Below, in pieces: positions 1 to 64,000 of a stretch of 64,000 bases of DNA. Each line of letters starts with the position of its first letter. Within the stretch, counting starts at the first letter, position 1. The position numbers and the translations under genes are program-made. Under the pieces are notes generated by a model, which made no database searches, had not been told where the DNA came from, and saw only the letters and a program-made list of their open reading frames with translations. Where the stretch lies: NCBI GenBank assembly GCA_963555755.3, contig OY820905.2, positions 1,088,001 to 1,152,000 of the forward strand, given 5' to 3'. The stretch is from Nitrospirales bacterium. Its GTDB lineage: Bacteria; Nitrospirota; Nitrospiria; Nitrospirales; UBA8639.

Positions 1-351
1 GCCACCATGGCTATAGCCGGGGACCATCACCACCTGTTCCTCGCCGGAACAGCAAGTATCGTAGGCCATGCCACACAACACTCAGGCAACCCGACCAAAC
101 AAACACAGGAAACTCTTCGTAACATCGATGCTGTCGTTCGTCATACCCAAGAAATATTCCCAGTTTCATGTAGTTTGGCAGCAAGGCAATCCCTAGCAAA
201 AGTGTATATCAGAAATCGTGAGCACTTTTGCGAGATTGAGGAAATGGTCACCAACCATCTTGGGAATTCTCTGGAAGTTCTTTATCTGCAAGGGGATATT
301 TGTCGGAACGATCTTCTCGTAGAAATTGAAGCCGTTTTCCAGTCTTCGTGA
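1..351 (+). CDS. C-terminal part of a RidA/YjgF-fold chorismatase-like protein (FkbO/Hyg5/XanB2-type); probably starts before the window
   Basis: LFLAGTASIVGH...QTQETLRNI...KVYIR...GDICRNDLLVEIE motifs. Confidence 0.7.
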   Translation, partial: ATMAIAGDHHHLFLAGTASIVGHATQHSGNPTKQTQETLRNIDAVVRHTQEIFPVSCSLAARQSLAKVYIRNREHFCEIEEMVTNHLGNSLEVLYLQGDICRNDLLVEIEAVFQSS

Positions 352-389
352 AATTTCTCCTTTATTGGACCCCATCACCCAATGGGTGC

Positions 390-2293
390 CAGGGCTATTT
401 CATATTAAAGTGTAACTTTATAGATAATAAGGAATAATCGATTTAGGCTGGCTTTTTCTTTTCGTTTACGGCATACTCTTTTGCATGCCAGACGAATCGC
501 CAAGCGGACAGCCGGACATTGATCTGAGGCAAGTCGTGGTTCGCCCAATTGTCCGAGACGAAAAGGACGCCTTCAAGACCCTTCTCGACAGACACCACTA
601 CCTCGGTCATGCCCCGCTGATTGGCCAATCGATACAATATCTCGCCTGTGTGCAGGATCGCTGGCTGGCCTTGCTGGTGTTTGCGGCGGCGGCCCTCAAA
701 TCGAGACCGCGAGACCACTGGATCGGCTGGCCCCCCTGTTTTCAATGGCAACGACTCCATTTACTGGCCAACAACACCCGGTTTCTCATGCTGCCGGGCT
801 GTTCGCAAAAGAACCTCGCCTCGAAAGTCCTGTCGCTCTGCGCGAAACGGATCTCGGCCGATTGGCAACTGTACCACGGCTACCCCTTGCTCCTCTTAGA
901 GACCTTCGTCGATCCTGCCCGCTTCACCGGGACCTGCTATCGGGCCGCCGGGTGGCACGAGCTCGGTCTGACACGAGGGTTTCGCAAGTCGAACACGTGT
1001 TATGTTCAGCATGAGAGACCGAAGCGCATCCTAGTCGTGCGGCTGCATCCCCAAGCCCGAGAGATCCTTGCACGCCCGATGCTTGATCAGCCCTATCAGA
1101 AAGGAGAAGCGCCTCAGATGAGATTGAATACAAAACAGACGGACTCCCTCTTTACGTATGTGGTGCAGCTGACCGATCCCCGCCATTTGCAAGGGCAACG
1201 GCACACCCGACGCGCCCTCACGGCGATCATGTTCTGTGCCACCTTGTGCGGCGCGCGCGGCTATGAAGCGATCTCGGACTGGGCCCAGCAGTTATCGCAG
1301 CCGATGCGCAAGCGGCTAGGCTGTACTCAGCGAGGGGGGCGCTACCTCGTCCCGAGCCGCAGCACTCTTTACCGCTTTATCACGGCCGTCGACCCCTGTG
1401 AAGTCGATACCCTGCTCGGCCGGTGGCTGGACACCTTCGGCGGGGAGGATCAGGGCATTGCCATTGATGGGAAGACCATGCGGGGGACGTCGAAGGTCCC
1501 AAGCGAACAGACCCACGTCCTCAGCGCCGTCACCCATCAAGCCGGGCGCCACCTCACCCAAAAAAAGTTCACTCCAAGACCAATGAGATCCCCTGCGTGC
1601 GGCCCCTGTTAGATGCGCTCGAGATCGCAGGGAAGGTGATCACGGCGGATGCGCTCCTCACCCAGAAAGAGATTGCCGAGTACCTGGTGCACGAACGCGG
1701 CGCCGACTTCGTCTTCACCGTCAAGGGAAACCAGCCCACCTTGAAGCACGACATTGAGGCCTTAGCGTTGCGAGCACGCCGGTGCGATTATGCCACCACC
1801 GAGAAAGGCCATGGGCAGATCACGACCCGCAGGATCTGGTGCGATGACTCCCTGAATGCCTATGTCAACTTTCCTCATGTCCAGCAAGTCTTCTGCATTG
1901 AGAGGGAAGTGACGCATCTCAAGCAGGGCCTCACGACCGTCGAAGCGGTCTGCGGTGTCACGAGTCAGTCCAAAGACAAGGCGGGGCCGAAGACCATCCT
2001 CTCGCAAAACCGAAAGCATTGGAGTGTGGAGAATAAGCAGCATTATGTGTTGGACGTCACCTTTGATGAAGACAGGAGTCAGATACGAAGTCTCAATGGC
2101 CCAATGGTCATGACCTGTCTGAGACGCTATGCCATCAGTCTCTTACGCCTGAAAGGCTACACCAATATCGCGCAGGCGTGTAGACTGCTCTGGGGCAAGC
2201 CCCATTTAGCCATCCGCATGGCCCTGCCCTGAAAAAGAGGGCACAAAAAACCTCATGGAATCCCTTGCTTATAAAAAGAATGAAATGGCCCTG
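390..2293 (+). mobile_element. ISAs1-family IS, copy 1 (1904 bp)
   Basis: TIR CAGGGCTATTTCAT / ATGAAATGGCCCTG; near-identical to 32295-34198 and 34209-36112; no target duplication visible. Confidence 0.92.
485..2232 (+). CDS. DUF4338(DruA-like)-ISAs1 transposase fusion, split by a probable -1 frameshift at A AAA AAG (1561-1567, in an A7G run)
   Basis: N-terminal HHYLG/RDHWIGW/NNTRFL/LETFVD..FTGTCYRAAGW; middle DPRH..GQRH and IAIDGKTMRG; -1 frame continues KTNEIP..LL..L...GKVITADAL..TVKGNQP..EKGHG..HWSVEN..HYVLDVTFDED. Confidence 0.88.
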
Positions 2294-2367
2294 CAAGACG
2301 ATGGGAACAGTGGAAAAGACCACAAGACACGGGAAGCTGCACCCTGCAAGAAGGCTATGGATGCTTA

Positions 2368-2437
2368 GGGCTCGCGCTAGAATACCTTCCCCTGTTTGAG
2401 CGTCGATCCATCCTGTCTGGCGGCGTTGCGCGAACCC
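2368..2437. mobile_element. internally deleted MITE family C copy
   Basis: GGGCTCGCGC...GCGCGAACCC ends, TTA on both sides. Confidence 0.75.
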
Positions 2438-2639
2438 TTACAATTCGGAAAAAGAGCCAGCCCTAATAAGAAAAGGGGAAACCATCACAACCATCAAAAA
2501 TTCTTGTGAACTATCTTACTGAACTCAGAGGAAAATTGAGATACACTGGACTGTAACGACCTAATGAAATTTGTCACAATGTGTACCAGGCAGGGACACA
2601 GACAAGATTCAAAACCATGAATCGCCGAATGGGTTAAAG

Positions 2640-3740
2640 ATGTTGTATCCTCACCCGCTAAAAACATCCTTCGGGGCAATTGCGCTCGTCCTTTTCCTCT
2701 GCTCGGAGAGCCTCATCAGCATAGCATGGGGTCAAGAAATCTTCACACCCCGACGACCCATTGCTTCATTGGTCAAAGCCCACACGATTTATCTTCAGAC
2801 CGAAGTTGTCAAAGGAGGGATTCAGATTGACCCTCAACCGGTTACCGATGTGATCACGCAACGATTCCAGAAAGTGGGCTATACGATCGTGACCAACTTC
2901 AACTCCCCGCATGACGTGACCGTATCTTTTCAATGTGAGGAACCTATACGCATCCAACCACCAACCAATTCCACAGAGAAATACGCTCTCCAAATCTCAG
3001 GTCCCCCCTGCCTCTTTCACTATGCCGTCCAGGAAAAACCTGTAGACTGGCAACGTATTGATATCATTATCTATAACGAAGGAGTCCAAGCAGCCGAATC
3101 CCTCAATCGCATGACCACCGGCTTCCCATCCATGGCCCACGCAGCTCCACTCTCCAGCCAGTATCTTGAAGTGTTGGATTTTCCAACCCTTTTGTCCGCT
3201 GAATGGGGACAAGTGCCACGCCTCGTGGTTTTATTAGAAAACTCCCAGACATCACTTCAAAGACGGAAAAAAATCATTGCACTTCTCGGGGAGATTCAGG
3301 CCGAACAGGCCCTCCCTTGCTTGTTGGATTTACTCAGCAACTCGACCCTTCAAATTGATGCGGCTTGGGCATTGGGGAACTTTGGGGCTCAGGCTCAGGA
3401 ACCGCTCATCACACTCCTTCAAACCCACCCCGATGAAAAAATGCAAGCCGCAGCTGCACAAAGTTTGGGACGTATTGGCGCTGCCACCGGAGACACGAGT
3501 CTGACTCCTCTGTACATAGAACTCTTGAAAAAGCCAGGCCTGGACATTCAAGTAAAAACAGAGATCGTCTGGGCCATCGGCAAATCCCCAGACTTCCGAG
3601 CGCACGCGGCACTTGAAGCACTGGAAAGCCAAATCTGGCAAATTCGATCAAATGAGCCGGAATTGCAGAAACTACGGGAGGCTGTGGATTGGAGTATTCG
3701 AGAAGTGCGACAGGGAGGACATACGGGAGCGTACTATTAA
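2640..3740 (+). CDS. exported HEAT-repeat protein (paralog of 60918 and 62168)
   Basis: signal-peptide-like N-terminus; shared F.CEE, GP.CLF.Y and DFP....EWG motifs; HEAT-like AAWALG / AAAQSLG / IVWAIG repeats. Confidence 0.8.
   Translation: MLYPHPLKTSFGAIALVLFLCSESLISIAWGQEIFTPRRPIASLVKAHTIYLQTEVVKGGIQIDPQPVTDVITQRFQKVGYTIVTNFNSPHDVTVSFQCEEPIRIQPPTNSTEKYALQISGPPCLFHYAVQEKPVDWQRIDIIIYNEGVQAAESLNRMTTGFPSMAHAAPLSSQYLEVLDFPTLLSAEWGQVPRLVVLLENSQTSLQRRKKIIALLGEIQAEQALPCLLDLLSNSTLQIDAAWALGNFGAQAQEPLITLLQTHPDEKMQAAAAQSLGRIGAATGDTSLTPLYIELLKKPGLDIQVKTEIVWAIGKSPDFRAHAALEALESQIWQIRSNEPELQKLREAVDWSIREVRQGGHTGAYY
3642..3706 (+). repeat. 65-bp perfect direct repeat, copy 1 (att-like, inside HEAT gene 3' end)
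   Basis: ATTCGATCAAATGAGCCGG...ATTCGAGAAGT identical to 17828-17892. Confidence 0.95.
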
Positions 3741-3759
3741 CTTACCTATCTCTCCTCAC

Positions 3760-4098
3760 TCAATCATGAAACTGCCCTTTCACCAGATGACGTAATTCAT
3801 GCCCGCAGGTTCGAAGCGCTTGGGGAGACTCATTATTCGGGCACCAGATTTCATTTCGAACGGGATTCACCTTTGAGGGCCCCAGGTAGCCTCGTGCGCG
3901 AGCTGCCAAATTAATTGATTCTTCATCAGCGTAAATGATGGTGGTCCTAATTTGATGACGTTCCATTGGACCAGAAGTGGAGGAACACACCATTAGGAAA
4001 CTGAAATAAACCCCGATAGCTAAAAAGATCACAGACTTTCCAAAAATGGACAACATTGGCTCCATTCCTCTAATTGGACAGCAGTGAAGGCATTCCAA
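3760..4098 (-). CDS. small hypothetical exported/lipoprotein-like protein
   Basis: hydrophobic stretch ending LMVC; C-terminal GHELRH resembles HExxH; start uncertain. Confidence 0.4.
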   Translation of the reverse strand: MECLHCCPIRGMEPMLSIFGKSVIFLAIGVYFSFLMVCSSTSGPMERHQIRTTIIYADEESINLAARARGYLGPSKVNPVRNEIWCPNNESPQALRTCGHELRHLVKGQFHD

Positions 4099-4206
4099 TG
4101 GTCAGAAGAACAAACGGTTTCTTAATGAGGAACGCGAAACGAGGCTGGAGGGGGATATACCTGAGGAATGAGGGATTTGCGTTGGCCGTCAGTCAACAGA
4201 AATAAT

Positions 4207-4370
4207 CCTAGAAACGGCAGTTGGGCGCAAAAAAGCCGTGTAAGCTATTGGTGTGCATGGTGAAATAAAAAAAGTCGTAGTCACCTTCGTGGTGATGAGA
4301 CATTTTTTTATTTTGCCAGGTGCGCCAATAATCTTACACGTCTTTTTTGCGCCCAACTGCTGTTTCTAGG
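4207..4370. mobile_element. MITE family A (CCTAGAAAC(A/G)GCAGTTGG TIR), chimeric copy
   Basis: TIRs present; both subterminal regions are of the same type; flanks do not match. Confidence 0.85.
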
Positions 4371-4372
4371 TT

Positions 4373-5188
4373 CAACTGGTGTGAGGAGCATGCGGTGACG
4401 TTTGCGATTGGGGGCGTGCAGGATACAGCCGTGCAGGCCGCCATTGCGGCGAGCCCTGACACTCAGGGGCAACCCTATCGGGATGGGCACCTCGCTGAAA
4501 CCGTGCATGGTATGGCCAAGACCACGCACGCCTTTCGGCTCATCGTGCTGCGCCGACCCGTGCAACAGGATCTGTTTGCCCCCGAGGCCCCCAGCCTGCG
4601 CTACACGCTGATTGCGACGAACCGAGACGGAACCCTCGAGGAGATTGTGCGGTGGTACACCCAGCGGGGCGAGACCAGCGAGAATCGCATCAACGAACTG
4701 AAGATTGGCTTTGGCAGGGAACGACTGCCGTGTGGGCCCTTTGCGGCCCATGCCGTCTTCTTTCGCATTGGCGTGTTAGCCTACAACCTGTTTGTGGTGG
4801 TCAAGTTGTTGGCGGTGCCCCATGCCTGGAGCCGGTGCCCAGTGCGTACGGGGCGGTGGCGGCTCTATCAGGTGGCGGGCAAAGTGCGCCGGCATGCCGG
4901 CGCAGTCATTCGCAAAGTGCCGCATTGGTTATGGGGCTTGTGTGAAGAGATTCGCACGCGCTGTGCGGAAGCCGCCCAGGCATAAGCCGGGGCAGGAAGC
5001 AGACGCGAGAGGCAGTATGAAAGGAGCAGTGTGCCCAGAAGGAGCCGGTTGAACCCATTGCGGCAAGGAACCCCTTGGATGCGGCCTCGGATCCAGCAAG
5101 AACATTGCTCATGCGACTTCTCTAGTGGATAACAAAGGTGGTTTCCGCCACAGAAGTCTTGTTAACAAAATCCATCGCGGATTTTGGG
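4373..5188 (+). pseudogene. IS1380-family transposase 3' remnant with right end
   Basis: YTQRGETSENRINELKIGFG..LPCG.F.A.A.FF.IGVLAYNL motif; 5' part missing; ends in GCGGATTTTGGG. Confidence 0.75.
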
Positions 5189-5415
5189 TATCGCGTTCCT
5201 CTCGCTCTCCGGCCTCAGTTTTGGTACTCTCACTCATCGTGGCGTCTCTCCTTTGTGGTTGAAGGTGGATGTTGGCGAACAACCATTTCAACCCGAGACG
5301 CCGCGTTTTTTCAATCCACCTCAGACACGACTTTCAAGTATCGCTCCGCATGGCGACCATGGCGGAGGTGTCCAATGTCGTATTCATTTGCCATAACAAA
5401 AGAAAGGAATCACGC

Positions 5416-6669
5416 ATGACCACGACCATGACAAGGTTACCGATCTCTCCTTCGAACGATGTGTGGAAACGATACACGATCCTCATCGTAGATGATGAGT
5501 CCTTCGTCCTGGATGAGCTTTATAGGGTCTTGACACACGAAGGTTTTTCCGTCGCCAAAGCAAGAAGTGGTGAGGAGGGCTTACAGCTCTTGAGCGAGGT
5601 GTCGCCTCAGTTGGTCATTGCGGATCAAAAAATGCCTGCCGGCATGAGTGGGACAGAGTTTTTGGCACAGGTCAAAGCCCGCCACCCTGATATGATGACA
5701 ATGATTCTCTCGGCCTATTCTGAGCCGGACTATCTCCTGGATGCCGTGAATGAAGCGGGTGTCTATCAGTATGTCTTGAAACCCTGGGATGAAACGGATC
5801 TTGTCGCTCGTGTCTCCCAGGCCCTGCAGTTTTCTCATGCGCAAGTGGAGCGCCGCCGTTTAGCTGAGGCCAATGCACGATTGCTGAAAAATATGACGCA
5901 GCGGGAATATTTCTCTCTGATGGGAGAATTCAGCGCGGCCATGTATGACCGGTTCTTTCCTGTGCTCGAAGCCAGCCTGCACGCGGAAAGGCATAAACTC
6001 AACCAGTTTACCAAGCGTTCATTCCTGTCCGCCAGTGAGGAAGGCTTTTCCCATTTGGGCATCGTGATCAGTCGGTTTGGTCAGGTGGGCAACATGTATC
6101 AGCAGCCCTCTCACTTCCGACGACTTCCCATAGAGCCGCTGGTTCACGGTTGTGTGAAGGAGGCCCAAGATGCCGTGAAACCATTAGGCCTCTCTGTTGA
6201 GTGGAAGGAGGACTATGCCCCCAATCTCCCTCATTTACTCATTCAGCCGACCGTCTTGTCGTACGCAATCAAAGCTCTCCTTGAAAATGCAGTGATTTTT
6301 AATGTGAGGAAGACGATTGATTCTCCTCGGCTTGTGTCGGTCACCGTGTCTTTCATGGCTGAGCCCGAGCCCCTCGTGCGTATTCAGGTGCAGGACAACG
6401 GGCCAGGGGTGGATCCTTTTGAACAGGACAAAATCTTTTTTCCCCTCTATTCCACGTGTCTTCCGAAAACAGCTCCCAGGATACAGCCCTATTCGCTGAG
6501 TGAATACAATTTGGGGATCTACCACCATATGGGCTTAGGGCTCTTCATTGCACGATGGGGCCTGATCCAACACCATGGCAACGTGGAATTGACCAGCTCC
6601 AGTGAATCGGGATCGGTTTTCCAGGCGGAAATTCCGATCGACCCGTCTGATCTGGCCGTCAAAATGTAG
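5416..6669 (+). CDS. REC + degenerate DHp + HATPase hybrid histidine-kinase-like protein lacking the H-box His
   Basis: ILIVDDE..ADQKMP..YVLKPW receiver; N/G1/F/G2 boxes (LLENAV, DNGPGV, IFFPLYST, GLGL); H-box position reads MGEFSAAMYDRFFP; AAAGGA RBS before ATG 5416. Confidence 0.85.
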   Translation: MTTTMTRLPISPSNDVWKRYTILIVDDESFVLDELYRVLTHEGFSVAKARSGEEGLQLLSEVSPQLVIADQKMPAGMSGTEFLAQVKARHPDMMTMILSAYSEPDYLLDAVNEAGVYQYVLKPWDETDLVARVSQALQFSHAQVERRRLAEANARLLKNMTQREYFSLMGEFSAAMYDRFFPVLEASLHAERHKLNQFTKRSFLSASEEGFSHLGIVISRFGQVGNMYQQPSHFRRLPIEPLVHGCVKEAQDAVKPLGLSVEWKEDYAPNLPHLLIQPTVLSYAIKALLENAVIFNVRKTIDSPRLVSVTVSFMAEPEPLVRIQVQDNGPGVDPFEQDKIFFPLYSTCLPKTAPRIQPYSLSEYNLGIYHHMGLGLFIARWGLIQHHGNVELTSSSESGSVFQAEIPIDPSDLAVKM

Positions 6670-6689
6670 ATATCGCCTGCTGGGTAAGG

Positions 6690-6850
6690 CTTTTTCAGTC
6701 ATTCGTAAATGAAGGTCAACCCGGAAGAGTACCGTGTTCTCAAAACACCTGCTCAATCGAACTGCGGTATCGACTGAAATCCCCCGCCGTCCCTTAATCT
6801 TGCCCGTGATCCTATTGGGCGGGATTCCTATCGTGTGTGCTGAAGAAGTC
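6690..6850 (-). pseudogene. HigA/VapI antitoxin (HTH) remnant
   Basis: AHTIGIPPNRIT..IKGRRGISVDTAVRLSRCF resembles the HigA core; truncated; boundaries approximate. Confidence 0.6.
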
Positions 6851-6972
6851 GCTGTCGGTCCGAGAGGTTTGGTGGTCATTTTTGACTACAACAACTCGCT
6901 GTAGACGATGAGTAACGTTTCAAGGACAGTCACGAGAGTCTTCTGCTCTTCCCTGTGTATGAAGGTCTCGGC

Positions 6973-7725
6973 CTATAGCAAGGGGATAAATTTTTCTAAG
7001 GCGATTCTCAGCTTCTCAAGCTTTAATGGTTTCGTGATGAGATCATTCATGCCCGCTTGCAAACAGGTTCCTCGTTCATCTTCCGCAATACTAGCGGTTA
7101 AGGCGATAATGGGAATTTTCCCGGCGCCGGCTTCCATCTGTCGAATAATTGATGCCGCTTGATAACCATCGAGTTCCGGCAGACGGCAATCCATGAAAAT
7201 GAGGTCATAGGACGTCGCTTGCCATCGATCGATGGCCGCTTGCCCATTGTCCGCAATATCCACGTGGCAGCCTAATAGTTCCAGCATGTCCACGGCCACT
7301 TGTTGATGGATCCGCTCGTTCTCAGCAAGGAGCACGCGAATCATCCGGTCTGGTTGCTGTGGTTGATGAAGGTTGGGCCAACCCTCCTTTGAAAGGGAGG
7401 GCGTCGGCTTTTTGAGGGCGACAGACTGTGAGTGATCCGTCAGTTGTGCTAAAAAGGTATTGATAATCGCCTGCATCTTATCGAGGTATTCCTCCATCAT
7501 GTTGGGCATTTCAGTGAACAGCTGTTGGGCGCGCGGTGGGATCTCTTGTACGGCATGGCCTTGTTTTATAGCCTGTTGATAACCTTCCAGTACCATGGGT
7601 AAATACTGCTTGAGGTTCCTCGCGCAGATGTTCATATAGAGTAAGGGAGAACAGATATCATGCACGAAGGTCGCCCGTATTTCCTTAATGGTTTTGTCGG
7701 ACATCTTGTCTTCCATCGCATCCAT
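6973..7725 (-). CDS. HisKA/DHp-like + receiver domain protein without ATPase domain
   Basis: ATFVHDICSPLLYM H-box; C-terminal VLLAENE..LIFMDCRLPELDG..IIALTA..ITKP receiver. Confidence 0.82.
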   Translation of the reverse strand: MDAMEDKMSDKTIKEIRATFVHDICSPLLYMNICARNLKQYLPMVLEGYQQAIKQGHAVQEIPPRAQQLFTEMPNMMEEYLDKMQAIINTFLAQLTDHSQSVALKKPTPSLSKEGWPNLHQPQQPDRMIRVLLAENERIHQQVAVDMLELLGCHVDIADNGQAAIDRWQATSYDLIFMDCRLPELDGYQAASIIRQMEAGAGKIPIIALTASIAEDERGTCLQAGMNDLITKPLKLEKLRIALEKFIPLL

Positions 7726-8285
7726 CTCCCCTGGTTTTAGCGTCCCGGTGCCTGGTCAAAAAAAGAATCAAGACGGTAATGGCGATGAAAGTTATAACAA
7801 GCTGAAATATCTACCGTCAAAAATAAACTCAGCCGATACTTACAAAATGTCCGTCATGACGTATGGTTGAGGGTGTTGATCGACCTGTGGACGGGATTGT
7901 TCCAGTGGGGTTGGCCTCCCAGAACCCTGGGGACTGGCTGGGAAAGAAATAGGAATGATAAAAGGCTTCTTTGCCCGGGCGGAAAAGTCCTAAAGACGTC
8001 ACCGGAGGATCAATTTCCGGACTCCGGTCCGCCGGGCGAGATTTCACCCTGTGAGGAGGGGCTGACCGGCCCTTGGAGCTAGGATGTTGTTATCAGGATG
8101 GCGATACGATGTGGCGGATGGAATGGGGCACGGAGAGCCTGTGAAAGAATTCTCTTTGCAGAAGGACCTGGTTTTTACGGACCAGTTGCAATTTTGGTGG
8201 AATTGGGACCTATTCCATGGCCCACCGCAGGTCATGGGGACCGTGTTGAGGGGTGAACAGCCTGCTCAGGCGTGGCAGGAATGGC

Positions 8286-8464
8286 GAGATTTCTCCCAAG
8301 GGTCGAAATGACAAGAGGCGGAAGTGGTAAGGAGCAAGTCTGGTTGGATGAACAACTAGAAGGCTTCTTTCTGTCATTTCGAGTGCAAGGAGAAATCGCT
8401 TGGCCCGAAAGAACGTGACCCGGGCGGGAATGGGGGAGAGTTCTCCCAAGGGTCAAAATGACAA
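8286..8464. repeat. REP-like cluster: two direct 29-bp copies with an inverted partial copy between
   Basis: GAGA(T/G)TTCTCCCAAGGGTC(G/A)AAATGACAA at 8286 and 8436; TGTCATTTCGA..GGAGAAATC at 8372-8397. Confidence 0.6.
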
Positions 8465-8997
8465 TGGACGAGGGGTGATACGGGCGGAGTGTCATAGGGT
8501 TTCGCCTTACTCCACCAAAATTGGGATTGATCCGTTTTTACCATGGGTTGTTATCAAGGCCCATGCCCGTGTGGTTTGTCCTTCCAATTGTGAGTGTTTT
8601 TTCCCAGCCACGTCTGAAACCCTGGAAGGCCGTCCATGATCCCGAGCCCTTACCGGCACGCTCTGGTAAACGGCCCGAGGCTAACGGAATACCATCGGCT
8701 TCGTTCCGGTTCACTCTCTGACCCCCCTCTCCCCTTAGGCCTCAGCAACCGAAAACGTCTCATTTCATTTTAAGGTAGATAACCGTAGATACATGAAAAG
8801 TTTAACCTTCTGTCAGGACATTAGGTAAATGGCTTTAAGAACACCCATTTGGATATAGGGAAGCCTCGGTTATTTTAGGTAAGGTCCATACACTTTGTGG
8901 ATCGCGGTTTTTATTCATCCCAGCATCTCATTTTCTCATTTTCCATGAAAGTCGCAAAACGTGTGTTATCGTCAACCTCGAACGAAAGGGACAGACC

Positions 8998-11900
8998 ATG
9001 AGTCACTATCACTTAGGCATTAATCTTAGCCATGATCGCGCCGCAGCGTTAGTATCCGAGGGAAAATTTTTGACAGCGATTCAGCAAGAACGGCTGGATC
9101 GTCACAAGTACAGCCTCGGGCTTCTCCAACAATCGGTCGATGATCCCAAGGCCGTTCAACTCCCGATGGAAGCGATCCTCTACTGCCTTGAACATCACAA
9201 CCTTGACCTAGCCGACGTGGACACCATTACCGCCAACATGCCGGGAATCGATTGGAGCTCTCATATCTTAAAAAGGTGTTTACCTCAAAAGGTTGCGCAT
9301 AAGATTCGATCGATTCCCAGCCACCATCTCGCACATGCCTATAGCGCCTATTGGCCTTCCGGATTTGATGAGGCTGTGATCGTCGTCGTCGATGGCAGCG
9401 GCTCGACCCATGCACACAACACGGAATCCTATTCATTGTATGAAGGGCGAAACGAGAAGATCATCCCATTGCATACGGAATATGTCCCTGCTCATCTGGC
9501 GGAACTCTCCACTCTGGGATTTTTGTATGAATATGTCACGCGCAAGGCAGGCTTTGTGACGAAGACGGGATCCAAGCTCGCCATTCCCGAAGCGGGAAAA
9601 TTAATGGGGTTAGCCCCCTATGGGAAACACCAATCACACTGGCAGGGCTGGATACATACTAAACCTAGAAACAGCAGTTGGATCACAAAAGTCCGCGCAA
9701 GTTCTTGACGCACCTGGCAAAATAAAAAAATGTCTCATCACCACCGAGGTGACCTCGACTTTTTTTATTTCACCATGTACGCCAATACCTTACACGTCTT
9801 TTTTGCGCCCAACTGCCGTTTCTAGGCTAAAGCCAACAGTTATAGCCTGGCCATTTCCGCCTATGACATTTTTCTGGAAATCGCCGCCCTCGAAAAACGC
9901 TATGACACTCAGGAGGGCAAGGCGTATCTTCGACCCTATCTTGTGGATCTTGCCTTTAAGGTACAGAAAGAATTGGAGGAGGCCCTCTTCCATATTGTTG
10001 GTCTGGCGGTCAGACAGACAGGCATTCGTAAGGTATGCCTGGCGGGCGGTGTGGCCTTGAACTCCGTGGCTAATTATAAGCTGCTGACACAATTGGGGTT
10101 GGAAGATATATTTATCTTCCCCGCAGCTGGGGACTCAGGGATAGCCGCCGGATGTGCATTGTGGGCCTATGCCACGGAAGGACAGGGCACACAACGACAC
10201 CCATTCAAAACCGCAAACCTCGGGCGTCCGTACTCATCCGACGAAATACGACAGGCGTTGGAAAAATTTTCACATGGCCTCGACATTCACGAATGTACCT
10301 CGGCACAAATCATCGAACACTCCGCACGAGCGATGGCGAAAGGACATATCATCGCCAGATTTGCGGGAGGTTCCGAATACGGACCGCGGGCGTTAGGGTA
10401 TCGCTCAATCCTGGCGGATCCGCATTTTTCCAAAATGAAAGATATTATCAATGCCCGGGTAAAATTCCGCGAAGCCTTCCGTCCGTTCGCCCCTGTCGTA
10501 CCCGAAGAAAAGGTAGGCGATATCTTCGAGCACACCCACCCGTCACCCTTTATGTTACTGATCTCACCAATCAAACCGGAATATCAGGCACACATCCCTG
10601 GCGTATCGCACCATGATGGCACGGGACGCTTACAGACCACGACCCGTGAGACACACCCCTTTCTCTATCAGCTCTGTTGGGCCATCACGACCATCCGGGG
10701 AGGGCTACCCGTTTTGCTGAATACGAGTTTTAACATGGCCGGCCAACCGATTGTTGAAACACCCGAAGAAGCCATTGAAATGTTTTTACAGACGGATATC
10801 GATTACCTCTGTTTGGAAAACTTGTGGATCACCAAACGTGACTGCCCGGTCAAGGCCTATGAAGATCATCTGGCAACCGTCAAAAAGAATCCTCATCCTC
10901 AAGGACTCGCGCCCGAACAACCGCCGGTGACGGACCTCATGAAAAAACTCGATCGCGCGTTGTTTTTTGGAGACATGGATTAATGCCCGTGGTCCTTGGA
11001 AGAGGTAACCGCACTTTCTTCACAAGGCGGTAAATACAAGGAGACCACCCGATTATTTCCGGAGAATCCATTCCACCGTCCCTTTAGTACCCATCTGTCT
11101 TCAGGTGTTGTCTTACTATTGGATCCCATGAATCAGTCTCATTTAATTGACCTGAGTTACAAAAAGAAACCAGCCAGGTATTCCTTTAGGCAAGTGCGAT
11201 TGCTGATGGCCTTGCTGGGCAATTCTTCTGATTGCCTGGACGCATTACGGATTGAAGCACAATACAGCACATCGGAATGGGAAAAAGAAATCCATTGGGG
11301 AACACAACAACTCCAGGCGTACGATTTGCCGACGATACCTTGTAAGCCGATTCCCCCGGATGATGCTCTTTCGGCACATAACACTCACACCCTGGCCCCC
11401 TTTGAAAACGAGGAATACTCTTTACGACACATCCTGCGACAGATTCGCGATGTGCTCCTGCGCAGCGAGTATACGGAAATCCATATTTGCACACTCCTTG
11501 GTCTCGATGCCCTCCAACAAATTGACCCCACCCATTTACACTATTACAATCGTTTTGTCCTGCCTGATACCGATCTCGCAGACTTGATTCGTGTTTTCTT
11601 GTTGCGTGTTGCCCTGCCTCGTCCAAAGCTGGAGACCCTGTTCGGCCAAGCCTGTTTCCAAACCCTCAGGCATCTTGGGGTACTCATCCCACGCGGGGAA
11701 GCCTTCGCGTCCCGTATCGATCTCTATGACGTGGATGGGTTTTTTATCGGGACGGATCACCGATATATGCTCCTGGATGAAGATCGAATCGCCGAAGATC
11801 CCGTCATGTATGTCGGGTTGGATAGCCTAGGCTTAGTGAATACGGCCCCACGTGATCCAGCCAATCACCTGTTGGATTTATGCACGGGATCCGGAGTACA

Positions 11901-12983
11901 AGCGATCGTCGCTAGTCGGTATGCCAAAGAGGTCATAGGTGTGGACGTCAACCCGAGAGCGATACGCTTTTCAAGATTTAATGCCCAATTAAACGGCATT
12001 GAGAATGTCACATTTCTGAAAGGCAATCTCTATGATGCCGTACATGGCAGGTCTTTCGATGGTATTTTAGCCAATCCTCCCTTTGTTCCTAGTCCTGTTT
12101 ATGATTTGGGATTTAGAGACGGCGGTCGGCAGGGAGAGGAAATTCTTGCCCAAATCATTTCGAATGCCTCACAACACTTACGTCCTCTTGGAAAATTACA
12201 TATTGTTTCCGATTTGGTGGATCTGAATAACTATGAGTCGAAATTGAGTCACTGGTGGAAGGGTGGTCCGGCACAAACACTGATTCTTCATACGGCGGAT
12301 CGGAACGAGGTATTGTTTTCCGTCCCGCACAGTCACGCGCCGTTTGGTCAAGACTTCAAGAGTTACAATCAAGAAATAGAACGCTGGATAAACAACTTTC
12401 GACGAGCGAGACTCACTGCCGTGAATTTCGGATATATCCTCATCCACCGCCTTCTCGACACCACAGCAGGGAGTTATAAGACCCGCGTGATAAGCAGTCC
12501 TCTGAAACCGATTCACGAGCAAGTGAAACAATACTTTGAGCAGCAAGCCTTATTACGTCGTCCCGATTGTAGTCAACTCTTTCTGAGTCTGAACCAGCAA
12601 ATGGTTTTTTGCACAAAATTCCAATACGGAATCACCTGTCACCAGGTCGAATTGTGTGCCCCGGATAATCCCTATTTTACAACGTATGTGTTAACGGACT
12701 CCTTACTTGAGTTGGTCAAAGAGATTGCACGTCATCAGCCTCGGCTTGGCCTTTTCCTGGCCGGCGATCACTGTGAATGTATCCTCGATCTCATCAATAA
12801 GGGTATTCTGTTGCTTGGACCTAGGCCCCACCCCCACATGATCCAGGAGGACTGGAACGGTCATGGCCAACATTCCCTGACCGCATGGGCCCCTCGGGGG
12901 ACCATATGCCTTCCATGCAGTCTATTCAAGAGTTAGCCTCCAAAACGACTCCTACTTGCTTATCCTCCTATCTCAAAGTATAA
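8998..12983 (+). pseudogene. NodU/CmcH/TobZ-type carbamoyltransferase fused to a class I SAM (NPPF) methyltransferase; broken by a MITE, an in-frame TAA (10981) and a possible 3' frameshift
   Basis: ORFs 8998, 9943 and 10996 share one frame; HHLAHAYSA, EAGKLMGLAPYG, LAGGVALN, EYGPRALG.RSIL, REAFRPFAP, LNTSFN; then LDLCTGSG and ILANPPFVP. Confidence 0.85.
9664..9826. mobile_element. MITE family A (163 bp) inserted in the carbamoyltransferase gene
   Basis: CCTAG...CTAGG ends, 5-bp TSD CTAAA (9659-9663, 9827-9831). Confidence 0.95.
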
Positions 12984-13018
12984 GGCGGGTGAATGGCGTG
13001 TAAACGGAGAAAATCGAC

Positions 13019-15229
13019 ATGGACCCTCAAAAAACCGCCCTGATACTCATCGGGTATCAAAATGAATATTTCTCGGCTGAGGGAGTCTTACGTGAGGCCA
13101 TTGAGGCTTCATCCCAGGCCACACAAATTTTGGCGAATACTTGTTATCTGGTGGACGAACTCAGGGACACTCCCGTCTTGCTCATTACCACCCCGATCGT
13201 GTTTGCCCCTGACTACCGGGAATTGGTTGATCCCATCGGAATTTTAAAATCCATCAAAGAGGCGGGCGCCTTTCAAGCCGGCACCATTGGTGCAGAGACC
13301 ATCCCGGAATTGAAAGCCTACGGGGAACGAATTGTGGAAATTTCTGGCAAGTTCGGGCTGAACGCATTTTCTAATACAAACCTTGCGTCCCTACTCCGGG
13401 CCCACGATATCACGGAAGTGGTGATTGCGGGGGTCGTCACCTCCATTTGTGTCGACTCAACGGCACGTTCTGCCGTCGAACTGGGTTTCAAAACCACCAT
13501 CCTCTCGGATTGCACCTCGGGTCGCAGTGTGTATGAACAAGATTTTTTCTGTGAGAATATATTTCCTCTTTATGCCAACGTGGTGGATCATAAGGCCTTA
13601 TTACACACGCTGAGCTTTTCCAGAACGAACTCTTCTCACCTCCCAAGCCGAGGGGACATTCAAGCCCAAATCAGTCACCGCCTGTTTGAAGAATTGGCGG
13701 CAACCGAACAACGGTATCGAACTTTGGTGGAAATACGAAACGTCGTTTTTAAATACGATCAACATGGCTGTTTGACCTTCGTCAATCCCGCTTGGGAGGA
13801 TTTGCTGGGGTACCCGATAGAGGATACGCTCGGCCGTCCTCTCACCGATTTTTTATGCGAAGAAGATCGGGAAAAGGGGCTGGCCCTCGTGACCATAGGT
13901 CCTCAAACACCAAAAAGTCGATCTGATAAGCTACGCTTTTGTCATAGTCGGGGTCATGCCCGCTGGTTTGATGTCTCTCTCAGCTTGAGTGATGATGGGG
14001 AAGGCGTTGGGTTACTTTACGATATTACCGAGCAACAGGCGGAAGAAGAACAATTACAGCATACCCTTCGCAGGACCAAGGCCATTGCCAAATCCACGTC
14101 TGATTTTCTCTCGACCATGAGTCACGAGATCCGAACCCCGATGAATGGGGTCCTCGGCATGACGGAGTTGTTATTAACCACCGAGCTTAATGAAAAACAA
14201 AAACAATATGTCGAGGCCATCAGTGTCAGCGGTGAATTTCTCCTCGCACTCCTGGACGATATTCTAGACCTCTCCAAACTGGAATCGGGCAAAATGTCCC
14301 TGAAGCGTCAACCGCTGAACATTCCTCATATGATGAAATCGTTGTACGAACTCTTCCTTCCTGAAACCACCGCGAAAGGACTTCGTCTAGACTTTGTGAT
14401 CAAGGATGATGTCCCTGTCGAGATACAGGGCGATATCACAAGACTTCGGCAAATCTTGATCAATCTGATCGGGAATGCGGTAAAATTTACCGATCGTGGG
14501 GAGGTTGAGATTTCCATCCACAAGACATCCCAAGCCATGCAAACGTTGACCTTACTTTTTTCCGTGAAAGACACGGGCATCGGGATCTCTCCAGAAAAGC
14601 AATTCACCTTATTCGAAGCGTTCACCCAAGTCGTTCCATCCACGGCACGGGAATACGGTGGAACAGGCTTGGGATTGAACATTTGTTCCAAGCTCGTCAC
14701 TCTCATGAATGGGAGGATATGGGTCGAGAGTCAGGCCGGCCAAGGAACCACGGTCTCCTTTACCATCAAGACCAAGGCACTTACTGAGAAGTCATCGGAT
14801 AAGATGGGTCAAGAGACATCCCCGCGTCTTGATCCACAGCTTGCGACACATTTTCCCGCGCGCATCCTCGTGGCGGAAGATGACCCTATTAATCAGCAGG
14901 TTATCATTGACATGCTGGCTGCAATGGGCTACCGGGCGGATATTGTCGAAACCGGCATCGACGTCGTGAAAAGATTGAACACTCACCAGTACGATGTCAT
15001 TTTCATGGATATCAAACTGCCGGAGATGGATGGGATCCAAACTACGCAACACATCTTTAAAATCATGCCGCCGGAAAGGCGTCCGTGGATTATTGCCCTC
15101 ACCGCCAATGTTCTTCAAGAAAATCGGGAACGATGCCTCGCGATCGGGATGTCCGACTTTATTACCAAACCCATTAACCCAAGGGCCTTACAATCCGCCT
15201 TAACCCGCCGGGGTACGCAAGTGACCTAG
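13019..15229 (+). CDS. hybrid sensor kinase: cysteine hydrolase (isochorismatase-like) domain - PAS - HisKA - HATPase - REC
   Basis: TALILIGYQNEYF..GK.GLNAF..AGVVTSICVDSTAR; PAS FVNPAWEDLLGY; MSHEIRTPMNG; NLIGNAVKFT, DTGIGI, GGTGLGL; VAEDD..MDIKLP..KP. Confidence 0.92.
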   Translation: MDPQKTALILIGYQNEYFSAEGVLREAIEASSQATQILANTCYLVDELRDTPVLLITTPIVFAPDYRELVDPIGILKSIKEAGAFQAGTIGAETIPELKAYGERIVEISGKFGLNAFSNTNLASLLRAHDITEVVIAGVVTSICVDSTARSAVELGFKTTILSDCTSGRSVYEQDFFCENIFPLYANVVDHKALLHTLSFSRTNSSHLPSRGDIQAQISHRLFEELAATEQRYRTLVEIRNVVFKYDQHGCLTFVNPAWEDLLGYPIEDTLGRPLTDFLCEEDREKGLALVTIGPQTPKSRSDKLRFCHSRGHARWFDVSLSLSDDGEGVGLLYDITEQQAEEEQLQHTLRRTKAIAKSTSDFLSTMSHEIRTPMNGVLGMTELLLTTELNEKQKQYVEAISVSGEFLLALLDDILDLSKLESGKMSLKRQPLNIPHMMKSLYELFLPETTAKGLRLDFVIKDDVPVEIQGDITRLRQILINLIGNAVKFTDRGEVEISIHKTSQAMQTLTLLFSVKDTGIGISPEKQFTLFEAFTQVVPSTAREYGGTGLGLNICSKLVTLMNGRIWVESQAGQGTTVSFTIKTKALTEKSSDKMGQETSPRLDPQLATHFPARILVAEDDPINQQVIIDMLAAMGYRADIVETGIDVVKRLNTHQYDVIFMDIKLPEMDGIQTTQHIFKIMPPERRPWIIALTANVLQENRERCLAIGMSDFITKPINPRALQSALTRRGTQVT

Positions 15230-15446
15230 GGATTGTCTTTTCTCTGTTAAGGTCAGGATTGGGGGGGATTTGGGGTCAATTACGGTGTTTTCTCTCAGAC
15301 ACTATTCTACACGAATCATCGGCTGTTTCCAGGGATTGTTCACCAGGCAGGCGGAGGATTCACCACCGCAAAATTGAGAAAACTCTCGTGCTCATAACAA
15401 TTTGAAGATCCAAACACCGGCTTCACTCGATCATTAAACCCAATTC

Positions 15447-15860
15447 TCATGCTTCGGGAAATGGTCCTGAGACAGCAGGAAGCTTTCGAATCTTGGTTAC
15501 ACAATCGGCATAGAGAAACACAACGCCACCAACTTTTAATACGCTCTTTTTAGGTATTTCCCGGACCACCGGGCCTAGGGCAATGTCCGTTCGGAAATTG
15601 ACTACAGCCTTACAGGCATTACGTCCTTCTTTGACAAACGAATATTCCGAATCCCTAATGAGTACCCCAGAGATACCTTCAACCTGTAATTTCCTAGGCC
15701 CCGGAACTACCTCCCAAATTTCATACCCAGGAATCTCCGACCGCACAAAAGCTCCTAGATATTCTCCCTGGCTGGAACTCTTTTCTTGGACAACCGACCC
15801 ACCTCCAGATGAAACCAAGCAATAACTAAAAATTAAGAGGCCTCCTAAAATTTTTCGCAT
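15447..15860 (-). CDS. hypothetical exported protein
   Basis: 137-aa ORF with signal-peptide-like N-terminus and AGAGGG RBS. Confidence 0.5.
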   Translation of the reverse strand: MRKILGGLLIFSYCLVSSGGGSVVQEKSSSQGEYLGAFVRSEIPGYEIWEVVPGPRKLQVEGISGVLIRDSEYSFVKEGRNACKAVVNFRTDIALGPVVREIPKKSVLKVGGVVFLYADCVTKIRKLPAVSGPFPEA

Positions 15861-16002
15861 AGCACCCTCTTTTGGGGATAAAACCTAAACTTGGCCGGAA
15901 GGGGGGGAGGGGAGATTTTCCCAAAGGAGGAATGAAGGGCCATTCCCAACCCTGACGCCATAAGGAGGCGAAGCGCTGCGTTGCCGTGAACGAACCCTTC
16001 AA

Positions 16003-16942
16003 CCTAGAAACAGCAGTTGGATCACAAAAGTCGGCGCAAGCTCTTAGGACCTACGAGAAAATAACTTGATCAATATCGCATCCAATCTTCGGGCCATCTT
16101 GGAACCTAGAAACAGCAGTTGGATCACAAAAGTCCGCGCAAGCTCTTGGCGCACCTGATAAAATACAAAAATGTCTCATCACCACCGAGGTGACCACGAC
16201 TTTTTGTATTTCACCATGCACCCCAATGTCTTACACGGCTTTTTTGCGCCCAACTGCTGTTTCTAGGTTGAACGGGCCTCAATCGAAAAACCCTCACCAT
16301 AGCTGTGCTATGCCTCGAGTGTTTCTCAATCGTTTCGTCCAAATCCGACCCAAATCTTGGCGCGATATTGATCAAGTTATTTTCTCGCAGGTCCTCAGGG
16401 CTCGCGCAAGAATAACTTCCCATTTTGGGGTGACGAGACACCTGTCTGGCAAGGCGCGAGGACTGCGCATACTCTTGGTATGTAAGGGACGAGCAACGCC
16501 GCCAGACAGGATGGATCGACGCTCAAAGATGGGAAGTTATTCTTGCGCGAGCCCTTAGGGTCCGTCACGAAATAACCGGGACAATTGGCCGAGACGATTT
16601 TGGAGCGAGCCAAGGAGCGAAGAGCGCGCATACCGGGAGTATGGAAGCGATGAGCGACGCCGGCGGAGCCCAAAAGCGTCCGGCCCTCCGGGGAGGCCCA
16701 TCTTTGGCCCGGGGCGGCGTTGCTCCTCGGTCACAGAGCCCCGCTCTGCTCCCTCGTCGCGCCTTGCCCCGATCACAAATCTGGGCCTCCCAATTGTCCC
16801 GGTTATTTCGTGACGGACCCTTAGCGCACCTGGCAAAATACAAAAATGTCTCATCACCAGAGAGGTGACCACGACTTTTTGTATTTCACGATGCGCACCA
16901 ATATCTTACGCGTCTTTTTTGCGCCCAACTGCCGTTTCTAGG
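16003..16942. mobile_element. nested MITE cluster A[ B[A] C D ]
   Basis: outer A with TTCAA TSD; B 16047-16394 containing A 16105-16267; C 16398-16554; D 16558-16820 (31-bp perfect TIR); TTA/TCA spacers. Confidence 0.9.
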
Positions 16943-16947
16943 TTCAA

Positions 16948-17387
16948 CAAGGTGGTGATCGTACTACACAGCCGGCACCATCGGCAGGCCATGCGTGTGC
17001 GCCCGCTGCCGCAGTTTCCGCGCCCCCCCACGCCGGATGCCATTGCCGTTCCGCCACAAGATACTGTCGCGTGGGCTCCGGCACCTGATAGTGTACCCGC
17101 TCTGCGGGCGGCGCGACCGATCCGCCAGCCCCGCCGTACCTTCGGCGCGAAACCGCTGCACCCATTTGTAGCCCGTCTTCCGACTAAGCTGAAACCGTCG
17201 ACACAATTCCGTCATCGAAATCTTCTGACTTTCGATCAAGTGAATCAATTCTTCCCGCAACGACATGCGATCCCTTTCAGACCAGGGCATACTGACCTCC
17301 TTGGATGGAGGTGGCAGCATGCCACAGAAGCCAAAAGTGTTACCCATGTCGCCGGTACAACTGTTACCCATGTCTATAGTCTATACA
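16948..17387 (-). pseudogene. IS481-family remnant (left end plus N-terminal HTH)
   Basis: TGT end with repeated GACATGGGTAACA; MPWSE...ELCRRFQLSRKTGYKWVQRF..EG.AGLADRSRRP then decays. Confidence 0.75.
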
Positions 17388-17437
17388 ATGGCACAGCAAG
17401 ACCGGCCTCTCCAGTGATCCTTCCAGGTGTCGTTGAA

Positions 17438-17603
17438 CCTAAAAACGGCAGTTGGACATCTCAGGTCCCTTCGACTGCCGCGGGGGCCGCGGCGCTCAGG
17501 GCGAACGGACTCTCACCCAACGGGTGACGACCACGGCACCCCGTTCGTGCTGAGGCTCTCGAAGCATGAACGGGAGAGCTGCCATGTAACTGCCGTTTTT
17601 AGG
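17438..17603. mobile_element. MITE family E (A-related TIR, different interior with REP-like palindromes)
   Basis: CCTAAAAACGGCAGTT / AACTGCCGTTTTTAGG; TSD TTGAA on both sides. Confidence 0.85.
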
Positions 17604-17739
17604 TTGAAACATTGATTGCCGACATTCTTTTGGGCGCGCAATGGGAATCTCTCAACAAAAGATTTGACCCTGTGTCGTGTGTCGAAGGGAAACAGCGAGG
17701 AGACCAGGCAATTTCAACAGTAGGGAATCATTGGTCAAA

Positions 17740-17926
17740 AGAAAACAGAAATCATTTAGGCATTAGGAAAGAAACCAGACTTTCAATCACATCCGGTACT
17801 TGAGGGCTAGCAAGCGAGATCTGGCTCATTCGATCAAATGAGCCGGAATTGCAGAAACTACGGGAGGCTGTGGATTGGAGTATTCGAGAAGTTCGTCAGG
17901 GAGGGCATACTGGAGACTATTCCTAA
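17740..17926 (+). pseudogene. second copy of the HEAT gene 3' end (att-like remnant)
   Basis: KTEII*ALGKKPDF..(frameshift)..IWLIRSNEPELQKLREAVDWSIREVRQGGHTGDYS*; 17828-17892 identical to 3642-3706. Confidence 0.88.
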
Positions 17927-18283
17927 TGTACCCAGACCCCTCCCCAGCCCCTCCCCTTCGCACCATTCGAACATAATTTCTCACCATTTTTGACTAAACT
18001 GGAAAACCCCATTTCCTCGTTTTCTGGACATAATTCCTTGGCTTTGCAGAAACATGACTATCTTTTAAGAAACAATTATGGTACAAATAAGGATCTTTTG
18101 GCGCCGGGGGTCTGGCGGTTAAAAGGTTCGTGAATAAGACCCGTAACCGATGTTGTTTTGCCGAGGAGTTCATTCGGAAGTCAGCCCAGAGTCGCCTCAA
18201 GTTCGCGCCCTCGGACCCTACCTTCCAAACGTTCGATTTTCCCCAGTTCAAGACAATGTCATGATTTTCAAAGGAGGAACCAC

Positions 18284-18619
<336 letters not shown>

Positions 18620-18645
18620 GCATCACCATGTAGTCTATACATGAG

Positions 18646-18687
18646 CGGGGTGGCTTGTTAGGAAAGCAGGCCACCCCGTTTTTTTTT
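18646..18687 (+). terminator. intrinsic terminator
   Basis: CGGGGTGGC(T)TG...CAGGCCACCCCG stem followed by a T-run. Confidence 0.8.
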
Positions 18688-18709
18688 CAAAAAAGGACTG
18701 TGGAACTTT

Positions 18710-19534
18710 CTAGTGTGGCAAAACGGAGTCCATAAACGCTTGAATCCATTTCCAGTACTCCCCACCCGCCCGTTGGATGAGATCATTGTGTCCAGCGCCA
18801 GGAATGGTCTTCCAGGTTTTTGGAGAACGACATTGATCAAACAATTTTCGCCCCAAGCCTATGGGAACAATGTCGTCCTGCTCTCCATGAATAAATAGCA
18901 TCGGCGCGGTGATACGCGGAATTTTTTCTATGGAAAAGAACGGTTCTCCTGTTAACCAAGCCAGCCACGACAGTCCCTGTTCACGAGCCATATCCCGCCC
19001 AGAAGAAAAGGAAGAAACGAGTACCAATCCCGCCAAAGACCTATCCTGGGCAATCTCAATGGCCACAGCAGCACCCAGTGACCGCCCCAAAATCATCGTG
19101 CGATTAGGAGGGAATCCAAATTTGGATTCTAGATACTCTAATGCCGATTGCCCATCAACATAGAGTCCCTGTTCACTTGGTGTTCCCTCACTCATTCCAT
19201 ACCCCCGATAGCTCAGCAAAAAAACATTCGTGCCAAGATTAGCGAGGCGAACGGCATCTGGAAGCCGATGAGAGGCATTCCCTGCATTTCCATGGAGAAA
19301 CAGCACGACCCGATCTGACGCTGACCGAGGGACAAAAAACCCTTGGAGTGTTACGCCATCGGAAGAATCAAAAAAGACTTCTTGAATAGTCGGGTCCACA
19401 TCGCGAGGATTCACTTGATTGCCAGGTACAGGATGAAAAGAAAAGAAATTCACGAGCCAATCGAATGGCCCAATGAAAGTGAGGACTAGCATATTGGCGA
19501 AAATGATTGATCCTACGGTGAGCAAAATTTTCAT
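18710..19534 (-). CDS. alpha/beta hydrolase (ABHD13/BEM46-like)
   Basis: LHGNAGN, YRGYG, GRSLG nucleophile, HGEQD, GAGHND. Confidence 0.9.
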   Translation of the reverse strand: MKILLTVGSIIFANMLVLTFIGPFDWLVNFFSFHPVPGNQVNPRDVDPTIQEVFFDSSDGVTLQGFFVPRSASDRVVLFLHGNAGNASHRLPDAVRLANLGTNVFLLSYRGYGMSEGTPSEQGLYVDGQSALEYLESKFGFPPNRTMILGRSLGAAVAIEIAQDRSLAGLVLVSSFSSGRDMAREQGLSWLAWLTGEPFFSIEKIPRITAPMLFIHGEQDDIVPIGLGRKLFDQCRSPKTWKTIPGAGHNDLIQRAGGEYWKWIQAFMDSVLPH

Positions 19535-19603
19535 GCCACTCTTTTCCGATGCATTCTCGGGAAATCACAAAGATCAAGGGATTCGTCACAACACAATAGT
19601 CAA

Positions 19604-19643
19604 CCTAGAACGGGCAGCTGGTCACAAAACAGCTGTTTCTAGG
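19604..19643. mobile_element. 40-bp minimal MITE A (ends only)
   Basis: CCTAGAACGGGCAGCTGG...GCTGTTTCTAGG. Confidence 0.6.
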
Positions 19644-19817
19644 TTTAAACTCCTCGCCTCCCCCCATTTACCTCTTGTTTCTATATCGTGCGGAAGTAAG
19701 AGAATAATGCCAATTCCAATACCGGAGGACATTGTCTAAACAGAGAACTTTTAGGATTCACACGATTCGTATTGAGGATTTAGGGATCGGGTAGGAAAAC
19801 CGCCAGATTTTTTTCAA

Positions 19818-20139
19818 CCTAGAAACGACAGTTGGGCACAAAACAGCCGTGTAAGATATTGGTGTGCATGGTGAAATAAAAAAAGTCGTGGTCACCTTAG
19901 GGTTCGCGCAAGAATACCTTCCCCGGTTTGGGCGTCGATCCATCCCGCCTGGCGGCGTTGCTCGTCCTTTCCATACAGGAGTATGCGCAGTCCTCGCGCC
20001 TTGCCAGACAGGTGTCTCAGCACCCAAACCGGGGAAGGTATTCTTGCGCGAACCCTCCGTGGTGATGAGACATTTTTTTATTTGGCCAGGTGCGCCAAGA
20101 GCTTGCGCGGACTTTTGTGATCCAACTGCCGTTTCTAGG
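19818..20139. mobile_element. MITE A containing MITE C (19900-20055) at its centre
   Basis: A TIRs with TTCAA TSD; C begins after GTCACC-TTA. Confidence 0.9.
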
Positions 20140-20159
20140 TTCAAGGTGAGTGAGTTGGA

Positions 20160-20573
20160 TTAGCTTTTCAAACAGTCAGAGATGGTCTGAGCCAGTTCAG
20201 CACCTGAGGTGAGAGCCGTGGGCTTCCACCCAATGCCCAACCCTACCCCATCGTCTTCTTTGGGAATGATGTGAAAATGCACATAAAACACGGCTTGATG
20301 CGCGGAAGCCCCATTGTTTTGGAGAACATTATAATTCTTTGCCCCGGTGGCTTTAAGGACTGCTCGACACAGACGCGGTAACACTCGGCCAATGGCGGCG
20401 GCAGACTCATCGGATAGTTGATCTAGCGTTTCAGCTGGCTCTTTCGGGATGACCAAGGTATGGCCTTTGGATACGGGATTGATATCCAAAAAAGCGAACA
20501 CATGTTCATCCTCATACACCTTGTGACACGGAATGTCACCGTGAAGAATTTTCTGAAAAATCGTGTCACCCAT
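20160..20573 (-). CDS. HIT family nucleotide hydrolase
   Basis: TIFQKI..DIP, AFLDINP..KGHTLVIPK, QAVFYVHFHIIP. Confidence 0.92.
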   Translation of the reverse strand: MGDTIFQKILHGDIPCHKVYEDEHVFAFLDINPVSKGHTLVIPKEPAETLDQLSDESAAAIGRVLPRLCRAVLKATGAKNYNVLQNNGASAHQAVFYVHFHIIPKEDDGVGLGIGWKPTALTSGAELAQTISDCLKS

Positions 20574-20768
20574 GAATGGCAGAATAAGCCAAACCGGATA
20601 TTCCTGGCAAGGGGAAATGCTTCATGTTTCCTTTTAACCCGTTCCATTGCCGTAAGTTATTGCAACTTACCCATAGTCTGAAAACCACTCAGCCAACACA
20701 CCAAACACTCCGATAAGAAAGAATAGAGTCCATGCTCAAATGAATCTCTTCCCAGAACAGCACAGAAT

Positions 20769-21371
20769 ATGCGCACATCTTCCTTTAGGGGAATCATCAT
20801 CGGAATGGCTGTAGCAATCGCAGGACTCGGAGCCATGGTTGGGTACGGTCTTGTTTCCTTTGGAACTGAAATGCAAAACCCTGAGGGAGCCCAAGAAATT
20901 CGAGAAGAACTCGAATCAAGAGGTTTGCTTGACATCTTTCTTGGAACTGACTCCAAACACACGAATGCTGAACACTACAACGATGATGAGATCATCATTC
21001 CAGCAACTCGAATGGGGGATCACCTCTTCGTCCATGCCGAACTCAACGACTACCGAGAAGTCACCCTTCTGGTTGACACGGGAGCAACGGATATTGCCAT
21101 TACCTCTGACATTGCCTTTGACTTAGGTCTTCTGGAATCCGAGTCACAAGAACACATGTACGAGACATCGAATGGTCAAAGCCAACGGTTTGTCACGCAA
21201 TTGGATTCTATAAGAATTGGTGATGCGGTCCAGCATCAGGTCCGAACCTCCTTCGGGAAGGCAAGGACCGGGCCTGGAGATGGACTCCTTGGAATGAGTT
21301 TTTTAAAATACTATTATGTGGATGTAGATCTTGAACGTGAGGAATTACGACTTCGCCCACGCGAGCGTTAA
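20769..21371 (+). CDS. retropepsin-like (clan AA) aspartic protease, membrane-anchored
   Basis: LLVDTGAT and GLLGMSFL motifs. Confidence 0.88.
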   Translation: MRTSSFRGIIIGMAVAIAGLGAMVGYGLVSFGTEMQNPEGAQEIREELESRGLLDIFLGTDSKHTNAEHYNDDEIIIPATRMGDHLFVHAELNDYREVTLLVDTGATDIAITSDIAFDLGLLESESQEHMYETSNGQSQRFVTQLDSIRIGDAVQHQVRTSFGKARTGPGDGLLGMSFLKYYYVDVDLEREELRLRPRER

Positions 21372-21436
21372 CATTTCGGTTGCCTCTCCCTCACCTGCCC
21401 AACCATCCGGGTGCCACCATACTCATACAGGGCTAA

Positions 21437-21941
21437 GGGCTTGTTAAAAAATGACTGGGACAACATCGCGCCTAGATTTGGGTCGGATTTGGACGTAACG
21501 ATTGAGAATAAGCCGAGGCATAGCACCGCTATGTTGAGGCGTTTTCGATTAAGGCGCGTTCAACCTAGAAACAGCAGTTGGGCGCAAAAAAGACGTGTAA
21601 GATATTGGTGTGCATCGTGAAAGAGAAAAAGTCGTGGTCACCTTTGTGGTGATGAGACATTTTTCTCTTTTGCGAGGTGCGCCAAGAGCTTGCGCGGACT
21701 TTTGTGATCCAACTGCTGTTTCTAGGTTCAAAGGTGGCCCGAAGATGGGATGGGATTTTGTCCCAGTTATTTTTAACAGGCCCTTAGGGTTCGCGCAAGA
21801 ATAACTTCCCCTGTTTGGGTGCTGAGACACCTGTCTGGCAAGGCGCGAGGACTGCGCATACTCCTTATGGAAAGGACGAGCAACGCCGCCAGACGGGATG
21901 GATCGACGTCCAAACAGGGGAAGTTATTCTTACGCGAACCC
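21437..21941. mobile_element. MITE cluster B'[A] + C
   Basis: B-variant 21437-21783 with A 21564-21726 (TTCAA TSD); C 21787-21941; TAA/TTA flanks. Confidence 0.88.
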
Positions 21942-22227
21942 TAAGCACAGACTGTGGGCCGGTCACTGACCTTAGAGAAATATGAGCGAGCCACACCCGT
22001 ACATCAATGCACAGTGCATGCCCTCCCGGCAGTTCAATCAAGGCATATCAACCTTTCCCGGATGCAGATTCCACGCCCCCTGAATCCCCCAGTCTCTCCA
22101 TGATCCTGCATCCAACTTCGCTCACTATCGCCCTTACCCCTCTCGCAGCCTTGACAAGCTCACGAGACGTTGTGATAGAAATGAACGTTTATTAACGCTC
22201 CCCCAACGAAAACGAGGCTCATACCCT

Positions 22228-22671
22228 ATGCGATTCTTTTTGTATGCCGATAACCTAAATCCGACACAATTAAAAAGACGGGCTCCAGAGCACAAGTTTT
22301 TATTTAAGGCCTATCTTCCCGATCACACGATAGGGTTCCCTCGCTTTTCCTCGCAATGGCGATGTGGAATGGCCAGCGTTCTTCCTTCACAAGGTGAACG
22401 CGTTTGGGGAATAGTCGTTGAATTGACCGACGAAGATTTAAAGATTCTGGATTCTTTTGAGGAAGAAGTCCCGGAAGGCGCCTACCGTCACCTTGAAGCG
22501 AATGTGGTGAAAGAAGACGATCAAAAAGAATTGGTGATCACGCACGCAGCCCATCCTATTGGGAAATTTAAAGTAAAAGATCATTATTTGGATTTCGTGG
22601 CAAAAGGGGTCAAACATTGGGAATTGCCTGATGAATGCCTCGAGATGTGGGATTTGTTCCGCCCTCGTTAG
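22228..22671 (+). CDS. gamma-glutamylcyclotransferase (AIG2-like) family protein
   Basis: FFLYADNL, VWGIV.EL...DL..LD.FE. Confidence 0.8.
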   Translation: MRFFLYADNLNPTQLKRRAPEHKFLFKAYLPDHTIGFPRFSSQWRCGMASVLPSQGERVWGIVVELTDEDLKILDSFEEEVPEGAYRHLEANVVKEDDQKELVITHAAHPIGKFKVKDHYLDFVAKGVKHWELPDECLEMWDLFRPR

Positions 22672-22832
22672 GAGCCTGTCCAAGATTAGACTGATCGACT
22701 ACAGGGATGCTGGATTTGGCCAGATCTTTCGATCCTTTTCGTTGAATAGTCCTACTATTCGCCTCAAACGATCGAAACATCTGACTCAAACCAACACCCC
22801 CTCGCGACGATCGCTAATCTCAGACAAGCTCC
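22671..22832. mobile_element. MITE family F
   Basis: TIR GGAGCCTGTCCAAGATTAG / CTAATCTCAGACAAGCTCC, TA flanks. Confidence 0.75.
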
Positions 22833-22959
22833 TAGCCTAAACATATAGAGTGATGCGTAGCGCAAGCACTATTTTTGTTTTTTGACGCTCACCTATTTCT
22901 TGATATCAAAATCACGTTACGACACAACAATCAACTCGCCACCCTCGAAAGGAGTGACC

Positions 22960-23286
22960 ATGCCAAAGCCCAAATATCATATTATGGTATGCACCAATAC
23001 ACGCCCCCCTGGCCATCCCAAACCCTCGTGCGGATCAGCGGGATCACAAAATTTGTTGATGGCCTTCAACATGGGGATGATGGAACGGGGGTTCCAACCA
23101 GGCGAGGTTCTTGTCACGGGAAGCTCATGCTTAGGTCCCTGCGAGCAAGGCCCAACCGTCGTGGTCTACCCTGACGGCATCTGGTATTCTGAAGTAAAAG
23201 ATGAGCATGTGGCGTTGATTCTCGACGAGCATATCAAAAAAGGAACGCCCGTTGCTCAATTAAACCCTGATTCGGTATGGAGCTAA
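22960..23286 (+). CDS. thioredoxin-like [2Fe-2S] ferredoxin
   Basis: HIMVCTN.R...SC, CLGPCEQGP.VVVYPDG.WY; AAGGAG RBS. Confidence 0.92.
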   Translation: MPKPKYHIMVCTNTRPPGHPKPSCGSAGSQNLLMAFNMGMMERGFQPGEVLVTGSSCLGPCEQGPTVVVYPDGIWYSEVKDEHVALILDEHIKKGTPVAQLNPDSVWS

Positions 23287-23315
23287 TCTTCCATACTTGA
23301 CCATCGGACCTCATC

Positions 23316-23873
23316 ATGGCCAATCAACACGGCTCTCACTCCCACGAACATGGACAGCACCATGGCTCAACAGCTCCCGCAGAGCATAAAGCCCGTGGGC
23401 CTGCGGCCATAGGCTGCGGGATCATCACCTGTAGCGATACCCGCACTCCTGAAACAGACAAAAGTGGACAACTGATTCGAGAGTTGCTCACCAAAGAGGG
23501 GCATCGTATTGATGCGTATCATGTCGTCAAAGACGAACCTGCCGACGTAAAAAAACTGGTTCAGCAACTGGGAAAGCACGCGGCACTGGGAGCGATTATC
23601 ATCAATGGCGGAACCGGTATTTCTCAGCGAGACTCGACGTTTGAAGCAATCGACGGGTTGCTGGAAAAACGTCTCGTGGGGTTTGGGGAAATCTTCCGGT
23701 ATCTTTCGTACAAGGATATTGGATCATCTGCGATTCTCAGCCGTGCCACCGCTGGTCTCTATCAAGGAAAAGTGATTTTTTCTATTCCCGGCTCAAGCGG
23801 AGCGGTTCGACTGGCCATGGAAGCCTTGATCATTCCTGAACTGCCCCATATTGTCGGGGAAATGCAGAAATAA
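23316..23873 (+). CDS. moaB: molybdenum cofactor biosynthesis protein MoaB/Mog
   Basis: ITCSDTR...DKSG, GGTGIS.RDST.EA, GFGEIFR, SRA.AG, PGS. Confidence 0.9.
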   Translation: MANQHGSHSHEHGQHHGSTAPAEHKARGPAAIGCGIITCSDTRTPETDKSGQLIRELLTKEGHRIDAYHVVKDEPADVKKLVQQLGKHAALGAIIINGGTGISQRDSTFEAIDGLLEKRLVGFGEIFRYLSYKDIGSSAILSRATAGLYQGKVIFSIPGSSGAVRLAMEALIIPELPHIVGEMQK

Positions 23874-23968
23874 ATTCTACGCCCATTTCGGATGTGAATA
23901 AAAAAACTCGTGACCCGTAAACCGTGATGCGTGATCCGTTGAAAAAACTTGTTTTCTCTTTTTACGCT

Positions 23969-25027
23969 TCACGCTTCACGAGTTTCCGGAACGAGAACAA
24001 TTTTCCCAAAGTTTTTTCTGGCGAGCATTCGTTCTTGCGCTGCACAGGCCTCCTCCAACGGAAATGTTGAATCCACTACCGGCCGCAACGTATCAGCCTC
24101 AATGAATCGTGTCGCTTCCACAAGCTCGTCACGAGTTCCCATGTAGGCCCCCATGATCGTCAACTGTCGAGAGTACAGATAGCGCACATCAATTTGGGTG
24201 GTTCCACCGGAGGTCGCCCCACACGTGACCAGCCGACCACCTCGCGCAAGTGATTTCAAGCATGGGTCCCACACGTCATGGCCGACATGCTCAATCACCA
24301 CATCGACACCATGACCGTGCGTGAGGGCTGTGACTCGCTCCCACACATTTTCGACAGAATGATTGATGACAGCATCGGCCCCTAACATTGTCGCCTTTTC
24401 CTTTTTGTCTTCCGCTCCCACAGTGCTGAGCACTCGTGCGCCCAACAAATTCGCCATTTGAATGGCCATACTCCCGACCCCGCTCCCCGCGCCTATGACC
24501 AGGACGGTTTCACCAGGCTGAACGTCGGCTAAGGTCTTCACCATATGCCAGGCAGTAACAGAAACTAAAGGGAAGGCCGCAGCCTGTTCAAACGTAAGAT
24601 TCGCCGGCAGCGGCAGGACATTCCTAGCCGGCACAGCTACGTACTCAGCATACCCGCCATGTCGTTGCGCCCCAAGAATGTGAAAGTGCGCACAGCGGTT
24701 TTCTTTTCCAATCAAACATTCGTCACAATTCTCGCAACTGATCCCCGGTATCACAAAGACGGATTGCCCAGGCACCAGATGACCCGAGTAGGCAGACCCA
24801 ACGGTATCGATCACCCCACTGACGTCGCAGCCAGAAATATGGGGGAGAGAAATTGTATAGTTGGGAATGCCTTGTCGAATCCAAATATCTAAATGATTTA
24901 GGGCACAGGCTTTGACCCGAACCAACATCTCTTCTGGCCCAATTTGAGGAACGGCGACATCTTCGTAGGTTAATTCTTCAGGGCCGCCATGTTTATGAAA
25001 GGTCACAGCCTTCATGATCGTTGGCAT
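23969..25027 (-). CDS. zinc-binding alcohol dehydrogenase / quinone oxidoreductase (MDR)
   Basis: GCDVSGV, CENCDEC..C Zn site, GAGSGVG, FGKIVL. Confidence 0.9.
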   Translation of the reverse strand: MPTIMKAVTFHKHGGPEELTYEDVAVPQIGPEEMLVRVKACALNHLDIWIRQGIPNYTISLPHISGCDVSGVIDTVGSAYSGHLVPGQSVFVIPGISCENCDECLIGKENRCAHFHILGAQRHGGYAEYVAVPARNVLPLPANLTFEQAAAFPLVSVTAWHMVKTLADVQPGETVLVIGAGSGVGSMAIQMANLLGARVLSTVGAEDKKEKATMLGADAVINHSVENVWERVTALTHGHGVDVVIEHVGHDVWDPCLKSLARGGRLVTCGATSGGTTQIDVRYLYSRQLTIMGAYMGTRDELVEATRFIEADTLRPVVDSTFPLEEACAAQERMLARKNFGKIVLVPETREA

Positions 25028-25070
25028 GGCTTTCTCCCATATCAGATGGGGTTTTTGAGTTACATCACTG

Positions 25071-25252
25071 GGGGATGTTCAAAACCTGTCCTGAGCTTGA
25101 TCAAAGGAAGGTGCGCTCAGCAAGGCCGCAGGCGCTCACGGCCTTCGTAGTCAAAGACCACTTCGGCGAAGGAGGCTCGGCGAAGGCTGGGAACGCCGCT
25201 GGCTTGTCTGCCGAAGCTCCGGCGTAGGCTGACGCCCTTTTTCAATACTCCC
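25071..25252. mobile_element. MITE family H copy with embedded short palindromes
   Basis: GGGGATGTTCAAAA...TTTTCAATACTCCC; shares CAGCAAGGCCGCAG and GAACGCCGCTGGC with the copies at 51041-51247 and 53075-53197. Confidence 0.7.
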
Positions 25253-26184
25253 TAAAAAAGAAGCTTTCCTTCGGCCACCATGACGGTCTGCCCCCCCACT
25301 TTAATTTCTTGAATCATGTCATCGTCTGAGAAGACGTGAACAAGAATCCGGGAAGGCCGATCGATTTCATACCCTTGCTCCATAACAATTTCAGTGGTCG
25401 GGCCCACATCCACCACACCATTCTTGACAAGATAGGCCCCAAGGGCACCGCTCGCGCTTCCCGTCGCCGGATCTTCAACAATTCCAATTGGTACGGCAAA
25501 CATCCGCGTATGTACGCTGGCCCAATCTTCCACCGTCAGGGAGGTAAACACCATAATCCCATTCACCCCAAGCCGTTCGCAGACCGTCTTGGTTCCAGTC
25601 AGGTCGACCTGAATCGACTTCACAGCCGTGAGCGTTCGAACAGGTACTATGACCACGGGCAAACCTGTTGAGATGATTTCAATGGGAAGGCGCGTATCCA
25701 AAATATTCGCCTTATTCAACCCTAGCGCTTGGCTAATTTCATATAGATCTTGAAGCGCATCAACCGTTCCTAAAAATTGCGGAACTGGCTGGGACATGCT
25801 CACATGTTCCACCTTCCCGTTCAAGACAGACAATTCGACGGGAAACACGCCAATATTGCACTCAAACATGAAGCGCGTGACTGGCTCCTGCAACGGGATT
25901 TTTTTCAATACACTCAGAATATAAAAGGTGCCAATGACGGGATGCCCTGCAAAGGGAATTTCCTGTGTGGGTGTGAATATTCGTAATTTGGCGAGGGCAG
26001 CCGGGTCGGTCGGCGGGACTACAAAAACAGTCTCCGATAGATTCATTTCCCGGGCAATTTGCTGAAACTCATGATCAGACAGGTCTTCAGCATCGGGAAT
26101 GACGGCAACGGGATTACCCCCAAAGGGGCGATCGGTAAACACGTCGGCCTTATAAAATTGTAGGCGCCGTGTCGGGGTAGACAT
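25252..26184 (-). CDS. PhzF/diaminopimelate-epimerase-like protein
   Basis: [47 protein letters not shown]. Confidence 0.93.
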
Positions 26185-26266
26185 AAGATTCGAAAATATA
26201 GGTAGGAGGTGGGTGTACCGTCAAGGAACGTTCAGGACTTGTTCAGACTAGCGCTAGTTAAACACG

Positions 26267-27505
26267 TTAGGCACTTAAAGGCAAGGCTTCATAATTAGAT
26301 GCTAAGGGGTTCCGGACATAATTTTCGACAAAATTCTTCAGTGTGCCATTTCGATACAGTCTTGTGTTCGCAAATTTCGTATCGATCTTATGGAGCACCT
26401 TTACCTTGACGCCTGTTTTTTGGATGAACTCCTCCAAGGTCACACCCATAATATCCATATTGGATCCGCGACCAGATTGCATGACACTTTTGGGAATGTG
26501 GATGCGCTTTTCATTCGTCAAACATTTCCGAATATCATCAAAGGTCAGGAGAACCGTACAATCGGAATCACCACCGAGCATCGCATTGGGCACATGAAGA
26601 AACCGCGCTCGTTTCTTTCGATACATATTCAAGATCTTATACACACTTCCAGCCATCACGACCGTATCTTTTTTCTCTAATTCCAAGGCATCGAACGCAC
26701 TCATGATTCGCTTTCGATTAAGAAAGGCCGTCACATATCCTTCCGTGTGAATCGTGGTCAAGTTTGGGTATCCTGCATCATAAATTCGCTCAGCCTCAAT
26801 GGGAAGAAACTTCCGACCTTGCCGCATGAGGGTCGTCGTATCATCTTTGAGACCACGAACGGGGGTAAGGCAGCCCATCCACAACACACAGGTTTGATTG
26901 ATTTTCGCAATCGTTTCCGCATCCTTGGACATGGTGCCCTGATCAAATGAGTAAAAATTCGCCGATGACACCGCTGGCCCATCTACGACTTTCAGGAGAT
27001 GCTTCACGGATGGCGCATGCGGCATGAGTTTTTCACGGTACTTGCTAAGCGTAATGACCGACAACTCAAAGTTAATCCGTCCAGGATATTGAGCCACGAG
27101 TTGATGAATTTTGGGAACGTGGACAAACCCGACTGTAAAAAATTGAATGCTTTTATCGGTATATTTGAGAAAGTCCTCGACCCACTCCATACATTTGGGA
27201 TGGAGAAACAAATCCGTCCACTCCATATATTCATTGCCACCCAAGCACCAAAACTGCATGGGATCGGTTGGCTTTGCATTAATGTAGTTGAGGATGAACT
27301 CCCAATCGTCCTGCGTGGTTTTTGGTGGGTCTTGGGTTTCACGGTAGGAATGATCCAGCTCATAACAAAATTCGCATTCCACAGGACACTTCTTCCCCAA
27401 GCTCAGCGGGATTTTTCCCCCATCCATCTCACGCGTCAGGACTTCTCGATACCCTTTGCCTTGAAGAACAAGGGTTGGCTCTAAGACTGGAAGTTCACGC
27501 CCCAT
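26267..27505 (-). CDS. radical SAM protein with DUF512-like C-terminus
   Basis: CPVECEFC motif; C-terminal VPNAMLGG...VLLT..DI. Confidence 0.75.
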   Translation of the reverse strand: MGRELPVLEPTLVLQGKGYREVLTREMDGGKIPLSLGKKCPVECEFCYELDHSYRETQDPPKTTQDDWEFILNYINAKPTDPMQFWCLGGNEYMEWTDLFLHPKCMEWVEDFLKYTDKSIQFFTVGFVHVPKIHQLVAQYPGRINFELSVITLSKYREKLMPHAPSVKHLLKVVDGPAVSSANFYSFDQGTMSKDAETIAKINQTCVLWMGCLTPVRGLKDDTTTLMRQGRKFLPIEAERIYDAGYPNLTTIHTEGYVTAFLNRKRIMSAFDALELEKKDTVVMAGSVYKILNMYRKKRARFLHVPNAMLGGDSDCTVLLTFDDIRKCLTNEKRIHIPKSVMQSGRGSNMDIMGVTLEEFIQKTGVKVKVLHKIDTKFANTRLYRNGTLKNFVENYVRNPLASNYEALPLSA

Positions 27506-27741
27506 ATAACATTATTCCTACTTTAAAAAAACGCTTTGCTTTGTATAAGAAATTGTAACTATTCAGGTATTTAGGCTGAAGGCTATGACTCATAATGCAC
27601 GACGTTTTGTATGATCAGGCATGATTACCCCTAAAAGCCTTCAGTCTATCCACCCTGAGAAGTTTCAAGAATTTCCGCTCATTGACACAAAGAATACGGG
27701 TTTGCCAGACTAACGGTCAGTATCCTTTGAGAGTCCAATCC

Positions 27742-28041
27742 ATGAGTTCTACAGCCTCATCTCCTGAAAGTAAAAATCAGGATTCTTCAATTCAGGAATC
27801 CATAACCCAAGCCCTGACTTTATTTGACTTGACGCCACCCTTCTCTTCAACAACTCTCTACCAACGCTACCAAGACTTGCTGTTGACGTGGCACCCGCAT
27901 CGGTATGCCAACATGACCAACAACCCAACCAAGTACATGAAAATGTACAAAAAAGGTGAGGCCATGACCAAGGAAATACGGTCGGCCTATACTGCCTTGA
28001 AAGAATGGTTAGAAAGCCAAACCGCTCCTTCCCCAGATTAA
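27742..28041 (+). CDS. small J-domain-like protein (HPD replaced by HPH)
   Basis: AL.LF.L...L.QRY..L...WHPHRY...EI..AY..L. Confidence 0.7.
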   Translation: MSSTASSPESKNQDSSIQESITQALTLFDLTPPFSSTTLYQRYQDLLLTWHPHRYANMTNNPTKYMKMYKKGEAMTKEIRSAYTALKEWLESQTAPSPD

Positions 28042-28083
28042 CAACCCTACAGCGACACACTAGTTTACCAAAAGACAATATGG

Positions 28084-30051
28084 CTATTTGGACGCATGGC
28101 TGACCACCCGCGCCATCCCCGGCTCTCCGTCTTTTCCACCTTCAGGAGCAATTTTGGCGACAGGCCACGTGATCAAGCCAGCAACCGTGTCAGACTTGGC
28201 ATCGGCAGGCCTATGATGAGTGGCATAAATTTGTGGCAACCCGTTGGTGCCATACTTTGAAATGTATAGAAAGATCTGCTCTCGGGCATTGATACGCACA
28301 GCCCACGGTTCAAAATCATTCTGATAAAACTCTTCACACAATTGCATCGCATCCAAACAGGTGACGCCACCTGGTTCATTGAGCGTGTAATAATAATCAA
28401 GCGGCATATCGTATTCGTCCTGCTTATGAATCGTAATGCCGAACTTTTCGGGATTCCGAACCATCGGCGTATGACGATAGGCCACAAAGTAAAACAACTC
28501 GACGGAGTGGATGTTGGATTTATTGTTGAGTAAGAACTGTCGTGTGTCTTCCGCTTCTTCTCGTGTTTCTCCCGGGAATCCATAAAACGCCATCACATGA
28601 TTCCAGATCCCCACATTCGCCGCTTCTCTCAAATTATTTTCAATCACACTCTTCCGTGCATGTTTATCCATGAGTTCCAACACGCGTTCATTGGCCGATT
28701 CCATACCATAGTAAAGAGTCTTGCAGCCTGATTTTGCCGCTAACTTCCAAATTTCAGGATCTTGGAGAGTCTCCTCAAACCGAATGAGGGTGGTCCACTT
28801 GATGTCGACATTCTCATCAATCAACAATTGCGAAACTTTTTTAAAGAGGGCAGGGGGATAGGACTCATCGGCGAACAGGAAATGATCCGCATGATATTTT
28901 TCCTGTAACGCAGCAACTTCACGCACGACATCATGGGCTGGTTTGCCTCGATACTGATCAAAGTACCCTTGTCCATGATCGCAAAACGTACATTTCCCCC
29001 AATAGCATCCCCGGGTCGCAAGATAGGGAAGAATTCTCGTCGGGACGAAATAGGAATCGAGCGGGAACCCTTCAAAGTCCGGCAGAGGAAGGCTGGTGGT
29101 CTTTTCCGTATAAATTTCAGAGTTCGTCCGGACATGTCCCTGCTCGCGATACATCAAGTTGGGCACTGCGGCCCACTCACGGTCACCGGCCAAGGCTTCC
29201 AGCAGCCACAAAAGCGCATGCTCGCCTTCATACATAATGGCCGAGTCAAAAATTTCCGTAAAAAATGGCTCTTGCTTGGCAAGGTCTTCTTGCAATCGGG
29301 TAATCACATTTCCACCCACGGTAATATGAATGTCGGGGTAGGCTTCCTTGATCATTTTTCCAAAGGTAAATCCCGCGATGAGCTGCATTTGGGTGCCAAT
29401 AGAGATACCCACCACTTCCGGACGTTCTTTGGCCACTGAAGGCAACACCAACTGTTGACAGACATCGCGATACACATTCACTTGGGAATCATTGAGACAG
29501 GCATACACATCACTGGAAACACCCGGTCGATATCCTAAATTACTTTCCATGGGATAGTAGACAAGCGAGGCGGGAAAATAGGCAGCAGAGATGTACCGCA
29601 TTACGTCTCGAAAGACGTTCAACGCCCATTCAAGTTTGCTCGCGTCATAAAAATCTTCGCTTCGGTTGATGCGTTTCGCTTCATCCGCATTCTCAGCCAA
29701 TTCCATCACGTCAATCGACAAGGCTTCTTCCAGACATGCTTTTTGATCGATTTCCTTCTCCGTCAATCCACTGGTGGATTCTTTCGCCTTCAGTACCCGA
29801 AGTTGCTGAGCCATGCGAGCATTGACCCAAATCAAGAACATATCGCTGAAGAACAGTTCGTACATTTCGATATTGATGTCTCGCTGAATGACTTCATGGC
29901 CATTTTCACGAAGCACCGCCGTCAGGCTGGGAAGCGCGAGATAGGGAGCCGTCGGAACCCATTCCGGGGGGAAGAGCAGCATGGTCTTCACCTTCCGACC
30001 ACTCTTTGGCATCGAACTTGTTGTGTCAATCTGTATGATGGAAGAGGACAT
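28084..30051 (-). CDS. cobalamin-binding radical SAM protein
   Basis: FPPEW.PTAPYL.LP.L, TVGGN, YEGE, TRGCYWGKCTFC, G.ES...RVL..M.K, GFPGE. Confidence 0.92.
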   Translation of the reverse strand: MSSSIIQIDTTSSMPKSGRKVKTMLLFPPEWVPTAPYLALPSLTAVLRENGHEVIQRDINIEMYELFFSDMFLIWVNARMAQQLRVLKAKESTSGLTEKEIDQKACLEEALSIDVMELAENADEAKRINRSEDFYDASKLEWALNVFRDVMRYISAAYFPASLVYYPMESNLGYRPGVSSDVYACLNDSQVNVYRDVCQQLVLPSVAKERPEVVGISIGTQMQLIAGFTFGKMIKEAYPDIHITVGGNVITRLQEDLAKQEPFFTEIFDSAIMYEGEHALLWLLEALAGDREWAAVPNLMYREQGHVRTNSEIYTEKTTSLPLPDFEGFPLDSYFVPTRILPYLATRGCYWGKCTFCDHGQGYFDQYRGKPAHDVVREVAALQEKYHADHFLFADESYPPALFKKVSQLLIDENVDIKWTTLIRFEETLQDPEIWKLAAKSGCKTLYYGMESANERVLELMDKHARKSVIENNLREAANVGIWNHVMAFYGFPGETREEAEDTRQFLLNNKSNIHSVELFYFVAYRHTPMVRNPEKFGITIHKQDEYDMPLDYYYTLNEPGGVTCLDAMQLCEEFYQNDFEPWAVRINAREQIFLYISKYGTNGLPQIYATHHRPADAKSDTVAGLITWPVAKIAPEGGKDGEPGMARVVSHASK

Positions 30052-30056
30052 GGTTT

Positions 30057-31952
30057 TTATACTTTCGCCAATTCTTGGCCCTTTTCATCTGGGGTAATTC
30101 GAAATTGGAGGGCCGGAAGTTTGTTCGTGCTGAAATAGGCCACATATAAAAACACATATTCACGGATAAAAATCTTCAAGTCCCACCCGGCATAGTGATT
30201 TTGTTCAAATTCCTCGAACACACGTTCGGCATCTTCAATACTTAACCCATCTTTCACCGTAAAATAGTAATCCAGCGCCAGATCCCATTCAGGGTTGGCA
30301 TAGAACGTCACTCCCCATTTTTCAGCATTCTTCGCCACCGGGGTATGCTTGCTCAGGTCGAAAGTCCCAAATCCAATAGAATGGACATGCTCTTTATTGT
30401 CTTCCAAGAATTGCATGGAAAATTTGGCATCTTCGTACCGTTCCCCTGGAAACCCAAAGAATCCCATGACGTGATTCCACACACCATGTGTAGAAGACAA
30501 CTCCATGCTTCGTTGAATCACATCCGTCGTCGTCGCCTTATCCATTAATTTGAGCACTCGCTCGCTGCCTGATTCATATCCAAAATGGAGGAATTTGCAG
30601 CCTGAATCCTGAGCATCCTGCCACACTTCATCATCCAATAAACTCTCTTCGAACCGCATGTGCGTGGTCCAGGCAATGCCCATTTGTTCTTCTTTCAACG
30701 CGCGCGTGAGCTTGCGGAACAGGGCTGGGGGATAGGACTCATCCGTAAAGTGGAACATATAGGTCTGATATTTATCGCGGAGAAATCGTACTTCTTCGAT
30801 GACCTCCTGAATCTTCTTCGTCCGATACCCGGCTGTGTATCCTTCCCCATGATCACAAAACTCGCACCGTCCCCAATAGCATCCGCGCGTGGCAAGATAG
30901 GGAAGGATGGGTTCTGGCACGAAATATTTTTCGAGCGGCAACCCGTCAAAATCCGGTGGCGGCAAATCGGACATATTTTCAGAAGAGGTGACCGGAGACG
31001 TATGGAGGCCGGAATCATCACGCCACAGCAGATTGGGAATTTCATTAAAATCACGATCCGTTCCAACGGCTTCGATTAGCTGCAAGAAGGCGGTTTCGCC
31101 CTCATATACGACAGCGCTGTCAAAAAGTGCGAATAATTGAGGCGAATTGGGAAACACATCTCGCAACCGCGTGACGGTATTTCCGCCAATGGTTATATGG
31201 ATGTTCGGAAATTGCTCTTTTATCATGGCGCAAAATGTCATCGTGGAAAACAATTGCTGTCGTAACACGATAGAGATACCAATGATGTCTGGCTGTTCCT
31301 CAATGATGGCAGGTTTCAAAATATGTTCAAACACATCTCGATACACATTGACTTGGGCATCTTCCACAGCGGCAAGGACTTCCGAAGATATAAAAATTTT
31401 ATATGAAAGATCCGTCTCCATCGGCGGCATACAAATACGGGCAGGAGAATAGACAAGAGAAATTGTCGCGGTCACTTCGCGGAAAATATTGATGGCCCAC
31501 TCAAGTTTATCAACATCATAAAACTCTGGTGACCGAACGATCGCCTTGGCTTGCTCTGCCTTCTCGCTCAGCTCGGCAATGCTTGAACGTGTGCATTCGC
31601 ACAAGGCCATTTGCAATTCTGTTTCGGCATCAGTCAACCCACGGTCCCGGCCGATTCGTTTAAGCCGGTCGAGTTGTTGAGGAACACGCTTGAGCACGCG
31701 CTTTAAGAAATCAGCGCTAAAAAACCAATCGTACATTTCCAAATTGACGTCTTTTTGAACCACCTCGTGGCCAGCCCGTCGAAGAAAAGCTGTCAACGTC
31801 GGCAGACTGAGATAGGGTTCGGAAGGATACCAATCTGGAGGGAAGACCAGCATGACCTTTTTCTTGGGTCCGCTTTCCGCTTGAGATTCTTTTCGACGAA
31901 GCTGTAGGAGCTGCGGGCTCAGCAGTCCGCCTTTATCATAGTCAATTATCAT
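30057..31952 (-). CDS. cobalamin-binding radical SAM protein (paralog of 28084)
   Basis: FPPDW.PSEPYL.LP.L, TIGGN, YEGE, TRGCYWGRCEFC; ATG 31952 with AAAGGA RBS. Confidence 0.92.
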   Translation of the reverse strand: MIIDYDKGGLLSPQLLQLRRKESQAESGPKKKVMLVFPPDWYPSEPYLSLPTLTAFLRRAGHEVVQKDVNLEMYDWFFSADFLKRVLKRVPQQLDRLKRIGRDRGLTDAETELQMALCECTRSSIAELSEKAEQAKAIVRSPEFYDVDKLEWAINIFREVTATISLVYSPARICMPPMETDLSYKIFISSEVLAAVEDAQVNVYRDVFEHILKPAIIEEQPDIIGISIVLRQQLFSTMTFCAMIKEQFPNIHITIGGNTVTRLRDVFPNSPQLFALFDSAVVYEGETAFLQLIEAVGTDRDFNEIPNLLWRDDSGLHTSPVTSSENMSDLPPPDFDGLPLEKYFVPEPILPYLATRGCYWGRCEFCDHGEGYTAGYRTKKIQEVIEEVRFLRDKYQTYMFHFTDESYPPALFRKLTRALKEEQMGIAWTTHMRFEESLLDDEVWQDAQDSGCKFLHFGYESGSERVLKLMDKATTTDVIQRSMELSSTHGVWNHVMGFFGFPGERYEDAKFSMQFLEDNKEHVHSIGFGTFDLSKHTPVAKNAEKWGVTFYANPEWDLALDYYFTVKDGLSIEDAERVFEEFEQNHYAGWDLKIFIREYVFLYVAYFSTNKLPALQFRITPDEKGQELAKV

Positions 31953-32041
31953 GTTAATCCTTTGCAAAAATGTTTCACGGAAAGGAGGCAAAGCCCTTCC
32001 ATTGGCAATTTTCCAAACACCTTTGAAAAATCAAAAGATTA

Positions 32042-32220
32042 GGACCTGAGAGCAAATACCTCGGACAATATCGCGCCAAGATTTGGGGCACATTTGGACG
32101 GAACGATTGAGAAAAACCCGAGGCCTAGCACAGCTATGGTGAGGGTTTTTCGATTGAGGCCCGTTCAAAGGTGGCCCGAAGATTGGATGCGAGATGTCCA
32201 AGTTATTTTCTCTCAGGTCC
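32042..32220. mobile_element. MITE family B (179 bp)
   Basis: GGACCTGAGAG...CTCTCAGGTCC, TTA TSD. Confidence 0.9.
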
Positions 32221-32237
32221 TTAGAGTACGAAGGGTC

Positions 32238-32267
32238 ATTCTATGCCTTCGGAAAAAGGCAGGTCAA
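32238..32267 (-). promoter_or_regulatory. putative sigma70 promoter of the radical SAM genes
   Basis: TTGACC-N18-TAGAAT on the minus strand. Confidence 0.5.
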
Positions 32268-32294
32268 GGACGCAACATCATGAAATATAAAGGG

Positions 32295-34198
32295 CAGGGC
32301 TATTTCATATTAAAGTGTAACTTTATAGATAATAAGGAATAATCGATTTAGGCTGGCTTTTTCTTTTCGTTTACGGCATACTCTTTTGCATGCCAGACGA
32401 ATCGCCAAGCGGACAGCCGGACATTGATCTGAGGCAAGTCGTGGTTCGCCCAATTGTCCGAGACGAAAAGGACGCCTTCAAGACCCTTCTCGACAGACAC
32501 CACTACCTCGGTCATGCCCCGCTGATTGGCCAATCGATACAATATCTCGCCTGTGTGCAGGATCGCTGGCTGGCCTTGCTGGTGTTTGCGGCGGCGGCCC
32601 TCAAATCGAGACCGCGAGACCACTGGATCGGCTGGCCCCCCTGTTTTCAATGGCAACGACTCCATTTACTGGCCAACAACACCTGGTTTCTCATGCTGCC
32701 GGGCTGTTCGCAAAAGAACCTCGCCTCGAAAGTCCTGTCGCTCTGCGCGAAACGGATCTCGGCCGATTGGCAACTGTACCACGGCTACCCCTTGCTCCTC
32801 TTAGAGACCTTCGTCGATCCTGCCCGCTTCACCGGGACCTGCTATCGGGCCGCCGGGTGGCACGAGCTCGGTCTGACACGAGGGTTTCGCAAGTCGAACA
32901 CGTGTTATGTTCAGCATGAGAGACCGAAGCGCATCCTAGTCGTGCGGCTGCATCCCCAAGCCCGAGAGATCCTTGCACGCCCGATGCTTGATCAGCCCTA
33001 TCAGAAAGGAGAAGCGCCTCAGATGAGATTGAATACAAAACAGACGGACTCCCTCTTTACGTATGTGGTGCAGCTGACCGATCCCCGCCATTTGCAAGGG
33101 CAACGGCACACCCGACGCGCCCTCACGGCGATCATGTTCTGTGCCACCTTGTGCGGCGCGCGCGGCTATGAAGCGATCTCGGACTGGGCCCAGCAGTTAT
33201 CGCAGCCGATGCGCAAGCGGCTAGGCTGTACTCAGCGAGGGGGGCGCTACCTCGTCCCGAGCCGCAGCACTCTTTACCGCTTTATCACGGCCGTCGACCC
33301 CTGTGAAGTCGATACCCTGCTCGGCCGGTGGCTGGACACCTTCGGCGGGGAGGATCAGGGCATTGCCATTGATGGGAAGACCATGCGGGGGACGTCGAAG
33401 GTCCCAAGCGAACAGACCCACGTCCTCAGCGCCGTCACCCATCAAGCCGGGCGCCACCTCACCCAAAAAAAGTTCACTCCAAGACCAATGAGATCCCCTG
33501 CGTGCGGCCCCTGTTAGATGCGCTCGAGATCGCAGGGAAGGTGATCACGGCGGATGCGCTCCTCACCCAGAAAGAGATTGCCGAGTACCTGGTGCACGAA
33601 CGCGGCGCCGACTTCGTCTTCACCGTCAAGGGAAACCAGCCCACCTTGAAGCACGACATTGAGGCCTTAGCGTTGCGAGCACGCCGGTGCGATTATGCCA
33701 CCACCGAGAAAGGCCATGGGCAGATCACGACCCGCAGGATCTGGTGCGATGACTCCCTGAATGCCTATGTCAACTTTCCTCATGTCCAGCAAGTCTTCTG
33801 CATTGAGAGGGAAGTGACGCATCTCAAGCAGGGCCTCACGACCGTCGAAGCGGTCTGCGGTGTCACGAGTCAGTCCAAAGACAAGGCGGGGCCGAAGACC
33901 ATCCTCTCGCAAAACCGAAAGCATTGGAGTGTGGAGAATAAGCAGCATTATGTGTTGGACGTCACCTTTGATGAAGACAGGAGTCAGATACGAAGTCTCA
34001 ATGGCCCAATGGTCATGACCTGTCTGAGACGCTATGCCATCAGTCTCTTACGCCTGAAAGGCTACACCAATATCGCGCAGGCGTGTAGACTGCTCTGGGG
34101 CAAGCCCCATTTAGCCATCCGCATGGCCCTGCCCTGAAAAAGAGCGCACAAAAAACCTCATGGAATCCCTTGCTTATAAAAAGAATGAAATGGCCCTG
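32295..34198 (+). mobile_element. ISAs1-family IS, copy 2 (transposase 32390-34137, -1 frameshift)
   Basis: same TIRs; 10-bp TSD ATATAAAGGG; private SNPs (NNTW instead of NNTR; AGAGCGC near the right end). Confidence 0.93.
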
Positions 34199-34208
34199 AT
34201 ATAAAGGG

Positions 34209-36112
34209 CAGGGCTATTTCATATTAAAGTGTAACTTTATAGATAATAAGGAATAATCGATTTAGGCTGGCTTTTTCTTTTCGTTTACGGCATACTCTTT
34301 TGCATGCCAGACGAATCGCCAAGCGGACAGCCGGACATTGATCTGAGGCAAGTCGTGGTTCGCCCAATTGTCCGAGACGAAAAGGACGCCTTCAAGACCC
34401 TTCTCGACAGACACCACTACCTCGGTCATGCCCCGCTGATTGGCCAATCGATACAATATCTCGCCTGTGTGCAGGATCGCTGGCTGGCCTTGCTGGTGTT
34501 TGCGGCGGCGGCCCTCAAATCGAGACCGCGAGACCACTGGATCGGCTGGCCCCCCTGTTTTCAATGGCAACGACTCCATTTACTGGCCAACAACACCCGG
34601 TTTCTCATGCTGCCGGGCTGTTCGCAAAAGAACCTCGCCTCGAAAGTCCTGTCGCTCTGCGCGAAACGGATCTCGGCCGATTGGCAACTGTACCACGGCT
34701 ACCCCTTGCTCCTCTTAGAGACCTTCGTCGATCCTGCCCGCTTCACCGGGACCTGCTATCGGGCCGCCGGGTGGCACGAGCTCGGTCTGACACGAGGGTT
34801 TCGCAAGTCGAACACGTGTTATGTTCAGCATGAGAGACCGAAGCGCATCCTAGTCGTGCGGCTGCATCCCCAAGCCCGAGAGATCCTTGCACGCCCGATG
34901 CTTGATCAGCCCTATCAGAAAGGAGAAGCGCCTCAGATGAGATTGAATACAAAACAGACGGACTCCCTCTTTACGTATGTGGTGCAGCTGACCGATCCCC
35001 GCCATTTGCAAGGGCAACGGCACACCCGACGCGCCCTCACGGCGATCATGTTCTGTGCCACCTTGTGCGGCGCGCGCGGCTATGAAGCGATCTCGGACTG
35101 GGCCCAGCAGTTATCGCAGCCGATGCGCAAGCGGCTAGGCTGTACTCAGCGAGGGGGGCGCTACCTCGTCCCGAGCCGCAGCACTCTTTACCGCTTTATC
35201 ACGGCCGTCGACCCCTGTGAAGTCGATACCCTGCTCGGCCGGTGGCTGGACACCTTCGGCGGGGAGGATCAGGGCATTGCCATTGATGGGAAGACCATGC
35301 GGGGGACGTCGAAGGTCCCAAGCGAACAGACCCACGTCCTCAGCGCCGTCACCCATCAAGCCGGGCGCCACCTCACCCAAAAAAAGTTCACTCCAAGACC
35401 AATGAGATCCCCTGCGTGCGGCCCCTGTTAGATGCGCTCGAGATCGCAGGGAAGGTGATCACGGCGGATGCGCTCCTCACCCAGAAAGAGATTGCCGAGT
35501 ACCTGGTGCACGAACGCGGCGCCGACTTCGTCTTCACCGTCAAGGGAAACCAGCCCACCTTGAAGCACGACATTGAGGCCTTAGCGTTGCGAGCACGCCG
35601 GTGCGATTATGCCACCACCGAGAAAGGCCATGGGCAGATCACGACCCGCAGGATCTGGTGCGATGACTCCCTGAATGCCTATGTCAACTTTCCTCATGTC
35701 CAGCAAGTCTTCTGCATTGAGAGGGAAGTGACGCATCTCAAGCAGGGCCTCACGACCGTCGAAGCGGTCTGCGGTGTCACGAGTCAGTCCAAAGACAAGG
35801 CGGGGCCGAAGACCATCCTCTCGCAAAACCGAAAGCATTGGAGTGTGGAGAATAAGCAGCATTATGTGTTGGACGTCACCTTTGATGAAGACAGGAGTCA
35901 GATACGAAGTCTCAATGGCCCAATGGTCATGACCTGTCTGAGACGCTATGCCATCAGTCTCTTACGCCTGAAAGGCTACACCAATATCGCGCAGGCGTGT
36001 AGACTGCTCTGGGGCAAGCCCCATTTAGCCATCCGCATGGCCCTGCCCTGAAAAAGAGGGCACAAAAAACCTCATGGAATCCCTTGCTTATAAAAAGAAT
36101 GAAATGGCCCTG
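34209..36112 (+). mobile_element. ISAs1-family IS, copy 3 (transposase 34304-36051, -1 frameshift)
   Basis: same TIRs; 11-bp duplication GATATAAAGGG (34198-34208, 36113-36123). Confidence 0.93.
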
Positions 36113-36131
36113 GATATAAAGGGTTACTGTA

Positions 36132-36160
36132 TTGACAGCAGGACCCCTCCTTAGTATTAT
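36132..36160 (+). promoter_or_regulatory. putative sigma70 promoter
   Basis: TTGACA-N17-TATTAT. Confidence 0.7.
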
Positions 36161-36275
36161 GAAGTTTTGTACTCGGAATTAGGGCTCAAAGCTAATCCCG
36201 CCAGAATTTCGCAAGACATCATCAAATTGAAACAAACTCAAGTAAACAACGTATTGACCCGACAGATGTGCCTAA

Positions 36276-36432
36276 GGGCTCGCGCAAAAATAACTTCCCA
36301 TGTTTGGGCGTCGATCCATCCAGTCTGGCAGCGTTGCTCGTCCTTTCCATACGAGGAGTATGCGCAATCCTCGCGCCTTGCCAGACAGGCATCTCAGCGC
36401 TCAAACATGGGAAGTTATTCTTGCGCGAACCC
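36276..36432. mobile_element. MITE family C (157 bp)
   Basis: GGGCTCGCGCAA.AATAACTTCCC TIR, TAA TSD; sits directly before the RBS TAAGGAG. Confidence 0.9.
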
Positions 36433-36443
36433 TAAGGAGTATA

Positions 36444-36953
36444 ATGATGAAGACGTCTACCCAGAAATTTGACCGAAATTGGCTTGCCTATCTCATGGAT
36501 TCTCTGGTGAATTCTGGTGCCATGCCGAGTTGGGAAGCCACAGACTACTTGACGTCGAATCTTATTGGCGAAGCGCCAAACACCCAACTCCATGAATCCA
36601 AGTCACCCTATGAAACAATCCAACAATTTCTACACCGTGTCTATGGACCAATCGTCGAAGCCGCGTCCCGTTCAGTCTATCTCCCCCAAGAATCCATGAT
36701 CCACATGTTCACCGATATCAGTGTGATGGGAAACTCGGCCGTCTTAGTCGTCTACTTTCCCGGACACAATAAACCTCACCAACTCCTGCTCCTCGATGGC
36801 GTCAAAGCCTGGGATCTGATGTTTCAAGACACTGAAGCATTCAACACCTGGGCCCAGGAACGATACACCTGGATCACCGATGCCTTAAAAGCCGTCAGCA
36901 TCGACTCCATGTTCCAGGAACCCGCCGAAGTGTCCATGGCCTTAAGTTCCTAA
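36444..36953 (+). CDS. hypothetical protein
   Basis: ATG after TAAGGAG; the upstream part of the track ORF is MITE-derived. Confidence 0.65.
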   Translation: MMKTSTQKFDRNWLAYLMDSLVNSGAMPSWEATDYLTSNLIGEAPNTQLHESKSPYETIQQFLHRVYGPIVEAASRSVYLPQESMIHMFTDISVMGNSAVLVVYFPGHNKPHQLLLLDGVKAWDLMFQDTEAFNTWAQERYTWITDALKAVSIDSMFQEPAEVSMALSS

Positions 36954-37030
36954 AAACGCCCTGGATTAATCCGACCTCCCCTGAAAAAAAATTTCCAGGG
37001 AAAACTATTCCTGCTTTGGCCTGACGATTA

Positions 37031-40000
37031 TTACAACAAATTGGGCGAAAGCCATCGCTCGACGGTGGAGACATCCATCTGCTTTCGAGTGGCATAGTCT
37101 TTCACTTGATCTTGATCGATCTTGCCAACCGAAAAGTATTTGGCTTGGGGGTGGGCAAAGTATAGGCCGCTGACAGATGCTGCGGGGAACATGGCGAAGG
37201 ATTCGGTGAGTTGAATTCCTGTGGATTTTTCTGCATTGAGAAGGTCAAACAACAATCCTTTTTCAGTATGGTCCGGACAGGCTGGATAGCCTGGGGCTGG
37301 ACGAATTCCGCGATAGCGCTCTTTGATTAAATCTTCATTTGAAAGGGTCTCTTCTTTTCCAAAACCCCATTCTTTTCGCGCTTCTCGGTGCAGCCATTCA
37401 GCAAAGGCTTCGGCTAGACGATCAGCAAGCGCTTTGGCCATAATCGAATTATAATCATCATGGTCTTTTTCGAATCGCTCACACAGCGCGTTGGTGCCAA
37501 TCCCTGCCGTTACCGCAAACCCGCCAATATAGTCCGGCAACCCCGTTGATTTCGGAGCAATGAAATCAGCTAAGGCATAGTTGGCATCACCTTTAGGTTT
37601 TTCCAATTGCTGGCGGAGGGTGTGAAAGGTCGTGAGCACTTCCGAACGCGACTCGTCCTTATACACTTCAATATCGTCTTCCACACTGTTTGCCGGAAAT
37701 ATTCCATAGACGGCTTTGGCCGTGAGTATCTTTTTCTCGATGATTTCTTTCAGTAAGCCTTGAGCATCGTCAAACAATTCTTTCGCCTTGCTCCCAAGGG
37801 TGGGATCGTCGAAAATCTTTGGGTACCGCCCCTTCAGCTCCCACGTATAAAAAAATGGCGACCAATCGATGAGCGGCACCAAATCTTCTAATGGCTGGCT
37901 CTCAATCACCCGCGTTCCTAGAAAACTCGGTTTGGCGATATCTGAGGCTTTCCAATCAATCGCCGTTCGTCGCTTGCGAGCCTCCTGCAAGGGCAACAGT
38001 TTTTTCCTGGTCTTCTTGCTTTCGTAGGCTTCGCGGGATGCGGCTTGTTGCTGTTGAACTTTTTCGACAAACCCGGGCTTTGCTTCTTCGCTCAACAATT
38101 GTCGGACGACATTGACAGCCAGAGAAGCATCCAACACATGCACGACCGGCTCTTTGTAGCCTGGCGCAATTTTGACTGCCGTATGTGCTTTGCTTGTCGT
38201 CGCTCCTCCGATGAGCAGCGGGATATCAAACCCTTCCCGAGCCATCTCTTTGGCGTTATGTACCATCTCATCTAATGATGGTGTGATGAGTCCACTCAAG
38301 CCGATCATATCGACTTTTTCTTCCTTGGCCCTCTGTAAAATCTTATCGCAAGGGACCATGACCCCAAGGTCAATAATTTCGTAGTTGTTACACCCCAAGA
38401 CAACTCCAACAATATTTTTTCCGATGTCGTGCACATCGCCTTTGACCGTCGCCATCAGGATTTTTCCTTGCCTACTGCTACCAGTTTTTTCTTTCTCAGC
38501 ATCCATATACGGAAGCAAGTAGGCCACGGCTTTCTTCATCACACGCGCACTCTTCACGACTTGGGGCAAAAACATTTTTCCGGCACCAAAGAGTTCGCCG
38601 ACTACATTCATTCCCGCCATCAACGGTCCTTCAATAACTTTCAGGGGCCGATCATATTGGTGCCGTGCTTCTTCTACATCTTCATCAATGTATTCCACAA
38701 TGCCTTTCACCAAGGCATGGGACAAACGCTCCTGCACCGTGTCTTTCCGCCAGGCATCATCTTTAACGACCACTTTCCCTTTTTGTGTCACGGTTTCCGC
38801 AAAGTTGACCAATCGCTCGGTGGCATCTGACCGACGGTTCAACAATACGTCTTCCACGAGCTCTAGCAGATCTTTCGGAATTTCTTCGTACACTCCCAAT
38901 TGACCGGCATTGACAATCGCCATATCCAAACCAGCCTGAATCGCGTGATACAAAAAAGCCGAATGCATGGCTTCTCTCACCACGTTATTGCCACGGAAGG
39001 AAAAGGAAATATTGCTCAGGCCTCCACTGACCTTGCAGTGAGGTAATGTGGCTTTAATCTGCCGGGTGGCATCAATAAAGTCGACGGCATAATTATTATG
39101 CTCTTCCATCCCGGTGGCCACTGTCAGAATATTTGGATCGAAAATAATATCTTGTGGAGGCAGCCCAACTTCTTCAGTTAGGATGTTATACGCTCTCGTA
39201 CAAATTTCGACCTTGCGTTCGGCCGTATCGGCCTGCCCGGTTTCATCGAAGGCCATGACGACAACAGCCGCACCATACCGTTTGATCAAGCTTGCGTGTT
39301 CTTTAAACTTCTCTTCGCCTTCCTTGAGGCTGATGGAATTCACCACACCCTTGCCTTGAACGCATTGCAACCCGGCTTCGATCACTGACCACTTCGAACT
39401 ATCAACCATAAGGGGCACACGACAAATATCTGGTTCCGAGGCAATGAGATTCAAAAAATGCACCATGGCTTTTTCCGAATCCAGCATGCCCTCGTCCATA
39501 TTGACATCGATAATCTGCGCACCGCCTTCAACTTGCTGGCGGGCGACTGAAAGGGCTTCCTCAAACTGGCCATTCAGAATCAATTTTGAAAATTTTGGTG
39601 AGCCCGTGACATTGGTTCGTTCACCAATATTGATAAAGTTCAATTCGGGCCGAATGACCAAGGGCTCCAACCCACTCAATCGCGTGGCTGGGATAGTTGG
39701 CACGACACCGTGTGGAGGAACATCACGGACAGCCTGAGCAATGGCATGAATGTGATCCGGGGTGCTTCCGCAGCATCCACCGACAATGTTCAACCAGCCA
39801 TTGGTAGCAAAATCACGAAGATCCTCACCCATGCGCTCGGGCGTTTCATCAAAACCCCCAAAGGCATTAGGCAGGCCGGCGTTGGGATAGCAACTAATAT
39901 AGGTCGGCGCGAGTTTCGACAGTTCCTCAATATAGGGCCGCATTTGCTTCGCACCCAAAGCGCAGTTAATCCCGACGCTAAAGGGATGCGCATCCGCAAT

Positions 40001-40711
40001 GGAATTCCAAAACGCCTCAATGGTTTGACCAGAAAGGGTTCGCCCGCTTAGATCGGTAATCGTGACCGACGCCATCATCGCAATGTCCACGCCATGCTCT
40101 TGACGATATTGATCAATCGCAAAAAATGCGGCCTTGGAATTGAGTGTATCGAAGATTGTTTCAACCAGCAGGAGATCGACTCCCCCATCCATGAGTCCTC
40201 GGACTTGCTCATAATAGGCTTCACGTAATTGATCAAAGGTGACGCCACGAAACGCGGGATTATTCACATCGGGAGACAGACAGGCTGTACGATTGGTGGG
40301 CCCGATGGCACCAGCCACAAATTTTGGCCGTGAGGGGTCTTTGGCCATCACCATCTCCACGGCTTTCCGAGCGGCTTTCGCACCAGCCAAATTGAGATCA
40401 TAAGCCAGGTGTTCCATTTTGTAATCAGCCATGGAAATGGAATTGGAGTTGAACGTATTCGTTTCGATCAGGTCCGCCCCCGCTTCCAGGTATTCTTGAT
40501 GGATCGAGGAAATGAGATCGGGCTTGGTCAGCACCAGCAAGTCATTATTGCCTTTGACATCACAAGAATGATTCGCAAACTGGGTTCCCCGAAAGTCCGC
40601 TTCTTCCAATTTATGCTGTTGGATCATCGTACCCATCGCGCCATCGAGCACAACAATCCGCTGTTTCATTAATTCTTGTAATTGACCAATTCGATCAGAT
40701 GAATGTTTCAC
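37031..40711 (-). CDS. metH: cobalamin-dependent methionine synthase
   Basis: [49 protein letters not shown]; 1226 aa. Confidence 0.98.
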
Positions 40712-40976
40712 GTATTCCTCTTTCTCTACCCATCAACCCTGAAACCTACCCGGTTTCCAAACATCGCACGTTTCCCGACAAAGACAACAACGTCTTCTTG
40801 AAACATTTTAAATTGTGACATGGATGAGTGATTATACCTACTAGCAAGATTAGGGTCAAAAACAACGCTCGAAAAATTAGTTAGGATTTACACACGCTCA
40901 CATCGGCCTTTTTCTTGACGCCCTTTAAGTTGAGGGAATAGGATAAAAAAAGTAGCGTGAGTTTTCATCTTTATCT

Positions 40977-41762
40977 ATGCAAACGTTTCACCCCAAATCA
41001 CACCAAGCTTTCTGGCTACTTTTAGTCGGGCTGATCTTTCTCCCATCCCTTTCCCACGTCCAAGCCAAACCATATTTTGAAGATGGCTATCTGGGGCTGA
41101 CCAAGGCAGAATTGCACGAAACACTCGGCACGCCTCATGCCATCCGTTCCAGAAAAGCCGCCTTGCGTGTGTTCAGTTATTACTCGGCCAAAGATTGGGA
41201 TAAATATTTTCGTAAATTGGTATCGCCGGAATATGGCGAAGATGTCTATACCTACACGCGTGATGACATTCAGGTGCGATATGCTTTTGTCTATACTCCG
41301 GATCTTCGAGAGAATACAGACTTTCCCACCCTCTATATCAAACGCGTTGAAGTCGAATTTACTCCTGCGGTGCCGATCAAAGCCATTCCAAAATTAGTCC
41401 CAGAATTTTCGCCCCCTACGCTGCCCCACACTCCCGTGTTTCGATCGAATCTTTGGGTCCTCATTTTCCCAGGGTCACCGTCTCAGGATGCACTCTTGGT
41501 GGTGACGGAATACAATAAAGAAAAATGGGATTGGTCCCTCGCGTACCAACTTTTTTCCCTGAATGGCATTCCGGACTATATCACGAGCCAGTCGTTAATT
41601 GATCGATTAGAATTCACGGTTCAAAGCCTTCCCCTAATACAGAAGACGCGGCACCATACCCACGAACCCCTTTTGAATCCTTATTCCGTTGAATTTGCCC
41701 AACGCCCTCCCGAGCCGCCAAAGAAGAAAAAGTCCATTCCTGTTCCGGAGTATGCCGATTAA
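40977..41762 (+). CDS. hypothetical exported protein
   Basis: 261-aa ORF with signal peptide (VQA cleavage). Confidence 0.7.
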   Translation: MQTFHPKSHQAFWLLLVGLIFLPSLSHVQAKPYFEDGYLGLTKAELHETLGTPHAIRSRKAALRVFSYYSAKDWDKYFRKLVSPEYGEDVYTYTRDDIQVRYAFVYTPDLRENTDFPTLYIKRVEVEFTPAVPIKAIPKLVPEFSPPTLPHTPVFRSNLWVLIFPGSPSQDALLVVTEYNKEKWDWSLAYQLFSLNGIPDYITSQSLIDRLEFTVQSLPLIQKTRHHTHEPLLNPYSVEFAQRPPEPPKKKKSIPVPEYAD

Positions 41763-41878
41763 GAAAATCGTCGTTCGTATCTCGTCAAACGCATTTCGTC
41801 AATCAGGAAAAAATGCCGTGTAATGAAATACCCAGAACAAGCGACGATTCATGTGTTATCTTGACACGATCTGCTCAA

Positions 41879-42280
41879 TCACTCCACAAATTTGAGATCA
41901 CTGACATCAGAAAGAAGAAGATGGGATTCTCCCCACTGATTCGGACTATCAAGAGACCACTGTTCATCAACTGTCACGGGTTTGAGCCGAATCCCACAGA
42001 CCCCGCCGAACACGAGATACGCGAAACCCGCGCCTGAATCTTCCACGGACTGCGCGAGAGCGGAGCAAAGGGGCTCGCCTTCGTTGTCGGTCCAACCAAT
42101 CACATCACACCATTCCCCTCGGACCGAACGGTCATACAGCCTCACCTGAACTAGAGGTTTGGCGGGACCTTGCTCCTTAAAACGAAGAAACAGGGATCCT
42201 TCAAAATTTTGGCTGCTCTCAACCTCGACAAACACTATTCCTCCACATTGACGGCCTCTATTCCGCCCTGTTAAATTCAA
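41879..42280 (-). CDS. hypothetical protein
   Basis: 133-aa ORF filling the gap between genes; start uncertain. Confidence 0.55.
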   Translation of the reverse strand: MNLTGRNRGRQCGGIVFVEVESSQNFEGSLFLRFKEQGPAKPLVQVRLYDRSVRGEWCDVIGWTDNEGEPLCSALAQSVEDSGAGFAYLVFGGVCGIRLKPVTVDEQWSLDSPNQWGESHLLLSDVSDLKFVE

Positions 42281-42291
42281 TACTTATTCTC

Positions 42292-42729
42292 ATGGCACAA
42301 AACGACCCCCTCTCAGCGTCAGCGACCCAAGACACCAAACCGGCCATTGAATCCGAGGCAGAAGCTGGCTTGACACCAACTCCTCAGAATTCAACACTCC
42401 CTTTTCTCTGCCGTAAACCTGTCAGGATCACGCTATACTCCCTTTTGGGAGCCTTTGCGCTGTTTGTGATTCTCTGGGGGTTTTTGCCTGCATTCCTCGA
42501 CCCCACTTTCGAACAACATATTGAGGATAAAGAAGTTATTGCCGGAATGACGCGTGACCAGGCCATGAAGGCTTGGGGATCACCGTACCAAATGAATGTG
42601 ACGTATACCGACCGTGGCCTTCGGAGAGAAGAGTGGGTCTATGAAGATTGGATCGACGCAGGGTCGGTTCAGCACCGATACCTCTATTTCGAAGAAGGCA
42701 TTCTCGTCGGCGGGTGGGATTACAAATAA
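42292..42729 (+). CDS. membrane-anchored hypothetical protein (SmpA/OmlA-like fold)
   Basis: single TM helix; GMTRDQ..AWGSP..EEWVY..YLYFEEG.L. Confidence 0.7.
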   Translation: MAQNDPLSASATQDTKPAIESEAEAGLTPTPQNSTLPFLCRKPVRITLYSLLGAFALFVILWGFLPAFLDPTFEQHIEDKEVIAGMTRDQAMKAWGSPYQMNVTYTDRGLRREEWVYEDWIDAGSVQHRYLYFEEGILVGGWDYK

Positions 42730-42818
42730 CCCCGACCCCGGCCAAATCCATCACACCCTCCTGACAGTTCGCTAATCTCTGACGGGCTTCTAGGGTCAAT
42801 TGAAACTGGTCACACTCA

Positions 42819-43109
42819 CTACGGCGTTTCTGTGATTTGTGCACGCCGCCCGCTTACGCCCCCGCCACTGATAATTAACACCCGTTTCCATTCCCGGATT
42901 TGATACACAGCCCAGGCATTGGATTCCCCTTTGAAATACGCATCAGGATCTTCACCCTTGGCGCTTAAATATGTGGGTTCAGTAAACCCCTCATCCAACA
43001 CATAATCCAGTAAATTATCCGTGGTGAGCCCTTCTCCCTTCAACGAGACGTCAACTAAAAAATTCAAAATTTGCGCGGGGTCAGCAAGATTGATCGGGGC
43101 CATTGCCAT
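42819..43109 (-). CDS. hypothetical protein
   Basis: 96-aa ORF with GAGGGAG RBS. Confidence 0.65.
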   Translation of the reverse strand: MAMAPINLADPAQILNFLVDVSLKGEGLTTDNLLDYVLDEGFTEPTYLSAKGEDPDAYFKGESNAWAVYQIREWKRVLIISGGGVSGRRAQITETP

Positions 43110-43279
43110 ATTGATTCTCCCTCAAGTATGCTAAGATAGATGTAGACATTGTAGTTTCGAGATTTTGGAAAAGGCAAATTTTTCCCAATTAAGCCCAAGC
43201 AACAATATTCTGATAAAGTTGTACCCTCCCACACACTACACAACTGGACACACCTTATCACAGAACCTGAGGGACTTGT

Positions 43280-44029
43280 ATGATTTGGAAGCTCTCGGCT
43301 GACCAGTTTCGCGAACGCCTATTTGACGTCATCAACCGCAAACAACACTGGTCGACTCCATACTTTAATGGAAGCACCACGACCAAGGCGCAACTCAATA
43401 TTCATTTTCGTCAAGAGTATGCCGTCTACATCCGAGACTTTTCCGTTCTTCTCGGTCGGCTGCTTGGCAAAAACCCTCCATGGCAAATGCGGCGTCAACT
43501 GGCCACGACGATCTACGAAAAAGAAACTGGCGGACTCTCTCTCGGAAAACCCCATCAAGAACTCTTTTTACACATGATGTTGGGGCTTGGCTATCCACGC
43601 GCGGAATTTCGTGACGTGGAACTGCTTTCGCGAAGTTTTGCATACCGGGAATGGCTCGATAACATATGTCAAAAAGAGGAGTGGATCATGAGCGCAGCAG
43701 TTTTGACGCTTCTCGTAGAAGGGTCAGCCAAAGATCGGGAAGAGGTCTTCAACCAAAACCCAAAAAAATCCAAAGGCGACATTGAAGACATCGTCTTAAA
43801 ACACCCACTCGTGGTTTACCATGGCCTCGACCCCAACCACATGGATCTTGTGCGTGTCCGGGAAATGACCGAACCGGGCAATCGACGAATCGTTTACGAT
43901 CTCATTGTTAAAGAAGCTATCGCAAGCGGACAGTCGACTCTAGTCTTAGAGCGCTTAGAAGAAGGCTTGAAGTTATGGCTCCAATACCGCGACGGCATTG
44001 CTCGCGCGTGCGGCCTGCGGCAAGTGTAA
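43280..44029 (+). CDS. heme-oxygenase-like (TenA/PqqC/CADD-type) protein
   Basis: QL..HF.QEY..YIRDF, YEKETGG....PH.ELF, VEGS. Confidence 0.7.
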   Translation: MIWKLSADQFRERLFDVINRKQHWSTPYFNGSTTTKAQLNIHFRQEYAVYIRDFSVLLGRLLGKNPPWQMRRQLATTIYEKETGGLSLGKPHQELFLHMMLGLGYPRAEFRDVELLSRSFAYREWLDNICQKEEWIMSAAVLTLLVEGSAKDREEVFNQNPKKSKGDIEDIVLKHPLVVYHGLDPNHMDLVRVREMTEPGNRRIVYDLIVKEAIASGQSTLVLERLEEGLKLWLQYRDGIARACGLRQV

Positions 44030-44090
44030 ATCATCCCGCAACACCCCGCCGCCACCTACCTATTGATTCGGGTCAGCATTGTTATAGCTC

Positions 44091-44450
44091 TCACCTAACC
44101 AACACGTAATGCAGTGCCGTATCCGCTAATATCGCTGCCCAGGCCACAGCGTTTACCAAAAAGAGTTTCCGCTGATGTTGCCCCCACGCACGGTACATGG
44201 CCCACACAATACACACCTGGGTGAGAATGGAGAACGGTCGATGAACATGTGCGGACATCCCCCCACTTTCGCTCGCAATCGCCGAGACTGCGGCTAACAG
44301 ATAGAAAATCAACGCTCCAGATTGAATCCACACGGCCTGTCGTCCATGTGCCTGACGGACCACATACACCATGGCCCACGTTAAACACACCACCACGACA
44401 AGAAGTAATAAAGGAAATAAAGGCCAAAGTGTTTTTGCGCTCAGTGCCAA
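44091..44450 (-). CDS. hypothetical membrane protein
   Basis: four hydrophobic segments. Confidence 0.65.
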   Translation of the reverse strand: MALSAKTLWPLFPLLLLVVVVCLTWAMVYVVRQAHGRQAVWIQSGALIFYLLAAVSAIASESGGMSAHVHRPFSILTQVCIVWAMYRAWGQHQRKLFLVNAVAWAAILADTALHYVLVR

Positions 44451-44590
44451 GGCGAATTCTGCAGTAATATTGTTAAGGAGGTATACTCCGCAACTTTGTG
44501 CACTCTTCTCAGTGAAAAGTCAATTGATCGCGAGCCCTCAAAGACGTTTCATCGCGCCGGCAATTTTGGTAACCTACTCAACAACGAGCT

Positions 44591-45750
44591 ATGCTTACAC
44601 TCCAACCTACATTCCGCCTGCTTAAGACCTGAGAGAAAATAACTTGGATACTATCGCGTCAAGATTTGAGTCGAATTTGGACGGAACGATTGAGGAAAAC
44701 CCGAGGCATAGCACAGCTATGTCGAGGGTTTTTCGATTGAGGCCCGTTCAAAGATGGCCCGAAGATTGGATGCGAGATGTGCAAGTTATTTTCTCTCAGG
44801 TCCTTAGCCTTTGCGCCCTCGTGTACTTGATGAGTAGTTGCTCCTGGACTCCGCGCGTGGAAACCTCGATTTATGAAGGGCCACAAGTTTCGGTCTCGCT
44901 CATCACCGTCTCAGATGAATCCTTTGAGGCGGATCATCCAGTCACGTTACAAACAGATACCTTGGCCCACGTCCTTCGGGGCCTCCAAATTCGACGAAGT
45001 AAGCGTTTACTCCAAAAGATTTTTTCCGGTGAGGCAACCCCCCAACGGGTTTTGACCGAAGAACAGATTGCCATATTGGCCCCTCAATTGCAGAAAGCTT
45101 TTTCGCAAGTGACCCCGGAAGAACACGTCATCTTCCAAACCACGGGCACTCATGAGACAGGGATTCGCGCAATCAAAGGGATCATGTACGTCCATGGCGA
45201 TAATCTTTATGTCACATTGAATTTGGAGACCCACAGTTCACACACCTCCACAAAATCTGGTGGAAAGGGATTACGTGCGGATCAAGAGGGTGGCAGATTG
45301 CCCGTTGTGATCTTTTCTCCTAAGGAGGCCCTTCGTGCGATGAAGCAACCTCATGGACTCCTTGGTGGTGAAAAAACCAATCATATCGTCATTAATGTTC
45401 CACTCCTTGCATCATTCCACAGACAGAACCCCACAAACGCACTTCAAACCGAACAGGAAAGATCCAAAACCCTTCCCACCTCTTCTCCCAATTTTGAAAG
45501 CACCATTAATAAGGAAACGGACAAAGGGGCAGATACAAGTTCGATGCCCCATTCCCCAACATCAGCTAATAAGGAAACGGACAAAGGGGCAGATACAAGT
45601 TCGACGGCCCATTCCCCAACATCAGCTCGGATGCCGAAAAACCCAGTCACACAAACATTGATGGAAGAAATCAAGGCACTTCGAAAAGAGCTCGCAGAAC
45701 AAAAAAAGGCGATTGAGCAGTTAAAACAAGAAGAAGGGAGACCCCGTTAA
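44591..45750 (+). CDS. lipoprotein whose signal peptide is interrupted by MITE B; may be expressed from a MITE ATG at 44770
   Basis: removing the MITE and one TTA restores MLTLQPTFRLLSLCALVYLMSSC; C-terminal coiled coil. Confidence 0.7.
44625..44803. mobile_element. MITE family B
   Basis: AGACCTGAGAGAAAATAACTTG...CAAGTTATTTTCTCTCAGGTCC, TTA TSD. Confidence 0.92.
45507..45627 (+). repeat. 60-bp in-frame tandem duplication
   Basis: NKETDKGADTSS(M/T)(P/A)HSPTSA x2. Confidence 0.9.
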
Positions 45751-45877
45751 GACGCCTCAAGCTATTGAGGCCTGCCCCGAGTTAAATCGAATGTCCCCCT
45801 TTGGAAAAGGGGGCAAGGGGGATTTTCAAATCAATTGTTCCGCTCAATACTCTGCTGCTTGTGGTGGGGATTCTTTA

Positions 45878-46018
45878 GGGCACCTCTAAAAACCGTCCTT
45901 TTCCGTGTTGGCCGCGTCAGCCGCGTGCTCAAATCCTCATGTATTCGCCCATACACTCCGGTTTTCCGCGCGCGGCTTCCTTGCCCTCACAAAAAATGCC
46001 CGGTTTTTAGAGGTGCCC
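45878..46018. mobile_element. MITE family G (IS5-like ends)
   Basis: 18-bp perfect TIR GGGCACCTCTAAAAACCG, TTTA TSD. Confidence 0.85.
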
Positions 46019-46063
46019 TTTATTATCAAATTGAACTTTTATTAACGAATTCGTATTAGCTAA

Positions 46064-46243
46064 GGACCTGAGAGAAAATAACTTGAACAATTTCGCGCCA
46101 AGATTTGGGTTGGATTTGGACGGAACGATTGAGAAAAACCCGAGGCATAGCACAGCTATGGTGAGGGTTTTTCGATTGAGGCCCGTTCAAAGATGGCCCG
46201 AAGATTGGATGCGAAATTGTTCAATTTATTTTCTCTCAGGTCC
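46064..46243. mobile_element. MITE family B
   Basis: GGACCTGAGAGAAAATAA TIR, TAA TSD; supplies the mutT stop codon. Confidence 0.92.
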
Positions 46244-46643
46244 TAACCCCAGCCCGGTCCCGAAGTCGAGCCACCACAGGATCATCAGCGGGCGGGAATG
46301 CAAAGTTCACCAATTCCACAGGAGTCACCCATCGAAAATCGGCGCATCCGAGCGGCTGAACTTCTCCCTGCGAAATCGAGCAGGAGAAAAAATGTAACTC
46401 TACTTCCTTTTCTGGATATTCGTGCTGAATGACCATGAAGGGAGTTGGCTGCGTCACCTCAACCCCTAACTCTTCATGCACCTCTCGAAGTACGCAAGCC
46501 TCCAAACTCTCTCCGGGTTCTCGTTTTCCACCGGGGAACTCCCAAAACCCCGCTAAATGGGTCAGTGGTCTTCGTTGGGTAATGAGGTATCGACCATCAC
46601 ATTCAATCACTGCAGCGGCAACTTGAATAAAATTTTTGGACAT
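46236..46643 (-). CDS. mutT: MutT/NudG-type NUDIX pyrophosphohydrolase
   Basis: [28 protein letters not shown]. Confidence 0.85.
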
Positions 46644-46655
46644 AGGAATAGCCGG

Positions 46656-47369
46656 TTATTTCGTTTCTGCAGGATAGGCTTGGCAAAAATCCCGCATCGG
46701 GCACAACATACATTTTGGATTTCGCGCCGTACACATCACCGCGCCAAAATCCATCAGGGCCTGATTGAAATCATACCCTTTCCCTTTGGGGATCAACTCT
46801 TCCGACATCACCCACAGTCGAGGCTTTCTCGTTTTCGGATCGCCATTCCCCAAAAACACGCGATGCAACACGCGCATGACATTGGTATCTAGAATAGGCG
46901 CATCTTCATTAAAGGCAAAGGAACGCACAGCACCCGCGGTATAACGGCCAATGCCCTTCATCGCCTGAAGCTTCTCGGGATCCTTTGGAATGGTGGCGCC
47001 ATACTGCTCAACGGCCTCGCAGGCGATACTATGCAATCGATAGGGACGAACATTATAGCCAAGGGGATACCAAGTCTTGCGCACATCATCCGGTTTGGCC
47101 GCAGCAAGATCTTTCAGCGTGGGGTACCTTCCTAAAAATTCGTGGTACTTTGGAATCACCCGATCAACCTGCGTTTGTTGCAGCATCACTTCTGACACCA
47201 AAATCTTGTAGGGATCGGACGTTCGCCGCCAGGGTAAGTCCCGCCCAAATTCGTCGTACCACTTCAAAAGTCGATTCTGGAAACGCCGCTTGGGACCACG
47301 GTCAATACTTGGTGCCGACGCTGAGGTTTTCACTGCAGATTTTTTCGGGGACTTCTTCACAGGTGCCAT
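46656..47369 (-). CDS. mutY: A/G-specific adenine glycosylase, short form without the NUDIX-like tail
   Basis: RDLPWR, VSEVMLQQTQV, GIGRYTAGA, DTNV.RV, C....P.C..CP....C. Confidence 0.9.
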   Translation of the reverse strand: MAPVKKSPKKSAVKTSASAPSIDRGPKRRFQNRLLKWYDEFGRDLPWRRTSDPYKILVSEVMLQQTQVDRVIPKYHEFLGRYPTLKDLAAAKPDDVRKTWYPLGYNVRPYRLHSIACEAVEQYGATIPKDPEKLQAMKGIGRYTAGAVRSFAFNEDAPILDTNVMRVLHRVFLGNGDPKTRKPRLWVMSEELIPKGKGYDFNQALMDFGAVMCTARNPKCMLCPMRDFCQAYPAETK

Positions 47370-47446
47370 ACGTGGCAGGATTCTAGGGATTGAGGCCAAG
47401 CGAATGCAAGACAAGCAAAAACCCGGGCACCTGTATTCTCCGGTTT

Positions 47447-48355
47447 TTATGACTTGATGGGAGAGGGGTGAACGGAAGTCAATCCAATGTCGTCCGGCTT
47501 TTTAGTAATTATTTGCGCGGCATCAACTACAGTGGGGGGAGTAAGATTCAATTCGGCAAACTGACTCAGTTGCGCATTCACCAGAATATCCAATGCCGAG
47601 AGTAGCTGGCGGGTCTTGGCTTGCGACGAGCCCATGACGGGGCGGCCTTGAATTTTTGTCGGATGCATGTGGTTGGTGACCCCATACTTATTGGTCGCCA
47701 ACGGAATAGAAGTTCCGGAAAACGGAAGAGGCACGGTGATCTTAATAAGCCCGTCTTTCGATATCGGTTTCCAATTTATGTTTTGCAAACTTTTGCCTAA
47801 CGCATGCCCAATTTCATGAAGTGCCACCGAAAACAAATCAATATATGCCCCCTTTGCGAACTCGCCAACCGGTTGAGAATAGACTCTGCTCACCACGATC
47901 TTACCGCCCCCTAAGTCCTGGGTCATTTCTTTGTATGACTGAAATTCTTCATGGAGATGGGGAGTGGCATCCAACCACCACTGAAAATTTCCCGGATTCG
48001 TATTGTTGTTGAACAGGATCGTGCCTACGGTTTCTCGATTGGGCGAACCTCCCTGTTGGTTCAAGGTGTGCAAGCCTCCCCCAACAGGCGCCCATCCGAA
48101 ATTCAGAACCAAGGTGTGATCATCTTGAATGGCATGCTCCCAATAATCGGCAGCAGCGTTAAAAATGGCCTGTAAATTCCCGTTCCCAATCGCCGTCGGC
48201 TGCGGTGTCCCGCCCTGATAATGGCGAATAATGTCGAGTGCCTTGGCTTCTCTGACATTCACAGAGCTAGCAAAAACTACCATCATGAGTCCAAAAAAGA
48301 ACGCTCTCCCCCATCTTCCGGAGGCAATGTATCGAAGTTGATCATTCAGGATCAT
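47447..48355 (-). CDS. secreted zinc metallopeptidase-like protein
   Basis: signal peptide (AKA), VALHEIGHALG; GGAGG RBS. Confidence 0.75.
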   Translation of the reverse strand: MILNDQLRYIASGRWGRAFFFGLMMVVFASSVNVREAKALDIIRHYQGGTPQPTAIGNGNLQAIFNAAADYWEHAIQDDHTLVLNFGWAPVGGGLHTLNQQGGSPNRETVGTILFNNNTNPGNFQWWLDATPHLHEEFQSYKEMTQDLGGGKIVVSRVYSQPVGEFAKGAYIDLFSVALHEIGHALGKSLQNINWKPISKDGLIKITVPLPFSGTSIPLATNKYGVTNHMHPTKIQGRPVMGSSQAKTRQLLSALDILVNAQLSQFAELNLTPPTVVDAAQIITKKPDDIGLTSVHPSPIKS

Positions 48356-48451
48356 CAGCTTCCTCCAGGTTTGAGAGTGTAAGTTCCTAATCGTTATGGC
48401 ATATTGACTCCTTGGATCCGCTAACAAGCAGCATCCGTTGCAGGAGATATC

Positions 48452-48466
48452 GCAAGCCGCATGCCA
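48452..48466 (-). promoter_or_regulatory. putative sigma54 (-24/-12) promoter
   Basis: TGGCATGCGGCTTGC about 100 bp upstream of the peptidase ATG. Confidence 0.6.
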
Positions 48467-48898
48467 ACCCAGCCTCAAAGCTATAATTCATTCTTGCCTT
48501 CCTATAACTATTTGAATAAGATAGCGATTTCTGCCACCATGCATTTTGCCAAGACAGCCCATCGCTACCAGGATCGCCCTAAGGCCCAACATCAATAGTA
48601 AAAAAACCCGACACGCAGATGCTGTTACGCCGGCACAAAGATAACAAAACTATGAACTTTCAATACGTTGGGAATCGCAAACAGATTGGAAAAAATTCCG
48701 ACAGTAGTGGGGGCAAAATACGTGGAGAACTTTCAGCAGCAGGAACAACTCATTGATCATACATTTGACACCATTGACATTGGAATCGAATAATCAGTGC
48801 GGTTCAGCTTTACAAGTGTTTTCCCAAAAGGATATTTTCTTTAGGGAAGCAGAGGGCAGCGATAAAACTAATATTCACTTAACCAGGAGTAGTACAGT

Positions 48899-49102
48899 AT
48901 GAGTACCGGTACCGTAAAATGGTTCAGTTCAAGCAAAGGTTATGGGTTCATCACTCCAGACGATGGAGGGAAGGATCTGTTCGTACACCACTCTGAAGTC
49001 AAAACCTCTGGCTATGCCACGCTCGATGACGGCCAGAAAGTAGAATACGAAGTCGGAGAGGGCCAGAAGGGCCCATGTGCAAAAAACGTTGTGCCAAGTT
49101 AA
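48899..49102 (+). CDS. cspA: cold-shock protein
   Basis: GTVKWF...KGYGFI, DLFVHHS, GQKGP.A; AGGAG RBS. Confidence 0.95.
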
Positions 49103-49464
49103 TTGGATGGCCCACAACGTCATAATACAAGAAGGCAAACGGCCAAAAAGGAAAGTGTGGCAAGCATTGTATTGAATATTGACTTTGTGAAACTACACCC
49201 ATAAATCCTCACTCATGGCCTCTGCATTAGGTATTTCCTGGCCCGTCTATGTTCGGGAGGAGGACAGGGATTAACAAGTAGGCAAAGAAAGATTTAACCT
49301 TTCTCCCAAAGACTCACGATAGGAAGCTCTTTCCACTCGGTGAACGGGTCGGGGCAGATCAATTGTCCAACCAACTTGAGGTCAGCCCCGGCCATCAGCC
49401 GACAAGCATTCGCTTTTTCTTCTCCGCCATTGACCCTGAAGACAAACCCCTTCGGTCGAAAGAC

Positions 49465-49725
49465 GCGCGCCAAGATTTGGGACCGATTTGGAGGGAACAA
49501 TTGAGAAACACCCGAGGCATAGCACAGCTATGGTGAGGGTGTTTCGATTGAGGCCCGTTCAACCTAGAAACAGCAGTTGGGCGCAAAAAAGCCGTGTAAG
49601 ATATTGGGGTGCATGGTGAAATACAAAAAGTCGTGGTCACCTCGGTGGTGATAAGACATTTTTGTATTTTGCCAGATGCGCCAAGAGCTTGCGCGGACTT
49701 TTGTGATCCAACTGCCGTTTCTAGG
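49465..49725. mobile_element. truncated MITE B interior plus full MITE A (49563-49725)
   Basis: A inserted after GGCCCGTTCAA, the same B site as at 16105 and 21564. Confidence 0.85.
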
Positions 49726-49824
49726 TTTAAGCTGGGCCTGTTGAATACCTCACCCCAATATCCAAATAAAAACTCCAGATGAGCCAAGCATCGTCAATTG
49801 AAGGGAATGTTCAAAAAGCATGCC

Positions 49825-51042
<1,218 letters not shown>

Positions 51043-51441
51043 GTCTTTCCGAAGGGTCTATCCAGTCCTGTCCTGAGCAGAGTCGAAGGAAAGGCCGCAG
51101 CCGTTTTGACGCGCGGAGCGTACTCATAGTACGTGAGCACGGCAAAAGGGCGACCTGCCTACGCGAAACCGCTTCGGCAGGCAGGGAACGCCGCTGGCTT
51201 GTCAGCCGTAGCTTTAGCGAAGGCTGGCGGCTTTTTTCAACATTCCCAAGCTGTCTAATTCGTTGACTCTGTGTGGAGGTCAGATCCTGAAGAGTGCCGG
51301 CGGCAATTTCCTCGTAGTGAGGCCTAGACCATTTCAAGGCTCGCTGGATTTCGAACCAGAATCGATTCTGAATGGAAAGAAGTCGTAGGAAAGGAGAAAT
51401 AATAAGGACGCTTCATGCCTGAAGAAAGGCTCATGAGCTAT

Positions 51442-51528
51442 TGGTGCGGGAGACGGGAATTGAACCCGTATGCCCTCGCGGGCGCAGGATTTTAAGTCCT
51501 GTGCGTATACCAATTCCGCCACTCCCGC
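51442..51528 (-). tRNA. tRNA-Leu (anticodon TAA)
   Basis: GCGGGAG acceptor stem, CAGGA-CTTAAAA-TCCTG anticodon arm, long variable arm, GGTTCAATTCC, CCA end. Confidence 0.97.
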
Positions 51529-51540
51529 ACAGCGGACGTC

Positions 51541-51569
51541 ACTTTACCATCGTAGCCATGGACAGGCAA
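51541..51569 (-). promoter_or_regulatory. putative tRNA promoter
   Basis: TTGCCT-N17-TAAAGT with extended -10 TG. Confidence 0.5.
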
Positions 51570-51678
51570 GAAGAGAGGATTCGAGATAATCGGGGAAAAG
51601 GGCAATCAACTGTTGACAAAAAAAGAGGCAGCGTGTGGCCACGCTGCCTCTTTGTATGCGGAGTAATGCTGCCAGGTA

Positions 51679-52617
51679 TTAGTGATGAAGCTGCAAATGC
51701 CCCCGGCGATTCAACTGATAGCATTGGTCATTATTGCCAAAACAAAATGGGCGTTCTTTGCCGTAGGAAATCACTTGAATCTTGTGATTCTCAACACCTA
51801 GGTCTACGAGGTAGGCTCGCACGGCTCCGGCTCGCTTCTTCCCAAGGACGAGATTGTAATCCCGGCTTCCTCGTTGGTCACAATGGCCCTCTACGGTTAT
51901 GCCGCGACTTTGGTTTTGATCCAACCATTCTGCGTCGTGGGCCAAGGCTTGCCTTCCATTTTGCGAAATTCGCCAGCTATTGAATTCAAAAAACACATCT
52001 TGCAATTCCACTTGCACCCGTGAAAATTGACCACTCTGAGCCCCCCGGTCCATCCCACGAGAAGCAAACGGTTGGGCTTCGGCAATATTGTCATAGTCCT
52101 CTTGAATAAATTCTTCCGCCATAAAGCCACCTTGACCATTGCGATACCCCTGGCCTGATGCCCAGTTGCCTCCATTCCCACCACCATATTCTTGAAGACC
52201 GGCAAGGGGACCGGAATTGGCCCAGGACTCCGAATTGTTTTGATTGTCCCCGAAGTAGGTAAGCCCACTTTGTGCCGAATTTTGTGTGCCGTACTCCCCT
52301 GCTTGTGCAGTGGCTTCACCTTGCTGAGACCAACCAGGTTGCCCTGTGCCTCGCCAAGATCCAAATGGATGGTCTGCACCGCCTTGGTTGTCTGCACCGC
52401 CTTGGTTGTCTGCACCGCCTTGGTTATCTGCACCGCCTTGGTTGTCTGCACCGCCTTGGTTATCTGCACCGCCTTGGTTGTCCGCGTATTGGGCACCCTG
52501 TTCAAATGTCTCTGAATCAGCTGTGACTCGAACCGATTTTTGGCTACAACCTTGCCCGATCAGCAAGGCCAGTGCAGCAAGACCAACAATTTTCAAAATT
52601 TCTCGACCCGTTGCCAT
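51679..52617 (-). CDS. Pal/OmpA-family peptidoglycan-associated lipoprotein with long low-complexity linker
   Basis: lipobox GQGC; DVFF.F, VEGHCDQRGS..YN..LG..RA, SYGKERP, NRR; AGGAGG RBS. Confidence 0.9.
   Translation of the reverse strand: MATGREILKIVGLAALALLIGQGCSQKSVRVTADSETFEQGAQYADNQGGADNQGGADNQGGADNQGGADNQGGADNQGGADHPFGSWRGTGQPGWSQQGEATAQAGEYGTQNSAQSGLTYFGDNQNNSESWANSGPLAGLQEYGGGNGGNWASGQGYRNGQGGFMAEEFIQEDYDNIAEAQPFASRGMDRGAQSGQFSRVQVELQDVFFEFNSWRISQNGRQALAHDAEWLDQNQSRGITVEGHCDQRGSRDYNLVLGKKRAGAVRAYLVDLGVENHKIQVISYGKERPFCFGNNDQCYQLNRRGHLQLHH
52372..52479 (-). repeat. 18-bp tandem repeat x6 encoding ADNQGG
   Basis: (G/A)TCTGCACCGCCTTGGTT units on the + strand, no spacers. Confidence 0.95.
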
Positions 52618-53074
52618 AATACTTCCTCCTTGTTCTTGACACGAGGCCCTCTCACTGGCCCCTTGTATGGGATGTCGATTCCTTTTTTCTCTGTACTTTT
52701 CTAGTTCCTTCCTGCCCACCAAAATTATTCTAGGGTGTTCTTCTTACTTATTGACTAATCCACGAACATCTGAATTTAGACTAAACAATTGTGAAATGTA
52801 TCGGTACAAATCAAAAAAAACTTGAGTTAACATAAGGAGTTATGAATTGAAAGTGAGGATTGACAATTCGCCTAGTAAGTAGAAAAAACTAGCGGAATGT
52901 TGCCAAAACCACACCAAAGACGAGTACTCGGACCCTGGTGCCAATCTGTCAGGGCAATAAATCCGGTAAAAACCCGTTTCTGGATAAAGACTTCTTAAAG
53001 AGGATAGGGGAAGAGAACTTTGTGGAAAACGGGCCTCACTAAGGTTTCCTGGAGAACCCTGGGAAACCTTGGAA

Positions 53075-53265
53075 GGGAATGTTGAAAAAAGCCGCCAGCG
53101 GCGTTCTCGCCATTTTGCCGTGCTCACGTACTGTGAGTACGCTCCGCTCGTCAAAATGGCTGCGGCCATGCTGGACGAATTTTTTTTGAACATTCCCTCC
53201 CACTGACGATGCGTGGCTCATTGGGAGCTTTTATTGGCTGTTGGAGTGCAATATTCAACAGGCCC
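53075..53265 (-). mobile_element. MITE H long copy, uninterrupted
   Basis: GGGAATGTTGAAAAAA / TTTTTTGAACATTCCC plus a 70-bp extension homologous to 49734-49802. Confidence 0.8.
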
Positions 53266-53315
53266 TGGAAGGCGGGCAAATAGATGTGCAATTGGACCAA
53301 TGAAAAAAATGGGGG

Positions 53316-54326
53316 CTATGATTTGGAAAGCACTGCCTGACGATACCACTCCCAGAATTGGCTGACCCCTTCTCCTACAGATAATTTTGGCTCGTATCCT
53401 AATAAATCCACTGCTTTGGTAATATCGGCATAGGTATACGCCACGTCAGCGTCAACCATGGGTGTGGGCACGAGGTTGGCCTTTTTCCCAGCTAACTGTT
53501 CGATAATTTTGACAAAGTCGGCCAACAACACCGGCTCGCCACGACCGAGATTGATAATCTCGTATCCCAAGGGCCGATCGACAGCTCCGACAATCCCTTG
53601 GACAATATCGGTCACAAACGTCCAGTCACGATGCATTTGCCCAGAGTTATACAGGGGTACCTCGCGTCCAGTAAAAATATTGTCCAACACCTTATAAGCC
53701 ATCATGTCCGGACGGCCACGCGGGCCATACACAGTAAAAAATCGTAGCGCGGTAAACGCAAGCCCATACAGGTGGTGGTAGGAATAGCCCAGGAGTTCCC
53801 CGCTACGCTTACTCGCCGCATATGGAGCCAGAGGACGGTCAGACGCATCATGCTCCAAAAACGGAATCTGCTTGGTATTGCCATACGCCGAAGACGTAGA
53901 AGCAAACACAAAGGTCGGCATGGACTTTGGCTTCTCTTTCCCACTCATCCGCCCCACAGCCGCCTCTAAAAGATTTAACGTTCCGGTAACGTTGACGTCA
54001 TAGTAAACATGAGGATTGTCAATGGAAGCCCGAACACCTGCCATAGCCGCAAGATGGACAATGGCGTCAAATGTATGAGAGGCAAATATTTCAGCGACCA
54101 GTTTCTGGTCACGAATATCCCCCTCCACAAAGGTAAAGGCCTCGGCCTGACCGGTTTTCGTGAGGGCAAGCCGAACCTCTTCTAAATTGGCACGCTTTCT
54201 TGCTGGGTCGTAATAGTCATTTAAATTATCCAGGCCAACGACCCGATCGCCTCGAGACACAAGGGTTTGAGCCGTATGACTACCAATAAATCCTGCCGCT
54301 CCCGTCACGAACACTGTTTTACTCAA
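53316..54326 (-). CDS. NAD-dependent nucleotide-sugar epimerase (UDP-glucuronate 4-epimerase-like)
   Basis: TGAAGFIG, HLAAMAGVR, YAASK, RFFTVYGPRGRPDM. Confidence 0.92.
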   Translation of the reverse strand: MSKTVFVTGAAGFIGSHTAQTLVSRGDRVVGLDNLNDYYDPARKRANLEEVRLALTKTGQAEAFTFVEGDIRDQKLVAEIFASHTFDAIVHLAAMAGVRASIDNPHVYYDVNVTGTLNLLEAAVGRMSGKEKPKSMPTFVFASTSSAYGNTKQIPFLEHDASDRPLAPYAASKRSGELLGYSYHHLYGLAFTALRFFTVYGPRGRPDMMAYKVLDNIFTGREVPLYNSGQMHRDWTFVTDIVQGIVGAVDRPLGYEIINLGRGEPVLLADFVKIIEQLAGKKANLVPTPMVDADVAYTYADITKAVDLLGYEPKLSVGEGVSQFWEWYRQAVLSKS

Positions 54327-54477
54327 GACCCATTTCTCCTTTTATTCAAGCATGCCAACATGAGACTGTGCCTCCGATCGTTGCCAAAAAGCGGTTGCAA
54401 ATTCCCCCTCAATTGCATCCCATCGGTTTATAAAAGTTGCGCCTTAAGCAACAGATCAAAGTCTTTTGGTGTTGATA

Positions 54478-54506
54478 TTGAGCCAGCCGGCTGCCATTGG
54501 TAGAAT
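54478..54506 (+). promoter_or_regulatory. putative clpS promoter
   Basis: TTGAGC-N17-TAGAAT with extended -10 TG. Confidence 0.5.
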
Positions 54507-54527
54507 ACGGAATTACGTAATCCCATT

Positions 54528-54824
54528 ATGGCAACACTTCCAAGCACAGAAGTTAAGGACATCACGGAAGAACAGACCGGCCTTGGAACTGACAGGGATT
54601 TTGAGGCTGCAGTCATAGTCTATAATTGCGACTGCCACACGTACCAGCAAGTCATCGATCTATTCTGCAGATTTATCCCTGGCATGAGTTCCTCAAAAGC
54701 CTTTGAACTTGCTTGGCGAATTGATCACCAAGGCAATGCCCAGGTCTACCAAGGCTCTCGAAAGATGGCCGATACGATTGCGGTAAAATTGGCTGCAGGC
54801 GGCTTACGCGTGGAAGTTCGCTAA
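54528..54824 (+). CDS. clpS: ClpS-like Clp protease adaptor
   Basis: VIVYNCDCHTYQQV, A..LA..I...G.A.V. Confidence 0.8.
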   Translation: MATLPSTEVKDITEEQTGLGTDRDFEAAVIVYNCDCHTYQQVIDLFCRFIPGMSSSKAFELAWRIDHQGNAQVYQGSRKMADTIAVKLAAGGLRVEVR

Positions 54825-55159
54825 ACCCCTCTTCCAAAATAGAATCCTCCTCACGATTCCATTTCCTCTTCCCTTGAAGGTGGCTTCCGGTTCAAAATTA
54901 TCGACGTTTCGCCTTAACGTAGGTCTTTGGCTTGGGCTTGGGTTTGGGTTTAGCCTTTACCTTAGCACGAGAGGTTGATGCGGATTTAGTTTGAACTTTG
55001 GATTGAGTCTTCGCTTTGGCCTTTGGTTTAGCTTTGATCTTCAGTTTAGCTTTGGCCTTCGGTTTAACTTTGACCTTCGGTGTAACTTTGGCCTTCGGTT
55101 TAACTTTGACCTTCGGTGTAACTTTGGCCTTCGGTTTAACTTTGGCCTTCGGTTTAGCT

Positions 55160-56596
55160 GAGTGTGTGCTAATGTTAGTTGGAATTTGAAGCGGCTCCCC
55201 CACCTGTGGTGAGATGGCGTTCGACAAAGAATCGACATCTCGTCAACAGAACAAAGGAGCCACTTCATGAGCAGTATTGCGGAAATCAAGAGACGAAGCA
55301 AGAAGGCCAAACGCTTGGGATCAGTGCGGGTGATTCGGGCCGAGCAGTATGCGGACTTTGATGTGAACAGCAAGGTGGAATGCATTCAGGCCCTCATCCC
55401 CTTGGGTCTGATGCGGATTCACGAACTCTTAGAGGACGAGGTGTGCACGTTGGCTGGAGCCCGGTATGAACGGAAGGCATCTCGCCTACCGGGCCGCCGG
55501 CATGGGAGCAATCCCGGGAGTGTCCGGCTGGCGGGGCAACGGCATCCGTTCAAGATTCCTCGCGTCCAGCATGTGGCCGGTGGCGAAATCCCCTTAGAGA
55601 GCTTGGCGCACCTCCATGGTACAGGCAAGCTGGATGAGATCCTCCTCAAACGGGTGCGGTATGGGATTTCCTGCCGGCACTATGAGGCCGCAGCGGCCGC
55701 GGTCCCTGGGGCCATTGGCTTGTCAAGTTCTACGGTGTCGCGGAGCTTTACGCACGCCAGTGCCAAACAGCTCAAGGGCCTGCAGGAACGCGACTGGAGC
55801 GAGCTGGATATTCTTGCCATCTTTCTTGATGGGAAGACCTTTGCCGACATGACGATGGTGGTGGCCGTCGGGATCACGCTCACGGGTGAGAAACACGTCC
55901 TAGGATTTGTGGAAACGGGGACGGAGAACGAGGCGGTTCTCACGCCCTTTCTCCAGGAGTTGGAGGAGCGGGGCCTCACCAATTCTCAGGGACTCTTGTT
56001 CATCATTGATGGAGGGAAAGGCCTGCGAGCGGCCGTGCGACAGGCTTTTGGGACTTCCGCCCTGGTTCAGCGATGCCGGTGGCACAAACGGGAGAATGTC
56101 GTCAGGCATTTGCCGAAAGGCGACCAGGCCACCTGGCGCCGACGGCTCCAACGGGCGTATCAGCGTCCAACCTATGCGGAAGCCAGAACCGCGCTCACGC
56201 GCTTGCAGACAGAACTAGAGGACCGCAATCAATCGGCGGCGCGGAGCTTAGCGGAAGGTCTGGAAGAAACGTTGACCTTGCATCGGCTACGAGTCTTTGC
56301 TCTCTTGGGCTTGTCCTTCAAGACCCCGAATTGTCTGGAATCCATCAACGCTTTGGTGGAAGAGCGGTGTGCCAAAGTGGATCGCTGGACGAACTCGAAT
56401 CAGCGACAACGGTGGTTGGCCACGGCGCTGCTGGATATTGAGCCACGGCTGCGGAAGGTCAAAGGGTATCGGCACTTGCCCAAACTCCGTGAGGCGCTGC
56501 GACGAGACTTGAACATTGAGAAGACCGTGCCAAAGAAGGTTGCGTAACATGAACCCCGGAGCCGTGGAGAATTTCAACTAACTTTGGGCTTGACTC
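55160..56596 (+). mobile_element. IS256-family element (1437 bp)
   Basis: imperfect TIR GAGT...GTTAGTTG.AATT; 8-bp TSD GTTTAGCT. Confidence 0.92.
55267..56547 (+). CDS. IS256-family transposase
   Basis: IFLDG, IIDGGKGL, QRCRWHK..N, N.LES.N. Confidence 0.93.
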   Translation: MSSIAEIKRRSKKAKRLGSVRVIRAEQYADFDVNSKVECIQALIPLGLMRIHELLEDEVCTLAGARYERKASRLPGRRHGSNPGSVRLAGQRHPFKIPRVQHVAGGEIPLESLAHLHGTGKLDEILLKRVRYGISCRHYEAAAAAVPGAIGLSSSTVSRSFTHASAKQLKGLQERDWSELDILAIFLDGKTFADMTMVVAVGITLTGEKHVLGFVETGTENEAVLTPFLQELEERGLTNSQGLLFIIDGGKGLRAAVRQAFGTSALVQRCRWHKRENVVRHLPKGDQATWRRRLQRAYQRPTYAEARTALTRLQTELEDRNQSAARSLAEGLEETLTLHRLRVFALLGLSFKTPNCLESINALVEERCAKVDRWTNSNQRQRWLATALLDIEPRLRKVKGYRHLPKLREALRRDLNIEKTVPKKVA

Positions 56597-57282
56597 GTTT
56601 AGCTTTGGCCTTCGGTTTAACTTTGATCTTCAGTTTAGCTTTGACCCTCAGTTTAGCTTTGACCTTCGGTTTAGCTTTGACCTTCGGGATAACTTTTGGC
56701 TTTGGCTTAACCTTGGTCATTTGGGTAGGTTTAGGCTTGGGTTTAGGCTTGGGTTTAGACTTAGGTTTAGCCTGGACTTTGGATTTGGTTTGAGTCTTAG
56801 TTTTTGCCACCTTTTTTATCACGGAATGAGCCGTCTTCGACTTGGGTTTTGGAACCTGAACCTTTTTCGAAACAATAGGCTTCAATGTTGTTGGGGATTT
56901 TGATGGTGCGGGTTCCGGCTTCTGAGCACCCACAGGTAGTGGCTTCCGCTCAGCCTTTTTTGCAGTAGGAAGCGACTCTTTGTGTTTTGGAGAAGTGGGA
57001 CGGGACGGCAATTTCCGGTTTTTCATAAATTTTAGATTATCTCCGCTAAAGACCCGCACCTGATAGAGCTCCATTAACTTGCTCACGGCTTTTTGGTCGC
57101 CCTTCCGAGCCAGCGCAAGCAAATTCCTTCGCTGATTCATTTCCTCTTCTTCAGTATGGGATGTCACTCGCCTCTCCATAGGGGACGTCTCCTGCTCTGG
57201 TCAAAGTTAGCCGGGACAATAGACCCGGTATGAGGTAGCGCCTAGCGTAAAGTACACTTTTAGGAAAATATTTTCCACCGGC

Positions 57283-57468
57283 TTATTTTTTCGCAAACAC
57301 CGTAGCATCACAGGAAAAGTACTTGAGCTGTTTTATAGGGATGATCATCACCTCTTGCGGTGTGTCAATTTCCAAGACTTCCATGTCGTCACTGATGGTA
57401 TGACGAACGGCATTGCTGATCATCACTTCTTGATTATCCGTGAACACGATCTTCACCCAATACTGCAC
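57283..57468 (-). CDS. small hypothetical protein
   Basis: 61 aa, AAGGAG RBS before GTG. Confidence 0.65.
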   Translation of the reverse strand: MQYWVKIVFTDNQEVMISNAVRHTISDDMEVLEIDTPQEVMIIPIKQLKYFSCDATVFAKK

Positions 57469-57585
57469 ACCAAACTCCTTTCATGAATGCTGAAGCACAT
57501 ACCGATCTTCCTCCCCACCATATAGGTGACAAGAAAAAACCTGTCGAACTCGACTTGTCACACCCTTCTGAGAGTTGGCCTGCGG

Positions 57586-58407
57586 TTAGTTTCCCAATCG
57601 ACCCAATTCTCGAGAACGCAGCGTGGCGCTTTGAACGGCATTGATCACCGTTCCACGAAATTTTCCCTCCTCCAAACTATGCAAACCAGCAATCGTGGTT
57701 CCCCCAGGGGAAGCCACACGATCCTTCAACACTCCCGGATGCTCTCCACTTTCAAGCACCATTTTGGCTGCCCCAAATACCGTCTGCGCAGCAAACAACT
57801 GGGCCACCGATCGAGGCAAGCCCATTTTCACTCCACCATCGGCTAACGCCTCAATAAAAACACAGACATAGGCTGGCCCGCCACCACTCAATCCCGTGAT
57901 CGTATCGATATGGGATTCATCAACCACGACCACTTTACCCACAGCCTCAAAAATAGCTTTTCCCATGTCCATTTGCTGAGGAGAAACTCCTGGACCGCCA
58001 GCTAGAGCAGTAGCCCCCTCTAACACAATGCTGGGGGTATTGGGCATAACCCGTATAATGCAAGCTTTAGTATGAAGTCCGGCTTGGATCTTGGCAATGG
58101 GCACACCGGCAGCCACAGAAATTATAAATGGTTTAGACCGCGTTGGTAGCTTTAACCCTGCCATGACCTCATCCAGAACTTGAGGTTTTACAGCCAGAAT
58201 AACGATATCTGCCCATTTGGCCGCTTCGGCATTATTCGATCCGATACGAACCCCGTAACGGCGCTTAAAATGCTGTAGTCGTTGGTCCGAAACATCCGTG
58301 GCAAAGATTTGGGAAGGCCGCACGACTTTACCCATGAGCAATCCCGAAACCAGCGCCTCAGCAATATTTCCTGCCCCAATAATGGCAATGTTTTGATTGT
58401 CCAGCAT
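57586..58407 (-). CDS. proC: pyrroline-5-carboxylate reductase
   Basis: IIGAGNIA, LAVKPQ, RVMPNTP, GLSGGGPAY, V.SPGGTT. Confidence 0.96.
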   Translation of the reverse strand: MLDNQNIAIIGAGNIAEALVSGLLMGKVVRPSQIFATDVSDQRLQHFKRRYGVRIGSNNAEAAKWADIVILAVKPQVLDEVMAGLKLPTRSKPFIISVAAGVPIAKIQAGLHTKACIIRVMPNTPSIVLEGATALAGGPGVSPQQMDMGKAIFEAVGKVVVVDESHIDTITGLSGGGPAYVCVFIEALADGGVKMGLPRSVAQLFAAQTVFGAAKMVLESGEHPGVLKDRVASPGGTTIAGLHSLEEGKFRGTVINAVQSATLRSRELGRLGN

Positions 58408-58450
58408 AATCCCGTGAGTATATCGTGTGCCTTGCACCCGTTCAACCCAA

Positions 58451-58648
58451 TTAATCGCCTCTGTTCTTTGCCCTAGCCGGAAAACCCGTTGTAAAAATTT
58501 CAGCTAGCCTGACAAAAGTTAATGACTCGCCCCAGCCACTATTAACGTTGACCCGGTCGAGAAACCCATCCGCATTGAGATCCGCCGCAGCGAAACGAAC
58601 AGGAGCGCATTGGGTTGGGGAGTGGGCGTTTGCAATGTGGTCAAAAAT
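58451..58648 (-). pseudogene. FG-GAP/VCBS-like repeat gene fragment
   Basis: P..FAAADLNADGFLD.V.VN; abuts the RAYT element end. Confidence 0.4.
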
Positions 58649-59659
58649 GGGGTCAGGCATGAGTATTGACTTATTCTTTCAGGATCGCCCGCACCTGCCT
58701 TTCCAAAAAACGAGAAGGCTTCGCCACATAGCCCGCATACAAGCGACTGATCATCGAAGGGTCGCGATGCAAACGACGCCCCACCTCCTTCACGCTTAGG
58801 CCGCTCCATTCCCGTGCACCATACACCAGCAACGCACGTGCCGCCATCGGATCGCGCCGCCGTCCTGCCTGAACTAAACGAGCGATCGAGTGGCCCGTCG
58901 CTTCAGCCACGGCAGGAAGTAACCGGGAAAAGCTCACCTTAGGCCCCTTCACCACCACCTCGTGTTTGGCGTCTGCCTTGTGCTGGAGCGCAGCCAGAAA
59001 CCGCGTGTCCCCCAAGAAGCGTTGATCCACCGTATCATAGTAGCTCGCTTGATGCCCCGCGCTCAGCCCCTCTTGTACAAACCTGCTATATGCCTTTCGC
59101 GCTGGCCCCACCTGCCGATGAAACTGTTCGAGAATGGCCGAGGCCTCGACCTCAACTGGACCCGATTGCCCAAGATACATTCCGTGGCTACTCCAGGGAT
59201 ACCGCAAGGGGTTCTGCGGCTGCCGCAGCCGTGCCGGGTTCAAATGCAGATATCGGACCAACTCCAGCAGATAGGCATCCCGATCACAGAGAATGGCCTT
59301 GTAGCGCCCTTGAAAAAGATGCCCCGTCTTCCGGTAACGACCATTATAATATTGGGTATAGGTGAACTGGAGGGTCTGCATGGTTCGAGAAAGAGGGACC
59401 TCCCCGGTTTCGACCAACAAATGAACGTGGTTGCTCATCAAGACAAACGCATAGCACCGGAGGCTATCCCGCTGACGGTAGCGTTCAAGGCGTTCGAGAT
59501 ACGCGGCATAATCCCCCTCGTCATGAAAGAGGGTCGTACGGCGGTTGCCGCGGACAATTACGTGATAGAATGCGCCAGAAAATTCAAGGCGCGGTTTTCG
59601 AGCCATAACTGGAACCTACAAGAAGAGGGACATATAAGTCAATACTCATGCCTGACCCC
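58649..59659 (-). mobile_element. RAYT/Y1 element bounded by 26-bp perfect inverted repeats
   Basis: GGGGTCAGGCATGAGTATTGACTTAT (58649-58674) and its reverse complement (59634-59659). Confidence 0.8.
58671..59606 (-). CDS. REP-associated tyrosine transposase (HUH/Y1) with C-terminal HTH
   Basis: MARKPR, YHVIVRGN, LMSNHVHLL, GHLFQGRY, RYLHLNP, YPWSS; C-terminal LS..EVGR.L.RD.S. Confidence 0.9.
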   Translation of the reverse strand: MARKPRLEFSGAFYHVIVRGNRRTTLFHDEGDYAAYLERLERYRQRDSLRCYAFVLMSNHVHLLVETGEVPLSRTMQTLQFTYTQYYNGRYRKTGHLFQGRYKAILCDRDAYLLELVRYLHLNPARLRQPQNPLRYPWSSHGMYLGQSGPVEVEASAILEQFHRQVGPARKAYSRFVQEGLSAGHQASYYDTVDQRFLGDTRFLAALQHKADAKHEVVVKGPKVSFSRLLPAVAEATGHSIARLVQAGRRRDPMAARALLVYGAREWSGLSVKEVGRRLHRDPSMISRLYAGYVAKPSRFLERQVRAILKE

Positions 59660-59679
59660 GTATTCTGACCCCGTATTCG

Positions 59680-59980
59680 AGACATCGGCCTTCCCCACTT
59701 TCTCAGTGGGTCGGAACTAGGCACATGTTCCCGCAACACGACTTCAATGCAGGCCTTTATTTTCGGGGCTGCAGGCACTTCCTTAGATGTTCAGGCCTCC
59801 GAGTTTGCTCGCCCCTCAGGTCGTTCCAACCGTAGGATGTTTCTTCCACCCCAGCTGGTACGTCCACGCATATCTCGGTTTGTCACCTCCCCGAGCAGTG
59901 GATAGACTGCCCCTCCGAATCGAGCAATTGACGGTAGAGGGACTTCACTCTCCAAGATTGGCGGCCTTGCTGGCCGCTCC
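59680..59980 (-). ncRNA. probable 5' fragment (domain I) of a group II intron, no RT
   Basis: minus strand begins GGAGCGGCCAGCAAGGCCGC..GAGAGTGAAGTCCCTCT.., later CTCGG..GGTGAC..CCGAG; recognised by pattern only. Confidence 0.5.
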
Positions 59981-60082
59981 TAGGAATGGTAAAGGGCCTT
60001 TTGGGCTGGACAGAAAAGTACCAAAGAAGCTGTAGGTGTCGATTTCGCTTATCAGCAGTTTACAAATGGTGGGAGGACGCAG

Positions 60083-60247
60083 CTAACTTTTTCTACTGGT
60101 TTTGGCCATAAAAGTCGCAAACACCCTTTCTATCTTTTGGCTTTTGCAAGAGGGACAGAACGGTGGGCCACTTTCCTGTGCCTTTAACGTTCGAGCAAGA
60201 ACGAAGTCTTTGCCGCACTTCTGACATTTGTAATCATACATAGGCAT
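60083..60247 (-). CDS. FmdB-family zinc-ribbon protein (54 aa, below the ORF-track cutoff)
   Basis: MPMYDYKCQKCGKDF...FCPSCKS...; AAGGAGG RBS. Confidence 0.88.
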   Translation of the reverse strand: MPMYDYKCQKCGKDFVLARTLKAQESGPPFCPSCKSQKIERVFATFMAKTSRKS

Positions 60248-60486
60248 GGTTCTTCCCTCCTTCGTGACAGGTCGAACTGATAGTCGTGGTGTGGCGGGAG
60301 CGTCGATGATATTTGAGGGAACTTGGCCTGCGGCATCATGTTCTCCTTGGGCCTTGAGGTCAAGTGTTTTCCCAAATATAACTATCCGAATGTTAAAACC
60401 TGACCTGGGCCAATTGAGGAAAATCCCTTCATTTTTCGACTTTGCTTAAGGTAGCCCTGCTACCCTAGAGAATGTCGAAGGGCGTA

Positions 60487-60725
60487 GGGTTCGCGCAAGA
60501 ATAACTTCCCCTGTTTGGGTGCTGAGACACCTGTCTGGCAAGGCGCGAGGGCTGCACATACTCCTCGCATGGAAAGGACGAGCAACGCCGCCAGACGGGA
60601 TGGATCGACGCCCACACAGGGGAAGTTATTTTTGCGCGAGCCCTAAGGTAACCACGACTTTTTGTATTTCACCATACACACCAATATCTTACACGGCTGT
60701 TTTGCGCCCAACTGCCGTTTCTAGG
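60487..60725. mobile_element. MITE C (60487-60643) followed by half of MITE A
   Basis: C TIRs, TAA, then GGTAACCACGAC...GTTTCTAGG. Confidence 0.85.
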
Positions 60726-60917
60726 GTCACCTGCCATGGGCGGAGTGGACGGGGTTGATGTCATTTTCTGGAGAGGAGTATAGTAAAAGTGTTAGGAAAA
60801 CCGCCTAAAAACTCAGGCGTTGCTCATATGCAACATGCATAATTTCCGACTCGATGCTTGATCCAAGCAGTCACCCATGATGCCATGGTGTTGTCCATGC
60901 CAAAAAGGAGGCTAATT

Positions 60918-62018
60918 ATGAAAACATGGTCATTCTTTATTGGGCTTCTCCTGACTTTGGTTATCCTTCAAGTCCCCGACAGCTTCGCGCGACGCACGCA
61001 CCTCACTCCTGAACAAAAGAGCCAATTAGCACAAGTCCAAACCATACTGGTCACGGTCTTGGCCTTGACTGAAAAGGGCCGCGCTGATCACACCGCCCTG
61101 GAAACGATTGTGACTCAGCGTCTCGAAAAGGTTGGATATACGGTGGTTACCGATCGAACCCAGACTCACGATATTGAGTTGAAGGTCAAATGTGAGGAAC
61201 GAAAGACCTGGGCAGGGACGACTTCTGAAGGCGGTGACGCCGAGCTTGCGGATGCTCCTGTTCGGCTCTGGAAGGGACCAGGCTGTCTATTCACCTACCT
61301 CCTCGGTGGAAGAAATCTGGGGTGGTACAAGGAAGTACGAACGCCGTTTGAAGACTCGATCGCCGCCGCCAAAGCTGCCGGGGCAAACGATTCAGGCGTG
61401 TTTGCCTTGGAACAACTGACCACGCAAGTCTCCAACTATGACTTTCCAGTTATGATCACCGCAGAATGGGGGCAATCCCAGCGTTTACTCAAAGTGTTAG
61501 ATGCCCCTGATACACCCAAGGTCAGGAAACTGAAAATCCTTTCCGCCTTGAAAACCTTGGAAATCCATGGCGCCCTTCCCCAATTGACCGAGATAATGAA
61601 ACAGAAGGACCTGGCCAAGGAAGCCATTGTGGCGCTTAGAGGCGTGGGCGTGGACTCCATCCCCACCTTGATTGATTTATTTCAGAACTCCCAACAACCG
61701 GACATCCAAGCGGCAGCCGCCAAGGCTTTGGGAGATATCGCAGGCGCCAGTGGCAACCCCGCCACCCTTCCTCCCCTTGTGACGTACTTGAAAGCCTCAT
61801 TACAAAATATGAAAACCTCCGAGGACATTAATTATCCGGTCTTAACTCAGGTTGTCTGGGCCCTCGGCAAACTGCGTGATGATAATTCAATGGAGCCGAT
61901 GGAGGAATTGAATCAAAAAGTGTGGCTTATTTATGACAAGTCACAGGCTATGACTCAGCTTCGCGAAGCTACCAATTGGACCTGGAAGCAACTGGATCTT
62001 GATGGACATATCAGTTAA
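60918..62018 (+). CDS. exported HEAT-repeat protein
   Basis: AAGGAGG RBS, signal peptide (SFA), KCEE, GPGCLFTY, DFP..AEWG, HEAT repeats. Confidence 0.85.
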   Translation: MKTWSFFIGLLLTLVILQVPDSFARRTHLTPEQKSQLAQVQTILVTVLALTEKGRADHTALETIVTQRLEKVGYTVVTDRTQTHDIELKVKCEERKTWAGTTSEGGDAELADAPVRLWKGPGCLFTYLLGGRNLGWYKEVRTPFEDSIAAAKAAGANDSGVFALEQLTTQVSNYDFPVMITAEWGQSQRLLKVLDAPDTPKVRKLKILSALKTLEIHGALPQLTEIMKQKDLAKEAIVALRGVGVDSIPTLIDLFQNSQQPDIQAAAAKALGDIAGASGNPATLPPLVTYLKASLQNMKTSEDINYPVLTQVVWALGKLRDDNSMEPMEELNQKVWLIYDKSQAMTQLREATNWTWKQLDLDGHIS

Positions 62019-62167
62019 CATTCGGCATCTGCCGTCCAGGCAGGATGTTTCCCGGTACGGGAAATGATGACATAACGATCGCGGCCAATAGTCTTGAATA
62101 CCCATTGGCCATTTTTATATTTACCTCGCTATTCTAATAATTGACTCTATCCTACTCAGGAGGCCTC

Positions 62168-63280
62168 ATGATAACGACGAATGGAAAAGCTATGGTGTTT
62201 TGCGCGTGTCTTGTCGTATTCGGACTGGCCACTGACAGTTCGGCTCGACGATCGCACATCTCATCGGAACAACGAGCACAGCTCGAAAAAATTCAAACCG
62301 TGTATCTGAACGTCTTGGCGCTGACGGAAAACGGCAAAATCCCATCCGACGACCTCACATCGCTGATCAAACTCCGGCTTGAAGAACTTGGGTACAACAT
62401 CGTCACGGACCGAAAAGCCAAGGCTGACGTTCAATTCTTGGTCAAATGCGAAGAGCAAAAACGCTGGAAAGGTACCACACGATCAGGAGGCGATGCCGAA
62501 TTAGCCGATGCCCCCTTCCGTCTCTGGAGAGGGCCTGCCTGTTTATTTACCTATCGGTTGGATGGAAAAGATTTAGGCTGGTACAAAGAAACCCGAACAG
62601 ACTTCCAAGATGCCTATGCAGCGGCAAAAAAAGCCAAAGTCAAAAAGTCTGGGCAATACGCGATGAGCCAGCTCATACTCAAACTGCAGGAATTTGATTT
62701 TCCCGTTATGGTGGCCACCGAATGGGGGCACACCGACCGGCTAGCCATCTTGCTTGAGGCACCCGAAACATCCAAGGCCCGAAAGCTTCGCATCCTTGCC
62801 ACACTCTCGAAGATACGAGCCAAAGAAGCCTTCCCTCATCTCATCAAATTAGCTCACGATGAAAACGATGAATACGCAGCAGGAGCCATTATCGCCCTTG
62901 CTGGCCTGGGTCGTACAGCCACCCCCATCTTGACGGAAATCTTCGTGACCCCAAAAAACTCTCGAGTTCAGGCGGCCGCGGCCAAAGGGTTAGGCCTCAT
63001 TGGAGCTCATTCAGGCGATCCGGCCATCACCCCGCCCCTACTCGATTATTTAAATAAGAACCTCGAAGACATGGATGAATCCTCTGACATCGATTTCCCT
63101 GTCCTGACCGAGGTCGTCTGGTCCATTGGCAAACTGCGAAATGACAAGTCCATTGTCCCGATTGAACAACTCAACATGAAAATTTGGTTGATCAGAGATA
63201 GTTCAAAAGAAATGAAAGAACTTCGCGACGCCGCCAATGTCGCCACGAAAATGGTCGATCTGGATTATCAAATTATGTGA
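62168..63280 (+). CDS. exported HEAT-repeat protein (tandem paralog)
   Basis: AGGAGG RBS, same motifs as 60918. Confidence 0.85.
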   Translation: MITTNGKAMVFCACLVVFGLATDSSARRSHISSEQRAQLEKIQTVYLNVLALTENGKIPSDDLTSLIKLRLEELGYNIVTDRKAKADVQFLVKCEEQKRWKGTTRSGGDAELADAPFRLWRGPACLFTYRLDGKDLGWYKETRTDFQDAYAAAKKAKVKKSGQYAMSQLILKLQEFDFPVMVATEWGHTDRLAILLEAPETSKARKLRILATLSKIRAKEAFPHLIKLAHDENDEYAAGAIIALAGLGRTATPILTEIFVTPKNSRVQAAAAKGLGLIGAHSGDPAITPPLLDYLNKNLEDMDESSDIDFPVLTEVVWSIGKLRNDKSIVPIEQLNMKIWLIRDSSKEMKELRDAANVATKMVDLDYQIM

Positions 63281-63304
63281 GTGATTTTCAGCCTGGCCTG
63301 ATAC

Positions 63305-63343
63305 GAGAACCCTCTTCTTAGAAATAGGAAGAGGGTTCTTTTT
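63305..63343 (+). terminator. intrinsic terminator
   Basis: AGAACCCTCTTC...GAAGAGGGTTCT followed by Ts. Confidence 0.8.
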
Positions 63344-63405
63344 ACCACGAGACCGAATGGTTCCATGCACTCATTGCAAACTCCTCAATCAGACTGGACT
63401 CCGCA

Positions 63406-63900
63406 TTGTTCATTATTCTACTCATTTTCTGCGTTACATTTTTCACGCCATTATCTCACGCCCAACTCACTGGCGACCAAGCAGAGTTGATGCGTTTACG
63501 TGACAACGCTGAAGAAGCCATGTCGATGGGCGACCCTCAGGGCGCGGCACTGAACAGTGGAAAAGCCGCGCTCATGGCAGGGCTCATGGCAAAACAGGAA
63601 ATCCGTCCTGCGCCTCACGCGCATTTCAAAAGCCTTGAGACGTTGCTTCGTGCACAGGAACATGTGTATCGAGCGATCGCCTTGTTTCAACAAAGTGGAG
63701 AACACATTCCCGCCTCGTCCGGAGTGTGCCGGACTATTTCTCTGGCTTCGACTCATCAAAAAAAGGCTGAAACTTTTTTACCGAGTCCCCTATCCGAAGA
63801 CCCTCTGTTTCAGAATCTGCCAATCGATTTACATGAATGGAAAGAGACTATTGAAGAACTACAAACGGATTTCATGTGCCGGGACGCCACCCGCCGTTAA
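63406..63900 (+). CDS. hypothetical exported helical protein
   Basis: signal peptide (SHA), 164 aa; start uncertain. Confidence 0.6.
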   Translation: MFIILLIFCVTFFTPLSHAQLTGDQAELMRLRDNAEEAMSMGDPQGAALNSGKAALMAGLMAKQEIRPAPHAHFKSLETLLRAQEHVYRAIALFQQSGEHIPASSGVCRTISLASTHQKKAETFLPSPLSEDPLFQNLPIDLHEWKETIEELQTDFMCRDATRR

Positions 63901-64000
63901 TCAAGACAGATTTGTAAGACAAGGGCTGGAAGGGACTGTAAGGCTTTCGGAGGAATTCCTCGTCAATGAACTGATTATCGAGCTCATCACTTCTTGAGCC

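Follow-up and report, generated by a model that had tools for sequence, protein, structure and literature searches.

We found that the locus analysed here carries, in broken form, a conserved module with three parts: a carbamoyltransferase-methyltransferase fusion, a cysteine-hydrolase-fold sensor domain and a signalling protein that begins with a conserved helix. It lies in the window, the whole stretch of 64,000 nucleotides of a Nitrospirales bacterium genome that was analysed (contig OY820905.2, positions 1,088,001 to 1,152,000). Judging from sequence comparisons, the pairing of fusion and sensor is likely a make-and-sense signalling system built on the N-methylcarbamoyl group, and literature searches yielded no description of such a fusion-sensor system.

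The fusion gene (8998-12983, forward strand) is broken at three sites. Three open reading frames in the same frame, at 8998-9708, 9943-10983 and 10996-12936, together encode Carbam_trans_N, Carbam_trans_C and a class I methyltransferase with an NPPF motif, which bears out the preliminary description of the repaired gene as a carbamoyltransferase joined to an NPPF methyltransferase. That description also had the synthase broken and the sensor kinase intact in this strain, as we find, and had missed the third break.

8998..9663, forward strand: piece 1 of the fusion pseudogene, the N-terminal part of the Kae1-like carbamoyltransferase domain
9664..9826, no strand: break 1, a 163-bp non-coding mobile element with terminal inverted repeats
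9832..10980, forward strand: piece 2, the remaining carbamoyltransferase with Kae1-like and YrdC-like parts
10981..10983, forward strand: break 2, a premature TAA
10984..12822, forward strand: piece 3, a linker domain, the GenN/AerE-like N-methyltransferase and a C-terminal domain
12825..12923, forward strand: break 3, a frameshift inside a variable linker, the exact base not fixed
12924..12983, forward strand: the conserved C-terminal tail, out of frame here, with the invariant Cys codon at 12957-12959

The mobile element is flanked by a 5-bp target duplication (9659-9663 and 9827-9831), and element and duplication together (168 nt) are in frame and contain stops; in the genome the element gave 100 alignments of at least 150 nt. 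At the column of break 2, G, N or D is found in 105 of 120 homologues, and the out-of-frame tail stops at a TAA (12981-12983) 35 bp upstream of the kinase ATG. Assembly error does not explain the lesions, because contigs from two runs (X1 and X2, from two studies, one of them possibly the source of the window) match 9799-15600 with zero differences and extend into the element. Two genuine separate genes were also ruled out, as both carbamoyltransferase domains lie in one ORF in 68 of the 80 fusion loci. In an RNA run (X9), low-depth contigs covered most of the kinase and one piece lay in the pseudogene, which is no gauge of expression level.

The module sits on an insertion of ~14 kb, absent from two congeners, which also carries other signalling genes.

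3621..3746, no strand: left direct repeat of the insertion, at the 3' end of a HEAT-repeat gene
5269..6669, forward strand: signalling protein with receiver and HATPase domains, from domain search
6973..7725, reverse strand: response regulator, divergent from the fusion, from domain search
17807..17932, no strand: right direct repeat of the insertion

The direct repeats belong to one repeat family (D17, 126 nt, 87% alike), and among the four congeners examined two (G006 and G002) have the empty site and two yielded the right flank only; repeats and empty site together substantiate the island on which the module had been placed. A compositional island signal was sought and rejected, the GC of the insertion being equal to that of the genome (50.9%). 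The protein at 5269..6669 gave generic domain-level matches only against the fusion loci and showed no tie to the module. The response regulator has a full-length 30% match to the gene immediately upstream of the fusion in one of 80 loci (L058), and we infer that it is a candidate output of the kinase.

Closely following the fusion on the same strand, an intact hybrid kinase (13019-15229) combines isochorismatase, PAS, HisKA, HATPase and receiver domains.

13019..13630, forward strand: cysteine-hydrolase-fold input domain, in which Gly12 replaces the catalytic Asp and Lys111 and Cys144 are kept
13655..13714, forward strand: conserved helix, kinase residues 213-232, with Gln217, Arg221, Leu222 and Glu224
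13715..15229, forward strand: PAS, HisKA, HATPase and receiver domains

The kinase contains no membrane-like stretch (peak 19-residue hydropathy 1.55), in keeping with the cytoplasmic character first ascribed to it. The input domain passes PF00857 (123.8 bits, cut-off 27), falls below all NCBIfam cut-offs and belongs to a distinct cysteine-hydrolase subfamily in which the catalytic Asp has become Gly: in a whole-library search, Gly stood there in 44 of the 45 domains of at least 190 bits that covered the position. The Cys is additionally lost in 6 of 46 family domains, and the metagenome loci keep Lys in 79 of 80 cases and Cys in all 80. The Asp-Lys-Cys triad of the catalytic cysteine amidohydrolases (BiuH, N-carbamoylsarcosine amidase, HqiA) is incomplete in the window domain. 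The early comparison of the domain with N-carbamoylsarcosine amidase did not hold, as the match is weak (E 1e-4) and the catalytic Asp is absent. In BiuH this Asp is irreplaceable, and one mutant of the triad was caught with a thiocarbamate bound to its Cys (PMC5806882). The nearest solved relative is a Streptomyces protein (PDB 3kl2, E 2e-35), which shares with the sensor domain, as do BiuH, RutB and N-carbamoylsarcosine amidase, the Pfam Isochorismatase family and the Lys and Cys of the triad; where the three enzymes have Asp, the sensor has Gly and 3kl2 has Glu. Unlike cysteine hydrolases, the sensor domain pairs with a signalling protein and not with a catabolic pathway.

The sensor domain is usually its own gene, being separate from the kinase in 30 of 32 fusion-linked loci, and fused forms occur. 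The system proposed at the outset had two genes, whereas the unit has three parts. A gene starting with the helix lies directly 3' of the sensor in 32/32, 14/17 (L091-L107), 13/13 and, in metagenomes, 59/61 loci, and the helix precedes a PAS-kinase, a PAS-less kinase (PAS-less partners: L071, P0141 and P0168) or a PAS-GGDEF-EAL protein. The helix is likely a docking site for the sensor domain, as predicted from sequence; its Gln occurs in 99% of 90 partners, which were found with a profile favouring Gln, and covariation between sensor and helix over 90 paired rows (~52 effective sequences) gave nothing above shuffled pairing (0.23 against a mean shuffled maximum of 0.22), a comparison of too little power to weigh for or against docking. 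Sensor-kinase pairs often lie within ordinary two-component clusters. H-NOX with HnoK and NosP with NahK are stand-alone sensors with cognate kinases; here, likewise, a small cytoplasmic sensor gene lies directly upstream of, or is fused to, a kinase or c-di-GMP enzyme.

The carbamoyltransferase half of the fusion scores above the cut-offs of PF02543 and PF16861 and comprises Kae1-like and YrdC-like domains. Its two His and two Asp metal ligands occur in 119-120 of 120 homologues and in the window pieces (His109, His113 and Asp132 in piece 1). These domains and ligands are shared with the class III carbamoyltransferases TobZ, GdmN and NodU (PDB 3ven, 7vyj; PMC9633730), whereas the fusion adds a methyltransferase half of 680 residues and has no biosynthetic cluster around it. 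The intact L042 protein reaches 132.9 bits against the NodU equivalog NF041651, for which 1000 are required. The cut-offs of the PrmC/HemK families are not reached by the methyltransferase half (TIGR03534, 67.8 versus 199 bits; TIGR00536, 62.4 versus 115.5). The methyltransferase fold superposes on GenN (PDB 5tyq; Z 27.9, rmsd 3.1 A over 296 residues) and on AerE (PDB 7rc2; Z 26.0, rmsd 3.1 A over 343 residues), searches which barely covered the extra domains flanking the core. AerE Tyr137, Asp141, Asn231, Phe234 and Val235 are all matched by the fusion, in 120/120 homologues, and the GenN alignment does not show this set. Fold and the five active-site residues are shared with AerE (PMC9060474), whereas identity to AerE and GenN is ~20%, and the fusion has further domains at both its N- and its C-terminus. 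The AerE cluster also has a proteusin precursor and an epimerase; neither was found among neighbour families recurring in at least 3 of 80 loci, for ORFs of 70 aa or more. The amide-type active site suggests that the nitrogen methylated belongs to an amide or carbamoyl group rather than to a sarcosine-like amine, which corrects the earlier proposal on this point.

The fusion ends in a tail motif with an invariant Cys (120/120 homologues), which is 5-8 residues from the end in 116/120. Its last ten residues are unplaced in both structural models, of which the larger lacks the first 58 residues, with pLDDT of 46-47, and the tail is apparently flexible. It is rich in hydroxyl and thiol residues, its invariant end has no Asn or Gln, and it is conserved in all 30 sensor-less fusion loci, so that it is not a sensor-specific docking piece. 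The HypF/HypE pair (PMC9633730, PMC12130793) resembles the fusion in its carbamoyltransferase chemistry and in having a conserved cysteine close to a C-terminus; in the fusion the cysteine is on the same chain, where it may be carbamoylated.

Intact fusions are widespread (271 clusters), and 32 of 80 fusion loci, from five phyla and in several gene orders, have the sensor domain as a neighbour; intact three-gene versions occur in Anabaena sp. CCY 9613, Nostoc sp. NIES-4103, Fischerella muscicola PCC 7414 and Desulfogranum mediterraneum DSM 13871. Seventeen of 47 further fusion genomes carry the sensor elsewhere, and no sensor match was found in 30 of 79 fusion genomes, many of them incomplete. 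Whole sensor-less fusion clades include those of marine Planctomycetota/Verrucomicrobiota, Bdellovibrionota and Bacillota. As background, the sensor occurs in 1 of 300 cyanobacterial-phylum genomes, that single one adjoining a fusion, and in the class of Desulfogranum 300 other genomes had neither gene. In a sample of 251 Nostocaceae genomes, both genes occur in 18 (17 adjacent), the sensor only in 12, the fusion only in 1 and neither in 220; 18 of the 19 fusion-bearing genomes thus hold the sensor, and the sole fusion-only copy bears an internal stop. These counts include related genomes and are non-independent samples. Similarity of fusions and sensors tracks over 27 linked pairs (rho 0.87), a correlation confounded by kinship.

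The linkage on which the original proposal depended is real from the fusion side and one-sided. Of 80 sensor loci in metagenomes only 10 include the fusion, as do 2 of the 15 with wide flanks (five long metagenome contigs were covered in part), for which reason the sensor may read something else. The 8-14 kb around each of the 12 sensor-only Nostocaceae loci contain no fusion relic, and sensor-only proteins retain all 57 columns conserved in fusion-adjacent sensors. LuxI/LuxR pairs have their LuxR solos, and here too receptor-only genomes outnumber synthase-only ones; with linkage and receptor-only genomes, the module resembles a quorum-sensing pair at the genomic level, and the sensor-only and broken-fusion genomes expected of a 'listener' state exist. 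In contrast, folds and ligands are unrelated to those of H-NOX, NosP and LuxI/LuxR. No full-length match to the methyltransferase half (weak domain matches only) was found in 40 relatives of the host and no sensor in 60; the viral collection gave no relative, none of the plasmid records matched a fusion over 80% of its length, and a single-sequence pattern scan of genome contigs and an ESM Atlas search returned no match and no usable match, respectively.

We propose, at somewhat less than even probability, that the product of the fusion is an N-methylcarbamoyl compound, that the Asp-less hydrolase binds or traps it, and that the signal passes via the helix. The TobZ-like half would form carbamoyl-AMP from carbamoyl phosphate and ATP; an acceptor would then be carbamoylated, possibly first the cysteine in the flexible tail of the fusion itself, in the way that HypF carbamoylates HypE, and the methyltransferase would methylate the carbamoyl nitrogen. 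The product would then sit in the pocket of the sensor; as the Asp required for turnover is missing, Cys144 could retain it there. The docked helix would relay this change to the kinase or, in other genomes, to a GGDEF-EAL output. In the strain of the window, the product would no longer be made and a response would still be possible. Near the fusion, no gene for a precursor, for transport or for tailoring is found repeatedly in different clades, which fits a one-gene synthase with common co-substrates. Rhizobial NodS and NodU combine carbamoylation and N-methylation in one pathway, and their Nod factor is a signal. The same combination is seen with the carbamoyl N-methyltransferase Asc-Orf2 (PDB 9l4q), which matches the fusion at the general methyltransferase level only (Z 13.5); unlike the fusion, Asc-Orf2 and NodS/NodU are separate enzymes acting on large scaffolds. 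Neither an exporter nor a membrane segment indicates that the signal is extracellular, which counts against the proposal.

A rather unlikely alternative is that the fusion is a writer, which adds a methyl group to the helix Gln or a carbamoyl group to sensor Cys144 and in this way tunes a sensor that responds to some other molecule, an adaptation logic like that of CheR. AerE and PrmC methylate protein amides, and with the helix Gln a protein modification would fit equally. The nearest active site being that of a peptide amide N-methyltransferase, the conservation of the Gln, and the sensor without fusion in 12 of 30 Nostocaceae sensor genomes, where no intact fusion stands without a sensor, all speak for a writer; however, the 30 fusion genomes without a sensor match keep the same active sites and tail, and the helix was located with a Gln-favouring profile. 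It is also unlikely that the module is a regulator beside its target, in which the sensor reads an unrelated cytoplasmic cue (e.g., a thiol-reactive or carbamoylating metabolite), the kinase controls fusion expression and the product is used otherwise. One-sided linkage, the frequency of sensor-kinase pairs in ordinary two-component clusters and the 10 loci in three lineages where, in sensor-less genomes, the fusion adjoins other kinases favour such regulation, whereas the carbamoyl/amide chemistry of both partners, the parallel divergence noted above, kinship permitting, and an adjacency that persists through several rearrangements and inter-phylum transfers do not.

Within the make-and-sense reading, a covalent relay, in which the tail Cys is carbamoylated, N-methylated there and the group ends on sensor Cys144, is also unlikely; it would turn a long-lived enzyme intermediate into the activating switch of kinases and c-di-GMP enzymes across five or more phyla, and strains such as that of the window would only listen. 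It is very unlikely that the fusion carbamoylates and methylates its own tail Thr, Ser or Cys and that the cleaved tail acts as a borosin- or crocagin-like signal; peptide cores usually vary, whereas the tail is invariant, and its invariant end lacks Asn and Gln. The flexible, hydroxyl- and thiol-rich tail would suit such a precursor, and crocagin is a ribosomal peptide bearing a carbamoyl and an N-methyl group (PMC10070186); however, no protease or exporter recurs among the fusion neighbours, one 140-kDa protein per signal molecule would be costly, and the TP_methylase-family domain named for the borosin methyltransferase (10.1101/2021.12.24.474128) is absent from the Pfam matches of the methyltransferase half. 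It is highly improbable that the hydrolase-fold protein is an active enzyme (by substrate-assisted catalysis) that destroys or converts the fusion product while PAS is the true sensor: Lys and Cys are kept in metagenome loci, a metallo-beta-lactamase-fold gene occupies the sensor slot in one clade of six loci, and HqiA is an example of a quorum-signal degrader with this fold (PMC5430456), but HqiA retains its triad, some partners have no PAS and several family members also lost the Cys.

These results describe a cytoplasmic sensor family, apparently unnamed, in which a Gly-type cysteine-hydrolase pseudo-enzyme is combined with a portable helix on kinases and GGDEF-EAL proteins and is tied to a one-gene candidate synthase with specific chemistry. 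Should cells share the product with one another, it would represent a new class of bacterial signal, notably in filamentous cyanobacteria.

The fusion gene in the window (G000:C1:1088001-1152000, from a 4.6-Mb genome that is 99% complete) carries three breaks, whereas the adjoining kinase gene is intact:

8998-9708, 9943-10983 and 10996-12936: pieces of the fusion in a single common frame, matching a carbamoyltransferase (both of its domains) and a class I methyltransferase
9664-9826: first break, a 163-bp element inside the fusion, with a 5-bp target duplication
10981: second break, a TAA codon in the fusion
last linker of the fusion: third break, a frameshift that displaces the family's invariant tail to another frame
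13019-15229: hybrid kinase of 736 residues, unbroken, with isochorismatase, PAS, HisKA, HATPase and receiver domains

The preliminary description of a carbamoyltransferase-methyltransferase fusion, broken beside an intact sensor kinase and carried on an island, was thus borne out. The tail frame stops 35 bp upstream of the kinase, and contigs from two sequencing runs (X1 and X2, from two studies, one possibly the source of the window) match 9799-15600 with zero differences, which shows that this strain does carry the breaks. Both genes are part of a roughly 14-kb insertion bounded by 126-nt direct repeats, and the empty site was recovered in two of the four congeners examined, the other two being uninformative. 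Among relatives of the host genome, the sensor was found in 0 of 60, and the methyltransferase half was matched over its full length in 0 of 40. The site of insertion is the 3' end of a HEAT-repeat gene, the first of three related ones (2571-3740, 60858-62018 and 62141-63280).

The 163-bp element is non-coding, ends in inverted repeats and is flanked by 5-bp target duplications; it recurs at about 100 further places in the genome, similar elements are present in the congeners G002 and G006, and an IS1380-type transposase remnant (4347-4985) starts within one copy. Elsewhere in the window, an element in which a DruA-like domain is joined to a DDE_Tnp_1 transposase divided between two ORFs is present in three near-identical copies (485-2232, 32390-34137 and 34304-36051), and of three 18-bp tandem-repeat arrays (52355-52498, 54919-55211 and 56544-56800) one lies inside an OmpA-family gene and two flank a Mutator-family transposase. 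On the minus strand at 26267-31991, a pair of neighbouring B12-binding radical SAM genes precedes a gene for a 412-residue protein that matches no Pfam family and a PhzF-like gene; together these possibly form a small biosynthetic cluster.

Homologues of the fusion formed 271 clusters in a search among longer proteins; the 120 listed from these are 1159-1326 residues long, all with both enzyme domains, and share 45-53% identity with the methyltransferase half encoded in the window. In the best 80 of 242 confirmed genome matches, all domains share a single ORF at 68 loci, the remainder being mostly cut by contig ends and three being split. Further split or truncated fusions were seen at L012, L038, L087, L202 and L203, three of them adjoining a sensor gene; fusion decay is therefore recurrent. 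Fusion scores fall short of the thresholds for NodU and PrmC. Of the 120 homologues, 119-120 retain the four metal ligands known from GdmN (PMC9633730). A predicted model of the methyltransferase half of an Anabaena fusion (pTM 0.90) matched GenN (Z 27.9) and AerE (Z 26.0) in a fold search, other methyltransferases reaching Z <=16. Five AerE residues have been probed by mutagenesis, four being required for activity (PMC9060474), and all five align exactly with the fusion and are invariant in 120/120 homologues; because of this match, the methyl acceptor is likely to be an amide-type nitrogen, either the NH2 of a carbamoyl group or the side chain of Asn or Gln. A T-x-P-x-C motif ends 120/120 fusions, 5-8 residues from the terminus in 116; in two predicted models the tail is packed at its start (pLDDT 79-83), whereas its last ten residues, including the Cys, are unpacked (pLDDT 46-47).

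Sensor homologues, defined by the first 204 residues of the kinase, are present at 32 of the 80 fusion loci with 50-60% identity, upstream, downstream or divergent, and are joined to a kinase in one protein at only two of the 32. Lys111 and Cys144 are retained and the catalytic Asp is Gly in every aligned fusion-locus sensor. One earlier scan pattern was biased toward Gly, and this was checked with a profile search that covered 1.84 billion representatives. Where domains score at least 190 bits, Gly occupies the Asp position in 44 of the 45 that cover it and the Cys is also missing in 6/46, while Glu and Asp types predominate below 150 bits. In BiuH, the catalytic Asp tolerates no substitution, and when the Lys was mutated, a thiocarbamate was caught on the Cys (PMC5806882). 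Five proteins (P0122, P0123, P0134, P0136 and P0158) have at least two tandem hydrolase domains and no kinase, P0134 with a TIR_2 domain besides.

The gene directly downstream of the sensor opens with a conserved helix of about 20 residues (213-232 in the window kinase). This arrangement was found at 32/32 fusion loci, 14/17 unlinked loci, 13/13 further Nostocaceae loci and, of the 61 metagenome loci that extend at least 500 bp downstream, 59 (19/80 were too short to count). Behind the helix, as read from a scan of 32 of the 47 signalling ORFs nearby, lies a PAS-kinase, a hybrid kinase, a kinase without PAS or a PAS-GGDEF-EAL protein, and one protein fuses the sensor domain to GGDEF-EAL. No membrane-like stretch was detected in 31 partner proteins. 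On the simplest reading, the sensor would be a subunit that putatively docks on its partner's helix. In a set of only about 52 effective sequences, covariation across 90 paired sensors and helices stayed at the level of shuffled pairings.

The proposed linkage of fusion and sensor is real. Adjacency spans five phyla (Cyanobacteriota, Pseudomonadota, Thermodesulfobacteriota, Bacteroidota and Myxococcota), but counts from both sides speak against strict pairing. For the 48 fusion loci that have no sensor next to them, 47 genomes were searched (L050 and L029 share one), 17 of which encode a sensor elsewhere, giving 49 of 79 fusion genomes with a sensor anywhere; no match was found in the other 30, whole clades among them. 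Seen from the sensor, a fusion is present in just 10 of 80 metagenome loci (2/15 with wide flanks). As background, the sensor occurred in 1/300 cyanobacterial-phylum genomes, where it adjoins a fusion, and neither gene was found in 300 Desulfogranum-class genomes, the centre genome left out. In the family of Nostoc sp. NIES-4103 (251 genomes), 18 have both genes (17 adjacent, one of these fusions truncated), 12 the sensor only, one the fusion only (with an internal stop) and 220 neither; these genomes include kin and are not independent, and the Fisher value is therefore overstated. In a fast tree, nine of the 12 sensor-only sequences group in a single clade that lies inside the fusion-associated sensors, and the sensor-only proteins retain every one of the 57 columns conserved in sensors that adjoin a fusion.

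In sensor-less genomes, the fusion adjoins other kinases at 10 loci: six with a metallo-beta-lactamase-fold gene in between (one clade), three with a hybrid kinase upstream (one clade) and one with a PAS-kinase. In one Synechococcales clade (L025, gene 8915-9745 of that locus; L027, L032, L037, L048 and L051), the place of the sensor pair immediately downstream of the fusion is taken by a metallo-beta-lactamase-fold gene and another hybrid kinase, and a gene of this fold likewise follows the fusion at L066 (Bacillota). No other biosynthetic, transport or protease gene recurred across clades, with 93 of the 100 immediate neighbours scanned. In a Leptolyngbya-like clade (L022, L047, L065 and L070), the fusion has the divergent sensor-kinase pair on one side and, on the other, a series of genes for response regulators and probable chemotaxis proteins, which is possibly the output of the module.

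The reading we favour, at somewhat less than an even chance, is that the fusion makes an N-methylcarbamoyl product, possibly via its tail cysteine, that the Asp-less hydrolase domain would bind or trap it, and that the helix would pass the sensor state to the output domain; this strain, its sensor kept and its synthase broken, would then be a listener. That the fusion directly modifies the sensor or the Gln of the helix is unlikely, though this Gln is present in 99% of 90 partners, and marginally less likely still is a regulator that lies beside its target gene. A self-modified tail peptide is improbable, and least probable is a catalytically active hydrolase, with the PAS domain doing the sensing. 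The module is assembled from known folds, but its input domain, which the preliminary description took for a cysteine hydrolase of the family that includes N-carbamoylsarcosine amidase, fails the Asp-Lys-Cys triad test for catalytic cysteine hydrolases.

H-NOX and NosP are stand-alone sensors with a cognate kinase, and LuxI/LuxR follows a synthase/receptor logic in which LuxR solos exist. The module resembles the former sensor-kinase pairs combined with LuxI/LuxR-solo logic. Crocagin bears carbamoyl and N-methyl groups (PMC10070186), the cysteine hydrolase HqiA, which has the triad, degrades quorum signals (PMC5430456), GGDEF genes are frequent neighbours of split borosins (10.1101/2021.12.24.474128), and a carbamoyl N-methyltransferase structure is on record (PDB 9l4q); passages of PMC12790363 hold nothing further on carbamate methylation. 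In a search of the open-access literature by titles and abstract openings, no description of the module was found. The window locus is real and, as a pseudogene, ordinary; it is a good pointer to a cross-phylum, apparently undescribed module that includes a new sensor subfamily and whose chemistry can be tested.
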